A stretch of DNA of 63,176 nt, the filler included, from Nemertoderma westbladi (Eukaryota > Animalia > Xenacoelomorpha): the NCBI GenBank assembly GCA_032718475.1. It is 3 parts of 3 records of this genome, joined end to end, with 100 filler letters (N's around TTAATTAATTAA, not from the genome) between each part and the next. Parts side by side here need not be neighbours in the genome. Positions count along the whole stretch, not along the records: positions 50,905 to 63,176 come from JAUCBJ010000670.1; 2 more parts are not named here. The stretch is one strand, 5' to 3'. The translations under genes and the position numbers were made by a program. Of the stretch, positions 1-63,176 are shown one piece after another. How positions within the stretch are numbered: the stretch's first letter is position 1; each line of letters starts with the position of its first letter. The notes under the pieces are model-generated. The model ran no database searches, had not been told where the DNA came from, and saw only the letters and a list, made by a program, of their open reading frames with translations.

Positions 1-243
1 TACCAACAAATCATTATAAAGGTTGAAGAATAACTGCAGTACGACTTTATGCATTATCGACCAGGGCACCTTTTTTAGATCTTAAATAACGGATTTATTT
101 AACTAGCGTCCGCAGCGAAATAGTCTAAAATACTGTAGTTCAGTAACTACAGTAATGCAGATGCAACTTTCAGTCTACTTAAAAATAAATGGAGACATTA
201 CTATGTTTTGAATTACAGATTTCATTATTTTTTATATTCACAG

Positions 244-346
244 GTTATCTAAACCAGATTCCGATACAGATCCTCAGTTTCGGTTGTGGTTGAGTTCCAA
301 GCCGGATCCATCGTTCCCATTACCTGTACTACAAGCTGGACTGAAG
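244..346 (+). CDS. Axonemal dynein heavy chain, internal exon (AAA6 region)
   Basis: Acceptor ...tattcacag|G and donor AAG|gtaagt. Translates LSKPDSDTDPQFRLWLSSKPDPSFPLPVLQAGLK, matching the dynein HC FRLWL(T/S)S.P...FP..LQ.G.K motif. Not in the ORF track. Confidence 0.9.
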
Positions 347-1170
347 GTAAGTAGACTTCGCTTACCTAGCTTAGCGAAAAAAATTTCACTTTTTTCAGAT
401 ATTATCTTCAAATACCACTTTCGAATCCTTGAATGTATCCCTGTATTTTTTTAAAAGAAGAATGTTTAAACTCCGCCATTTTTTGTCGGATTGGACATTT
501 CGAGCGTTGGTGCAGAATATACCAAAACAAAACAAAACATCCTACAAAATTTGAGCTATTAATCCCCAAAAAGGCTCCAAAAATGGAAATTTTTCGATCC
601 TGTTGGCCATAAAACGGCCCAGAGCCATATTTCGCGAAATATATATGTAAGTTTTGGATGCACTATGGTAGTAATCTTGTTCATTTTTCGCAATGCTGTA
701 GAAGAGAAAACAACTCTGATTAGGGTAACGTTGGAAACAAGGAGGTTGCTAGGACAACGATATACACAACAAGTTGCTGTTCTACCAACGATCCGGCTGT
801 GCGTGCAGCCGTATCTTGTTACCGTAGACTTTTTATTTCAAACTGAAAGAAACTGGATTTGCAAATAATGCAAACCGCAGCAGTCGAACTGTCACAATAT
901 TTTGACATTTTGCCCAAAAAGGCATTTTTGTCTCTCAAAAGGCCCCAGTATATCTTTATTTAGCATCCCTCCATTGTTTTAACATGATCTGTAAATGTCA
1001 TTCTACTTTCTAATAAAGCCAGAGAGCCATAATTGCAAAATATTTACCACCCCCCCCCCCCCCCCCCCCACGCCGCTTTTTAAAAACCGTGTCATATTTC
1101 GTACACTATTTTATTTATTTGCCCTTTTTTAAACAATTATCTTATTTCTTAAACGATTTCAACGCCATAG

Positions 1171-1395
1171 GTTGTCATTGAAAACCCGAGAGGATTAAAG
1201 GCAAACTTAGTACTGAGTCTTACTGAAGGGGGTGTGGCCAATCAGAACATCTTTAACTCAGAAAATCACAATCCATCACCATGGAAACCATTGCTGTTCG
1301 GTTTGTGTTTGTTCAACGCGGTTGTTCTAGAACGCAAGAAGTACGGAGCTTTAGGGTGGAACGTTGCATACGAATTCAACCAATCAGATCTCCAG
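1171..1395 (+). CDS. Axonemal dynein heavy chain, next exon (AAA6/lid region); DNAH6/DNAH14-like by motif
   Basis: Acceptor ...gccatag|GTT and donor CAG|gtacgt; 225 bp, in phase with the previous exon. Translates VVIENPRGLKANL...WKPLLFGLCLFNAVVLERKKYGALGWNVAYEFNQSDLQ, the canonical ERKK(F/Y)G.LGWN..YEFN.SDL motif. Confidence 0.92.
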
Positions 1396-1400
1396 GTACG

Positions 1401-2670
1401 TCCACGAAGCTAAGGAAAATCAACTACTTTCGCTAAGAAAGATTTTCCTTAGCTGAGATGGTCTATTCATAGTGGGCTATTTTACTTGTGTGAGGCAGAT
1501 TTGGTTTTTTTTGATAGGTGAAAAAACTAGCCTTTAAAAGTACCCTGAAATTTTGCATGTATATACTACTCGACGAGGCGCATCTTTTGGGCCGGGTCTC
1601 ATATCCAGGAAAAATCTGGTTTCCATGGCAACGGACTTCAAAAAAAGTCTATGTATTTCAAGTCAATATTTATAACTCTATTTGTAGGAAAACTATAATA
1701 GATATAAACTTGGGGTTTCTCAACTCAACTATAAGGTCCATAGCAGAGCCGATTGAAGTTAAATAGAAAATCCAGTTACCTTGGCAACCAGGCTAAACAG
1801 ATGTTAAAATTTATAAAATGTTAATTTGAAGCCTAAGGTTAAGGTGTTATTACTTGGGACCAACCCCTACCCCCACTATATAAATTATTCTGCGTCCGAA
1901 TTTGATTGTTCTATTTTGCAGTTACCATGACAACCGCTGAAAACAGATGTTTTTATGCAAAAATTACTCATTTGGACATAGACTTCATGATAAAATTTTA
2001 TGAAACTGGGTATGTGTTATCTGGACCACTAGTTGGGACTTTTGGTGAAACTGAAAACATTCCAGAAATATCTAGTTACCATGGTGACTGGAGTTTATTA
2101 AAGTCTATATCATTCAAGTCTAAATTCAATACTCTATTTGTAGCAAAATAATGTAATATATATAAATTTGGGGTTTTGCAACACATCTATAAGGTCCATC
2201 CATATACAAGCCGTTCCACGTTAATTACACAATCCAGTTACCATAGTAACAAGACTAAACAGATGTTAAAATTTATAAAATTATAATTATTGAAGCACAA
2301 GTTAATAGTATTATGACTTGGGACCAAGACCTACCCCCATTATATGACTGCATCCGAATTACATTGTTCTATTTTTCAGTTTCCATGACAACCACTGCAA
2401 ACAGTTGCATTTTAATAGAAAATCGGTAATTTGGACATAAACTACAATATTTTCTGAAACTTGGTATGTGTTGTCTGAACCACAATCTTTACTGAATCTT
2501 TTTTCAAAGGTAAAACCAACAGTTCCAGAGAACTCTAGTTTCCATGGGAATATAAGTTAATTATTGGCAAATGCTACTAAACGAGGCTAAGCAACGAACC
2601 AAAGTGTGGCCGTTTGTTTAATTTTCCTTAGCTTCGTGGTTGCATTTCCTTTAGGAAATGCCTTTCTAGT
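1401..2670 (+). mobile_element. Non-autonomous Helentron-type element (HINE/DINE-1-like), copy 1
   Basis: 5' subterminal IR ccacgaagctaaggaaaat with an adjacent partial inverted copy (gattttccttagc), internal degenerate tandem subrepeats, 3' subTIR attttccttagcttcgtgg, then hairpin gcatttcct-tt-aggaaatgc. Confidence 0.75.
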
Positions 2671-2802
2671 TTAAGTAGCAGTGACGTAATCAAACCATTA
2701 CAATCAGGTGAATATTTGGGGTGGTTTAGCAGTTCGGCTAATAAACTGATTATTAGAGACCATTGTGGGGTCAGTGACCTCTAAGTCACCCATAAGGATT
2801 AT

Positions 2803-4068
2803 TCCACGAAGCTAAGGAAAATCAACTACTTTCGCTAAGAAAGATTTTCCTTAGCTGAGATGGTCTATTCATAGTGGGCTATTTTACTTGTATGGAGCAG
2901 ATTTGGGGTTTTTTGATAGGTGAAAAAACTAGCCTTTAAAAGTACCCTGAAATTTTGCATGTATATACTTCTCGATGAGGCGCATCTTTTGGGCCGGGTC
3001 TCATATCCAGGAAAAATCTGGTTTCCATGGCAACGGACTTCAAAAAAAGTCTGTGTATTTCAAGTCAATATTTATAACTCTATTTGTAGGAAAACTATAA
3101 TAGATATAAACTTGGGGTTTCGCAACTCAACTATAAGGTCCATAGCAGATCCGATTGAGGCTAAATAGAAAATCCAGTTACCTTAGCAACCGGGATAAAC
3201 AGATGTTAAAATTTATAAAATGTTAATTTGAGGCCTAAGGGCAAGGTGTTATGACTTGGGACCAATCCCTACCCCCACTATATAACTTATTCTGCATCCG
3301 AATTACATTGTTCTATTTTTCAGTTACCATGACAACCGCTGAAAACAGATGTTTTTATTCAAAACTTATTCATTTGGACATAGACTTCATGATAAAATTT
3401 TACAAAACTGTGTATGTGTTATCTGGACCACTAGTTGGAACTTTTAGTGAAACTTAAATTATTCCAGAAATTTAGTTACCATGGTAACTGTAGTTTATTA
3501 AACTCTATATCATTCAAATCTATATTGATAACTCTATTTGTAGCAAAACTGTAATATATATAAACTTGAGGTTTTGCAACTCATCTATAAGATCCATATC
3601 CAAGCCGTTTGAGGTTAATTAGAAAATACAGTTACCATAGCAACAAGTCTAAACAGATGTTAAAATTTATAACATGATAATTTGAAGCACAAGTTAATAG
3701 TATTATGACTTGGGACTAACCCCTACCCCCACTATATGACTTATTCTGCATCCGAATTACATTGTTCTATTTTTTAGTTTCCATGACAACCACTGCAAAC
3801 AGATGCATTTTGATAGAAAATCGGTAATTTGGACATAAACTACAATATTTTCTGGAACTCAGTATGTGTTATCTGAACCACAATCTGTACTGAATTTTTT
3901 TTCAAAGGTTAAAGCAACAGTTCCAGAGAACTCTAGTTTCCATGGGAATATAAGTTAATTATTGACAATTGCTACTAAACGAGGCTAAGCAACGAACCAA
4001 AGTGTGGCCGTTTGTTTAATTTTCCTTAGCTTCGTGGTTGCATTTCCTTTAGGAAATGCCTTTCTCGT
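2803..4068 (+). mobile_element. HINE/DINE-1-like element, copy 2
   Basis: Same termini, subTIRs and 3' hairpin as copy 1, with high sequence similarity. Confidence 0.75.
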
Positions 4069-4101
4069 AAGAAATTAATAAGTTGTTTTTTGGTCGTATA
4101 A

Positions 4102-5952
4102 TCCACGAAGCTAAGGAAAATCAACTACTTTCGCTAAGAAAGATTTTCCTTAGCTGAGATGGTCTATTCATAGTGGGCTATTTTACTTGTGTGGGGCAGA
4201 TTTGGGGTTTTTTGGTCGGGGAAAAAACTAGCCTTTAAAAGTACCCTGAAATTTTGCATGTATATACAACTCATCAAGGCGCGTCGTGTGGGATGGGTCT
4301 CATATTCAGGAAAAATCTGGTTTCCATGGCAACGGACTTAGAAAAAAGTCTATGTATTTCAAGTCAATATTTATAACTCTATTTGTAGGAAAACTATAAT
4401 ACATATAAACTTGGGATTTCTCAACTCAACTATAAGGTCCATAGCAGAGCCGATTGAGGTTAAATAGAAATTCCAGTTACCTTGGCAACCGGGCTAAACA
4501 GATGTTAAAATTTATAAAATGTTAATTTGAAGCCTAAGGTTTATGTGTTATGTCTTGGGACCAACCCCTACCCCCACTATATGACTTATTCTGCGTCCGA
4601 ATTTCATTGTTTAATTTTGCAGTTACCATGACAACCGCTGAAAACAGATGTTTTTATACGAAAATAACTCATTTGGACATAGACTTCACGATAAAATTTT
4701 ACGAAACTGGATATGTGTTATCTGGACCACTAGTTCGAACTTTTAGTGAAACTCAAAACATTCCAGAAATATCTAGTTACCGTGGTAACTGGAGTTTATT
4801 ACAGATTATATCATTCAGGTCTATATTCATAACTCTATTTGTAGAAAAACCGCAATAGATATAAACTTGGGGTTTCTCAACTCAACTACAAGGGCCATAG
4901 TCGAGCAGATTGAGGTAAATTAAAAAATCCTGTTACCATGACAACCAGGCTAAACAGACGTTAAAATTTATAAAATGATAATTTTAAGCAAAAGTTAAAG
5001 CTATTATGACATGGGACCAAGCCCTACCCCCTCTATATAACTTATTCTGCATCCGAATTACGTTGTTCTATTTCTCACTTTCCATGGCAACCGCTGAAAA
5101 CATGAAAATTTGAAGCCTAAGGTTAAGGTGTTATGTCTTGGGACCAACCCCTACCCCCACTATATGACTTATTCTGCGTCCGAATTTCATTGTTTAATTT
5201 TGCAGTTACCATGACAACCGCTGAAAACAGATGTTTTTATACTAAAATAATTCATTTGGACATAGACTTCGCGATAAAATTTTACGAAACTGGGAATGTG
5301 TTATCTGGACCATTAGTTGGAACTTTTAGTGAAACTGAAAACATTCCAGAAATATCTTGTTACCATGGTAACTGGAGTTTATTAAAGTCTATATCATTCA
5401 AGTCTAAATTCAATAAAAACTCTATTTGTAGCAAAATAATGTAATAAATATAAATTTGGGGTTTTGCAACTCATCTGTAAGGTCCATATACAATCCATTC
5501 GAGGTTAATTACACAATCCAATTACCATAGCAACAAGACTAAACAGATGTTAAAATTTCTAAAATGATAATTTGAAACACAAGTTAATAGTATTATGACT
5601 TGGGACCAAGACCTACCCCCACTATATGACTTATTCTGCATCCGAATTACATTGTTCTATTTTTCAGTTTCCATGACAACCACTGCAAACAGATGCATTT
5701 TGATAGAAAATCGGTAATTTGGACATAAACTCAATATTTTCAAAACTTGGTATGTGTTGAACCACAATCTGGACTGAATCTTTTTTCAAAGGTAAAACCA
5801 ACAGTTCCAGAGAATTCTAGTTTCCATGGGAATATAAGTTATTTATTGGCAAATGCTACTAAACTAGGCTAAGCAACAAACCAAATTGTGGCCCTTTGTT
5901 TAATTTTCCTTAGCTTCGTGGTTGCATTTCCTTTAGGAAATGCTTTTCTCGT
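4102..5952 (+). mobile_element. HINE/DINE-1-like element, copy 3, with extra internal repeat units
   Basis: Same termini; internal block duplicated (about 4530-4850 recurs at about 5110-5430). Confidence 0.75.
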
Positions 5953-7887
5953 AAATTGGATTATACAACAGACCCTGAGGGACACTAATTATTGCTGTAA
6001 CCGCACACAACATCAACATGTCATTACATATAATAAGACATTCCAAGTGATTTGTAACGGAAAATAAAATAATACACCAAAGAGTAGTACCGGTACACAT
6101 ATAGGCCTTCAACTGTATCATTGGAGAGATAATTGAAACGTTTTGCAGAGAAACAGCGCAGCAGAAAAATATTTGTGTATTTTCAATCAAAATATGTTTT
6201 GAAAAATGCAGACACGACATATACAACTAGTAAAATGTTGGTTAACAAACTGTTTTAATTAGATCATTAATTAACTTTATTTAGAATAATTAAATAATGA
6301 CATGAATTAATTATTGGGTGACTGCGTGGACCACTTTTTTAGTTGTTTTTTGCTTCTTTACACTCTGAAACTGTACACAATCATTGTTTAAAAGGGATCC
6401 CATCCCGATCCCGAAAAACCTGGATCGCTGCAAAAAAATATAACCGCGATCCCGTATTTTGCCCCGTACAGTGAAGTGATAGTGGCACCATAACATAAAT
6501 TAATTATATCGAATTATAATATGTTAGTAAACAATCCAATAATCAACTGTAAAATAAGTTTAATATTCCTTACTAATTAAATACATATGGGTCATATTAC
6601 GTTGAAACTGCAATATGTGGAAGTTAAGAAAGGTAGACGGAGCGCAAGGTGCAGAAACCATTGGATCTAATTGATTTTGTGAATAAATAAAGGCAACACG
6701 TGACTGTCAATCTATATAACTTAGTTTACAACTACAATGAAATATTTTAATTTCAATATCATTTAAAAGTACCATAATTATTATGTTCCACAATATCCGC
6801 CCTTTCAATGGAATTATGGCAAATATAACAAATTGAAGGATTTTTGACACGTGAATCACGTGATGTTGTAAGATTGGTATTACGGGCATTACCTTTTTGG
6901 AGACACCTGACAGTTTTTGTAGGATTTAAAAGAGTTTTGTTCGTATATGCATTGAAATTATGCATATTAGTAATTTATTTATTTTTTTTTTTTAGTAATT
7001 TTAAGTATTGATATTTCTCATGGCAAAAATTGAAATTTGAATTTCCCGCCAATTTTATTCAGATTTTTCTGAAAAAGTTGCCTTTTTTCGAAATATATCT
7101 ATCTACTCCGTTATTTTTTACATTTCATTCGTTTGAAATTTGCAGTGGATGGTCTTGGCATATTGACCAATAAAACTGAAAATTTCAAACGAATTGATTG
7201 AAAAATGACTGCCTAGATAGGCAATAAATTCAAATAGTCATTTATGAATGTTTTTAAGGAAGTAGACAGCTGGCATTCTCACTTACCGGGGTTTCGTAGT
7301 CGCTGATATCAATTCTGATGTCAGTTTTCAGGTTTGGCCAAATATAGCCTGTCTGTCGGAATGTCTGTCTGTCTGTTGGTTTGTCTGACTTTCAATACAT
7401 CACAAACAATACGCATTTTATGTGTAAGATAGGTTGGGTCTTAGCGCAGGTAAGCAAACATAGAAAAAAGGTAGGGGTGGTGGTCGAGGGGGTCTGCAGC
7501 AAAAGCAAAAAAAAAACATTAGCCGACATACAGACCGACCGACAGACAGGCAACGAATGAAATATAATATAGTGTATGTAATTATATATGCAAAGTTCGC
7601 TTACTTCGTCGCTCGCTCCACACAGGCGCAGCTACACTAATAGTCCAGGAGATGTTTAATAGGGTTGGTGCGCGCAAAGAATTCAGGTTCATTAGTTACT
7701 AATATCATCGCATATGAAAGCTTAGAATCATACACGTATCTTTTATTATACTGAATATTGCGTGATTAATGCTGCATTAGTTCTAATTGTTTCTGAACAT
7801 CAAACGCGCACCAAACTTACTACTCTTATAACGTGAATGTGCAGGGAATACCAGAGGATTACCTGCATTAGCGAAGCTTCATCTTAA

Positions 7888-8197
7888 GCCCCGTTCACAT
7901 CCAACGGTGCGTGAGCGGTAAAGTAGTCTGGCGGTATTGAAGCGGTAAGCCAGCGGTACACTACCCGGAGCCCGTTCACACCCAACGGTACCGTTGCGGT
8001 AACTGATTGTCTATTTGTCGACTGTGAATTCAACAGGAAATTACATTAATTGTTTTAACATTGTTTAAATGGGCTGCGGTAAACCGCGCGGTTTATCGCA
8101 CAACTACTGTACCTGTTGGGTCGTTCACAGTCAGCGGTTTACCGCTGGCCCTGTGGTACACCGCGTGGTGTACCGTTCCGTTGGATGTGAACGGGCC
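7888..8197. mobile_element. MITE with about 20-bp TIRs flanked by TTAA
   Basis: ttaa-gccccgttcacatccaacgg ... ccgttggatgtgaacgggcc-ttaa. Superfamily (Harbinger or Kolobok) not resolvable. Confidence 0.8.
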
Positions 8198-8449
8198 TTA
8201 ATGACACCAATTAATACTGGGGGATTAATTAGTAGAGTTTAACAATGTTATAAACAACGTCAATGTGATTAATAACAGAGATGTTAAAGATAAAGAAATG
8301 TTAACGTTAAAACCTCATCTATACAACTAGAGATATTTATCTCCAAAAACATAGACATTGCACTAAATATACATAGACCCGCGACCCAAACCTACACTGA
8401 GAGTACAATATCATACATATACATAGATATAGTATATAGATACAATAGA

Positions 8450-8552
8450 TATAGTGCCACCGTATATATATCGTTAACAATAACTTATAGTGCCACCGTA
8501 TATATATCGTTAACAATAACTTATAGTGCCACCGTATATATATCGTTAACAA
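8450..8552. repeat. 36-bp minisatellite, about 3 copies
   Basis: atagtgccaccgtatatatatcgttaacaataactt repeated; this gives the LLLTIYIRWHYK repeats in the spurious ORF. Confidence 0.9.
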
Positions 8553-9706
8553 TATATCGCAGGTCACTGACTACTAACTGATATACATACCATACACCGA
8601 TCGGGTATCTAAGCGATGTTATTAATGTAATACTAATTAATTAATTAATTACTCGAGACATTGTGAGATGAAACGGTGGGCAACTTAACTGTAATATAAC
8701 TAAGATGGGGAGCAACTTACTAAATCGTTATAATACATTTATAATAAGTTGAAAGAAAACTCAACCTAACTAAATCGTGTAACAAATATACCATGCAAGT
8801 AAAGTAATATAGTAAGATGCAAACTAAGTAGTGTTACAGATTAACTAAATCATTGCTAAAATTACGCAAAAGTTAAAGAAATGTATTGAAATACCATAAC
8901 TATACACCAGTTACCATTCATTGAGATTAAGGTTTATAAAGCTAAACTAAGATATACGCTTTAATGCCTTGAGGCAGGTTACTATCAAAGATACTCAAAA
9001 TTAAAAAGTAACGTAGGACATATTATAAATGTTTACTGAACAAACAATTAACAACCCTCAGTGTATTATAGACAGCGTACTATATTTACATAATCGACAC
9101 AAAACTTTATGCTTTAATATAAGCGACCTATTAATTACAATAATACTCAACTGTGGAATTAGGGAAGCCCTTTATAGTGTTGAACCCCCAGGGTTCGGGA
9201 ATCGGAGTCCTTAAAAAATATATGTGCAGATCTCGACTCAAAGTTCGGCAATATTTCAACCAAAATGGTGGTTTCTTCATTAGAAAATGAACGTATTTGC
9301 TTCAATGATTGTTTAAATAAAGCCCACGTCATTACAGGAGTCTATTTTTATTAAATTTTTAAAAATATGTTTGGTTTGGGAAAAAATGTTGGTCTGATTC
9401 TGAGTCACCAGCCGTGGTTCGGCCCGGCCGGTTGTCCCGTGCCGTGGTACGACTGTCACGCGAATTTAGGCTTGCATATAGGTTGCTTATAAAAAGGCGT
9501 TTATACTAAAATCGAAGCAAAAGGCCTCAACAATTCCCCTAAGTTTAGTATATAGATTTGAGGTGCCGTTTCGAAATAAAAAAATATAGAGCTTTGAGTT
9601 TCTTGCACTTAAAATGATTCTCTATAATATAAATCACTGTCTCTCTTCTCTATATATCGATATGATTTCAATCAATCGAAGATTCCAATAAAAGAACCGG
9701 CAGTAT

Positions 9707-12538
9707 CTACAAGTAGAACAATCGGTGCGCCAACTCCAGTTTGGGTTCTTTGTTGTGGAGATGCATGCCGACCATCTGGCACAACTTGTGGGCGTATTGG
9801 CACGGGGCAGGGACCCTGACAGTGCCGGGCCAGTTGTAGTACATGTGGGTGAGCTTGTAGGCGAGTCGTTGCATGTGGTCCGGCTTCATACTGCCGGAGT
9901 CGTAGACGACGATGTAGTGGGTCGGCGAGACGGTGCCTTGACGCACGTGCTGCGAGATCAGGTAGAAGTCGTAGAGATCGACGCGCGTGATGCACTGATC
10001 GACGACGGTCCCGCTCCCGGGGTTGTCCACCGCGTCGGGGCCGCGACGCGCATATACCCGCTGGTTGATCCGCTTACCGACGACAACCACGGCGAACTTG
10101 GGGTCGTAGTCCTTCCCGAAACTCGCGAAGGTACCCCGGATCTGGACCACCTCGCTGTCCCGGACCACGCCCAGCTGCCCGTTACCCACTCCGTCTCGGA
10201 ACACGATGATCCTCTCCGGTAACGCGTGATTCTCGTCGTGCCACGCCTTGATCCCACACGCGATGTACATGGTGAGCCCGTCAATGATCTCCTGGTTCTT
10301 CCCCTGGATGAGAACTCGCGAGAACCACCTAGTGAAGTTCTTATTAAGGGAACTAACAACACCCGCGACCGATTTCCCTCCCGCTTTATCGTGGTACACA
10401 TCTATCCCGATCACCATGGTCGAGCGCAACGGATTATCCACGGCCCACAACTCCCCGCCTAACTTGGCGTTCATCTGTAGCGCGATCTTTTGCGAAATAC
10501 TCCGGAGTTTGTTGGGCTGACCGGAGATCGTCTTGGAGTTGATGCACTGACACGCGACCGGAAGGTCCGCGTAACACAACTTCTTCACGGCGGAGTAGCG
10601 ATCGTCCCTGGGCGTCGGGAATATCGTCACGACCATCTGGGTATCGGGGGTCAACGACGACTTTATATTGTTAACGTAGGTCTCCGTGCGATCGTCGCGT
10701 AGGGCCACGTACTGGGGCGCGTTCACGTTCATGCCGATCTGCTGGGCGACCTTCTGTAGAGTCAACACGAACTCGCGAGCGGCGCTCTCATTTCGGTTCA
10801 CGAAGAACAGAGACCAGACGCGGAGGTCCACCGCCGTGATCATCGGCTCCCGCACCACGTCCCGCGTCCAATCCGCCTCGGGGCCGCTCATTACCGTCTT
10901 CCGAGCCAACAGGATCTTCTCCTGCGGCAACAAGCGCGCCTCCGTGCCCAGCACGTCCTCGTCCAACTCCACCTTCCACTTCTCCATCTCGGCGCGCGCC
11001 TCGTTGCTCGCGTACAGCCGCTCCTTGAACTGCCGCATCACGGCCAACCGCTGGTTCGGCGTGACCCGCGTGTGCACCGCCACGTCCTTCATGACCCGGA
11101 AGTCGGCCCGTTGGGCGTCCGTCAACCCCGTCATGAAACACAACTCCGGGACCAGACAGACCATCTGGGTCTCCTCCTTCCCGTCCTGGGTACGCCGCTT
11201 CGGGTTGCTAACCAACAGCGGCTGCTCCAAGTCCGAGATGTTCACGTTGTAGTGGTCATTGTAGTAGTCCATATAGGCCTTCTCCCCTCCCTGGCGCGTT
11301 GGGAACGTACATGTTGGGTTCTTGTCCCAGAAGATGTCGTCAATCTTGTAGGTTCTGTTGTTGTACCGGGTCAACACGATCTGGCCTACCAGTTGCCTGT
11401 AGATGGTCTCCTTGAAGTTGTCCCGCGCTGTCCGGTATAACCCCTTCATGTACTGCAGCACGGTCTCAGTGCGCAGCAGCTTGTGTGACACATCGAGCAG
11501 CAACATGATCCCCCCGTCGTACTCCTCTATGGAGGTTATGTAGCCCGGCCACAACTCGATTTTGTGCTGCGGCACCTGCATCGGCGTCTTAGGGTCGTAG
11601 TAGTTCCGCCCGACCTGCGTCATCTTGAGGATGCGGAGAAGTTTCCGGAACAATATGTTGTACTGCTGGAGGCAGCGGCCCGGTCGCACCGACTTGACGA
11701 AGACGACTTCGATGGTGATGACCTCGTTGTCGGTGATCCGGGTTGACTGGAAGACAGTCCTCTGCTCCGGTAGCTCAATGGGGAGCCAGAGTTGGCTGCC
11801 GTCGAAGGTCTTGGTGTTCCCGAGGGCTTCACGATGCATGTCGAGGAGAGAAAAGCGCATGTCGCGACTGTCGATGTCTGGCGAGTAGTGCACGGCGTAC
11901 TGGTACAAACCGTAGTCGCGGGTTTTCAGTTTGATGTAGTTGACGAGCACATCCACCTTCTCGCCCGTCACCCCGATGTACTTCTTTACCTCCATATCGG
12001 CCTCCACAGCCCGTCCCATGACGGGCTGTGACGGCACCCGCTCCCCATGGCTGGGGCTGACGCCCATCGGCGGGGTGCGAACCGGGGCCCCCGGTACTCG
12101 CTCGGGGCTGGTACCCACGCGCGTCGAGCCCGTTACTGTCGCCTGCGCGGCGAACTGGGACGCCAGAGTCGTGTCCCCGGGCGGTTGGTGCTGCCGCATC
12201 TGTTGTAGCATCATCTGGGCGCGGCCCATCCCCGGTCGGGGCACCGCAGCCTCGGGTGGTCGCACAAGAGCGACTGCGGTTGCGTCACCACCCCCGCTGT
12301 GGTAGACGCCACCAGCGGTAGGCTCAGCCGGCGCTCCCGGGACGGGGTAGACACTCTGCTGAGCGGCGGCCAACAGAGCCCGGGCTCTCCCACCTGCTCG
12401 TCCGACTGGGGGCACCGCGGCGCCCACTGTAGGCATCGCACCCGGTTGCTGGACCCCTCTCCCCTCTTCGCTATCTCCTGCTTGCTTCTGAAGAGCCGCC
12501 AATAACGCGGCCCCTCTACCCCCTCTTCCCATAGCCAT
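9707..12538 (-). CDS. piwi: Piwi-clade Argonaute, PIWIL2/Ago3-like, intronless coding sequence, 943 aa
   Basis: Uninterrupted ORF. N-terminal GRG/GRA repeats; PAZ (VLTRYNNRTYKIDDI, LVPELCFMTGL); MID (RDDRYSAVKK, QMNAKLGGELW); PIWI with catalytic D (VIGIDVYHD), E (NQEIID), D (IVFRDGVG), H (YAHKL); C-terminal LFYL. GRGAALLAALQK and KLRSISQKIALQ resemble the Ago3/PIWIL2 clade. Confidence 0.97.
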   Translation of the reverse strand: MAMGRGGRGAALLAALQKQAGDSEEGRGVQQPGAMPTVGAAVPPVGRAGGRARALLAAAQQSVYPVPGAPAEPTAGGVYHSGGGDATAVALVRPPEAAVPRPGMGRAQMMLQQMRQHQPPGDTTLASQFAAQATVTGSTRVGTSPERVPGAPVRTPPMGVSPSHGERVPSQPVMGRAVEADMEVKKYIGVTGEKVDVLVNYIKLKTRDYGLYQYAVHYSPDIDSRDMRFSLLDMHREALGNTKTFDGSQLWLPIELPEQRTVFQSTRITDNEVITIEVVFVKSVRPGRCLQQYNILFRKLLRILKMTQVGRNYYDPKTPMQVPQHKIELWPGYITSIEEYDGGIMLLLDVSHKLLRTETVLQYMKGLYRTARDNFKETIYRQLVGQIVLTRYNNRTYKIDDIFWDKNPTCTFPTRQGGEKAYMDYYNDHYNVNISDLEQPLLVSNPKRRTQDGKEETQMVCLVPELCFMTGLTDAQRADFRVMKDVAVHTRVTPNQRLAVMRQFKERLYASNEARAEMEKWKVELDEDVLGTEARLLPQEKILLARKTVMSGPEADWTRDVVREPMITAVDLRVWSLFFVNRNESAAREFVLTLQKVAQQIGMNVNAPQYVALRDDRTETYVNNIKSSLTPDTQMVVTIFPTPRDDRYSAVKKLCYADLPVACQCINSKTISGQPNKLRSISQKIALQMNAKLGGELWAVDNPLRSTMVIGIDVYHDKAGGKSVAGVVSSLNKNFTRWFSRVLIQGKNQEIIDGLTMYIACGIKAWHDENHALPERIIVFRDGVGNGQLGVVRDSEVVQIRGTFASFGKDYDPKFAVVVVGKRINQRVYARRGPDAVDNPGSGTVVDQCITRVDLYDFYLISQHVRQGTVSPTHYIVVYDSGSMKPDHMQRLAYKLTHMYYNWPGTVRVPAPCQYAHKLCQMVGMHLHNKEPKLELAHRLFYL

Positions 12539-12895
12539 AGTTCGAGTTTGTTATGATTCGTCTGCTTGGCCAAATTCTGTATTATATTACCGGTACTGGT
12601 ATAATTATAATGCAATAGAATATAAACAAGCAATCATTAATCAGTGAGGTAACGCCAAGCCTATAGTCTGGGCGAATTACTGAATTAGCTATTCATTCGG
12701 AAAGTAAATACAATATATGACTGAATTTGGTATTATTCAACGCAAAATTGACTATTGCTGCTGTATTTGAATACTACTGACTGACTGATGTACGGTAGGC
12801 CTACCGTACACTATGACCCGTAACATACGGTATACCGGTATAGTCTCATTTTCTGATGACGCAATTTTTTCTACAAACCTACAAATCTTGAAATT

Positions 12896-13433
12896 TAAAA
12901 AAGTTTCTTTTTCGAAATCGCACCATCCGTATCATTGCCATTCAGTCGTAATTATTTTCATACCGGTATCAATACAGCAATAGAAAGAGAAAGCTTGTGT
13001 TGCAAGGATTCCAAATACAGAAATAGGTATCTGAATTTCGTTGAGAAACAGCTGAAAAATAGGCGTTCAAATATTGCAAGAATTATTGTTCGCTGCAGGC
13101 CATTTAGGCCTACCGGTACCCGTATTCTATTTCATATGAACGTCAGAACGTGAACGTTTATTTTATGAGTTGGTAGGCAACTGCGGTATGCTATATTGCG
13201 TAGCTAATCATACCGGTACATAAACAAATTGTTCCAGAACATGGTGTATTTATTACAGTATTAAATAGCTGAATAGAATAAATGGCCTTCAGCGAACAAT
13301 AATTCTTGCAATATTTGGCAGTTTCTCAACGAAATTCAGATATTTTTTGTTACATATTTGGAATCACCGGTAATGTGAAGAATGGCCACGATACGCAGAT
13401 ACGGCGGGTGTGATTTCGCAAAAGACACTTTTT
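12896..13433. mobile_element. Old foldback element/MITE with long imperfect TIRs upstream of piwi
   Basis: About 12896-13110 (aaaaagtttcttttcgaaatcgcac...tctgaatttcgttgagaaac...aaatattgcaagaattattgttcgctgcaggccattta) is the imperfect reverse complement of about 13279-13433. Confidence 0.75.
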
Positions 13434-13435
13434 AA

Positions 13436-15645
13436 CCCTTGTGCTCTCTTTGGGGTCATTTTTGACCCATCGGAGATTTAAACTTACATAATTTTATCAC
13501 ACATTGATATTTTATCTCAAAATTTTGTGACTTTTATTATTTTATAGTGTACCGGTATCTTAATTAGAAAAACAAAATTTGCAATTGGTCTATTCAATTT
13601 TACAATTTATACACATATTGCAGTATTGTCTTTGAGGTCAAATTTGACCTCATCAAATACCATTCAATATCAACGAAAGATTTACTTATCTTAGCCTTCT
13701 CTGTACTGATGACTGAATGTATGGTACTGGTCTAGCAGAAGCCTATATAGAATTCTCAGATTGTAAATTAGATAAGTACCAGTACCGGTCACGGTCACAG
13801 CTACTCAAAACCACGCTATGGTCTGCAAATCTAAACTCAGTAGGTCCCTTTCTTCTGTGCTTGAATTCCAGTCAGCAGGTACTGTACTGTGTATTTTGAT
13901 ACGGATATCAATATCTCAAAACTCAATATACATTATATTTGACTGTTTGGGTGAAATGTCTACGGAATCGAGTGGGGATGATGATGAATGGGATACTGTT
14001 TCTTGTAGCTCTTTGGAATCCGATTCAGACTTTGTTGTAGAGAATAATGCTGATGAATATTGGCTATCATCTGATGACACTGATGCTGCTATAGATTCGG
14101 ACACTAGTTTTGGAACAGTAGCGGCTGTAGATGATACGGATACAGTTACTTCTAGTCCAATTGAGTCCAGAAATGGTGAAGTCATATGGAATACTATTCC
14201 TCCTACACAATTAGGTCATCGCGCATCGGCAAATATAATAAGTGAAACCCCAGGAGTAACAAGGTATGCAGTTGCTAGAATTCAAAACATTCTGACGTCA
14301 TTTCAATTGTTCATTACAAGTGAGATAATATCAACTATCGTGCAAATGACGAATATAGAGTCTAATAAAGTATGTGGCAATAATGTAGTTGATGAGGAGT
14401 CAATTAGAGCATTCTTAGGGCTAAAATTATTAGCTGGTTTATACCGTTCCAGAAACGAGTCATTGAAAACATTGTGGGATGATACATATGGAAGGCCTAT
14501 ATTCCGGAGTACAATGTCATTGAAGAAGTTTTTGATATATCAAGATATTTACACTTTGATGACAAGGACACCCGTTCAGTGCGACGGCAAACTGACAAAC
14601 TGGCGCCAATTAGAGCAGTAGAGATGTATGGGACATATGGACTAGCAAATTACCAATGATGTATAACGTTGGAGAATGTGTAACAATCGATGAACAGCTA
14701 GTCCCATCCCGTGGGCGATGCCCCTTCCGTCAGTATATCCCCAGTAAGCCAGATAAGTATGGGATAAAGATCTGGTTTCTGTGTGATGCGAAATCAAGCT
14801 ATGGTTGGAAAGCAGATGTGTATCTTGGGAAGCCTGAAGGTGGTCCTAGGCAGACAGATTTCGGAAAGCAAGTTGTGTTGAATCTTTCGGAGGGACTAAA
14901 GGGCCGTAATATAACATGTGACAACTTTTTTACATCTTTGGCCCTTTCAAACGAACTGACAAAGCGCCTCCAGACTATGGTTGGAACTATTAGGAAGAAT
15001 AGAAAGGAGCTGCCAAAGAGCTTTTGTGAATCGAAGAGACGGGAACAGTATTCGACCTTGGAGGGGTATTCCACAGGAAATACATTAGTATCATACTGTC
15101 CAACGAGAGGAAAAGTGGTTGTCCTTATGAGTTCAATGTACTCAAAGGTGACATACAGTACTGCAGTTGAGAAGAAGCCAGACATTATACTATATTATAA
15201 TCAAACCAAGGGAGGGGTAGACAACCTTGATAAGTGTATATCCACTTATAGGAGCAAGCGGCAAACGAAGAGATGGCCTGTAGCTCTCTTTGACAACATG
15301 GTTGATGTGTCGGCTTATAATGGGAACAAGGGTAAGAAATACAAACGGCGCTTGTTTATTGAGGAGCTTGGGCTGGAACTTATTAGCCCAACCATAGCGA
15401 CACGAAAACGGCTACCGTATAGTTCAAATGCTCAGAGGTTGGTGAAGCGTTTATGTCAGGACATACCATCGGATGCTCCATCAACATCGATATCATAACC
15501 TACTCCGCATTCAAGAGGATATTGCCATCTCTGTACAGGTGCAAAGCGGAGAAACAAGGTATCAAAGGTGTGTGCAAAGTGTGATAGACACACTTGTAAT
15601 GCACATGGCGAAGCCACATTTATGTGTCAGGAATGTGACGAATAG
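13436..15645 (+). mobile_element. piggyBac transposon, degenerate, right end not found
   Basis: TTAA followed by CCCTT... left terminus with ggtca/tgacc repeats. Transposase split over ORFs 13818-14621 and 14656-15498 (TIDEQL, YIPSKPDKYGIK, TCDNFFTS, YNQTKGGVDNLD). A Cys-rich tail (CHLC...CAKC...C..H...CQEC) follows the in-frame stop and ends at 15645. Confidence 0.92.
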
Positions 15646-16175
15646 GCCTAGTTTATTTTTTATTTATTTATTTATTTATTCCAGACAATATATATATATA
15701 TCAATATAATTATTAATTACATATACGTCATCCATATTCTACACTAGGGCCTAAAATATTAATTACTAAAAGGAATGCACGAAAATGGTATTATTAACAA
15801 ATTATCAGTATAACATTGAGGAATCTAACATCGATCTCATTCTTGAACAGTGCTGTGTTCCCACGGCAAATGTTGATACTAGATTATTAGTGGTAGCATC
15901 AATCCTATTAAATAAATTGACTATGGATTTATGACGCACATGGATGAAACACGATCCATAGTCAGATACGAGTAAAACTGTAGTAAACTAATTATACAGT
16001 AGAATATTCAAACTGTCAAATGAAATAGGGACGATGGTTTAATTTACTAGTTATCACATCACACCTTACAAAGTTGAAATTGAATTTGAATTATATTACT
16101 AGTATATGGTCTACTTAGTAGTACCCCATTTTGAAACACACTTTTAAAAAAACGGGCACTCCACCGGCCACCCCC

Positions 16176-17093
16176 CAGGTTGGAATTCATGCATGAGCGC
16201 GCAGGTACGCTTTGTTGTTTTGAAATCACCGTGCACCTGAAATTGGCTCGTCGCGCACCTCATCATATGTCATAATCCAAACAAAATCGCGCAGCTCATG
16301 TCATGCATATCTCAAAAAATCGCACAGTTCATATTTTCATAAGAACAATTTTACATTCCTATTTTACAAGTTTGAGCGTTTTAAGCTTATCTTTACGTCT
16401 GTCTGTCTGTACGTTGAATCTAGGCTTACATAATAAATGTAATTTTTGCAACATCAAAATTGTTAATATTAAAAAATATTTTTTTAATCCACTACTATGG
16501 TGGCCCATCGGGCTCACTGCTTTTATAACAGAAAATATTATTTTAGATTACAAACAAAACATGTACCGGTATAATTTCAAAAAAACGAATATTGAAATAG
16601 GTACCAGTCTGCCAATAATACTTTGTCAGTTTGTATAGGCCTACCTAACAATTAGGCTTAAACATACAGTTGGCTTATAATTAAGTCATACTTATAATAC
16701 ATTGTTACTTTCTGACTTTACCTGTTTACTAACGTAACATCGGCATAGCATAGACCTAATAACAATACAACAATAGAGTACTGTAGTTAAAATAAATAGA
16801 CAAATTCAGCTCCGGTTGCCGGCATTACAGTATTATGGTGAAGTGATTTGACTGTTTGAAGAATTGTAAATGAGAAACAAATGCGAGCGTAGCGAGCGAA
16901 ATTTTTTTGTGTATTTTCGTGATTTCAATTAATTTGTGGTGCGCATCAGAGGCAGAGCTGCGCGCTGAGGCGCAACGCGCACCTGTCTCACACCCGAACG
17001 CGCACCTGTCTCACCCAAACGCGCAACGCGCATCTGGTTTGCGGTCATTCGCGCAGGTACGCGTCCGAGTTTTGCAGCATGAATTCCAACCTG
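16176..17093. mobile_element. MITE with 17-bp TIRs and 10-bp target duplication
   Basis: caggttggaattcatgc ... gcatgaattccaacctg, flanked on both sides by ggccaccccc (16166-16175, 17094-17103). Confidence 0.8.
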
Positions 17094-18881
17094 GGCCACC
17101 CCCAATTCATATGACAATTTGTAAATTTTTTTTAGTATCATAATATTCAAACGCATCTATTAGCATCTGTAAAAATAATTTTTAAACAACATTAACCCAA
17201 CAGCCCAAAGTGTCAAAAATTCGACCTATATTTTGACATTGAAAAAAAGTGAATTTTTGAAAAATGCATTTTTGGCCTCCTAGTGTTCACAAATGCGAAG
17301 CAATGACAAAATTTATTTTACTATTTGATAGACAATTTATTCGGACATCTTCTAATATTTCAATTTTTATCATAACATCACGCAATCACCCACAATCCGT
17401 TAGGCCTAAAGAAAAAAGTACAACTTGCTGTATCAGTGTATCAAGTCACCTCAATGTATCAAGTCACCCCGAATTACGGTAGGCCTACTCAAAGCAGAAG
17501 CTGGACAAACATTTTTATTTTTAATATTACAGTATTATGATAATTAGGCCTATCTGCCTATCCCATCGATGAGATTCTAATTCTCAAATTAATTTATACA
17601 GACTTTTATGGCGATTCTAATGGCATAATTTTTAGAATGCCAATGTTCAAATTTCACTGCCGGTTTTCAAATTAAATTTAGCATTGTTTTCTAAGGAGAA
17701 ATTTCACTCTGAGAGCGTTTTCTATTCTGGCTGTAAATTGGACATATTGCTGTATTGTGACCAGTGTTCCTGACTGTATTGTTAATGTTACCATGGAAAC
17801 CTATTTCATTAGTCTGTTAGTTGTACCGGACCAGTAGCAGAAGGACAACTGTTGTTTTAAATACTTATCAGCTTATTACAGTATTACAACATTTGTAAAT
17901 AGCTTAACAATATTTTTATTTTAGAGTACCGGTACGGTAATCTGGTAAATACAGTAGGCCCCTACTGCCCTGGCCCTAGGCTAATAATATTTTAATTTTA
18001 ATAGTAATTTTAATACTTCAGTACTTGAGCTATGAAAACTTTGAATTTGTAAATAGCTTAACAATATTTTTATTTTAGACTGTCAGACTGTTAGAGTAGG
18101 CTGGTTGGCCTAATAGCCTACTGCAGTACTGTAATACCGGTAGCGGGTAGGCAGGCCCTAAATACAGTAATATTATACAGTTATATTAGGCTGTCAGGCC
18201 TATAACTGTATAATAGCCTAGCCTAGTAATTTTAATACTTGAGCTATGAATACCGGTATGTAAATAGATAGCCTAACTGCCTAATAGGCCTACTGTAATA
18301 TGATAGCCAGATAGCCTACTGTGATAACAGATAACAACTAAGACTGTAAGACAGTGGACGGTAGGCTAGGCTGGTAGGAGTAGGTATTTCTGTATTTTAG
18401 ATAGGACCTACCTCTGTAGGCCTACCTATTTTATTGGTCATCATCTTGTAAATTGCCAGGGACTAACAAACGGTGCTGTCTGTGACTTTGTGACTTAGGC
18501 CTGTAGCCTACTCATTCTGTCATTGCCTTAAATCAGTAAATTTACTTTCAGATTTCACTATCCAGCTATCAGACTATACCAGTCTGCCAGTATACTGGCT
18601 GGGGCTGACCGGTACCGGTACCCTACTGCCCAATAATATCTTTGTATTGTACAATCATGTAAATTTAATTTATGTTGAGTAGTTGAGTTGACTTCCTGAC
18701 TTGGAAAAGAAAATCAATCAAACAATCAATCAATAGGCCTAGCTCTACCAACCTGCCAATGCAGTGCCAACCAGTGTTTTAGTGTCTGGGTAATATAAAT
18801 TTTTTAAACTGTTTTAAACAATTCTTACTGCTATTGTACTAACAATACTCACTCCTATTGGCTCCAGAAGTCGAGAAAATA

Positions 18882-18985
18882 CTGCCAAGTTCCTAAATCT
18901 AATTGATCTAGACTTTGTTGATGACTTAGGAGTACTCTCAGAATCACTAGAGGAATCCCAACGGCCCCTCAGCTCATTAGGACAC
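18882..18985 (+). mobile_element. Short RTE-clade LINE RT fragment
   Basis: Diverged match to the RTE at 58932-59780 (DLDFVDDLGVLSESLEE here vs DLDFADDLGVLSESLEG). Confidence 0.75.
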
Positions 18986-19330
18986 GTTCGTGGGGCCTTC
19001 GCGCAGCACGAGGTCCAGTTATGAGATACAAATTAAAATTAAGCGACTGTATCACAAAATCAGGTTTTGAGAAATTTACCCACACCACCAATCAATCAAA
19101 GAAAGGGGGACAGTACGTGTTCACCCCTTTTAATCCCCCCCCCCCCCCCCCACCCTTCTCAACCACCAATACATAACCGTGACATCTACCACCCACGGAA
19201 GGGTAGAACGAACTTATTTCCAATCGCACGTTAAATATGCAAAGCCAGGTGGTGTATATGAATATAATCAACGCCGTACTCGTCTTAATTATTATAAGCG
19301 TCGTTCAATCGTTGCGCTCGTCCAGAGTAA

Positions 19331-20098
19331 GGGGCCGTCCAAGTATGACGTCTGCACTTTTCCCCAAAATGTTGACCCCCTCCCTCCCCTAAATCAGATG
19401 TCATCAGATAGGCGTTGACCCCCCCCCCCCCCCCCCCCCTCCCCTAAATCAGATTTAAAAAAAATTTGTAATAAACTATTATATTATGACTGTATGAATA
19501 TTATTTATAATCACTTGTAAACCCATGTCAACTCTGTTCATAAATCTTAAAGTTACCGGTAACAAAATTGTTCTATTTGTACTGAACTACAGTATCATTT
19601 GTATAAAAGCACCAGTTCAGTGAGTAATATAATGTGTAAAGTAAATATGTTTATTTGTGCTATATCAAATTTATACATATTAAATTAAATATGTTATTCT
19701 TGTAAATCATGCTAGGGACTGATTCTTTCCTCAATCAAATTAGGAATTCTAGAATTGTAGTACATGTAGTCTCTAACTAATGTCATAATACGCTTAGGAT
19801 TAATGTTTCATTTTCAGGCGAACCCCGGTACCGCAGTACCCCAGTAGCACGCGTCCCAATCACTGAAACATGGTGACTGGTGACTGAAACAGAAGGTCGT
19901 GCTACGGGCCTTCGAAGTTCGAACAATTAAAATAGGCAAGCTATTTACTCTTCTGCTATATCTCTTCTAGCACCTATAAATGAACATGCTGACATCAGAT
20001 TTTGGCTGACCCCCTCCCCTCCCCTCATCAGCACGTCATCAGATTTTCCCAACCCCCCTCTCCCCCCAAAAGTGCTGACGTCATACTTGGACGGCCCC
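19331..20098. mobile_element. PIF/Harbinger-like MITE
   Basis: taa-ggggccgtccaagtatgacgtc ... gacgtcatacttggacggcccc-t(gap): 22-bp TIR, TAA target, C-rich subterminal repeats. Confidence 0.8.
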
Positions 20099-20099
20099 T

Positions 20100-20199
20100 N
20101 NNNNNNNNNNNNNNNNNNNNNNNNNNNNNNNNNNNNNNNNNNNTTAATTAATTAANNNNNNNNNNNNNNNNNNNNNNNNNNNNNNNNNNNNNNNNNNNN
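20100..20199. other. Assembly gap with artificial linker
   Basis: 44 N + TTAATTAATTAA (stops in all six frames) + 44 N. Confidence 0.97.
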
Positions 20200-23100
20200 C
20201 TTTATTAGATCTAGGTCTTTTGCTCCTCGATCTTCTACCGGGATCGCCTCCAGGAACTCACGGGAGTTGCTGGTGAATGTAGTTAATCGAAATCCACCTT
20301 TCTTTAAGCATTCTACCATTCCTTTAGCGACCTCAATGGCTTCTTCGACTGATGGAAGGGACTTTAGATTATCGTCCATGTAGATGTCTCGTTTGATGTT
20401 GTCGATCACCTCTTTAGAGAAGGCGTCTCGGTTGTCATTCGCAGTGGTACACACCACGGAACAGGCGTTTGAAGGGTTCGAGATTATCCCAAAGGCTTGG
20501 ATGGTCATCCAGTACTCCACCGGTTTCTTGTTGAGGTCTCCTTCAGGCCACCACAGAAATCGTAGGCTATCTCGATCCCTATCCAGCGCTTTGACTTGTA
20601 AGAACATGCCTTCTATATCTGAGGCGAAAGCAATGGAATATTGTCTTAATCTTAATAGTATTCCCAACAAGGATTGGAGTAAGTTGGGTCCGGGTAACAA
20701 TTCAGAATTAAGAGATTGGCCCATATAAAGGGCGGAACCGTCAAACACCACTCGTACTTCATGGGGTTTACCGGGTTTGGGAACGTAATGGTGAGTTAAA
20801 TAATACGTTCTCTCAGTTATAGGTGTTTCTTCCGGTACTAGCTCCGCATATCCCTTGCTAATAAACTTCTTAAACTGCGTTTGATACATTTCTTTAGCTG
20901 AAGAATTTGCCGTAAGGCGTCAATGTAGTTGAGCAATTCTTTTCTCCGCCAAAGGTCTGTTGTTAATGAACTTTGGTTCTCGCTTTCGGAAAGGAAGTCC
21001 AATCTCATACCTACCTTGATCTTTAAGAAAACGAGTAGTTGTCGCTTGGATCTGCTTGGCTCTTTCTTCCTCCACCGATAGGGCCTTATCGTAGGAGTTG
21101 GGCTCTACAGCCTCTTGAGTAAAGAATCTTACGGCGTGTTCATCCCGAGTCTTGGCATTATAACGTTCAATGACGTCATTAAGCTCGTCGTTATAGTCGT
21201 CTCGCTCTGATGGGAGAAGGAGTTGACATAAGTTCACTTGATTTTGCCAAGTCTCGCTTTCCTTAAGGAGATCGATGGCATTCTCCTCATCGAAGAGTTG
21301 ATGTATATCGTCGTTGTCTGAGGAGTATGGAGTTCCCTCAGTTGGATCGTCTAACTCACTGTTCTCAACTTCCCATTCTCGCACTTGATATACCTGATCT
21401 TTCGGTAATCTTTCCATGAGAGTTCTACGGGAAGGGCCAGTAGAGTACCAACCCACTCTAGTTCTTACCGCATAAGGTTGTAATGGTTGCGGTTGAGCGG
21501 GCCGTTTCTCCAATGTCTCGAGCGCTTCATGCGCGTTTTGACCGATGAGTATTTGCACTCCAGGGTAATCGGTGTCGAATCTAGGTATTTCCATCTGCTG
21601 GGTGAAATCGTCCTCGTCCCAGTTATAAGGTTCCACTTGTGTGGTAGCGAAGTTCTTTATTGCCACCTTTTTCACTTACCTTATGCTATGTTCTCCTAGT
21701 TCGTCCTGGGGGGTGGACAACGCACCTACATAATAATCCGCTGTTACTGTAGATTTCCAAACCTGCATAATTCCTGACATGTTTAGCTTAGTTCGGAACT
21801 TGGGTTGTCCAGCAAATATGTCTTCGGCTAGCTCTTTGTCGATGAATGTTCCTGTACTACCGGAGTCAAGGAGGGCGTTCACTACATAACTCCTTTTTGG
21901 TCCGTGGACCCTTACCTGTACCACAGGAAATTCTCTAATCCCTACATTGGAAGTTGGCGCTTTCCAAAATGGTTGTCGATCAGAAGTAGTTAGAGTGAGG
22001 TCACTTTCTGTATCTTTTTCATAAGTGAGTGCTCGATACACTGCGGTATTTATCATGTAACAGGATTCGTTTTCGTCGGAGAACTCGTCCGTATAGAATC
22101 CTTCCATCTCAGATTGATCAGTGTCGTTCACATCACTGAATTGGACATGTAGTTCGGAATCACTTACCTGACTCGGACTATTTCGCTCGAATTCAGTGTG
22201 CAACAAGATATGATGTTTCGCACCGCACTTGGCACACCTTGTGTCAGAGTAACAGGTTCGACGTTGGTGTCCTTGTCTGAGGCAATTATAACACAACCGC
22301 TTATCCCACATGACTTCCCGTCTCTCAGTTAATGATTTCTTTAGGAATTCATCATACATATTCAAGCGATGGGTCCCATCACATAGCGCACATTTCGGTT
22401 TGATGTTACTTACCTTATTTTGAGTAACATTGTGCACACTTGTTTTTTCTTCGGGCTTTCTCACCTGAATTCTCTTGGGAGACGTAGGAGGAGTTTTTCT
22501 TACCTGTTCTCTCCTGTCATTGGTTCGAGACTTGAATTTACTTACCTGATCTTTAGGCATTTTATTGACATAATAAGATCTGTCAGTGTCTTTCCCGCTA
22601 TCCTCTCCTTGAGAAGTCTGGCTTTCGCCGTCGTCTGTATAACACACTGGTGTTACCTTTCTCCTAGAGACGGGTTTTTCACTTACCTTGTTTTCCGGTG
22701 TCTTCTCTCTGGACAGTTTTAGGAGCTGTAATTTCACTTCTCCATCTAGGAATGACATGAGATCAGCCATGGTAGGGTCTCGTCGTTGTTGTTCCATCAT
22801 ATATAACACTTTCTTATCCCAGCATGTACCTACTCCACCCTTCGGTAAAGTAGAAGCCACGGCTCCAATAACCATAGAACTCTGATATTCATGAGACTTA
22901 CCTAACTAATCTAATTGTCTACAGATCTCTTGAATCTCATCGGAAAACTCTATTATCCCGCTGCTAATGAACTTTCGGGGCGCTACTAATTTTGCATACA
23001 AATATTTAGCTATGTTATTCCTATTACCATACCTGATGTTTAGTGTATCCCAAACTTGTCTTAATCCATCTGGATGTCCAATAAACTTTAACGCCATTAA

Positions 23101-25123
23101 CTTGGGAGATCCTTCCAAGCACTCGATGAGGAATCTAAGTTTCTCTCCATTAGATAGTACAGAGTTCTGTATGTTATCTTTATAATATTCATTAAAAGGT
23201 AACCATTTCATCTCATCTCCATTGAACTTGACTATCTCTCCCACCTTTACCGCTTGCCGGGCTTCGGTTCTAGCCATTTGACGCGTAAAACTTTCTTGGG
23301 CCATCGTGTTATTTAATATCGAGTTATCGGTATATAAATTTCTCGGATTATGATCAGGTCTATAGGGAATGTCATTATCAACAGGTCTATAATTACCCTT
23401 AATAGGGTTCACTATAGGAGTTTCTACTTCGCTAGCAGTATAGATGCGTGTAGGCTCCACACCTTGCGCATGAGATACTTCAGACCTAACAGGTTGACAC
23501 ATTGTTACAGGGGGTGGTGGTATACCCCTTTGTGTATTTACTAATTTATCGCGTTCTAGCGCGATACTTTGCTGCACTTCTTGCAACTCTAACCTACTTT
23601 CCCTTACTGTGCCCTTGAATTGCTGAACGGTCTCCTGCATCTGCCCGAGCAGGAGATCCATCCCCCGTCGTCTCTCATCCACCCATTCGACCGCCGAAGC
23701 GGGATTCGCCAACGTTGTAGCGGGCGGACGAGGGACAACGGGCGACAAATCATGAATATTTCGCTCGGAGTCCAGGACCTGAACTGTCTCATGGGCTGTT
23801 CTACTGGGCACAGGTAGCTTAGTGCTGTGCAGAGGGAATTTAGAGGTAGGTTCAGGGAGCACAGGTGTCTCTATCACCGAAGGGGTGATTTCAAGAACAG
23901 GCCTAATTATTACAAACTCATCTACTATAGTAGGGAGTCTTTCTATTTTAATTATTTGGTCTGTGGGTTCTGTACTACCTAAGTTGGTGTTATTTAGTTG
24001 CCTTCTAACAGCTGGAGGCAAATCAGGCAATTTCTGACGGTGTGATTTTCTTTTACGTCTGCTTATACGAGATCTATTTCCTTTGCCTTCAGTATCGGTG
24101 GTATCGCCTTCCTCAGATGATGTATATCCCTGTCTTTTGGGAGTAGATCGACCCATCATCTGCATTTGACTAGCTGTTAACTGTTTATTTATGCAGTCTT
24201 GATTCTCCTGAATGTTTTCCAATTCTAGTTGGATGGTTTCTTCAGCCGCTCTCCGTTCTGCTTCTGCCACTGCCTCTGCAGCCTTTCTTTCCGCTTCGGC
24301 CTCTGCCGCTGCCGCCTTTCTTTCCGCTTCGGCCTCTGCCGCTGCCGCCTTTCTTTCCACTTCGGCCGCTTTTCTTTCAGCTTCTGCCGCTGCCACGGCT
24401 GCTGCTACTGCCGCTGCCTTTCTGTCTTCTATACGTTTTTTCTTTACTTGTTCTTCTTGGACTCTAGTGATGCGGAGGCGTTCATCAAATTTAGCCTGGT
24501 TCGCAGCCCTCATTTCTACATCGATGGCATCCAACACACGCTGAGTTCCTTCGCTATTAGGGCTAAGTCCATCTAACCTTCTCCTCAACTCTTCATCTCC
24601 TAAAAAACGCTGATAGTCTGACAGATAGATGTCAATGGCATCCCTCTTATGTGGTTTCTCTGCCGTCGCTTCACTTTCCACTTGGGAAAAAGTAGCGTCT
24701 GTTGATTCTCCATGGGTTGAGCGCTCCTCCAGCTGAGCTTTCCACTGAGCCGTTCCTTGAACCTGGAGACTCACCCGTTGAAACCAAGTCTTTACGGCAA
24801 CTTGCAACGACGTGTCTTGTCTTCTTTTAGAAGCCTCCTCAAAGGCCGATAAGATTAGCCTGATTCGCAGAATTCTTTCTCTAACTTGATAAAGCAGTTG
24901 TCCCTGCTCTTGAGGTCCTTGGGGTTGTTGAAACAGTTGTTCTTTTAATCTCTCCATAGAGCTGAAGAATCCCTGTGCGTATCCGGCTGCGGACCTCTTC
25001 CACACAGCTGGATCGATGGTTTCCTTGGCTACTCCCATCCGGTGTATGTCTTCCCAGGCAGCTTCTGATAAATCAAACGGGAGTCCGGGTCTGGGGAAGT
25101 TCCATTGCGACTCGACAATAGAC
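20200..25123 (-). mobile_element. BEL/Pao LTR retrotransposon gag-pol, copy A (pseudogenised, cut by the gap)
   Basis: Gag (KFNGDEMKWLPF), BEL triple zinc knuckle (CALC..., CYNCLRQGHQRRTC, CAKCGAKHHILLH), protease ALLDSGS, RT (VRVVFDGS, SDIEGMFLQ, IYMDD). In-frame stops at 22906, 21676 and 20920. Confidence 0.93.
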
Positions 25124-25140
25124 TTTGACTTTGTAAGAAC

Positions 25141-28100
25141 TTTGACTTTGTAAGAACATGCCTTCTATATCTGAGGCGAAAGCAATGGAATATTGTCTTA
25201 ATCTTAATAGTATTCCCAACAAGGATTGGAGTAAGTTGGGTCCGGGTAACAATTCAGAATTAAGAGATTGGCCCATATAAAGGGCGGAACCGTCAAACAC
25301 CACTCGTACTTCATGGGGTTTACCGGGTTTGGGAACGTAATGGTGAGTTAAATAATACGTTCTCTCAGTTATAGGTGTTTCTTCCGGTACTAGCTCCGCA
25401 TATCCCTTGCTAATAAACTTCTTAAACTGCGTTTGATACATTTCTTTAGCTGAAGAATTTGCCGTAAGGCGTCGATGTAGTTGAGCAATTCTTTTCTCCG
25501 CCAAAGGTCTGTTGTTAATGAACTTTGGTTCTCGCTTTCGGAAAGGAAGTCCAATCTCATACCTACCTTGATCTTTAAGAAAATGAGTAGTTGTCGCTTG
25601 GATCTGCTTGGCTCTTTCTTCCTCCACCGATAGGGCCTTATCATAGGAGTTGGGCTCTATAGCCTCTTGAGTAAAGAATCTTACGGCGTGTTCATCCCGA
25701 GTCTTGGCATTATAACGTTCAATGACGTCATTAAGCTCGTCGTTATAGTCGTCTCGCTCTGATGGGAGAAGGAGTTGACATAAGTTCACTTGATTTTGCC
25801 AAGTCTCGCTTTCCTTAAGGAGATCGATGGCATTCTCCTCATCGAAGAGTTGATGTATATCGTCGTTGTCTGAGGAGTATGGAGTTCCCTCAGTTGGATC
25901 GTCTAACTCACTGTTCTCAACTTCCCATTCTCGCACTTGATATACCTGATCTTTCGGTAATCTTTCCATGAGAGTTCTACGGGAAGGGCCAGTAGAGTAC
26001 CAACCCACTCTAGTTCTTACCGCATAAGGTTGTAATGGTTGCGGTTGAGCGGGCCGTTTCTCCAATGTCTCGAGCGCTTCATGCGCGTTTTGACCGATGA
26101 GTATTTGCACTCCAGGGTAATCGGTGTCGAATCTAGGTATTTCCATCTGCTGGGTGAAATCGTCCTCGTCCCAGTTATAATGTTCCACTTGAGTGGTAGC
26201 GAAGTTCTTTATTGCCACCATTTTCACTGACCTTATGCTATGTTCTCCTAGTTCGTCCTGGGAGGTGGACAACGCACCTACATAATAATCCGCTGTTACT
26301 GTAGATTTCCAAACCTGCATAATTCCTGACATGTTTAGCTTAGTTCGGAACTTGGGTTGTCCAGCAAATATGTCTTCGGCTAGCTCTTTGTCGATGAATG
26401 TTCCTGTACTACCGGAGTCAAGGAGGGCGTTCACTACATAACTCCTTTTTGGTCCGTGGACCCTTACCTGTACCACAGCAAATTCTCTAATCCCTACATT
26501 GGAAGTTGGCGCTTTCCAAAATGGTTGTCGATCAGAAGTAGTTAGAGTGAGGTCACTTTCTGTATCTTTTTCATAAGTGAGTGCTCGATACACTGCGGTA
26601 TTTATCATGTAACAGGATTCGTTTTCGTCGGAGAACTCGTCCGTATAGAATCCTTCCATCTCAGATTGATCAGTGTCGTTCACATCACTGAATTGGACAT
26701 GTAGTTCGGAATCTCTTACCTGACTCGGACTATTTCGCTCGAATTCAGTGTGCAACAAGATATGATGTTTCGCACCGCACTTGGCACACCTTGTGTCAGA
26801 GTAACAGGTTCGACGTTGGTGTCCTTGTCTGAGGCAATTATAACACAACCACTTATCCCACATGACTTCCCGTCTCTCAGTTAATGATTTCTTTAGGAAT
26901 TCATCACACATATTCAAGCGATGGGTCCCATCACATAGCGCACATTTCGGTTTGATGTTACTTACCTTATTTTGAGTAACATTGTGCACACTTGTTTTTT
27001 CTTCGGGCTTTCTCACCTGAATTCTCTTGGGAGACGTAGGAGGAGTTTTTCTTACCTGTTCTCTCCTGTCATTGGTTCGAGACTTGAATTTACTTACCTG
27101 ATCTTTAGGCATTTTATTGACATAATAAGATCTGTCAGTGTCTTTCCCGCTATCCTCTCCTTGAGAAGTCTGGCTTTCGCCGTCGTCTGTATAACACACT
27201 GGTGTTACCTTTCTCCTAGAGACGGGTTTTTCACTTACCTTGTTTTCCGGTGTCTTCTCTCTGGACAGTTTTAGGAGCTGTAATTTCACTTCTCCATCTA
27301 GGAATGACATGAGATCAGCCATGGTAGGGTCTCGTCGTTGTTGTTCCATCATATATAACACTTTCTTATCCCAGCATGTACCTACTCCACCCTTCGGTAA
27401 AGTAGAAGCCACGGCTCCAATAACCATAGAACTCTGATATTCATGAGACTTACCTAACCAATCTAATTGTCTACAGATCTCTTGAATCTCATCGGAAAAC
27501 TCTATTATCCCGCTGCTAATGAACTTTCAGGGCGCTACTAATTTTGCATACAAATATTTAGCTATGTTATTCCTATTACCATACCTGATGTTTAGTGTAT
27601 CCCAAACTTGTCTTAATCCATCTGGATGTCCAATAAACTTTAACGCCATTAACTTGGGAGATCCTTCCAAGCACTCGATGAGGAATCTAAGTTTCTCTCC
27701 ATTAGATAGTACAGAGTTCTGTATGTTATCTTTATAATATTCATTAAAAGGTAACCATTTCATCTCATCTCCATTGAACTTGACTATCTCTCCCACCTTT
27801 ACCGCTTGCCGGGCTTCGGTTCTAGCCATTTGACGCGTAAAACTTTCTTGGGCCATCGTGTTATTTAATATCGAGTTATCGGTATATAAATTTCTCGGAT
27901 TATGATCAGGTCTATAGGGAATGTCATTATCAACAGGTCTATAATTACCCTTAATAGGGTTCACTATAGGAGTTTCTACTTCGCTAGCAGTATAGATGCG
28001 TGTAGGCTCCACACCTTGCGCATGAGATACTTCAGACCTAACAGGTTGACACATTGTTACAGGGGGTGGTGGTATACCCCTTTGTGTATTTACTAATTTA

Positions 28101-30128
28101 TCGCGTTCTAGCGCGATACTTTGCTGCACTTCTTGCAACTCTAACCTACTTTCCCTTACTGTGCCCTTGAATTGCTGAACGGTCTCCTGCATCTGCCCGA
28201 GCAGGAGATCCATCCCCCGTCGTCTCTCATCCACCCATTCGACCGCCGAAGCGGGATTCGCCAACGTTGTAGCGGGCGGACGAGGGACAACGGGCGACAA
28301 ATCATGAATATTTCGCTCGGAGTCCAGGACCTGAACTGTCTCATGGGCTGTTCTACTGGGCACAGGTAGCTTAGTGCTGTGCAGAGGGAATTTAGAGGTA
28401 GGTTCAGGGAGCACAGGTGTCTCTATCACCGAAGGGGTGATTTCAAGAACAGGCCTAATTATTACAAACTCATCTACTATAGTAGGGAGTCTTTCTATTT
28501 TAATTATTTGGTCTGTGGGTTCTGTACTACCTAAGTTGGTGTTATTTAGTTGCCTTCTAACAGCTGGAGGCAAATCAGGCAATTTCTGACGGTGTGATTT
28601 TCTTTTACGTCTGCTTATACGAGATCTATTTCCTTTGCCTTCAGTATCGGTGGTATCGCCTTCCTCAGATGATGTATATCCCTGTCTTTTGGGAGTAGAT
28701 CGACCCATCATCTGCATTTGACTAGCTGTTAACTGTTTATTTATGCAGTCTTGATTCTCCTGAATGTTTTCCAATTCTAGTTGGATGGTTTCTTCAGCCG
28801 CTCTCCGTTCTGCTTCTGCCACTGCCTCTGCAGCCTTTCTTTCCGCTTCGGCCTCTGCCGCTGCCGCCTTTCTTTCCGCTTCGGCCTCTGCCGCTGCCGC
28901 CTTTCTTTCCACTTCGGCCGCTTTTCTTTCAGCTTCTGCCGCTGCCACGGCTGCTGCTACTGCCACTGCCTTTCTGTCTTCTATACGTTTTTTCTTTACT
29001 TGTTCTTCTTGGACTCTAGTGACGCGGAGGCGTTCATCAAATTTAGCCTGGTTCGCAGCCCTCATTTCTACATCGATGGCATCCAACACACGCTGAGTTC
29101 CTTCGCTATTAGGGCTAAGTCCATCTAACCTTCTCCTCAACTCTTCATCTCCTAAAAAACGCTGATAGTCTGACAGATAGATGTCAATGGCATCCCTCTT
29201 ATGTGGTTTCTCTGCCGTCGCTTCACTTTCCACTTGGGAAAAAGTAGCGTCTGTTGATTCTCCATGGGTTGAGCGCTCTTCCAGCTGAGCTTTCTACTGA
29301 GCCGTTCCTTGAACCTGGAGACTCACCCGTTGAAACCAAGTCTTTACGGCAACTTGCAACGACGTGTCTTGTCTTCTTTTAGAAGCCTCCTCAAAGGCCG
29401 ATAAGCCTGATTCGCAGAATTCTTTCTCTAACTTGATAAAGCAGTTGTCCCTGCTCTTGAGGTCCTTGGGGTTGTTGAAACAGTTGTTATTTTAATCTCT
29501 CCATAGAGCTGAAGAATCCCTGTGCGTATCCGGCTGCGGACCTCTTCCACACAGCTGGATCGATGGTTTCCTTGGCTACTCCCATCCGGTGTATGTCTTC
29601 CCAGGCAGCTTCTGATAAATCAAACGGGAGTCCGGGTCTGGGGAAGTTCCATTGCGACTCGACAATAGACTTCAGTTCTTCCCTTGTGTATCCCGCATAA
29701 CTATCTTTAGTTGATCGCTGACTTCTCGCCCAATCGATCTGGTGTTCTTCCACCGCAATCAATAACCTAGTGAGTACGGCTGCAGGAAGGATGAGAAGGG
29801 GATCCGAATAAACCGCATCCGTCATCTTTGCTCCGCGCTCGGGTGTCAGCTCTACAGTATCCTCACTACTGGAGCTGTCGGGCCGCTGAGGAATAAATTC
29901 TTGGCTCGCGGGTTGTTGCTGTTCCGCTGCTTCTTGGTCCCACTTGACCTGAGCTCGAGTGCCTATGATAGACCTACGATGTTGGACCAGCCTAGGTTCT
30001 GATATTACTACAGGAGGGATGACCTTCCTCACAGTGGGAGGTGAAATGAACTTGATGCCGCAGCAGATGGTTACATCTAATAAACTGTCTGACAGGTTCT
30101 GCTTAGTATCAGACATGTTTGTTTGCAC
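25141..30128 (-). mobile_element. BEL/Pao gag-pol, copy B (tandem duplicate of A, retains gag N-terminus)
   Basis: Near-identical to copy A at an offset of about 4552 bp. Has its own stops (27527, 29487) and a small deletion near 29404. Confidence 0.93.
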
Positions 30129-30249
30129 AGTTGAATGCCTACTGCTATATTACAGTCTAAGCAAGTCTAGTAATTCAGCATTAACTGCTAGCCTAGTAAT
30201 TAATTACCGATACTGCTACTCAGTGTAGCGTGATATATATATAATATTA

Positions 30250-30500
30250 GAATACCGGTATGCTTATAGTATATATAAGTATTATTAGTAACTAGAATTA
30301 ATTACAGAATACCGGTATGATTTCAGCCTAAATTTATATATATAATAGGCCTATCGTGAATACCGGTATACAGCTTACACTTATAATGTATATATATAAG
30401 TATAATTACAGACTAGAATTAATTACAGAATACCGGTATGATTTCAGCCTAAAATTTATAGAAATAAATATAATAAGCCTATTGTAAATACCGGTATGTC
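30250..30500. repeat. AT-rich tandem repeat, about 120-bp unit, upstream of BEL gag
   Basis: actagaattaattacagaataccggtatgatttcagcctaaa occurs twice; aataccggtat occurs five times. Confidence 0.75.
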
Positions 30501-31449
30501 AATTATTTTAGAATAATTGAATTTCGGAAATTTAAGGGTTACTTGGTTACTTTAACTTACTTTATTACCGTTATTTAAGCAGTAGTCCAACTGATATTGA
30601 GACCTAATTGTTGTATGGCAGGCCTACTATTTATAAATCGTTTGAGTTGATTTATAATATATATATACCCGTTGAAATAGGTTTTGTCAATGTTTGAAAT
30701 AAATGTTATTATTTCTGGGGGGAGTCACTACACAGAAGCTGTGCGCTCTCAATGAAGTGCTACTTGTTGGACACTAAAACAAATAATTCTAATTTACCTA
30801 AGTTACTTATTACTACTAATTACGTACAATCTGGGTGAGATTACAATCTCTAAATAAACACAAAAAATTACAAATACGAATTTTTAGGGTAATTTTACAG
30901 GGAATCTACAAACCAGTCTAACAAAGGGTTAGAATATCTGGTTATTACAAAGGACAGGTTACTACAGTATTTGAAAATAATAAGTAGTAGTAAATATACT
31001 GCGTTGTCCAGATAGGAAAATACCACCGCCTGACGACCTATAACCGTATCGCTATAGGTACTACGTTATGTATCACGGAGTGTTCCTACCTAGAGATTAA
31101 TTACCGCGGTCTACCAGAACCAATGTGCCTATTAACCACTTTACAACACAAATATACTGCCCACACACTAATCACCTTCGGAAAGTACTGTACACTAAAC
31201 CCTAAATTAGGTACAAGTACTTGTACAACAAATAATTAGTAGTTAAAAATACTTGAACAGCTAAAAGAACCACGGTATCTGCCGGAGTGACCAAAGCATA
31301 AAATCTCCAGTCTTTACCTACGCCGAGCAGCCCTGATGTAGTACCGGGGTTAGTTTAACTATAACGGTATGTATAACAAGCACAATTACTGTAGGAATAA
31401 AATTGGGGATATGAATGTTGCGAATAATCGCATAAACTCTGAAGAATAA

Positions 31450-32020
31450 ATATTACGCTACGCGTACAAATTACTCAAACAAATGCCGACTAAATACTGA
31501 CAGACTACTATCAGGCCTAAACAAACTACGGTATGTGCAGATTCCGAAATGGTTAGTTAGTATGCGTTCTAACCTAGTAGTACGACTTATTCTTTCACAG
31601 GGGGTTTACCTCACAGCATTTGAAGCCCCTACGTTCCCAACTAGCACTTTATCGGACAGGTGCTCTACACACACCGAAATTTCCTCAAACCCAACAACAG
31701 CCAGACAACTATCCAGCCTACAAATTATCTAAATAAAATTATACGCTACCCGTACAGACTACACAAACTAAGTACAGGCCAAACGATGGCAGACTACTAT
31801 CAAGCCTAAATAAACTACAGTATATGCAGACTCCGAAATGATTAGTTAGTATGCGTTCTAACCCAGTAGTACGACTTATTCTTTCACAGGGGGTTTACCT
31901 CACAGCACTTGAAGCCCCTACTTTCCTAACTAGCACTTTATCGGACAGATGCTCTACACACACTGCAATACGTTCAGACTTAACACAGTAAGACAACAGT
32001 CAAGCCTACAAATTATCTGT
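31450..32020. repeat. Tandem duplication, about 290-bp unit, 2 copies
   Basis: cagactactatca...gtttacctcacagca...ctctacacacac at 31501 and again at 31790. Confidence 0.85.
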
Positions 32021-33784
32021 ACACTCTGAGCAGGCTTACACGCCTTCTGCTCAATACTGGCCTACAAACAAATAAAACTTGACAGAAATAAGTAAAATCT
32101 CAATAAAAAACCAGGGCTGCAGTCCCTGATTAATTATTAAGGCCTACCGGTATATAATTATCAAAATCGAATAATACTGCTGTACCTATACTGTAAGTAC
32201 CGGTTCGGGTGATCAGGCAGTCAGGCCTACAGGTTTCCAGTCGACCGGTACTTTCGACTTGATTGCTTACGCCGCAATCCAGAAGCAATTGTTTGCGCTT
32301 TTAAGACCTTTGACAGTTTAACCTGCCAAATTAGGATGTCTTTTAGATGATAGATAGTCTTTAGCCTATGACGAGTATTTGATACACTACATTAGCCGAA
32401 GCCAGTCTATGCGCAATCATTCACCCGCTGGATATACCCGGGAGACTGAATTCGGAAGCTTAATGATTGATGGTGTAAGCCTACTGTATTATTCGACTGA
32501 TCGTAATATATAATCTCTGAAAAATATTATTCACTTTCGGGAAATATTAACAGTTCCTTTAGGACGTGGCGCTCTAAATATGTAAACAGAGTTATGACTT
32601 AAACTAGACACAACGAAATGGCTATAGATTCGTGTATATGGCGCATTCTTTAGGAGATGCTTTGTTATCAGTTACAATCATACACAATGCTGCACAATAC
32701 TGCACACTAATCTGCCGACCTTCACTAAATTTAGTCACGTATAAAGAGAGCAACATACAATTTATGTCGGGCCTATGAAATAGCATTAGATTCACTTCAA
32801 ACCACTTAACATAGGTCGCAATCGTTTATATGTAACCGGTCTCTCTAACCTTTAGTATATCAAGAAGATTGGGGTGTCTGACTATTGATCAGTATTCCGA
32901 TATAATATTTCATCAACAAATATAATGAATAACCGACAGTAAAAGCAGTAAGGTTAAGGTATAAATGATTATTAAGTGAGTATGAGTTAAGTGAGTCGAG
33001 TTGTTTTGGTTTGTTATGATGCGATAACAGATATACACTCTATAATTAAGCCTACTAATGTTAAGCTAAAGACTGAAACACGGAGGTGCCAAAAGCCGGT
33101 GTTCTTAGGCTCTGGGCAAAAACATAACACTGAATTCCTGAGTTTCTGTATCCAACCTCCAACACAGAGTCAAAAAACGCTCTGATTGGTCGACCGTACA
33201 AAGAGAGAACAAAGAACAAAGAAATGTTCGACGTGGCAATATCAGCTGTTAGCCGTCGTCATGGTAGCGACACTGTTTTCAAGAGGATCCAGCTTATTGC
33301 GTCACGAGATTGCGGATTATGTCCTCTAAAGTACAAATACAGAAGAAATGACTTTTATGTCCTCTAAAACACCAGTACAGTAAGGACACGGCCTTTTTAT
33401 GCCTGGTAAACCAACTACAGAGTACTTTATGGGAAAATAACAGGTTAATTACGCAAAAGCTTTTACACTAAGCTCGCTTACTTTCGTGGCTCGCCTCATT
33501 TAATTATTTATTTATTTATTGACTAAATGGGGTAAATAATAATAATGAAAGTACAATAATAACGCCACAGGAAAGCCATTAAGTCCAGCAAAAAATATAC
33601 AATTTAAAGTGACACGAAACAGACAGAATAGATAATATAATACATTTCATCAAAGTACTGTAGAAGGAAAAACTAAATAAATGGCTTTATTCAGAATGAA
33701 TACCTATATAAACAAAACTATAAATAACTATGCGTAAACATAGAGGTCACTGGTACACAAATTAAGTATATAACAAACAAACTC

Positions 33785-33952
33785 TTCAATTAAGCCGAGA
33801 ACGAGTACAAAATAACGTATTATACAGTAGAGTGTCAAATACAATAAATAGCGAGAACAAATATCAATAAGCCGGGAATGAGTACAAAAATAACGTATTA
33901 CTGTACGGGGTAGTGTCAAATACAATAATTAGCGATATCATAAATCAATAAG
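33785..33952. repeat. About 80-bp tandem repeat, 2 copies
   Basis: taagccg.gaa.gagtacaaaa(a)taacgtatta...gtgtcaaatacaataa.tagcga occurs twice. Confidence 0.7.
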
Positions 33953-33953
33953 T

Positions 33954-36900
33954 TGGTGGATAATACGATGGCTCAAGAATGTTTTAAACGTCAGATGGCT
34001 AGAACTGAAGCCCGTCAAGCGGTAAAAGTGGGAGAGGTCATCAGGTTTAATGGAGATGAGATGAAATGGTTACCTTTTAATGAATATTACAAAGATAACA
34101 TACAGAACTCCGTACTATCTAATGGAGAGAAACTACGATTCCTCATCGAGTGCTTGGAAGGACCTCCCAAGTTAATGGCATAAAGTTTATTGGACATCCA
34201 GACAGATTGAGACAAGTTTGGGATACTCTAAACATCAGGTATGGTAATAGGACTAACATAGCTAGATATCTGTATGCGAAATTAGTAGTGCACCGAAAGT
34301 TTCTTAGCAGCGGGATTATAGAGTTTTCCGATGAGATTCAGGAGATCTGTAGACAGCTAGACTGGTTGGGTAAGTCTCAGGAATACCAGAGTTCTATGGT
34401 TGTAGGAGCCGTAGCATCAACTTTGCCAAAGGGTGGAGTAGGTACTCGCTATGACAAAAAGGTTCTCTATCTGATGGACCAACAACATAGAGACCCTACC
34501 ATGGCTGATCTCATGTCGTTCTTAAACGGAGAGGTAAGATTACAGCTCATAAAACAGTCTAGAGAGAATACACCGGAAAGTAAGGTAAGTGAAAACCCGT
34601 TACTAGGAGAAAGGTAACACCAGTGTGTTATACAGATGAATACGAAAGCCAAACGTCATATGACGAGAACAGTGGCAAGGACACCGAGAGATCTTACTAC
34701 ATAAACAAAATCAGGAAAGACTTAAGTAAATCTAAGTCTCTAACCAGTGACAAGAGAGAACAGGTAACAACTCCCCCTACGTCTCCTAAGAGAATTCATG
34801 GAAGGAAGCCCGAAGAAAGAGCTAGCGTACACAATACGATGCAGGTCTTATCCTGCGTAAGGTAAGTAACATCAAACCTAAGTGTGTATTGTGCGACGGG
34901 CCTCAACGCTTGAGTGGGTGTGAAGAATTCTTAAAGAAAACATTGAAGGATAGACGTGATGTCATGTGGGATAAACGGTTGTGCTATAACTGCCTCAGGC
35001 GAGGACATCAACGAAGAACCTGTTACTCAGACGCGAGGTGTGCTATGTGCGGCTCGAAACATCATATTTTGCTGCACACCGAATTTGACCCGCCCGAACT
35101 ACATGTCCAATTCTGTGATGTGAACGACACTGCCGACCACAGTTTGGAGATGGAAGGATTCTACACCGATGAATTTTCAGACGAAAATTAATCCTGTTAT
35201 ATGATCAACACAACCGTATATCAAGCACTTACATATGAGACCGAAACGGAGGGAGAAGAACCCCGATCGACAGCTCTCTTGGAAAGCGCCAACATCATCT
35301 GTCAGTATCCGAGAGTTTCCCGTGGTGCAACTAAGGGTGCATGGAATAGGGAAGAGCTTAATAGTGAAGCCCTCCTTGACTCCGGCAGTACAGGCACCTT
35401 TATAGACAAAGACCTAGCCGAAGATACAGTACAGGCCACCAGAAAACGCAGATTTGTACAATTGTGAACACATTTTATCAAATGTGTACCAGTGTAATGT
35501 AATGTTGTTGAACGGGACAATTGAACATAATTGAACATAATTGAATTGGCAACAACCAAAATTTTTTCGCCAAAGGATACAATTGAATACTTTTGAAACG
35601 CTTAGTAATCTGGAAACTCTCTGTAGTTTGCCGCGAACTGTCACTCACTGCAGCTGGAAATGCGATAAGGATTTTGTTTACCTTTATAGTGTGCGGTTAA
35701 TAGTGTCTAGTAGGCAGGCCTATAGTTAGTGATGTTAAGGCATCTTCTGGTGTTTCTCTGTGCCCTCTCGGTGTCAGACTAATGGCGCGACATCTCCCTG
35801 CACTAAATTAATTATTCAATGGTCTAGGCTCCTCCATCCATATACCCATCCACTCCCATACACTCCATGAACCTCCATGTGGTCTTGTATGTAGTTCTCT
35901 CTCTACCAATACAGCCCATGTCCGCAATGTTACGCCCTGGGGGCTCTCTCATCTACCTGATATCAGACATACAGGTGCACCGAACACAAAGCCTTTGTCG
36001 GTCCCAGCAAGTTAGCCTCCTGCTGTGTGATCTAGAAGATAACTCGCCATAACCTGCCAATCAGATGACTTGAACAAATGTGTTCACATGTGATCACATT
36101 GGAAGAAATCTGCTTTTTCTGGTGGCCTGTACTGTATCTTTGCTGGTCAACCTAAGTTCCAAACCAAACTGAACCTTTCCGTAATTATGCAGGTTTGGAA
36201 ATCCATGGTATCCACCGATTACTACGTAGGTTCGTTGTCCACTCCCCAGGATGAACTAGGTGAAAATAGTGTAAGGTCAGTTAAGATGGTGGCGATAAAG
36301 AACTTTGCTACTAGCCAAGTGGAGCCTTACAACTGGGATGAAGATCATTTTACCCAGCAATACAACATACCTAGATTCAGTACCGATTATCCAGGGGTAC
36401 AGATATTACTCGGACAAAATGCGCACGAGGCGCTTGAGACAATAGAAAAACGGCCTACTCGACCGTGACCACTCCAGACTTACGCGGGAAGAACAAGAGT
36501 AGGTTGGTACTTCACTGGACCTTCCCACAGGACTTTACAAGAAAGACTCCCGAGCGAACAAGTCCATCAGGTAAATAAATGGGAGGAAGATATAAGTGAA
36601 GAAGAAATCCCAGCTGAGGAAACCCCATACTCCTCAGATAACGACGATATACATAATTTATATGAGGAGGAAAATACAATTGAACTCCTCACTGAGAACC
36701 AAACTTGGTTAAACCAAGTTAACTTGTGTAACATTATCAGTCAAAATAGCGAACAATTGACTTATGATGATGAATTAAATGAAGTGGTAGAGCGGTACAA
36801 TAGTAAATGATGCGATGTAAACGCCGTATGATTCTTTACTCAAGAAGCCGTAGAGCCTAATTCCTACGACAAAGCGTTATTGGTCGAGGAAGAGAGAGCC

Positions 36901-39900
36901 AAGCAGATTCAGGAAATGACCACACGTTATCTGAAAGATGAAGGTCGTTATGAGATTGGTCTGCCATTCCGATGGAGAGAACCCAGCTTCGTGAATAACC
37001 GACCTTTAGCGGAAAAAAGAATCGCGTAACTGCATCGGCGTTTGACAGCTAACGATCGAACCAAGGAAATGTATAAAACTCAATTAAAGAAGTTTATAGA
37101 CAAGGGATACGCGGAGCAAGTTCCGGAAGAAACACCCATAATGGAGAGAACGTAATATTTGACACATCATTACATTCCCAAGCCCGGTAAACCAAACGAA
37201 GTCCGGGTAGTGTTTGACGGCTCCGCCCTTTATATGGGACAATCCCTAAATTCCGAACTGTTGCCGGGACCCAACTTACTTCAATCTTTGTTGGGAATAT
37301 TACTACAACTGCGGCAATATTCGATCTCCTTTGCTTCGGACATCGAAGGCATGTTTCTACAAGTTAAAGCGTTAACTAGGGATCGAGACAGTCTACGATT
37401 TCTGTGGTGTTCCTGAAGGAGACCTCAACCGAAAACTGGTAGAGTACTGGATGACAATCCTGGCTTTTGGGATCATGTCGAGCCCCTCGAACGCTTGTTC
37501 AGTAGTGCGTACCACTGCCAATGACAACAGAGACGCCTTCTCTAAAGCGGTTATCGACAACATCAAACGGGATATTTACATGGACGACAATTTAAAGTCC
37601 CTCCCATCGGTGGAAGAAGCAATCGATGTTGCCAAGGGAAAGGTAGAGTGCTTACAACGCGGTGGAATTCGACTAACCAAATTCACTAGTAACTCTCCCG
37701 TGAGTTCCTGGAATCGATCCCAGTAGAAGACCGAGGTGTTAAAGATCTTGACCTCATTAAGGATGATCTTCCAGAAACCAAAACTCTTGGATTAAAATGG
37801 GACATGTAGAGAGATATCCTATTATTTCAATTGAAGCAATGAGATAATCCAGTTAGAACTAAACGGATTTGTCTAAGTATCCTGAGCACTTATTTCGATC
37901 AGTTGGGATTCATTAGCCCAGTCATACTAGTTGCTCGGAGCTTAGTACAACAAATGTGGCTCGAACACCACTCGTGGGATGATCCACTCAAGGGAGAACT
38001 GCTAAAGAAGTGGATGAAATGGGAAGATTCTTTACCATCTATCAAGAACTTTAAGATTTCCCACTCGTATTTCGGTCACGTTCTCCCCACATATTCCTAT
38101 CAACTCCATGTTTTTGGAGACGCCAGCGATATTGGAATAGGTATAGTAGCCTACCTGAGGGTTGAAACTCCCGATGGAATTAAGGTTTCATTAGTCGCCT
38201 CTAAGGCCCTAATAAACAATAAACTACGAGTTCCCAGAGCGGAGTTAAAGGCAGCTCTATACGCTACAGCCATCTGCCGGAATGTAATGGAACAGATCGA
38301 CTATCCACTAGAGAAAACTGTCCATTGGACTGATGCTTTACTCGTTCTGGAGTATATAACTAATGAAGTCTGTCAGTTCAGCGTCTTTGTTACCAAGAGA
38401 GTAGCCATTATACTCAGTCGCTCTAATATAGATCAATGGAGACATTGCCCTGGGACGATTAATCCAGCTGACATCGCTTCCATAGGAGCAACTCCTCAAG
38501 AATTGATAGATACTCCAGACTGGTTAGGTGGACCCGACTTCCTGAGTAAAGAAGAGGAGGAATGGCCCCATCATCTCACCACGGCGGAGATCAGACAAAC
38601 CAAGGGAGCGGAGAAAGTCAAACCGAAAACCTGGACGATTAAATCAAAGCTGTTTAAGCCAGCGATAGATCTGTCTGTACTACACACTGCCGGTGACGCC
38701 ACTGTGGATCTAAACTCACCCATGAATGTTACTCAAACTATAAATAAATCCGTTATAGAAATCAGGGAAAGAGACTGGAAATCTGGAACACCAGACGTCT
38801 TGCAAGGAATCTCTCCTCTCCTACAAAGAGCGATAGATCATTATAGCTCCTGGAATCGGCTTTGCAAGGCCATTGTGTATCTGAAAAGATGTTTCTATCA
38901 TCACTATTCCAGGATGAAGATCGCTAATGATACCGCTCCAGTAGTAGCTGAAAAGGTCCATGCTACTAAAGACCTTCCCACATATAGAGTGCCTAATAGG
39001 TTTCTGACTGAGAAGATCAGTTACCAAGAACATGATGATACCAACAAGCAGATACTGAGACACCTGCAATGTTACGAGGATTCCGATAAGTATTTCCTGT
39101 TGTTGAGAAATCCACAGATGTGCTTAAGGGATCGTTTCACTAGCACAATGATAGATGGGTTAATATGTGGCGGAGGGAGATTAACCAATGCTCCATTGTC
39201 CTTTGACACTAAGTTTCCCATACTCATTAGAAATCTTGAAATACAAATCAAGATGATTGTAGATGTTCACAGTAAGCTTTACCATGCTAGTAGAGAACAA
39301 GTTCTTAGCGAAATTCGAACTCGCTATTATTTCCATAAGCCCCGTAGAGCTCTAAACCAAGTTCTTAGGAACTGTATACCCTGTAGGAAAGCATTCAGTA
39401 GGCCTTTAACACAGCGAGAGGCAGAATTACCTAGGGAACGAGTAAGCTGTTATGAACCACCCTTTACTAATACTGGTGTGGATTTATTCGGCCCTATTGA
39501 AGTATATCGTGCTAGGACTATAGTCAAGCGATGGTGCGTCATCTTTGTTTGTATGACTTGTAGAGCGATCCATCTAGATATGGTGAACGATCTATCTACC
39601 AACAGCTTCATACTGAGTTTACGCCGACAAATCGCTCATTTTGGAACTAGTAACACTATGAGATCTGACAAAGGAACTAATTTCATTGGCGCCAATAACG
39701 AGATCAAAGCTTACGTGAAGGATTGGAACCAAAGACAGGTGGACGATCAGCTAAGAGTAACAGCATCTAGCTGGACCTTCAACGCCGCCGACGCCCCTTG
39801 GTGGGGAGGAAGTTGGGAGAGACTCATACGTAGCGTAAAGACCGCGTTTCACTTTATAGTGCCGTGCCACGCGTATCTCACCGACGAACTTTTGCGGACG

Positions 39901-40480
39901 TTAATGGAAGAAATCGCCGCCTATCTCAACGAGAGACTGCTTATGCCAGTCTCATCTAGTCCCGACTCCCTAGAAGTGCTAACACCCGCGCATTTCCTAC
40001 TAAAGAAACCTGTAGCCATGCTCCCGCAATCTGAAATAACAGACAGAGACGAATACTGCTGACAAACTTGGCAACTTATGCAGTTATTATCCCGTCGTTT
40101 CGCTGACCATTTCGAAAAACATTATCTTCCTACGCTACAACTTCGAACAAAGTGGTTTGCGCATCAAGAAAACGTCAGCGCCGGAGACATGGTCCTTATC
40201 GTGGAATCAGATCTTCCCCGTAAGAGGTGGCAGACAGGTCGTATCATCGAGACTCACATATCCGATGATGGTTTAGTTGCGATCGGTAGAACTCGTCGTC
40301 ATGCGACGTAACTTTAAGAAACCTGGAATTGTGTTCGAAACGCAACAACTTAATCGCCCGGTTGGTCGTTTATGTTTACTGGAAAGAGATCGAGAGTTGT
40401 CCGGTAACTATGGAAGGCAAGAGACTCTTCCCACGACCACCTCCCTAATCCAACAAACATCTTGGGACTCCCCAACGTAA
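33954..40480 (+). mobile_element. BEL/Pao retrotransposon copy C (diverged relative of A/B): gag C-terminus, PR, RT, RNase H, integrase; pseudogenised
   Basis: Same gag/PR/RT motifs as A/B. RNase H LHVFGDAS/VPRAEL/HWTDA; integrase H..H..C..C, GVDLFGP, RSDKGTNF, WERLI. Many stops and frameshifts. Confidence 0.93.
35427..36134. mobile_element. Tc1/mariner-type MITE nested in BEL copy C
   Basis: ta-cagtacaggccaccagaaaa.gcagattt ... aaatctgc.ttttctggtggcctgtactg-ta. Removing it restores the EDIFAGQ seen in copies A/B. Confidence 0.92.
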
Positions 40481-40488
40481 CAGCGTTT

Positions 40489-41000
40489 GGAGTGGGTGTG
40501 TGACTACAATATTTTATTTTTATTTTTATTTTATATTTATGTATGTATTATTATGTAATTTTATTATTATAATCGTTTTCTTTAATTTTATTTAGTAGAA
40601 TAATATTTTAACGATTATTCAGTAGATTATTGCAATATATTTGTGTATTATTACTTAATTACTTAGTATAATATATTTCGTTTAATGGCGAGAAATAATT
40701 CATTTTCTCTTTCCTTACTGTCCGTATCATACTATAAATACGTGACTACAGTAAGATGAAATGTCAGTACTTATTAAAGTACAATATACCGCCCCTACTA
40801 TACTTAAGTATTATTGGTAAGTAGAGTATTAGGAATGCAAAGTTCAGATCCTCGTGTCTCGGCTAAACCAAGCTCTGGGTAGACCTTGGAAACGACTTGC
40901 CTCTTCTCACTGACATTGCTTCCTGCAATATTGCTCTCATACCGTATCTTAAATAATACGTATAGTAGAATGATGTCCATTTAACAGTAGCGATTGAAGC
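40489..41000 (+). mobile_element. Putative polypurine tract and start of the 3' LTR of BEL copy C
   Basis: ggagtgggtg just after the pol stop, followed by TGTGACTAC at about 40499. No second LTR found, so the right boundary is unknown. Confidence 0.5.
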
Positions 41001-41041
41001 GCAAAATATTTGTTAAACAAATCTGTTAATCAATCTTCAAA

Positions 41042-41385
41042 TAAATCTGTTAAACCCTGACCATCTGAAATTCTCGTCGATTAAGATATCGCGGTACCCA
41101 CCGATATACTTGAAAGACAAAATTCTAGAATCAGTGGTTAACGTCCCCAGACATGTTCTGGAATAAATCGGTGCCCATCCTAAATATTAAATATTAAATA
41201 TTTGATAAATATTTACAACGTTTGTTATAACAAATGTTAAAATAGAGAAAAATTATAATTAAATCTGTTAAAACTTTAGATCCTCTAAAATTCTAGTCGA
41301 TTAAGATATCATAGTACTTACCGATACTCTTAAAAGACAAAATTCTGGAATTAAGGATCCTGGCCCCCAGACATGTTCTGGAATG
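41042..41385. repeat. Diverged direct repeat (about 120 bp, spacing about 220 bp)
   Basis: aaatctgttaa...gtcgattaagatatc...aaagacaaaattct...ccccagacatgttctggaat occurs twice. Confidence 0.75.
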
Positions 41386-42197
41386 AAATTGTGTCTATTT
41401 TAATATCAAATAATAAAACTCACGGGAATAAAATTTTAAATTAATATCCTCTCATGAATTTAATAAATTGTCATTTTATACAATTTATAAACATTCCCAA
41501 AATTCCATTAATTAATAGATCATGGGAGCGGAGATTCACCCTATTAAGTATATCAGTGTGAGAGAATCTCCAGTGTACAGTCAATAGACGATAAAATTCA
41601 TAAAATCATGTATAAGGGGAATATTGACAATTAAAGAATCACTATTAAATAGCATCCCAGATCTGTATGCATGAGAAATGCTAGCTTTGCATAATGTCAC
41701 CATAGTAACAACCACGCTAGAATTAGAAGTGAGTTAAAAGAACAATAGAAAGCTTGCCCCATTGAATAGCATGCAGAATAAATAGCAACTTGCTAGTATC
41801 TAGGGATACATAATAATAACGTGGCATTCTGGAAGGCATTTGACTAACAGAGAAATGGCCCTAATTTGTACAAATTGTTGCAGGAATGTGGAATTTGTGT
41901 ATTTATAGGTGAATGTTACTACTAAAGTGTGTTTACAGTAGCGAGTCGCAGTTGTGAAAGTTACTCTGCATCTGTAGCAAGTACCTCCAGTATATCCAAG
42001 ACCTTGGGATGGACAGTGGAGTGACTCGCGCTGGTTATTGTTGTCGTTGTGTAGCTACTACGTTGGCAAGAGGCACAGTGACGACAGTACATCAGCGCTG
42101 AGGATCTCACGCTGTCCGGGGGCATAGAAGGGGAGGCAGCGACGACCGTTAGCCTTATTATTATTAACTATAATATCGATAAACTCATATAGCGGCT

Positions 42198-43576
42198 ATG
42201 ACTGAGTTGATAGAAGATGATCTTGGTATCAGGGAGCGATATACCCTACCACTGCAAGCGTTTGTTGATAGTTTGATAAGCGGAGATGCTAGTCAACACA
42301 CGACAGAAAACGATGGCCGTTATATCGAACCGCCAATGTCAAAGGAACAGCTCAAGCATGAATTGGACTATCGGAAATTCACCGCTCGCTATACGCATCG
42401 TAATCGAACGTATATGGACTTCTTAACTACTGGTCATCCTATCGATTTACATGATACGGACGATGTAGACACCGAAAGGGAAATGATTCTATTTAAATAT
42501 CATGCCCAGCGGAGACGGAATGATAAACTGAGAATTGAACATGAAAATTCTATTCGAAACCGTCACGAAAGAGAAGATGTTGAAGAACCAGATAAACGTA
42601 ATGACTTCAACGAATATTTAGAATTCTTGAGAGAAACTTATCTCAATATGGCTAGTCAACAAAATCTAGAAACTCGATATCCTCAAGGTATAACCCTATG
42701 GTAGAAGTCAAACGACTCTATTTTACTATGATGTATCTTACCGCCGATCGACCGCTACCTGTTGTACCGGATAGCTTCGAACAGATGGAGGAATATTGTA
42801 AAACTGGAGAAAGATCACCAGCATTTCCCTTACAAGATGTGTGTCTTTGGTATTACTGCGATGAATGCCCTAGACCCAATCAACAAACGGAAAGACGTAA
42901 AAATCCGCGGAGACGTTGCGCTAAACACAGTTTTACTCGCTATACTTACGGGAGTTTTGAGCATAACTTGTTCGATGTATCACCTACGCTCGCTCGACTC
43001 AAACGATCCTTAAATAAACCTATGATCAGAGTTCCGGAATACTCGGTCAGACCTCCTCATTCCCTGGTGCGACCTCAGACTCTTGATCCTAATAGTATGA
43101 CGGATCCTCCTGAATTGTACTCATTGTTCAAAGATCTAGTGTTACCCGAACAATTAGTCGGTGGCACTCCGGTTATGGGCTCTCTAGATATTCGTCCATC
43201 CTACCTAGCCGGATTGGGACGCGGATATCTAATATCTCCGTTCAACCCGTATAATCGTCCCAGTTTAACTCCGATACAACCTGTCACCGAGGTGGAAGAA
43301 AGCGTTGTACAAAATGCGCTAGACGTTATTCGGCAAAAGATCGGAAAAGGAACCTACGATTGTTTAGACAAATGTAAATTGCAACAACAAGTCCAAGCGG
43401 TAAAAGAATTGGCTTTACCTCAGTTCGATCGAGAAATCCAGAATCTTGAGGAAGATATCGAACTTGGACGAACATACTCTCTACAAGAGTTCTTGGACAA
43501 GCGACTTTCCTACGACAAGCGGAGGAAAATCAGCTTGAGGAGAAGCACATCGAAATGGATGAGAGAGAGGAAGTAG
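42198..43576 (+). CDS. Unknown protein(s), two overlapping ORFs (168 and 292 aa), probably one frameshifted retroelement ORF
   Basis: Long open frames with protein-like composition, a 7-bp overlap and a CDEC...CAKH motif; abuts the RTE fragment. No family recognised. Confidence 0.5.
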
Positions 43577-43619
43577 CTTTAGCCCAACCGGAAGCTCAAA
43601 CGTGAGTGAGAGACTGAAT

Positions 43620-44215
43620 CAAAGACTGAATAACAGCCAGATGCATGTCTTTCTTTTTTGATAACTCTTCAATTATCCTTCTATGTGCCAAAATGTGCTC
43701 CATGGTCCCACGACCTTTACGGAACCCATTCTGATTTCCATGAAGCAGTATCTCAATGGGATCCTTGATGCGATTTAATAGAATTCTATTATATAGCTTT
43801 GCAGCAATCGAGATCAATGAGATTCCCCGAAAAGAACCATAGAGTGTTAGGTTGCCCTTCTTGGGAACTGGCACCAACTTATTTGTTTTCATTTCTTGTG
43901 GGACTCTTGTTGTTCGGTACATGTCTACTATGATGGGATAGATGAGCTTTAAACACTCAGGTATTTTAAAGACCTCAGGGGGAACACCATCTACTCCACT
44001 GGAGCGATTGGTCTTAATGCTCTTTGCAGAAGCCTTCACTTCTGCAAAGAAGATATCGCCAATGGGAATATCTGGGAGTACAGACTCAGACACTTTTACT
44101 TCTATAAAGTTATCAGGCAATACCCTGTCATTATTGAGGAGCTTTTCAAAGTGGGCCTTCCAACCATTGAGGCGATCGGCTGGTGATTCAGCCTTAACCT
44201 TGGTGGTACTAACAT
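43620..44215 (-). mobile_element. RTE-clade LINE reverse transcriptase fragment (N-terminal RT)
   Basis: SSGVDGVPPEVFK, LVPVPKKGNL, FRGISLISIAAKLYNRILLNRI, QNGFRKGRGTMEHI. Confidence 0.9.
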
Positions 44216-45418
44216 GAGAACACTCGGTATCGGTTGAGTGTAACGCTATAAATGGTACATACTAACATGGGAGTGAGAGATTGTCTGATATTCCAATGTA
44301 TATATATTATCGTCAACTGTTTGCTGTGCATTCTTCCTATCCTTAGGGGTTCTATTCATTGTACCATCTTCACCGACCTCGTCCCGGATATTTATCCCAT
44401 TAACATCTATGTCATCTGCAAAATATATGTATATATTTATAAATCTATTTATCTTTTTATTTACTTACATACATACGTGATTATATTTACAAACTAAATA
44501 TTATAGTAATTTTTTGTATTGTCTGCATCTGTAATGAATGACTACTGTAGATATATAGTTCCCCACAGCCCAGCATCGATTTGACTTTATTTCATGGCGT
44601 ATTTTACGTCCACTTGATACTAACAGACGCTTTTCATAAATATTATTATGTTCAAAACGTCTAATACTCGCACATTATTACCTTCATTGTGCATTACATT
44701 GCTATATTGAGACTCACCACCAGGAAGTGTATGTCTCATTGACATTACGGACATTGGTTTGCAGCCTCGTTGTCCGTCAGCCTCGTCACCAAATTGAACT
44801 TCATCAATAACATTACCAGTGGATTTACGAAGTTTAGGGGAGGTATTTGCAGAAGACAGTAACAATAATAGATAATTTGGGTTATTATTATTATTAATTA
44901 TTATTCCATCAACGTTGACACAATTCTGACTAGTCACTTATCGGGAACCTGAACTTAATTTTTGATTGTATTGATTATGTGTTTAGAGTTGATACATTCA
45001 ACTGACAGTTACAGCTGATAAAACGACTCGAGGTTTACATTTTTTCGACTAACCGACAGCCGACAGCAGACAACCGACAGGGGACAACCGATAGGGCTTT
45101 TTTTTTATTAGAAACCATTTTAGTTACCAATAAGGGAAACTAAAAGTTTCTACTAGTTTATCACAAACTGATAGCCTCGCCTTCACTCCTATATATTTTG
45201 GGAATGACGGTTTTAGTATATCTAATAGATAATAGTATAATGTACTTTAATATAGGCTCTCATGCTGCTCGAAGGCCCCACGAACGTGTATATGTCCTGT
45301 ATAACCTTTGTTGAAGGATCTAATAAAATTTAGGAAAATGACCTTGAGTAAACGAATCATTGATTCTCACCCATCAGATCGGTTTCCTACAAAAACAAAT
45401 AAACTAATATAAATAACG

Positions 45419-46113
45419 GGATAGTTCTTTTTACAGAACACAGCAGAACACAGTAGAACACAGCAGAATACAATAGAATACAGGCGGAACATAGGCGAAC
45501 ACAGCTGTAATTAAAATCTACACCAAAAAATAACACACTTGGGAAAGTACCGGATTTAATCATACAACTGTAAGATGTGAATTACATATTTAAATTAAAT
45601 GGCGGTTTTCCATATCCTCCAAAATAAATTACTTCTCATTATCCTGTAACCATGGAGAGTTGGTTAGTTCTACAGCAGTACAGTACCGGTCAGTACATTG
45701 GTAATATACTCTACACTGTGCCCGGTAATTGCTGGTAAATGCCTACATCTGTCTGTCTGTACAATGTACAGTCTGTCAGTCTGTACATGTCTCTACAGCA
45801 CTAGGCCTACTGCAGTACTGGAACAGGCTGACAGGCAGACTACTGGACTAGTAACAGGTACAGGCCTAACCGAACAGCTGATCGGGCAACCCCGATCAGG
45901 TAATTTATTTTGGAGGATATGGAAAACCGCCATTTAATTTAAATATGTAATTGACATCTTACAGTTGTATGATTAAGTCCGGTACTTTCCCAAGTGTGTT
46001 ATTTTTTGGTGTAGATTTTAATTACAGCTGTGTTCGCCTATGTTCCGCCTGTATTCTATTGTGTTCTGCTGTGTTCTACTGTGTTCTGCTGTGTTCTGTA
46101 AAAAGAACTATCC
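45419..46113. mobile_element. Mutator-like (MULE) MITE with about 213-bp TIRs
   Basis: 45419-45632 is nearly the exact reverse complement of 45900-46113; 9-bp TSD taaataacg at 45410-45418 and 46114-46122. Confidence 0.92.
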
Positions 46114-49100
46114 TAAATAACGATGTTTCGCCATATTGTAAAGCTTTGTGAAATGCCGTGGAATTAGGTTTTGCAGTAACTGTGATTAAGGATTCATTGT
46201 CATCCATTCGCGAATCTATTAGATCTAAAGCAGCAGCGGGAAAGTCCACGTAAATTACATATCTGTCACTAAATCCAGACCCAAAGTATACGACTCCAAA
46301 TAGTGCAGCATTACCTGTCACTACTGCTGCACTCGTCTGCTGCTTCATACCCTTCATCGAGACACGAGGCTGAAATAAAGAGTATAATATAAATAAATAT
46401 TTATTAATTAAATAATTATCATCTGGAACGGCATCAGTGATTATTCAGTTTTATTCGCTTCAGGTTATTATTTCAGTATATTAACTCTAGAAAATTGCAA
46501 TATTGTATGTTTAATATAATATATAGAAATATAATACTCACTATTTCCATCCTCCCCTCTTAGATAGCGCTGGATGGTTCGGCTGCAACAGGAGAGCCCA
46601 AGGCTCGACAGAGAATTATGAGGTATAGATACTGCAGCCTATTTAACGGAACATAGAAACCAACATCAACACCAACTTCAAACCTCATAATTTAACGGTC
46701 TAGTATCACTCCTTATCAAGTAGGCATTTTGCTTTGATCTTTTTTTAGGTGGATCTTTAAAGGATTTTTCCAGGAGAACGGCGAAAGCTAGAACGATTCT
46801 GTTTGCGCGATCTGGTAGATGGCCCTAGCGCGATAGCTAGGAGTTTTTGTGAAAAAAATCTGTTAATTAATTAATTAGTAATTAGCGATTAAAGATTTCT
46901 AATTGATTTTTCTCGAAAAGTATTTGGTTTTTCACCTAGCAACGGTGTTTTTTTATGTTCATCTCGGTAAGATCTAAAAAAAGTTCAGTCATCGCTATGG
47001 CCCTCCTATTACTGTTAATTAGTACTAATTAGCCGAAAACTAATTAGCGTCGTAACTCGAAAACACTAAGAGCTATCAAAAAACGTAACATCACAAAGTT
47101 GTTCGGAATTTTATTCTACACAAAAAAGTCTCTGGCGCCGATGCCGTATCTCCTACCGTTAATTAGTAATTAACTAATTACTTAATTACCTAATTGGCGG
47201 GGGGGCTTTGTCCCCCCCGCCCCCAAATCCTTATTCACAAGGTGTATCAAAGCGGTTTACTATTTTACAAATGATAATTATTCTAAAATCTTTTGAATCG
47301 AACTAATTAACGATTTTACTAATTAGTAAAGTTTCCCAAATTAATTAATAATTTATCCAATCCGGCTGCAATTATTAATAAGCTGATTGATCAGCCTGGT
47401 TCAGCAAAAGTCAGCAGTTGGTAGTATGCTCAAAAAACTGTGTTCATACTACTGACCTATGCCGGTCCCTAGCTACTACCTCTGTACATAGCTCTGTTTC
47501 TGTACCTAAATCACAGTCTGTACCTACTGACCTAGTGCCCAGTTTACTCTGGGACTGCTATGGTACTGTCAGTCCGAGCTGTATGCCAGTATGCACTGCT
47601 TGCCTAGAACAATGACGGCCGGTACAGCAGTACAGCGCCGCGGTACCGGTACCTACCTGTTGTCCGTTCTTAAGGCATGTAAGTGTAAGGGGACGCTTTA
47701 GGCGGTCTGAATGCCTAAATTATGATCGTTTGAAACAGTTAAAAGGTGCCCAATGTGTAGGCCTATGTAATTGCGTTATTTCAATACAGCACCCAGGGCT
47801 ATCTGACGATATGGATTTAGACCATCGAGGTGGATAGAGGCCATTGATGGGTATCTGATGCATGCAACAGAAAATTTGATCAGACCGAAATCATGCAGTC
47901 AGGACATGATCATTACTGACCGTGTACCGGTAGGTGTCCTGCCTATAGGCAATAACATTTTTTTATATAATATTATGTGAATATGTTAATTGAAGAGACA
48001 GCAACAATACCTGCAATATCCTACTGTAAAGTTTGTGAATCAAATCATAAATCCGACCTTCTCACCAAAACAGTAAACTCTAAGTAAGCGAATATATTGC
48101 AGTATTGATCTCTTATAACCGGTGAGGCAGAAAACAGTCTACGAGCAGACAAACTTCGATAAAACAAATCCCGCGCAGCGAATCCTAAAATCAGGCTGAC
48201 TCACTGACAGACTAAGGGGCTCGTATACTTTGCCGCGGTGTGATTTATATGGTTGGGCAAAGGGACGCTAGCTAGGTACAGGCAGAGATTTGGAGATGTC
48301 TAACTAGCGGGCAAAGCACAGTACGGACAAAAGTTAATTTTATATATTTCGAGGTGTAAATAATTCTAACGCGCGCGTGTTAATTCTGAACGGTCAAAAC
48401 AGTTTTGCTCCTTCACATATATAATTACTGGGTACGGTGTGCATTTTACGAATATTCTAATTTTGTAACTTGTAGGTCCAATACTCACGAATGATAAGGT
48501 TCCTTCCCCTCTTGCGTATTTCCAGGACTCAAATTCAGGCATAAGGTTAATACTACGCCCAGAATTCGGCAATTTTAGGTACCAGGTCCCTGATACTAAG
48601 AAGAGATGTGTTAGTTTACTACTGTAGGCGTACGGGTACTAATAGCTATCCTGGCTCCTATCTAGAATTTTAGTCACCCAGGTAGTCCGGGTAACTTCCT
48701 ATTAGGGCGTTGGCGGGGACACGGTAGATGTTAGTATATCCCTGATAGCCTCAATTTATTTGCGCCTAGTACGTAAACTGCCCTACCGCCTGAACGGTAC
48801 AATCCCAATTCAGGTGAAAACACAGCAACCCCCCTAGCCTACAAGTTCTAATGCAATGGACACTGTCGTACTGCAAATAGTCGCACACACACCTGTACTT
48901 AGCAAGAGTTAAGCGTACAGTTTGCTGCACCCTAACCAATTGGTATGCTTCGTACCGGTGTGCCTACGTCCTATCTGCGTACTAGTATCTGCCTGCGCTC
49001 TCCCTCCCCCCGTAGGAATGTGAAGGTCTACTGTGGGTTTTCCTGAATCAAGACAGTACAGTCCCTATGATGTAATTTTGGGCTTACAGCGTGTCACTAC

Positions 49101-49651
49101 TTCTACCTTTTTGATCTTTTGGTCTTATACTTAGGTAGCAAGGATCGAACGCTGTCTAACCTTTCAGGCGATGGGCGAATAACTCTAAAATGGTATTGTG
49201 GGTTATCTCTCGTCTACATTCCCCCGATGTTCCCGTTCATTGCTGCGGCCCGATCTCTAGCCGGCCATCCTGTCCCTGAGTTTGTTCACCGTAGTGAATC
49301 CATAGTAAAACAGATAGAAAAGCTGAGAGAATATTCTGACTTTATTACAGAAGATACAATTATAATACAATGTAATCTGAGAATAAACTAAGCACGACAG
49401 AATATTGATAAGATAATCTGAGAAAGATTGAGATATAAGATTGATAACTAATGAACGAATCGCACCTTTATATACTAAATTTGTGCTGCAATCAATCGAG
49501 AAAATTCTCGATTGTTCTATGGGTTCTAACAAGGTTTTAAAGATAGCTATTGGTCCAGCTAATATATAACTTGCACGACATTGGTTACAATCAAATAACT
49601 ACAGCCTCATTGGTACAGACAAATGCAATTAATTTGTAGCGGTTAATTTAA

Positions 49652-50129
49652 CCCTATCCATACCGGGGGGGGGACTTTTGGAGACGCACTTTATTTGATT
49701 GCTTGGTTCAAAGCCAATCCACATTTATTGCAAGTGAAATTCCGTTACTTTTCCTAAAATTTATTATTCTTTATCTTAAAACAAAAATTAATTTTCATAT
49801 TATTATTTATGACCATGAAAATGACTCGTAAACTGACCTGTCTCTGAAACTGTCATATTATTGCTGAACTATTATAGGCGGGAAATTTAAAATTCAATCA
49901 ATTTAATATAAATTTAAAATCAATTTAAACATAATTATAGTATATAAATATTATATTTCAGCATTAGTGTGTGGCATATTTGGATAGAGGAATAAATTTT
50001 GTATCTAAAACTTTTTACTTTAAAGTAATATCATTAAACCACACAAAGTTATATGCTTCCAAACTTTACGTCCCCAAAAGTCCCCCCCCCGGTAGGTGGA
50101 GCGTCTAAAGTACCCCGGTATGGATAGGG
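49652..50129. mobile_element. piggyBac-type MITE
   Basis: TTAA-ccctatccataccgggg ... ccccggtatggataggg-TTAA. Confidence 0.9.
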
Positions 50130-50217
50130 TTAAATGAGTTGAAATTCTGTACAAAAAATAATTCGCACTTACTAGGATTCGAACTCGATACCTACTACAC
50201 ATATAATTTCCAACGCT

Positions 50218-50804
50218 CTACTACTAGGATCGGCATGCTGCATTGCAGCTGCATTTTTAAGAATGCTGTGCCGGCTTGTCAACAAAATTGCACCGCCACA
50301 ACTCCCTATCACCCATGACATTTGCTAGATCATCCGCATCTTTAAGGCCAGTGTCCTTTAAGATGCGTCTCAAGAAAGTCATGGGCTGTCCACCATGCTT
50401 ATTCACTCCATGAGGCTGCCAAAGTACAAGATTATGCACTGGCTGGTCCTCACGGCGAAAGCAATGTCCTGCAAAGCGGAGGCGATTTTGTTCTAGTGTC
50501 AAGCTTGGGGGAACCAATGAGACACCTCCAATGTTATATAGTGTCTGGTTGGAGATGTGTGCATTGTACTTGACACAATGTACCCGGCGTAGCATTCTTG
50601 TGAATGTGCCATCCAGAGATTTGGTGTCCTCAGCAGTTAGAGCCCAGCATGGACTCCCGTAGAGGAGTACTGGAACTACTGCTGCTCTAAATAATCGGAC
50701 CTTAAGTTTCCGATTAATTCTAGGTGACTTCCAAATCCTGGAAAGCCTATTCAAGGCTGCCCATGCCTCTTTCCCTTACGTATTCGAAGGTCCTCACCTG
50801 ACTT
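50218..50804 (-). mobile_element. RTE-clade LINE 3' end with (TAG)n tail, cut by the gap
   Basis: KLKVRLFRAAVVPVLLYGS, RLRFAGHCFRR, DRELWR; near-identical to the copy at 58932-59780. Confidence 0.92.
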
Positions 50805-50904
50805 NNNNNNNNNNNNNNNNNNNNNNNNNNNNNNNNNNNNNNNNNNNNTTAATTAATTAANNNNNNNNNNNNNNNNNNNNNNNNNNNNNNNNNNNNNNNN
50901 NNNN
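50805..50904. other. Assembly gap with artificial linker
   Basis: 44 N + TTAATTAATTAA + 44 N. Confidence 0.97.
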
Positions 50905-51146
50905 AAACTAAAACTAATTAATAACTAAACTAAAACGAACTTAAAACTAATCCCGAACTAAACTAATAACTAAACCCGAACGAAACTAAAACTAATTAAA
51001 AACTAAACTAAAACGAACTTAAAAATAATCCCGAACTAAATTAATAACTAAACACGAAAGAAACTAAAACTAATTAATAACTAGACTAAAACGAACTTAA
51101 AACTAACCCCGAACTAAACTAATAACTAAACCCGAACGAAACTAAT
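50905..51146. repeat. A-rich minisatellite, about 78-bp unit, about 3 copies, built from aaact motifs
   Basis: aaactaaaactaatta.taactaaactaaaacgaacttaaaactaatcccgaactaaa... repeated. Confidence 0.85.
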
Positions 51147-51199
51147 AGGGACAACATTATTCGTTTGGAAGCCCAGCTGCTGTCCGGATTCCATGGATT

Positions 51200-51790
51200 G
51201 TCACACCTTTCTGATGCAGTTGTTGCAAGGCTGCCCTTGACTCTGACACTTACACCTCGAGATCCTGCTGCAACTTCTACCATATCGCTTCGAGTGCTGG
51301 CATTGGCAGCCCCGTTTCGGCATTGCGACCTAGACGGAGTCACACGTTGCCATATCCATAAAGAACCAGTGAACAGCCAGCGTAAGCTGCCGACTTCCGG
51401 GATAGTGCAGTAATAAATGGGACCGTAATGATAAAATTCCAGGCCCAACCTTTTTTCCAGATGCAAAATTGGATGATGTTCTTTATCGGCTTCTTGACAC
51501 TGGGCTGTAGTAGATAAATTAGGTGTAACAGTTTGCTTTACAATTGAGTTTGCTACACCAAACATTCCAGGAAGCGATGTAGGCAGAATAGTTCCACTCC
51601 TCGAAAGCTTATTGTGCTGGGGAACCAGCAAGTCATCTGATGATTTCGTAGGATCACCCAACAACTGATAGAAGGAAAGTGTCGCATTCCCTTGTGCCCA
51701 TTCAATGCCAATACAACTGTCAGGATGTCTTTGTAAGAATAACCATTCATTTTAATTTTCTCGCTTTTAATAATACTGCTTTGAAGTCTC
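51200..51790 (-). pseudogene. Degenerate coding fragment ending in a CXC-like Cys cluster, probably the C-terminus of a DNA-transposon protein
   Basis: An alternate minus-strand frame reads PKRGCQCQHSKRYGRSCSRISRCKCQSQGQPCNNC; upstream ORFs are frameshifted. Confidence 0.4.
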
Positions 51791-52117
51791 GTCGTCACAG
51801 TCTGAGGTTATGCGCTGGAGGTAGGCCCACTCCCGTTAGATAGATAGATTTATTTATACATTATGTAAAAACAATAACAAATACACCAAACAATGTACCC
51901 GTATAAAGGTATTGTCCAACATAACATATAGGATTACCCCGAAAGCTTTGCAGCTTATTTCCAAGGGGGTCCTTTATGTTACTTGGTTACAAATACAATA
52001 TTACACTACGCTAACCTAAAACCAATATAAAACGTAATTACACTATGTACAGTACATGTACAACTTTACCGAGAGCGTGACAATGTCCGACTCAACGATA
52101 AAGATGTAATGTACAGA

Positions 52118-52398
52118 ACGTTGGAGGGAGCCGGCCATGGCAGCGAATGCGGCTTGGGGTTGGGCCTCGGCCATCTCGGAGAGACGATCAACCGATGCGA
52201 CCCACACAGCAACTTTGGCCTGAACGTAACCCAATTGCTCTGCAGTCCCACCAAGATACCCACCAGGAAACGGTGACCCGATACTATGTTTATCTCCTGG
52301 CCAGCGAAAACTCTACGAGCCTCCTCCTCGTACTGTGGAGCTACAACGAGGTAACTCTTGGAGGGTTCCGGATAGTAGTCGAGGGTGGGGCCGGAAGA
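52118..52398 (-). mobile_element. CRE-like non-LTR retrotransposon RT fragment
   Basis: GPTLDYYPEPSKSYLVVAPQYEEEARRVFAGQEINIVSGHRFL, frameshift, then KVAVWVASVDRLSEMAEAQPQAAFAA; motif style typical of metazoan CRE-like elements. Confidence 0.7.
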
Positions 52399-52512
52399 CT
52401 TTAATCAAAATGTAAAAAGACAGAGTGCGATTGTATTAGAGTATTTAACTCAGATTAGAACCTTAGCCTATCAGATGAACCCAAATAATACAAAATTTTT
52501 AATTAGTGCTTA

Positions 52513-53057
52513 CCACAACCTATATTTATGGATTTATATATAGCATTCAAAGAACATGAAATTATACATGGTCTTAAGCGAAAATAGTCAGAAACAACAA
52601 AATAAGTATAGATAGCTAAACAAATAAACAATAATATAAATTAAACTCTTTATCAACAACCGAGTTCTTTATGAATCTTTTTTTTCCCTCCATAGAATTA
52701 AAACTTGCTAGTTCGCATTAGTAACGCTAATTTAATAGTTTTCACAACTTTATTAGCCACCGCTCTAGAACATGGATATATGGGCAAATTTGTGTCATTG
52801 CCTACAACCTATATTTATGGATTTATAGCATTGAAAGTGCTGAAATTTTACATCATCTTAACCGAAAATAGACAGAAACAACAAAATAAGTATAGATAGC
52901 TAAACAAATAAACAATAATATAAATTAAGCTCTTTATCAACAACCGAGTTCTTTATGAATCTTTTTCGCCGCTCCATAGAATTAAATCTCGCTAGTTACC
53001 CATTAGTAACACTAATTTAATTGTTGTCACAACTTTATCAGCCACTGCTCCAGAACA
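52513..53057. repeat. Tandem duplication, about 290-bp unit, 2 copies
   Basis: acaacctatatttatggattta...cagaaacaacaaaataagtatagatagctaaac...ctttatcaacaaccgagttctttatg occurs twice. Confidence 0.88.
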
Positions 53058-54389
53058 ACTGTGTTTCCCAATCCTCCCACCTCGCTTTGCTCCAGCGAAA
53101 ACTATCTCTGAAGCAGTGAAAGAATATCTTTTAACCTGATAAAATAAATAATTTATTTTATAATTAAATAATATCTTATTATTTAAGTAATTGCTTTATA
53201 TCCATCTTGGTAATTCGAATAACTTTAAAATTATTTTAATTACTGTAAATTAATTTCTGCTCAATCTGCATATTGCTTTAACCTATTTTATTATATCATA
53301 TTATAACTGACTAATCCAGTCTATTAATTCTCTGTTCATCCCAGTATTCTGCAGCAGATGACTCTGAACCACTTCCTCCCTTCCTACTTACATAATTCTT
53401 CTTGTTGTGCTTATCTCCACATTTCTGACAATACGAATAATATCCTCTTTCCATAATATGTCTCCTGCATATCGTGCAATAATTTCATTGGCGACCACTG
53501 CTACGACTATGAGTTGATGTAAGCTCTGGACTAACCTTAGTTCTTCTAACAGTCTTTTCCCACTTGTCTGTATTTATATCTTCACTTGCTAGGACATTGG
53601 TCCTTGACTCCGGCAGTGAACTTTCCAGTGAAAATTCCAAACTGTACTGATGGCTGTCAGACTTTCGAGAATTATGTTGAGTCCTCTTTCGGCATTTGAA
53701 ATTACACTTCTTACAACACATAAATTTCTTACCAATAATTATGTTGCAATATATCTATGTTGCTTTTCTTTCTCATTGGTGCACCTGTAATGCTGCTGGT
53801 GGACTCCATCAGTTGATCACTCCATCACTGATCTGAGACAATAGGACTTGGTTCCTTCCCTTCTAAGTCCTCTGTAATATTCACATTTCTAGTCACTGGT
53901 GCAGATAGAGTTTTCTTCACTGTATTTCTTTCATTTCCAACTGTCTGCCATCCATGTTTGTCTGTGACTGTCCTTTGCTCTTTCCACCATATTCTGGTGT
54001 TGAACTTAAGTCACCCCCAGATCGAGAGTGGGTATAGGTCACGTGTGTCTTCTCTTCCCTCCAGATTCAGCTTTATGGCTCATATGTCAGATACAGAATC
54101 CACAATAAAGTCCTGGATCTATAAAGCATTTGTTATACTGATGACATATTCCATCTTGGTGAACCCCCATTACCACCTTAATATCACCAGCTACTGACTC
54201 CCTATCCATCTTTCTCAAACATCGCCTTCAAAAATCTCCACCTTCCTTGATGGTCATACTACATCACCCACATCTTCTTTCTGGTTCTCTTTCTGAAACA
54301 CCATAGATTCATTTCCAACCATTACATTAACCATTGGACGATACTTCCATTTTGGCACTCGGGACCATCTTCCCCTTATGTGTTCCTCG

Positions 54390-54795
54390 ACCTTTATACC
54401 TTCAGTGTCGAGTAAGGATAGACAGCTTTCCGTTATGTTCCGAGTCCATTTCAGGCTCGCAATAGCTCCGTCAGCCACCTGTCGCTCCGTCCATTAATAT
54501 CCATTGCGTCTGGTGAGAGGATGCAGTTTTCCATTATGTTCTGAGTCCTTTTCAGGCTCATAATAGCTCCGTAGACTGCAAACCACTCCGTCCATGTCTG
54601 TCGGTCGAGCGAGGAAATATGGTTTTCCATCACGTTCCGACTCCTTTTCAGGCTCGTAATACCTCCGTAGACCATAATCCTCTCTGTAAGTTGCAGAACA
54701 TCGGTGCGAGCAGAGGAGAGTGATTTTCGCTGTGTTCAGAGTCCTTTTCAGGCTCGTAATAACTCCGTAGATCGCAAACCATGCTCCATCAGTGT
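54390..54795. repeat. Diverged tandem repeat, about 100-bp unit, 4 copies
   Basis: gttc.gagtcc.tttcaggctc..aata.ctccgt recurs near 54437, 54538, 54633 and 54734. Confidence 0.8.
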
Positions 54796-56692
54796 CGGTC
54801 CTTATATCTATATAGTAGTATATTCAGTATAAAATTATTTCGAATTGGGGTAATAAAGAATATGGCCGACTGCATATATGCAGCCATGGTAAAATTTTCA
54901 TCAATTTTTTTAACTATGAGACATCCAACCTATCAAATGATCTCATGATATTATCATCATTTTGCCAGACAATATTCTGGAACACATCAGACAAACCGAG
55001 GCAATGTCAAGCATATTGTCTACTGGGAGCAACCAGGGGGAAGATTACATAATGGAGGAATTTCATTACTGAATTAAAGCCATTGAAGGTAGGTCTGTAC
55101 CAACTGGTATGAATTCGTGGAATATAGTGTATGGGTCGGTTTTAAGTATTGAAATGTTGCCAAACATGTTATTTGCCATTATAGAACGCCGTGACCCAAC
55201 ACTTGAAACCCTGGCGCAAAAGTAACTCAATGCTTTATCTGTCACGATTGGACTCTGTTCTAATTGAGTGATGGTCAGAACTCCAACAATTGGAACATAT
55301 TTGGTGCGATATAGAGTCAGATTCCTGTATCGGGATTACAGGCAACCAGTTAGGTAGTGATATTGATGACGTTTTTGCCATTGGGAGACATAGACTAGTT
55401 TCAACAATGGCCGAAAATGTTAAGCCATAGCCCAACATTTTCCTCGGTTAAACCTTTCCAGCCTGTTGCTGTAACACACGACGAAGAAATATATCTTTGA
55501 CAGGTTGATAACTGGACCTGTGTGGAGATTTGATCTTGCTGAATACCGTAGAGATGAAAACATATTTAAATTAAAGTTTGAGCGTGAATAAAAAAGAAAC
55601 CGGAAACAAGAACTCATACTTTGCAATACTAATGCACTTCTGAGCATTCCAAAACAAAAAAACAGATTGAAAATCGGTTCACAAATAGCTGAGAAAACGT
55701 GTTTCTCATTCATTAATATGTTCAAAGAATAGTTTTGAGTAAAATCTCTTTAAAGTTCGCTTATAATAATTCAAACCTTCCCACCATTTTTAGTAATATG
55801 GATTTTTTTCCCTTTTCCCTTTGTAGTGTTTTTCGAATCAATCTTTGATGCCAATTTTGTACCTAACAAAAGTAACAAACAAAACCAAATTGGCAATATA
55901 ACAAAATTTAACAATATTTAGCAGGATGAAAGAAAGCCTTCTCGCAGCACGAGAAATTAAGTGAAGCCTTATTTATAGAACAAATATTGCTTTCTTATTA
56001 GAATATTAGAGTAGGGGTCGGCTGTAGAGGGGGTAAAAAAGTGATGTGTTCCAGATTCACCCAGGTCACAGCCCCTTTGGAAGCCTGGCCCCTCCTGGTC
56101 ATTCTGGTATATAATTTAACATATTTTATCAAAGCAAAAAAAATCGCCAGCTGTTTGAATTGAACATTGGCAACTTTCTAAAATCATCGGAAATTGCGTC
56201 AGTGAACCATAACCAAACCATGTATATTGAATTCAAGTGAGGACAGACCTGGGTGAATCCTAAATAACATTCTAATTTTGACTTCAGTACTTCCAATATC
56301 AACCATATAATAACTACATTCATTACCAATTTTAGGTACTACTTTATTTCTTTAGGTTCTATTTTTATATTTCATTCAAGCTTTACATGCAAAGTGGATT
56401 TGCGCTGCGCTTAGGCCAGACCATTTCATAATCCGCATTCAAAGTACCATAACTTTTGATCCTGTGGATGAATATAGCTCAATCAATTTTTTTTTATAAA
56501 CTAAGGGGTTGGCTGTAGAGGGAACATAAAAGTTATCATTACCAATTATCAGTGAAATGGAATTAAACATAGAAATCAAATTATCAAACTACATTACATA
56601 CCATCTACTACCAGTATATAATATAAACTCATCTAATCTACAACTGGTATTGGTTGGACGTAATAAAGTTTATACAATGCATCTATAGCTGG

Positions 56693-57720
56693 TCAGTTAT
56701 CAACTATGAATGTCATTGTTCGTACCCCTTGTATTTCCCACATTCCTATGACATTACATGGTAAAATCTGAATTTGTTTCACTGTTTGAACATCTGGAGT
56801 CCGAGGGTGGCGCCACTTAGCATCACTTGCTGCATCTACTCTGACTAGGTGCTCAACATCAAATGTATCATCTTCATTTTTTGACTGAACGAGACCAATG
56901 TGCCATTTTCTTCCATTTTGATCATCCCATATCACTGCTTTCATATCATTAATCTGTATATCATCATCGTTGCTATTGTCAGAAACTGCAATATCTGATT
57001 GTGTAATGAGTTTGTCAACTGCATTATCAGATATTCCACCATAATTGTAAAGTTTATTCAAATCTTCTTCATACATGATTCCATGGGCACTTTTATTTTC
57101 AATCTCTTGATTGCCAGCAAGAATAATTGCCAGATTGGCTTTTAATTGAGTCAGAGTCTGTTGGTTAAGTTTATATAATTGCGGACGGACCGAGTAATCT
57201 TTGGGTGAAGTATGTCGTCTGTATGATATTTCTGTTCGCATCACTTTTTTCAAATATAGTTCATCATATCCTGCTTTGATTTTTCTACCATATTTAAGAA
57301 TGGCATTGTTACTTTGTATGTGAACCATGCTAGACTCTTCAACCTAATTTCAATAAGTGGATAGTCCAAGTACAACCTACATGCCTGAATGAGAACATTT
57401 GAACGAGTAGTAGAACTTAGAAGCTTATCAATGTCACTCAGGTGATACACAATTGCAGCCGCAGTGTAACCAAGTTTAGCAAATCTTCTTTCAGTGTAAA
57501 TTGAGAATTTTTTGCGTTTGCTGTCTCGGGCGAGCTGAACATCGAACTCTTCAAACAGGGACGACTGATGTCCATCATTTGTTACCAATTTCTGGAATGC
57601 AGTGATAGCTGCAACAGTTACACACTTGTTTGTTGGCAAGAAAGATCGTAAGAATGGTTGATGCGAAAGTATTGATTCATGCAGATTAGATTGGCGTTCA
57701 AGTTCTAACAAAACAAGCAA
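56693..57720 (-). pseudogene. Degenerate DNA-transposase-like fragment with a C-terminal Tudor/SH3-like module
   Basis: Two overlapping ORFs: ERRFAKLG...NVLIQACRLYL...YKVTMPFLNMVE and AVIWDD..RKWHIGLV...FDVEHL...KWRHP..PDVQ. Pattern resembles invertebrate transposase tails; family not assignable. Confidence 0.45.
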
Positions 57721-58088
57721 GTTCTCTATTGCTGTTATCTAAAGCTCTCTATTGTATGGCTCTGTTTAAACCGACCCAAGACAACATTAGGATGTGAACA
57801 CAGAATTCCATTGCCTATTCATTTCAATGGTAGCCAACTTGTCTTTCTTGGGGGGTAGACCTTTGGTTAGCTTTCCTTTGTGTTATACAAAGATAGCGGC
57901 AGGAATAAAGAGAAATACCGACCTCACTAATGGGCTGTTCCCTCAGGTCGGCTTAAGGTACAGTTGGGTTGTAGGTACTACAGTTTGAATGTTCAAGGGC
58001 GCCAGTACCCACCCAGCCCAGTCTCTATCCTAGTGCACAGGATGAGGCGAGTTGAGTTGGAGTTGAGCGTGGGTGGAGTGATTGACAA

Positions 58089-58600
58089 GTTAGTTGGAGA
58101 GTTAGTTAGTAGTAAGAGGGTACGTAGTACCGTTAGTTGGAGAGTTAGTTAGTAGTAAGAGGGTACGTAGTACCGTTAGTTGGAGAGTTAGTTAGTAGTA
58201 AGAGGGTACATAGTACCGTTAGTTGGAGAGTTAGTTAGTAGTAAGAGGGTACGTAGTACCGGCAGTAAGAGTTAGTGGAGTTAGAGAAGTTAGTAAGAGG
58301 GTACATAGTACCGGCAGTAAGAGTTAGTGGAGTTAGAGAAGTTAGTAAGAGGGTATGTAATACCGCAGTAAGAGTTAGTGGAGTTAGAGAAGTTAGTAAG
58401 AGGGTACGTATTACCGGCAATAAGAGTTAGTGGAGTTAGAGAAGTTAGTAAGAGGGTACGTAGTACCGGCAGTAAGAGTTAGTGGAGTTAGAGAAGTTAG
58501 TAAGAGGGTATGTATAGTACCGTTAGTAGTAAGAGTTAGTGGTAAGATGGTATATAGTATACAGTAAGAGTTAGTAAGAGTTAGTAGAAATTAGCTAGGA
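58089..58600. repeat. Compound strand-asymmetric minisatellite: 43-bp unit x4, then about 52-bp unit x5
   Basis: gttagttggagagttagttagtagtaagagggtacgtagtacc, then ggcagtaagagttagtggagttagagaagttagtaagagggtac.tagtacc. Confidence 0.92.
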
Positions 58601-58931
58601 AGTTAGTAGTGAGTAGCGAGAGGGGGGGCACGTGGGTACAGCTGGGCAGATCGTGTAGGCCGCACGAGACATACTGCTGTACTGCACAAGCCCATAGAGT
58701 AGGCCAGAATATGGATTAGAATAGAAATAATCCATTAGTAAATTGATAGCACAGTCATAGAATTAAAATAAATATTAGAAATTAGAAATTAAACAAATTA
58801 TGGTAACAGTAGTAGGGAAAATATTCCAGAACATAATTAAAGTAACGGACAGAATTACGAAATTTGGTAGAAATTAGCAATTTTAGAAAATAAGATAGGA
58901 AAATTAGGCAATAACCTGACATTCAGCGAGA

Positions 58932-59780
58932 CTACTACTACTAGGATCGGCATGCTGCATTGCAGCTGCATTTTTAAGAATGCTGTGCCGGCTTGTCAAC
59001 AAAATTGCACCGCCACAACTCCCTATCACCCATGACATTTGCTAGATCATCCGCATCTTTAAGGCCAGTGTCCTTTAAGATGCGTCTCAAGAAAGTCATG
59101 GGCTGTCCACCATGCTTATTCACTCCATGAGGCTGCCAAAGTACAAGATTATGCACTGGCTGGTCCTCACGGCGAAAGCAATGTCCTGCAAAGCGGAGGC
59201 GATTTTGTTCTAGTGTCAAGCTTGGGGGAACCAATGAGACACCTCCAATGTTATATAGTGTCTGGTTGGAGATGTGTGCATTGTACTTGACACAATGAAC
59301 CCGGTGTAGCATTCTTGTGAATGTGCCATCCAGAGATTTGGTGTCCTCAGCAGTTAGAGCCCAGCATGGACTCCCGTAGAGGAGTACTGGAACTACTGCT
59401 GCTCTAAATAATCGGACCTTAAGTTTCCAATTAATTCTCGGTGACTTCTAAATCCTGGAAAGCCTATTCAAGGCTGCCCATGCCTTTCCCTTACGTATTC
59501 GAAGGTCCTCACCTGACTTCCGGATCCATGATCCCAGGTAACAGAAGTCGTCCACATGCTCAAGCATACCATCCTTTGAGCTTATGCTCATCCGATCAGA
59601 GACTTGCTGAGGACTTTCAAAGTTAACGGTCAGAATTTTGGTCTTTCTGGAGTTAATAAAAAGACCAACACTAGAAGCAGCATGTTCTAATGAGCTGAGG
59701 AGCCGTTGGGCTCCCTCTAATGATTCTGAGAGTACTCCTAAGTCATCAGCAAAGTCTAGATCAGTTAGGTACTTGGCAGG
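58932..59780 (-). mobile_element. 5'-truncated RTE LINE insertion with TSD
   Basis: RT motif DLDFADD, FCYLGSW, (TAG)n tail; 11-bp TSD attcagcgaga at 58921-58931 and 59781-59791. Confidence 0.95.
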
Positions 59781-59896
59781 ATTCAGCGAGAGGTAGGCCA
59801 TTATCGGACAGTACAAACCATCCTAACTTCATCACTCATCTGTATTGCGCCTTGGCAAGGCACCACCTTATAGGTGAGCGATTGGGAGAGTTCGAA

Positions 59897-62450
59897 ATGG
59901 CGGAGAAACTTGTTCGAAAGAGAAAGGCGGAGTTGGGAGGAAAGGAGATACTGGTGGATTTCACCGAGAGGCATCCGGAAGAGAAGACGAGGGGATACTA
60001 CGAGCGGTTAAAGAGGGGTCACAAAGCGCGAGCGCTGTAGGACCATTTCAGGGAGGTCCACGAACAGCGGCTGGTTGGGACCTACGGGACACCGTCGCTA
60101 GACAACGCAATCTTCGAGCATTTCCACTACGTGGTGAAGGGAGACGAGGCGAAGTTCGGGATACCGAAGTACCCAAAGGAACCACCGAGAAAGGACTGGA
60201 AGAGGTTCGTAGAGTCCGTCAGCAGGCTAGGATACACGGTCCCAGACGATGAGGGGTCTGTGGAGGACGAGGAAGGTTCGAGGAGAGGCTCGGCGGGGTC
60301 GGCCAGAACCATACTCCTGCATTTGGCCGCGCCAATTGGGGACATTTTCCTATTCGACCTGGGAACGTATGGGAAGAAGAATGGGCCGAAGTTGAACCGG
60401 TTGCCAAAGGCAGTGCAAACCCTAGTAAGAGAGAAGTAGACAATAAAGGTGGGATCGGCGATCCGCGACGATGCGGAGAGGATCATCGGTCTGGACACCC
60501 CCAACCTCCTGGACATGCAGACGGTCTACATGGCTATGACAGGGCCAGACGGGTTGGGACTAGTAGGGAACGCAGGCCATTGTGGAGCGGTGGCGATGGG
60601 CCAACTAATGGGGCTCGTGTGTCACAAACCAATGGACTGGGGTGAATTCAGAGAGGAGTACGGAGCGGAGTTGGCAAACTCGCTGAAGTGGGGAGCGAGA
60701 CCGGGGAAGCAAGAGGTGTATCAATTCCGGAGAGGAGTGATAAAGGTATATCAGAAGCGATATATCCTGCAGGAGGACTGGATAATGATAGGTTTGCTAA
60801 ACCTATTCATGACCGTGGTTATTGAGAGAGAAACAACGGCATTCCTGTTATCGGGATCACCCCTGAACTACAGAAGAGCCTTCAAAATGGCTTTCGAGGG
60901 TCTGGTAGACCACCCGGGGCTGAAGGGCGAGTCGGTATATTATAACTGCCGATCTCTAGTAGACGGGGAGGTGGATACGCTATATCAGAGGTGGGAGCAG
61001 CTAGAGGCGGATAGACGAGAGGCGAAGTGATTGGAAGAAATCGCTAGGCGAGAAAGGAGGGAGGCAGAAGAAAGGGAGGAGGAAGCAAAAAGGGAGAGCT
61101 ATGGATTCGAGGAACAGGCGGCCTTAGACAAGCTACACTGGACATCAGGGAGTTCGGGCGAGTCTCTAGGGTGAGAATTGGGGTGGACGGTGGGATCACC
61201 GAAACAGTCGACATCGGGATTGCAGGCGACGCCCATACCAGCGGGCGCCGAGGGTGATTTCACGCAGAGGAGGCCAGGTGAACTGGAAGGATGGAGAGTC
61301 ACGGGCGAGAGCCAAGGTGGGAAGGGTCACAGTGGATCCACCGGGATACCGGGATTGGAGCTACTCGCAGAGGAGGACGAGGATGATGATGAGTTCGGAG
61401 AGATGCCACCCATCGGGAGAATCGGCCACTCGGACACGGACTGGGTTGGCGGGAGGGTGGTGACGGCCAGCGGGGCGAGGGCCTTCTGTGATAGACCCGG
61501 CAAGCGGGCCTGGGTGCATGAGGAGCCGGCGATGGATTTCGTGGGGAGCACCATCAGGTTGGGCGAGCAACCAGGAACGGCACCACGGGCAGTAATCGGA
61601 GAGACGATGCCCGGGCGGGGCGAGGAGATAGACGTGGACAGGGACGCTAACGTCCAGAAGTTCGCTTACCAGCGACTCCACAGACTGAGGAGATCACTTG
61701 GGACGAAAGACGACATGGGGCGGGAGGCATTGGTACTCGGCTGCGATTACTACGGAAGGCAGACTCACCAGGAAAGGAGCTGCTTGTACCGATTCCAGAA
61801 AGGGACTAGTTGTCTCTACTGCCGTGAGTCGAGCGACAGGATGGGGGCGTGTCCTCGGTTGCACAACCGGTGTTCTAAGTGCAACTTCCGGGGGCATTAC
61901 AGACGCCAGTGCGACTGGATGGACGACGAGGAGAAGTTTAGGATTTTCGAGGAGTGGGCCGATGTCGGCGCCATGACCCAACAGCGGATGAAGGCCCAGG
62001 AATTCCGGTGGAGGTCAACCAGGAGGCCCACCTGGAGATCATTAAACGGAGACTTCCGTTTACTTATCAGGAGGTGTCAACGGCGGCGTCGTATGCCGGA
62101 GTGATAAATACGCAGAGATATCTGGACAGGTGGACGCCACAGAACCGAGGAGAGTTCAGAGATTTCTTGGCGTAGCATGTGCCGCGGGCTATGAAAGTGA
62201 TCCTATGGGATGCACTAGGGAGAAACAACAGGGCCATTCGGAGGGGCCACCCGCGAAGCGATACCAGGAGCTGATAACACCAGCGCCCAAGGAGTCGACG
62301 ACGGGAATCAGTAGAGAGGTGACGGCGAGGGTCAGGAATCTGAAAGGGGATAAGGGCAAGGGAGCGGCAGCGACCAGGAAACGACCGAGGGAGGAGGACG
62401 ACAGAGGGAAGGAGTTGAGATGGTTCCCAAAGTCAGGTGGAACGAACTAG
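59897..62450 (+). pseudogene. Disrupted large ORF: DEDDy (WRN/EXD/RNase D-like) 3'-5' exonuclease domain, coiled coil and clustered zinc knuckles
   Basis: ORFs starting at 59720, 60131, 60449 and 61178 share one frame, interrupted only by stops at 60038, 60437, 61028 and 61172. ExoI-like TVPDDEG; LLHLAAPIGDIFLFDL; LPKAVQTLV; ExoII-like IKVGSAIRDD; NLLDM; ExoIII-like YQKRYILQED. Knuckles CDY...H....C, CLYC...C, CSKCNFRGHYRRQC. Frameshifts after about 61995. Confidence 0.6.
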
Positions 62451-63176
62451 GACTTGGGTGTGGAGACGCCTGGAAGGCGCCACATGTGAAGTAATACGAA
62501 CTCCTAAGTGCAAATTTAATTAAAAGTGCAATTAGTATGTACGTATGTAGTAATCATTAGTATATAGTCACATAGAAAATACAATCAAAGTAAGTACTAT
62601 AGTCATATAACCTTTTCCAATTAGCTACTGGGACTGGGGACCAATTGACTATGACAGGACGGGGCATTGGACGACTTCACACTTCTTGAGTGCGACGGCA
62701 CAGGAGGGAAGGGTGAGGCTCGTCATGAGTGAGTGGGTTAGTTAGAGGTTGAGTATAGAACGCGTGGAGGGAAGGCGAGTGCAATTCAAGTGTGGGGGGG
62801 AGGAGTAAGAGGTAGAGTGAGGGACAAGGAGGTCCGAGAGTTAGAGTGGAGGAGAGGTTAGAGTCGGTTAGAGCGGAGTTAGAGTGGAGAGAGTAGTGGA
62901 GAGGTAAAAATTGTGTGAGAAATCCACAATCGTCTCGACACGGGACGCCAGATGTCTTAGTGCAAGGTAGGCGAAGTTGCACCAGAGAGGGTAGCAATTA
63001 TCATGCCCATAGGGAGCAGCCTGGAAAGCCGGCTCCGAGAAAGAGAACTCCACCTCACACCCGATAGTAGATCGGGTTCCAGCGGATTTGAAGCGCACTT
63101 GTCGGTTGATGCTATCTTCTCACCGGGAAGATAGCATGGGGGGGAGTGTGAGCGGATTCAATTCCGCCCACCATAA

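What the first reader, a model, noticed from the sequence alone, without database searches (positions are those of the whole stretch)
9707..12538. Intronless, GC/CpG-rich, slicer-competent PIWIL2/Ago3-like gene in AT-rich DNA
Seen: an uninterrupted 943-aa ORF with all four catalytic residues and N-terminal RG motifs. GC is roughly 60% on lines I sampled, drops abruptly at both ends, and contrasts with the AT-richer, intron-split dynein exons next door. Known: metazoan piwi genes usually have many coding introns. Inference: a retroposed, or element/virus-delivered or horizontally acquired, Piwi under purifying selection while nearly every TE around it has decayed. Its CpGs are retained whereas local TEs show CGA>TGA stops.
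Basis: partly seen in the sequence, partly recalled or inferred. Interest (0 to 1): 0.8.

Follow-up and report, generated by a model that had tools for sequence, protein, structure and literature searches.

The report
Intron-free, GC-rich PIWIL2/Ago3 gene
This animal carries an intact gene for the transposon-silencing enzyme PIWIL2/Ago3 whose coding part has no introns and is GC-rich exactly from start to stop codon; it likely lost its introns long ago through an mRNA copy, which is unusual for this gene but a known kind of event.

Summary
Window 12538..9707 (minus strand) is one 943-codon ORF with Piwi_N, ArgoL1, PAZ and Piwi domains and an intact D713-E750-D782-H917 tetrad. It falls in the PIWIL2/Ago3 clade as an isolated branch (best identity 56%). 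GC is 60.6% and GC3 0.81, against 0.44 in the two dynein exons; GC change-points lie within 15 nt of the stop and start codons. Single contigs span the ORF and both edges in 4 of 4 runs laid (3 samples), so it is no chimera. All 3 coding differences in one other sample are synonymous.

Old RNA-mediated intron loss in the host's own gene is likeliest. A parent copy could not be sought (no genome held), and no poly(A) or target-site duplication survives. Virus, element or horizontal delivery has no support. CpG retention is not specific: the flanks keep CpG too. Intron-free Piwi genes have precedent here: two genomic loci from intron-poor animals, and probably a tunicate-clade PIWIL2. The scan had not noted this on other DNA. 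Verdict: new member of a known family with uncommon architecture.

The parts
9707..12538 (-). PIWIL2/Ago3-clade coding sequence, 943 aa, no coding intron; GC 60.6%, GC3 0.81
11999..12538 (-). Low-complexity N-terminal arm (residues 1-180) with GR/RG motifs, predicted Tudor-binding methylarginine sites
   Evidence: role from established knowledge of PIWI proteins
9758..10633 (-). Piwi domain (residues 636-927) with D713, E750, D782, H917
8557..9706 (-). AT-rich 3' flank (33% GC), likely 3' UTR; polyadenylation-type hexamers at 9352, 9118, 8965; no A-run of 7 or more
   Evidence: UTR status inferred
12539..12703 (-). 5' flank continuous with the ORF in the X4 contig; the contig leaves the window at 12703
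18562..18617 (.). Place where the 56 extra letters of the X4 contig begin (first 21 matched exactly; end inferred from length); a 5858-nt skip 12704-18561, orientation unresolved
245..346 (+). Dynein heavy chain exon (D6 P-loop region), control for host codon composition
1171..1395 (+). Dynein heavy chain exon (AAA lid 11), last dynein exon found; the Piwi gene may lie in the intron that follows
13776..15498 (+). piggyBac-type transposase (DDE_Tnp_1_7) in two frames, upstream of the Piwi gene

Best explanation
This is an intact PIWIL2/Ago3-clade gene without coding introns, likely the host's own working piRNA slicer, whose introns were likely erased long ago when a spliced mRNA was reverse-transcribed and inserted here, possibly inside a dynein intron on the opposite strand. 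Shown: ORF, domains, tetrad, clade, single-copy contiguity, GC confined to the codons. Inferred from family knowledge: it binds piRNAs through PAZ and MID, is recruited to Tudor scaffolds through methylated RG motifs, and slices transposon RNA in ping-pong with a PIWIL1-type partner. Inferred: the high GC3 is maintained, not inherited from a donor, because the protein lies 0.6-1.0 substitutions per site from any sampled relative and the flanks have host composition. The likely cause is selection for GC-rich codons that let an unspliced mRNA be exported and expressed, as reported for human retrogenes; GC-biased gene conversion or translational selection are alternatives. Whether a parent copy survives is unknown.
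For: Clade: groups with named PIWIL2 and Ago3, apart from PIWIL1/4 (FastTree 0.997, with names; SH-aLRT 100 and 97). Tetrad intact. One contig with 0 differences spans the ORF and both edges in X1, X2, X3, at depth 27.8/22.5/41.2 against 32.5/29.4/43.4 for the neighbouring unique contig; X4 spans 8557-12703 with 5 differences. 3 of 3 coding differences in X4 are synonymous, p about 0.013 if neutral. GC change-points match start and stop. The host has ordinary spliced genes (dynein exons with GT/AG ends), while vertebrate piwil2 has 23 exons (PMC7765534, passages). Functional human retrogenes gain GC4 over their parents (median +11.5%, n=49; PMC7181179, passages). Retrocopies that replaced parents are known (PMC3548309, abstract). 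No further dynein exon was detected downstream, which fits a long intron; most fly nested genes are on opposite strands (PMC5174743, passages).
Against: No parent found, and none could be sought. No poly(A) tract and no direct repeat of 10 nt or more around the gene. Nesting is unproven: the dynein 3' exons are not in the window, so the dynein may be truncated or continue beyond the gap. The GC3 control is only 109 codons from a single gene. In-place intron loss predicts the same ORF. The GC-selection mechanism is from human data and untested in this lineage. Expression rests on reading X4 as RNA; the tool lists it as 'DNA?'. Slicing was not assayed.
Confidence: 0.55

Rival explanations
1. Same protein and function, but the gene never moved: its introns were lost in place by recombination with cDNA, so it is the ordinary orthologue at its ancestral locus.
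For: No poly(A), TSD or parent seen. If the X4 skip 12704-18561 is a sense 5' UTR intron, retention of only a 5' intron fits 3'-biased cDNA-mediated loss (PMC7738191, passages).
Against: All coding introns are gone while the neighbour keeps short exons. The skip reads AT..AC on the sense strand without a U12 donor consensus, and has a good GT donor on the antisense strand.
Confidence: 0.24
2. Nothing special: in this lineage long or single exons are generally GC3-rich and PIWIL2 has been intron-free for a long time, so the contrast only reflects short dynein exons and AT-rich spacers.
For: 8 of 80 other Piwi loci have GC3 of 0.8 or more. Intron-free Piwi ORFs occur in L063 and L074. An unchecked note reports another long intron-free gene in this genome (e1-10585705).
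Against: A GC3-minus-flank gap of 0.50 or more occurs in only 1 of 59 scorable loci; it is 0.51 here. In L063 and L074 the neighbours are intron-free too, unlike here. Dynein GC3 is 0.44 and most TE frames are 0.27-0.44.
Confidence: 0.14
3. The gene was delivered by a virus or mobile element, or came horizontally from another animal, and its GC is the donor's signature.
For: Isolated long branch with best identity 56%. A piggyBac lies 1.2 kb upstream, and piggyBac-linked piwil1 duplication is reported in cichlids (PMC11753138, passages).
Against: No relative in viral contigs in two scans. GC ends at the start and stop codons, and the flanks are host-like. No GGGTTAA end in 1-20100, and both TTAACCC sites lie upstream of the gene. 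The dynein exon is equally distant from its database hits (55-60%; proteins up to 2000 aa only), which fits an unsampled host lineage.
Confidence: 0.05
4. Assembly chimera or contaminant contig.
For: The window has N gaps; X1 could be the source sample, and X2 and X3 are one sample.
Against: Contigs from 3 samples in 3 studies cross both GC edges by more than 150 nt, at single-copy depth in X1-X3.
Confidence: 0.02

Closest known systems
PIWIL2/MILI/HILI, insect Ago3, sponge Piwi (PDB 9IIY, 7YFQ, 7KX7)
   Same: Domain order, DEDH tetrad, RG-rich arm; 56% identity to Glandiceps piwi-like 2, 54% to Porites, 52% to Lingula Ago3
   Different: No coding introns (sturgeon piwil2 has 23 exons); isolated long branch; GC3 0.81 in 33-36% GC flanks
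Functional and 'orphan' retrogenes (PMC3548309 abstract; PMC7181179 passages)
   Same: Intron-free ORF of a multi-exon family, signs of purifying selection, raised GC at synonymous sites
   Different: No parent, poly(A) or TSD shown; those studies concern humans, and the GC rise reported there (about 11 points) is smaller than the contrast here
Intron-free Piwi genes in other animals (L063, L074; probably P0126, tunicate clade; possibly the glass-sponge clusters of P0081 and P0083)
   Same: Full-length Piwi in one open frame on genomic-length contigs
   Different: L063 and L074 have intron-free neighbours and GC3 0.48 and 0.60; DNA of P0126, P0081 and P0083 was not seen
piggyBac-associated piwil1 paralogues of Lake Malawi cichlids (PMC11753138, passages)
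   Same: Piwi gene in TE-rich DNA next to a broken piggyBac
   Different: Those are recent PIWIL1 DNA duplicates with a 3' piggyBac and TIR traces; here PIWIL2, single copy, piggyBac upstream, no enclosing TIR pair

Membership tests
PIWIL2/Ago3 clade | N, L1, PAZ, MID-PIWI architecture | tested here: met
PIWIL2/Ago3 clade | Groups with PIWIL2/Ago3, apart from PIWIL1/PIWIL4 | tested here: met
PIWIL2/Ago3 clade | Catalytic DEDH tetrad | tested here: met
   D713, E750, D782, H917
PIWIL2/Ago3 clade | N-terminal RG/RA motifs | tested here: met
PIWIL2/Ago3 clade | piRNA binding, slicing, ping-pong signature | not testable with these tools
   needs small-RNA sequencing or an assay
Retrogene | No coding introns while orthologues have many | tested here: met
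   23 exons in sturgeon piwil2; close relatives not available
Retrogene | Intron-containing parent elsewhere, or loss of ancestral synteny | not testable with these tools
   no genome held; no second contig at 85% or more over the CDS excludes only a recent parent
Retrogene | Poly(A) remnant and target-site duplication | tested here: not met
   expected to decay in old copies, so the gene is not filed as a proven retrogene
Nested gene | Lies between two exons of a host gene | tested here: inconclusive
   upstream dynein exons found, downstream ones not in the window
Virus- or element-borne gene | Relatives in viral contigs, or enclosing element ends | tested here: not met

The most novel reading that the evidence does not exclude
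The core transposon-silencing slicer PIWIL2/Ago3 of this animal is itself a product of retrotransposon activity: an orphan retrogene that replaced its multi-exon parent, sits antisense in a giant dynein intron, and had its codons driven to GC3 0.81 to be expressed without splicing. The same intron erasure struck PIWIL2 independently in tunicates and glass sponges, making it a recurrent fate of this gene.
Probability: 0.2. Interest if true: 0.55.

Novelty: new member of a known kind. Interest (0 to 1): 0.3.

Why it matters
The protein is a standard PIWIL2/Ago3, so the biochemistry holds no surprise. The architecture offers a clean invertebrate test of the link between intron loss and GC-rich codons, described mainly in mammals. 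If the parent is gone, it adds a case in which the machinery that represses retroelements was relocated by one. The lead that PIWIL2 is intron-free in several unrelated animal groups is cheap to check on annotated genomes. I found no paper stating it in the searches (open-access library only; supplements not searched).

Tried and rejected
No whole genome is held, so the parent search and genome-wide GC3 were not possible. Sequencing-run search: no RNA holder listed; this is no evidence on expression. In X4 no contig was laid on 150-1003 or on the piggyBac bins; lack of cover is not used as evidence. No spliced dynein joint appeared in X4. Viral contigs: no relative with the single protein or the alignment. 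Host placement: the query moved between trees (beside tunicate-clade rows at 0.575; with cnidarians at 97 under LG+G4; unplaced under the mixture model, where the careful search did not finish), so no host lineage is claimed. Further host exons: none among 117 other ORFs scanned against Pfam, whose few hits were TE-type, DUF or below cut-off (11 of the 128 listed were left out, 6 of them already scanned). Dynein motifs and tblastn found nothing after 1395. No GTRAGT donor lies in the sense CDS, but about one is expected by composition, so this says nothing. The CpG-decay argument was rejected. The bacterial promoter scan is irrelevant to an animal gene. Scan notes: no look-alike by sequence or by words. 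The exact protein is not in the 15-billion collection.

Full report
Observation. The minus strand of 9707-12538 is one 943-codon ORF. Pfam finds Piwi_N 211-282, ArgoL1 309-354, PAZ 362-492 and Piwi 636-927. The best solved relatives are sponge Piwi chains (E 1e-265). D713, E750, D782 and H917 align with the catalytic columns of 16 homologues. GC is 60.6%, GC3 0.81 (0.84 in the core) and the 1-kb flanks are 33% and 36%. Change-point fits put the edges at 9722 and 12536, within 15 and 2 bases of the stop and start. The only host control in the window, two dynein exons, has GC3 48 of 109.

The CpG claim is not specific. CpG o/e is 1.09 in the CDS, 1.12 and 1.32 in the adjoining flanks, 0.97 in the dynein intron and 0.45-0.83 in TEs. 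Two BEL copies show no excess of transitions at CpG, and 1 of 6 stops lies opposite an Arg (the CpG classes in that count are crude). Several TEs keep long frames, and most lie past an N gap near 20.1 kb.

Is it real? Five listed runs hold the stretch or part of it, all organism A; I laid four. In X1, X2 and X3 one contig runs from 8525 to about 12930 with no difference, at the depth of nearby unique DNA, and summed depth over the CDS equals that one contig. There is thus no chimera and no second copy at 85% identity or more. X1 may be the source sample and X2/X3 are one sample. X4, a third sample, has one contig over 8557-12703 with five differences; the three in the CDS are all synonymous third-position changes (p about 0.013 if neutral, n = 3).

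Expression. X4 is listed as 'DNA?', a guess. In X1-X3 the repeat at 1.3-6 kb has summed depth in the tens of thousands or more against 22-41 for the Piwi contig; in X4 it has 25-189 against 164. That pattern is not whole-genome DNA and suggests RNA, so the gene is likely transcribed as a continuous 4.1-kb piece. This is inference from contig depth, which the tool calls a poor measure. The X4 contig carries 56 more letters beyond 12703, whose start matches 18562 exactly. The 5858-nt skip reads GT..AT on the plus strand (good donor; a polypyrimidine AG lies 10 nt short of the joint; GT follows the inferred end at 18617) or AT..AC on the Piwi strand without a U12 consensus. It may be a spliced divergent or antisense transcript merged in an unstranded contig, a 5' UTR intron, or a deletion allele. 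I could not decide.

What it is. The top 120 database hits reach at most 56% identity and come from hemichordates, cnidarians, lancelets, molluscs, sponges and others; the exhaustive search found nothing closer. With named anchors three trees place it in the PIWIL2/Ago3 clade, apart from PIWIL1/PIWIL4. Its place inside the clade is unstable, so the host is an animal lineage without a close sampled relative. The dynein exon is as distant from its hits (55-60%).

Surroundings. The last dynein exon found ends at 1395 with a GT donor. The expected downstream exons were not detected anywhere in the window, and 18.7 kb without them precede the gap. Unchecked notes report introns of 30-50 kb in this genome. 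The Piwi gene may therefore be nested antisense in a dynein intron, but truncation of the dynein is not excluded. A broken piggyBac lies upstream with no element end on the far side of the gene, unlike the cichlid piwil1 case (PMC11753138, passages). No poly(A) or TSD remains. Viral contigs hold no relative.

Precedent. Of 80 Piwi loci from metagenomes (the best matches were kept, which favours uninterrupted genes and transcripts), four lie on contigs over 10 kb. L063 and L074 hold a whole Piwi in one frame beside other long uninterrupted ORFs, as in intron-poor genomes; L067 and L068 have one break. P0126, 69% identical to the Styela protein over 793 aa without gaps, is a 1134-aa call on a 33-kb Logan contig. 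Logan genes are called by Prodigal (10.1101/2024.07.30.605881, passages), which does not model introns (my knowledge), so a tunicate-clade PIWIL2 is probably intron-free too; I did not see that DNA. Glass-sponge-clade proteins of 857-996 aa on ENA contigs up to 2 Mb hint at the same (gene caller unknown). GC3 of 0.8 or more occurs in 8 of 80 loci. A GC3-minus-3'-flank gap of 0.50 or more occurs in 1 of 59 (21 dropped for a short flank or stops); here it is 0.51.

Mechanism. Shown: an intact, single-copy, slicer-type PIWIL2/Ago3 sequence with GC confined to codons. From family knowledge: piRNA-guided slicing of transposon RNA in ping-pong, with Tudor recruitment through the RG arm. Inferred: loss of all coding introns through an mRNA intermediate, by insertion at a new site (0.55) or by recombination in place (0.24). 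The GC is likely maintained, not a donor relic, since the branch is long and the flanks are host-like. Human functional retrogenes gain GC4 over their parents while pseudogenes do not (PMC7181179, passages), which gives a candidate cause; GC-biased conversion and translational selection remain open. Orphan retrogenes are a known class (PMC3548309, abstract).

Verdict. A real gene, correctly described, a new member of a well-known family. Its architecture is uncommon but has precedent. The exotic origins are unsupported. I found no paper on intron-free PIWIL2 (search listings only; supplements, where gene structures are often given, were not searched). Interest 0.3.

Noticed in passing
window 1398-5950: Three or more tandem copies of a 1.2-1.8 kb element with terminal inverted repeats (starts 1402, 2804, 4103; ends 2622, 4020, 5904), beginning right after the dynein donor. 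It has internal sub-repeats of about 450 nt, 16 X-box-like palindromes (label recalled) and very high summed depth in X1-X3.
   Followed up: partly
window 12703-18562: X4 contig joins 12703 to 18562; possibly a spliced transcript divergent from or antisense to the Piwi gene. A 10-nt inverted repeat lies at 12700-12709 and 18540-18549.
   Followed up: partly
window 20200-29700: BEL/Pao element present twice in tandem at a 4552-nt offset with near-identical stretches, next to an N gap; recent duplication or assembly artefact. A related, more decayed copy (76-80% identical) lies inverted at 33900-40300.
   Followed up: partly
window 20100-20199 and 50805-50904: Both gaps are 44 N, 12 bases, 44 N, which looks like an artificial spacer; the three segments may not be contiguous in the genome.
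   Followed up: no
window 59800-62500: A second GC-rich stretch (56% GC, GC3 0.64-0.71) with plus-strand ORFs of 132-309 aa, one Cys/His-rich, and no Pfam hit; probably an element. Preceded by 43- and 52-nt tandem arrays at 58089-58542.
   Followed up: no
window 56693-57738: Two minus-strand ORFs (216 and 162 aa) without Pfam hits, AT-rich and CpG-depleted; possibly a decayed DNA transposon.
   Followed up: no
window 50218-50775 and 58935-59447: Two near-identical LINE 3' fragments 8717 nt apart, on either side of the second gap.
   Followed up: no
window 7872-8217: Palindromic high-copy insert skipped by an X4 contig; likely a polymorphic small element.
   Followed up: no
L063, L074: Animal contigs with runs of long uninterrupted genes (PI3K-like 1234 aa; 1711-aa ORF) beside an intron-free Piwi.
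   Followed up: partly

Follow-up and report, generated by a model that had tools for sequence, protein, structure and literature searches.

A decayed, high-copy transposon ORF of Nemertoderma westbladi predicted to encode a DEDD exonuclease with three zinc knuckles

Overview

A stretch of 63,176 nucleotides from the genome of Nemertoderma westbladi, referred to below as the window, carries at 59897-62450 a decayed open reading frame; in its intact form this would, by prediction, encode a protein in which a DEDD 3'-5' exonuclease is fused to three zinc knuckles. We read this ORF as the decayed copy of an accessory gene of a high-copy transposon, with an intact product that would act against host small RNAs; taken as a whole, this reading is plausible rather than probable. 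The window consists of three contigs joined by N-linkers at 20100-20199 and 50805-50904, and the ORF lies near the right end of contig 3, which terminates at 63176. The features around the ORF are as follows.

57724-58050, no strand assigned: left segment of a repeat block, which interrupts an unrelated transposase-like fragment and is possibly, but not necessarily, part of the element
58089-58585, plus strand: G/A/T-rich tandem repeats with units of 43 and 52 bases (Tandem Repeats Finder), upstream and non-coding
58931-59783, minus strand: 5'-truncated LINE fragment nested upstream of the ORF (RVT_1, E 2e-6), with loose ends at 58931 and 59783
59897-62450, plus strand: decayed accessory ORF, with stops at 60038, 60437, 61028, 61172 and 62173 and frameshifts near 62005-62012 and at 62212
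60190-60850, plus strand: predicted DEDD exonuclease domain (PDB profile, AlphaFold model, Foldseek, VIA-align and catalytic residues)
60990-61740, plus strand: E/R-rich helix and low-complexity linker, unconserved among relatives
61742-62004, plus strand: three CCHC-like zinc knuckles and a conserved FE..AD.G..T..R helix (alignments; window-excluded profile, E 3.9e-20)
62451-63137, plus strand: purine-rich 3' non-coding region with a hairpin-rich end (fold z -2.7 for 62940-63176)
63138-63146, plus strand: candidate polypurine tract, the sole such site in 63 kb, with 0.17 expected by shuffling
63147-63176, plus strand: candidate 3' LTR, of which 30 bases, starting with TGT, precede the cut at the contig end

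Reading frame and anatomy of the ORF

Read from the ATG at 59897, the frame extends over 702 codons with only four stops (60038, 60437, 61028 and 61172), as compared with 17-35 stops in the other five frames. The four ORF pieces that an earlier note on this DNA had joined into one frame do share this frame, but they extend no further than 62101, and two frameshifts are required to arrive at the C-terminus, the first into the frame of 61942-62175 and the second into that of 62046-62450, with the stop codon at 62448-62450. Length differences among public copies near 62005-62012 and at 62212 match this two-frameshift reading, and the end at 62450 is correct for the family; the middle frame has weak profile support (E 0.04). 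The ORF was described as intronless and purine-skewed, in agreement with the present reading, for which no intron is needed and the purine fraction along the ORF is 0.57-0.72. An alternative genetic code as the source of the stops was ruled out, because frameshifts accompany the stops and at least two of the stops are missing from other copies.

The exonuclease motifs and the knuckles were all located where they had been placed, with D-x-E at 60245-60253 and KVGSAIRDD at 60446-60472, followed by the ExoIII stretch at 60749-60778; the three knuckles occupy 61742-61783, 61811-61852 and 61850-61912. Three details need correction. The ExoIII stretch, given as Q..Y...(E)D, is present, but its acidic position aligns to the Glu and not to the next Asp. 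All three Cys/His knuckles exist, but the second lacks its His in the window copy when aligned with relatives. The E/R coiled coil corresponds to an E/R-rich stretch at about 61000-61110, but the relatives show no conservation of the coiled coil and linker. In the C-terminal cluster as a whole, the three CCHC-like units are accompanied by a further conserved His and by a helix that follows.

Fold and catalytic residues

A search of the PDB with the family profile gave EXD2 as the best match (E 1.1e-7), along with Egalitarian, WRN and Trypanosoma brucei RNase D (TbRND), while the single-sequence search of the PDB gave no match. The AlphaFold model built from 12 rows (the window and 11 relatives) reached a pLDDT of 66.9, as compared with 34.6 for the single-sequence model. 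Foldseek of the former returned 15 matches with E of 0.001 or below, all those listed being of the DEDD fold and EXD2, Egalitarian and TbRND leading, and VIA-align gave Z 12.0-11.4 and rmsd 3.4-4.1 with 151-173 aligned residues for the apPol exonuclease, diDNases, Nibbler, WRN and RNase D. For the model, an RNase H-like DEDD exonuclease fold is established. Profile and structure searches of the exonuclease region thus returned the fold that the earlier note had expected; its description of the domain as WRN-like stands for the DEDD fold but not for a special kinship, since EXD2, Nibbler, RNase D and Egalitarian are at least as near to the model as WRN is. Since DNA-specific enzymes are among the top VIA-align rows, DNA is also a possible substrate.

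The catalytic residues are kept in most of the 12 rows (ExoI D in 11, ExoI E in 12, ExoII D in 12 and the ExoIII acid in 11), despite an identity of about 20%. ExoIII reads Y-x3-E in the window and two relatives, Y-x3-D in four, Y-x3-N in one and H-x3-D in four members from pond assemblies. The catalytic set of the window reads D-E-D-E; one relative, P0015, lacks two of the acidic residues. The knuckle region showed weak matches to known knuckles of the PDB (best E 0.007), with resemblance to those of retroviral NC and Lin28. The proposed combination of a DEDD exonuclease with zinc knuckles is supported by the profile, Foldseek, VIA-align and these PDB knuckle matches.

Among host proteins, EXD2, Nibbler/Mut-7, the WRN exonuclease, Egalitarian and EXD1 belong to the same fold subgroup with 10-18% identity. 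The domains that accompany the exonuclease in host proteins of the EXD2, Mut-7 and WRN type (helicase, MUT7-C and others) were not detected in the window ORF or its relatives; in particular, Pfam gave no match to RecQ helicase, MUT7-C or HRDC in the window ORF or 15 relatives.

Relatives of the predicted protein

The Pfam scan of the ORF, with X at the stops, and of its pieces identified no family. When 1.84 billion representatives were scanned in full with HMMER, 15 matches emerged (E 8e-7 to 9e-4). Eight of these are long proteins that combine a nuclease-like region at the N-terminus with a Cys/His cluster at the C-terminus; the other seven are shorter, and only their cluster was matched. 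None of the 18 relatives examined carries a named annotation. A profile made from seven relatives, with the window excluded, detected the two domains of the window at E 9e-20 and 4e-20 (Z=1000), indicating that the kinship is non-circular; with a profile from the pond/BEL set, the two domains scored E 2e-3 and 2e-6. Word-indexed protein searches returned either nothing or the first row of the profile itself, except for the L006 query with three matches. Atlas matches were all below 0.9 and serve as leads only, the top cluster for P0007 being TbRND at 0.86. The family was not found in three scans of viral contigs, and the Piwi protein encoded in the window showed no similarity to the ORF protein. 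A lone locus from the metagenome scan was dropped, as it reads as an unrelated bacterial gene.

One relative, P0002, contains two complete triple-knuckle modules together with a more diverged nuclease region.

Copy number and selection

Of the sampled words, 34-40% were found in three runs of one organism. The summed contig depth, which is not a copy number, is about 1e4-6e4 over the ORF and about 1e2 in the left flank. A total of 7880 and 5035 contigs matched 59800-63176 in two studies (X1 and X2), and these are mostly 90-99% alike. Thousands of diverged contigs agree with the proposal of a mobile high-copy family and not with a single processed pseudogene; of the two outcomes that would count against the earlier note, a missing DEDD fold and a single-copy processed pseudogene of a host gene, neither was observed.

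The stops at 60038 and 62173 are missing from more than 99% of the depth in both X1 and X2. For the variants, 40 of 298 rows were listed, chosen by the tool, and 32 of the listed sites fall in the first frame. Among these 32 sites, the variants common to the copies lie at the third codon position in 11 of 12 cases (p 5e-5), whereas those private to the window copy do so in 7 of 20 (Fisher p 0.003 against the common ones). The third-position bias is therefore a property of the common but not of the private variants, indicating that the window copy decayed from a selected gene. This pattern fits a gene on which selection acts in the family and of which the window copy is dead.

Surroundings of the window copy

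The window is rich in transposons of animal type (BEL/Pao ORFs and LINE fragments). On the left of the ORF, two contigs match 57271-57723 and then diverge, and the summed depth in X1 increases from about 100-200 to about 2000-3700; the segment that follows, 57724-58050, gave no pol or LTR match. The LINE fragment nested between this segment and the ORF, which we take to be RTE-like, is flanked by a target duplication of 11 bases (58921-58931 and 59781-59791), and one X2 contig skips the insertion. Its family is very abundant (summed depth above 1e6), with a second copy in the window at 50218-50804, 98.8% alike. The earlier feature description had omitted both this LINE fragment (58931-59783) and the polypurine tract with TGT at 63138-63149.

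On the right, the candidate polypurine tract is located about 690 non-coding bases 3' of the ORF and is followed immediately by TGT (63147-63149). The contig depth in the last bin is about tenfold above that over the ORF. Neither Rfam nor ARAGORN gave a match, and Rfam gave none in the 3' region. At 63077-63172, a hairpin-rich segment without an Rfam match is covered about 10 times as deeply by contigs as the ORF; it may be a separate small repeat, or else a conserved signal located ahead of the tract.

Neither gag, pol nor a 5' LTR for the window copy was found in the window, contig 3 being queried with two BEL pols, nor was a second copy of the putative LTR. The left end contains no TG..CA segment with a target duplication, and the left and right sides share no similarity beyond low-complexity repeats. 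If the copy belongs to an LTR element, the lack of pol and of a second LTR in the window means that it is either non-autonomous or truncated at its 5' end. Membership of the window copy in the LTR class, with the ORF as its likely third ORF, is fairly likely from the polypurine tract, the TGT and their place behind the ORF. An LTR on the minus strand, accompanied by an antisense ORF and by a primer-binding site around 62953, was considered and dropped, because the depth is low at 62851-62963 and rises in the last bin only, and also because the plus-strand tract with TGT fits the BEL relatives described below.

Elsewhere in the window, two unexplained ORFs lie at 42183-43576 (plus strand), about 2 kb 3' of a BEL/Pao pol, and may represent a different accessory ORF; they gave no match to the family profile, nor did the window's own BEL elements. 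A complete, intronless piwi gene with PAZ and Piwi domains is located at 9707-12550 (minus strand) on contig 1, two N-linkers away from the ORF. Its G+C content is 54-60% in a contig of about 36%, and it adjoins an element that is presumably piggyBac-like; possibly it is a retrocopy. Since piwi and the ORF belong to different contigs, their proximity is a coincidence, as the earlier note had suspected.

Vehicles of distant relatives

A scan of genome contigs for the knuckle motif gave five matches, two of which are real (L002 and L006); the other three (L003-L005) were dropped without profile support. Both real loci belong to two pond assemblies that are titled as bacteria and hold eukaryote-like transposon contigs. 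The presence of BEL/Pao genes and introns points to eukaryotic contamination of these assemblies, which likely arose in binning. Profile searches of the two assemblies detected 13 places, corresponding to seven distinct loci.

In four of the seven (L017, L022, L025 and L026), the ORF lies directly 3' of a complete BEL/Pao pol (Pfam Peptidase_A17, RVT_1, rve and DUF5641) in the sense orientation. A G-tract and TGT follow the ORF immediately in L017 and L026, in the same layout as in the window; in L022 the G-tract is located 5' of the ORF and no TG comes after it, and no G-tract with TGT was seen within the short flank examined at L024/L025. For L025 and L026, the match of the ORF to the seven-relative profile is confined to the knuckles. 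In two loci (L018 and L019), an intron-split gene of the family lies upstream of a transposase-like ORF, for which Pfam gave no family up to E 10 and which we take to be CACTA/Mirage-like; the two loci align collinearly along about 20 kb, with 65-80% identity. No element gene is visible around the seventh locus, L006, the protein of which starts with a region that we assume from its motifs to be SGNH-like, as in P0022; for L006 this label has no PDB or Pfam support.

Three further observations concern these elements. The element in L018 and L019 (1-20000) is at least 20 kb long, with its ends outside the DNA covered, and contains several intron-bearing genes, an SGNH-like exon and the zinc-finger transposase-like ORF. 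In L006 (250-3783) and in P0022, the SGNH-like region, an RS-rich linker, the exonuclease and the knuckles form one ORF of 1057-1177 residues. In L022 (3542-9538, minus strand), the BEL/Pao gag-pol includes an in-frame deoxynucleoside kinase between protease and RT (dNK E 6e-46), and this kinase-bearing element also carries the exonuclease-knuckle ORF.

The pond members share about 16-21% identity with the window exonuclease, and in a quick tree they form a clade apart from the window, with long branches; the tree is unfinished and without an outgroup, and was not used to infer donors. The low identity and the separate clade mean that the pond loci illustrate the vehicles of the family, not the class of the window element, the vehicle context being that of distant members and not of the nearest relatives, P0002-P0015. 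The earlier proposal of an unrecognised element family is retained as far as a mobile high-copy family is concerned; instead of a new class, the known vehicles of relatives are BEL/Pao LTR elements and a giant element with a likely transposase.

Comparison with known systems

DEDDy ORF3s have been described in bdelloid rotifers across unrelated element classes, the Juno and Vesta LTR elements and the Athena/Terminon elements (Rodriguez et al. 2017, PMC5408684). In the accessible part of that 2017 report, these accessory nucleases appear without a demonstrated activity or role. The available text of PMC6431247 lists DEDDy ORFs in Terminons, and that of PMC6338049 cites the rotifer work; the accessible portions of papers on Daphnia (PMC2996953) and ostracods (PMC7998251) contain nothing on such ORFs. 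The window family resembles the bdelloid ORF3s, as far as they are described in these sources, in that a DEDD-type exonuclease serves as ORF3, an accessory ORF of LTR elements, and is common to unrelated classes, which supports the likeness to rotifer retroelement cargo pointed out in the earlier note. By the description available, the bdelloid ORF3 has the motif DEED and a Cys-His-Cys, in contrast to D-E-D-E and a C-terminal triple knuckle in the window, and it rides Juno, Vesta and Athena instead of BEL/Pao and a probable DNA transposon (PMC5408684, in part). A GDSL-DEDDy fusion of Adineta sp. 11, mentioned in the same source, may be compared with the SGNH-like region and DEDD domain of L006 and P0022, the label of the former region being unconfirmed. 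In the literature searched, mostly outside subscription journals, we found no triple-knuckle DEDD ORF and none in BEL/Pao elements or DNA transposons; relative to the 2017 rotifer ORF3s, the triple knuckle and these two vehicles are new within that scope.

A close parallel in architecture is TbRND (PDB 7C42/7C45; PMC7797062, accessible part), in which a DEDD exonuclease is likewise followed by several CCHC knuckles, and which was matched by both domain profiles and by fold (VIA-align Z 10.3). According to the same partly available source, TbRND is a mitochondrial enzyme encoded by the host and carries four knuckles, nearly identical to one another, on a linker of 28 residues, whereas the window family has three dissimilar knuckles, an extra conserved His, a helix after them and a linker of about 300 residues. 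The two architectures are likely convergent. In TbRND, the knuckles attach to single-stranded RNA and enhance the cleavage that the DEDD domain performs (PMC7797062, accessible part), and the shared architecture suggests, by analogy, the same way of working for the window family.

Proposed role and alternatives

In the proposed mechanism, the knuckles would likely grip single-stranded RNA and pass its 3' end into the active site, so that host small RNAs that silence the element would be destroyed or tied up; the nuclease would thereby likely help unrelated mobile elements to cope with host RNA silencing. By analogy with the trypanosome RNase D, RNA is quite probably the substrate. For the anti-silencing role itself our confidence stays a little short of even. 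It is suggested by the fact that the gene family adjoins not only BEL/Pao pol but also a transposase-like ORF in a probable DNA transposon, and since such a transposon has no RNA intermediate to process, the task should be independent of transposition chemistry. More doubtful, though worth stating, is the broader picture of an ancient family of triple-knuckle exoribonucleases that is traded among BEL/Pao, other LTR and giant DNA transposons of aquatic animals as a suppressor of piRNAs or siRNAs.

The same DNA-transposon context bears on a different function, in which the nuclease serves the element's own cycle by trimming the 3' ends of element RNA, primer or cDNA in the particle, with knuckles of the nucleocapsid type. 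The sense orientation of ORF3 3' of pol and the likeness of the knuckles to retroviral NC and Lin28 are in agreement with such a function, which has been put forward for the rotifer ORF3s (PMC5408684, accessible part). We consider it unlikely, in view of the intron-split members beside a transposase-like ORF in two collinear 20-kb loci, and of the window's own BEL elements, which are without a match to the family profile. Less likely still is a non-catalytic protein, an RNA-binding adaptor like Egalitarian, EXD1 or Maelstrom that would protect or transport element RNA in the germline. Egalitarian and EXD1 are indeed among the fold matches, P0015 lacks two acids, and L025 and L026 show no recognisable exonuclease match; against this, with identity at about 20%, 11 of the 12 rows still retain their catalytic acids.

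Two other explanations concern the nature of the window copy. It could be part of a DNA transposon, a Penelope-like element or another repeat, the G-run with TGT being there by chance. The window offers neither pol nor a second LTR, relatives also ride a probable DNA transposon, the G-run of L022 precedes the ORF without a TG after it, and the motif in the window was noticed after the fact. Nevertheless, only one such motif exists in 63 kb, and it is located on the right strand, 690 bases 3' of the ORF and at the contig break; in addition, the window ORF has no intron, a trait that it shares with the BEL-borne members but not with the transposase-linked ones. A copy outside the LTR class is thus improbable, roughly to the same degree as a role in the element's own cycle. 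The intronless, broken ORF and its fold matches to host enzymes might also indicate a processed pseudogene of a single-copy host gene of the EXD2/Mut-7 type. This explanation is largely refuted and in our judgement very improbable, given thousands of diverged contigs in two studies, the third-position bias among copies at the listed sites, the lack of a Pfam match or a named relative, and the location of relatives within transposons. We keep to the reading of a decayed accessory gene of a high-copy transposon, with the anti-silencing role as its tentative part.

Natural intact members of the family exist, and because the window copy is dead, the value of the finding rests in the family. If its members degrade or sequester small RNAs, they would represent an enzymatic counter-defence of animal transposons, and how such elements escape piRNAs would become directly testable.
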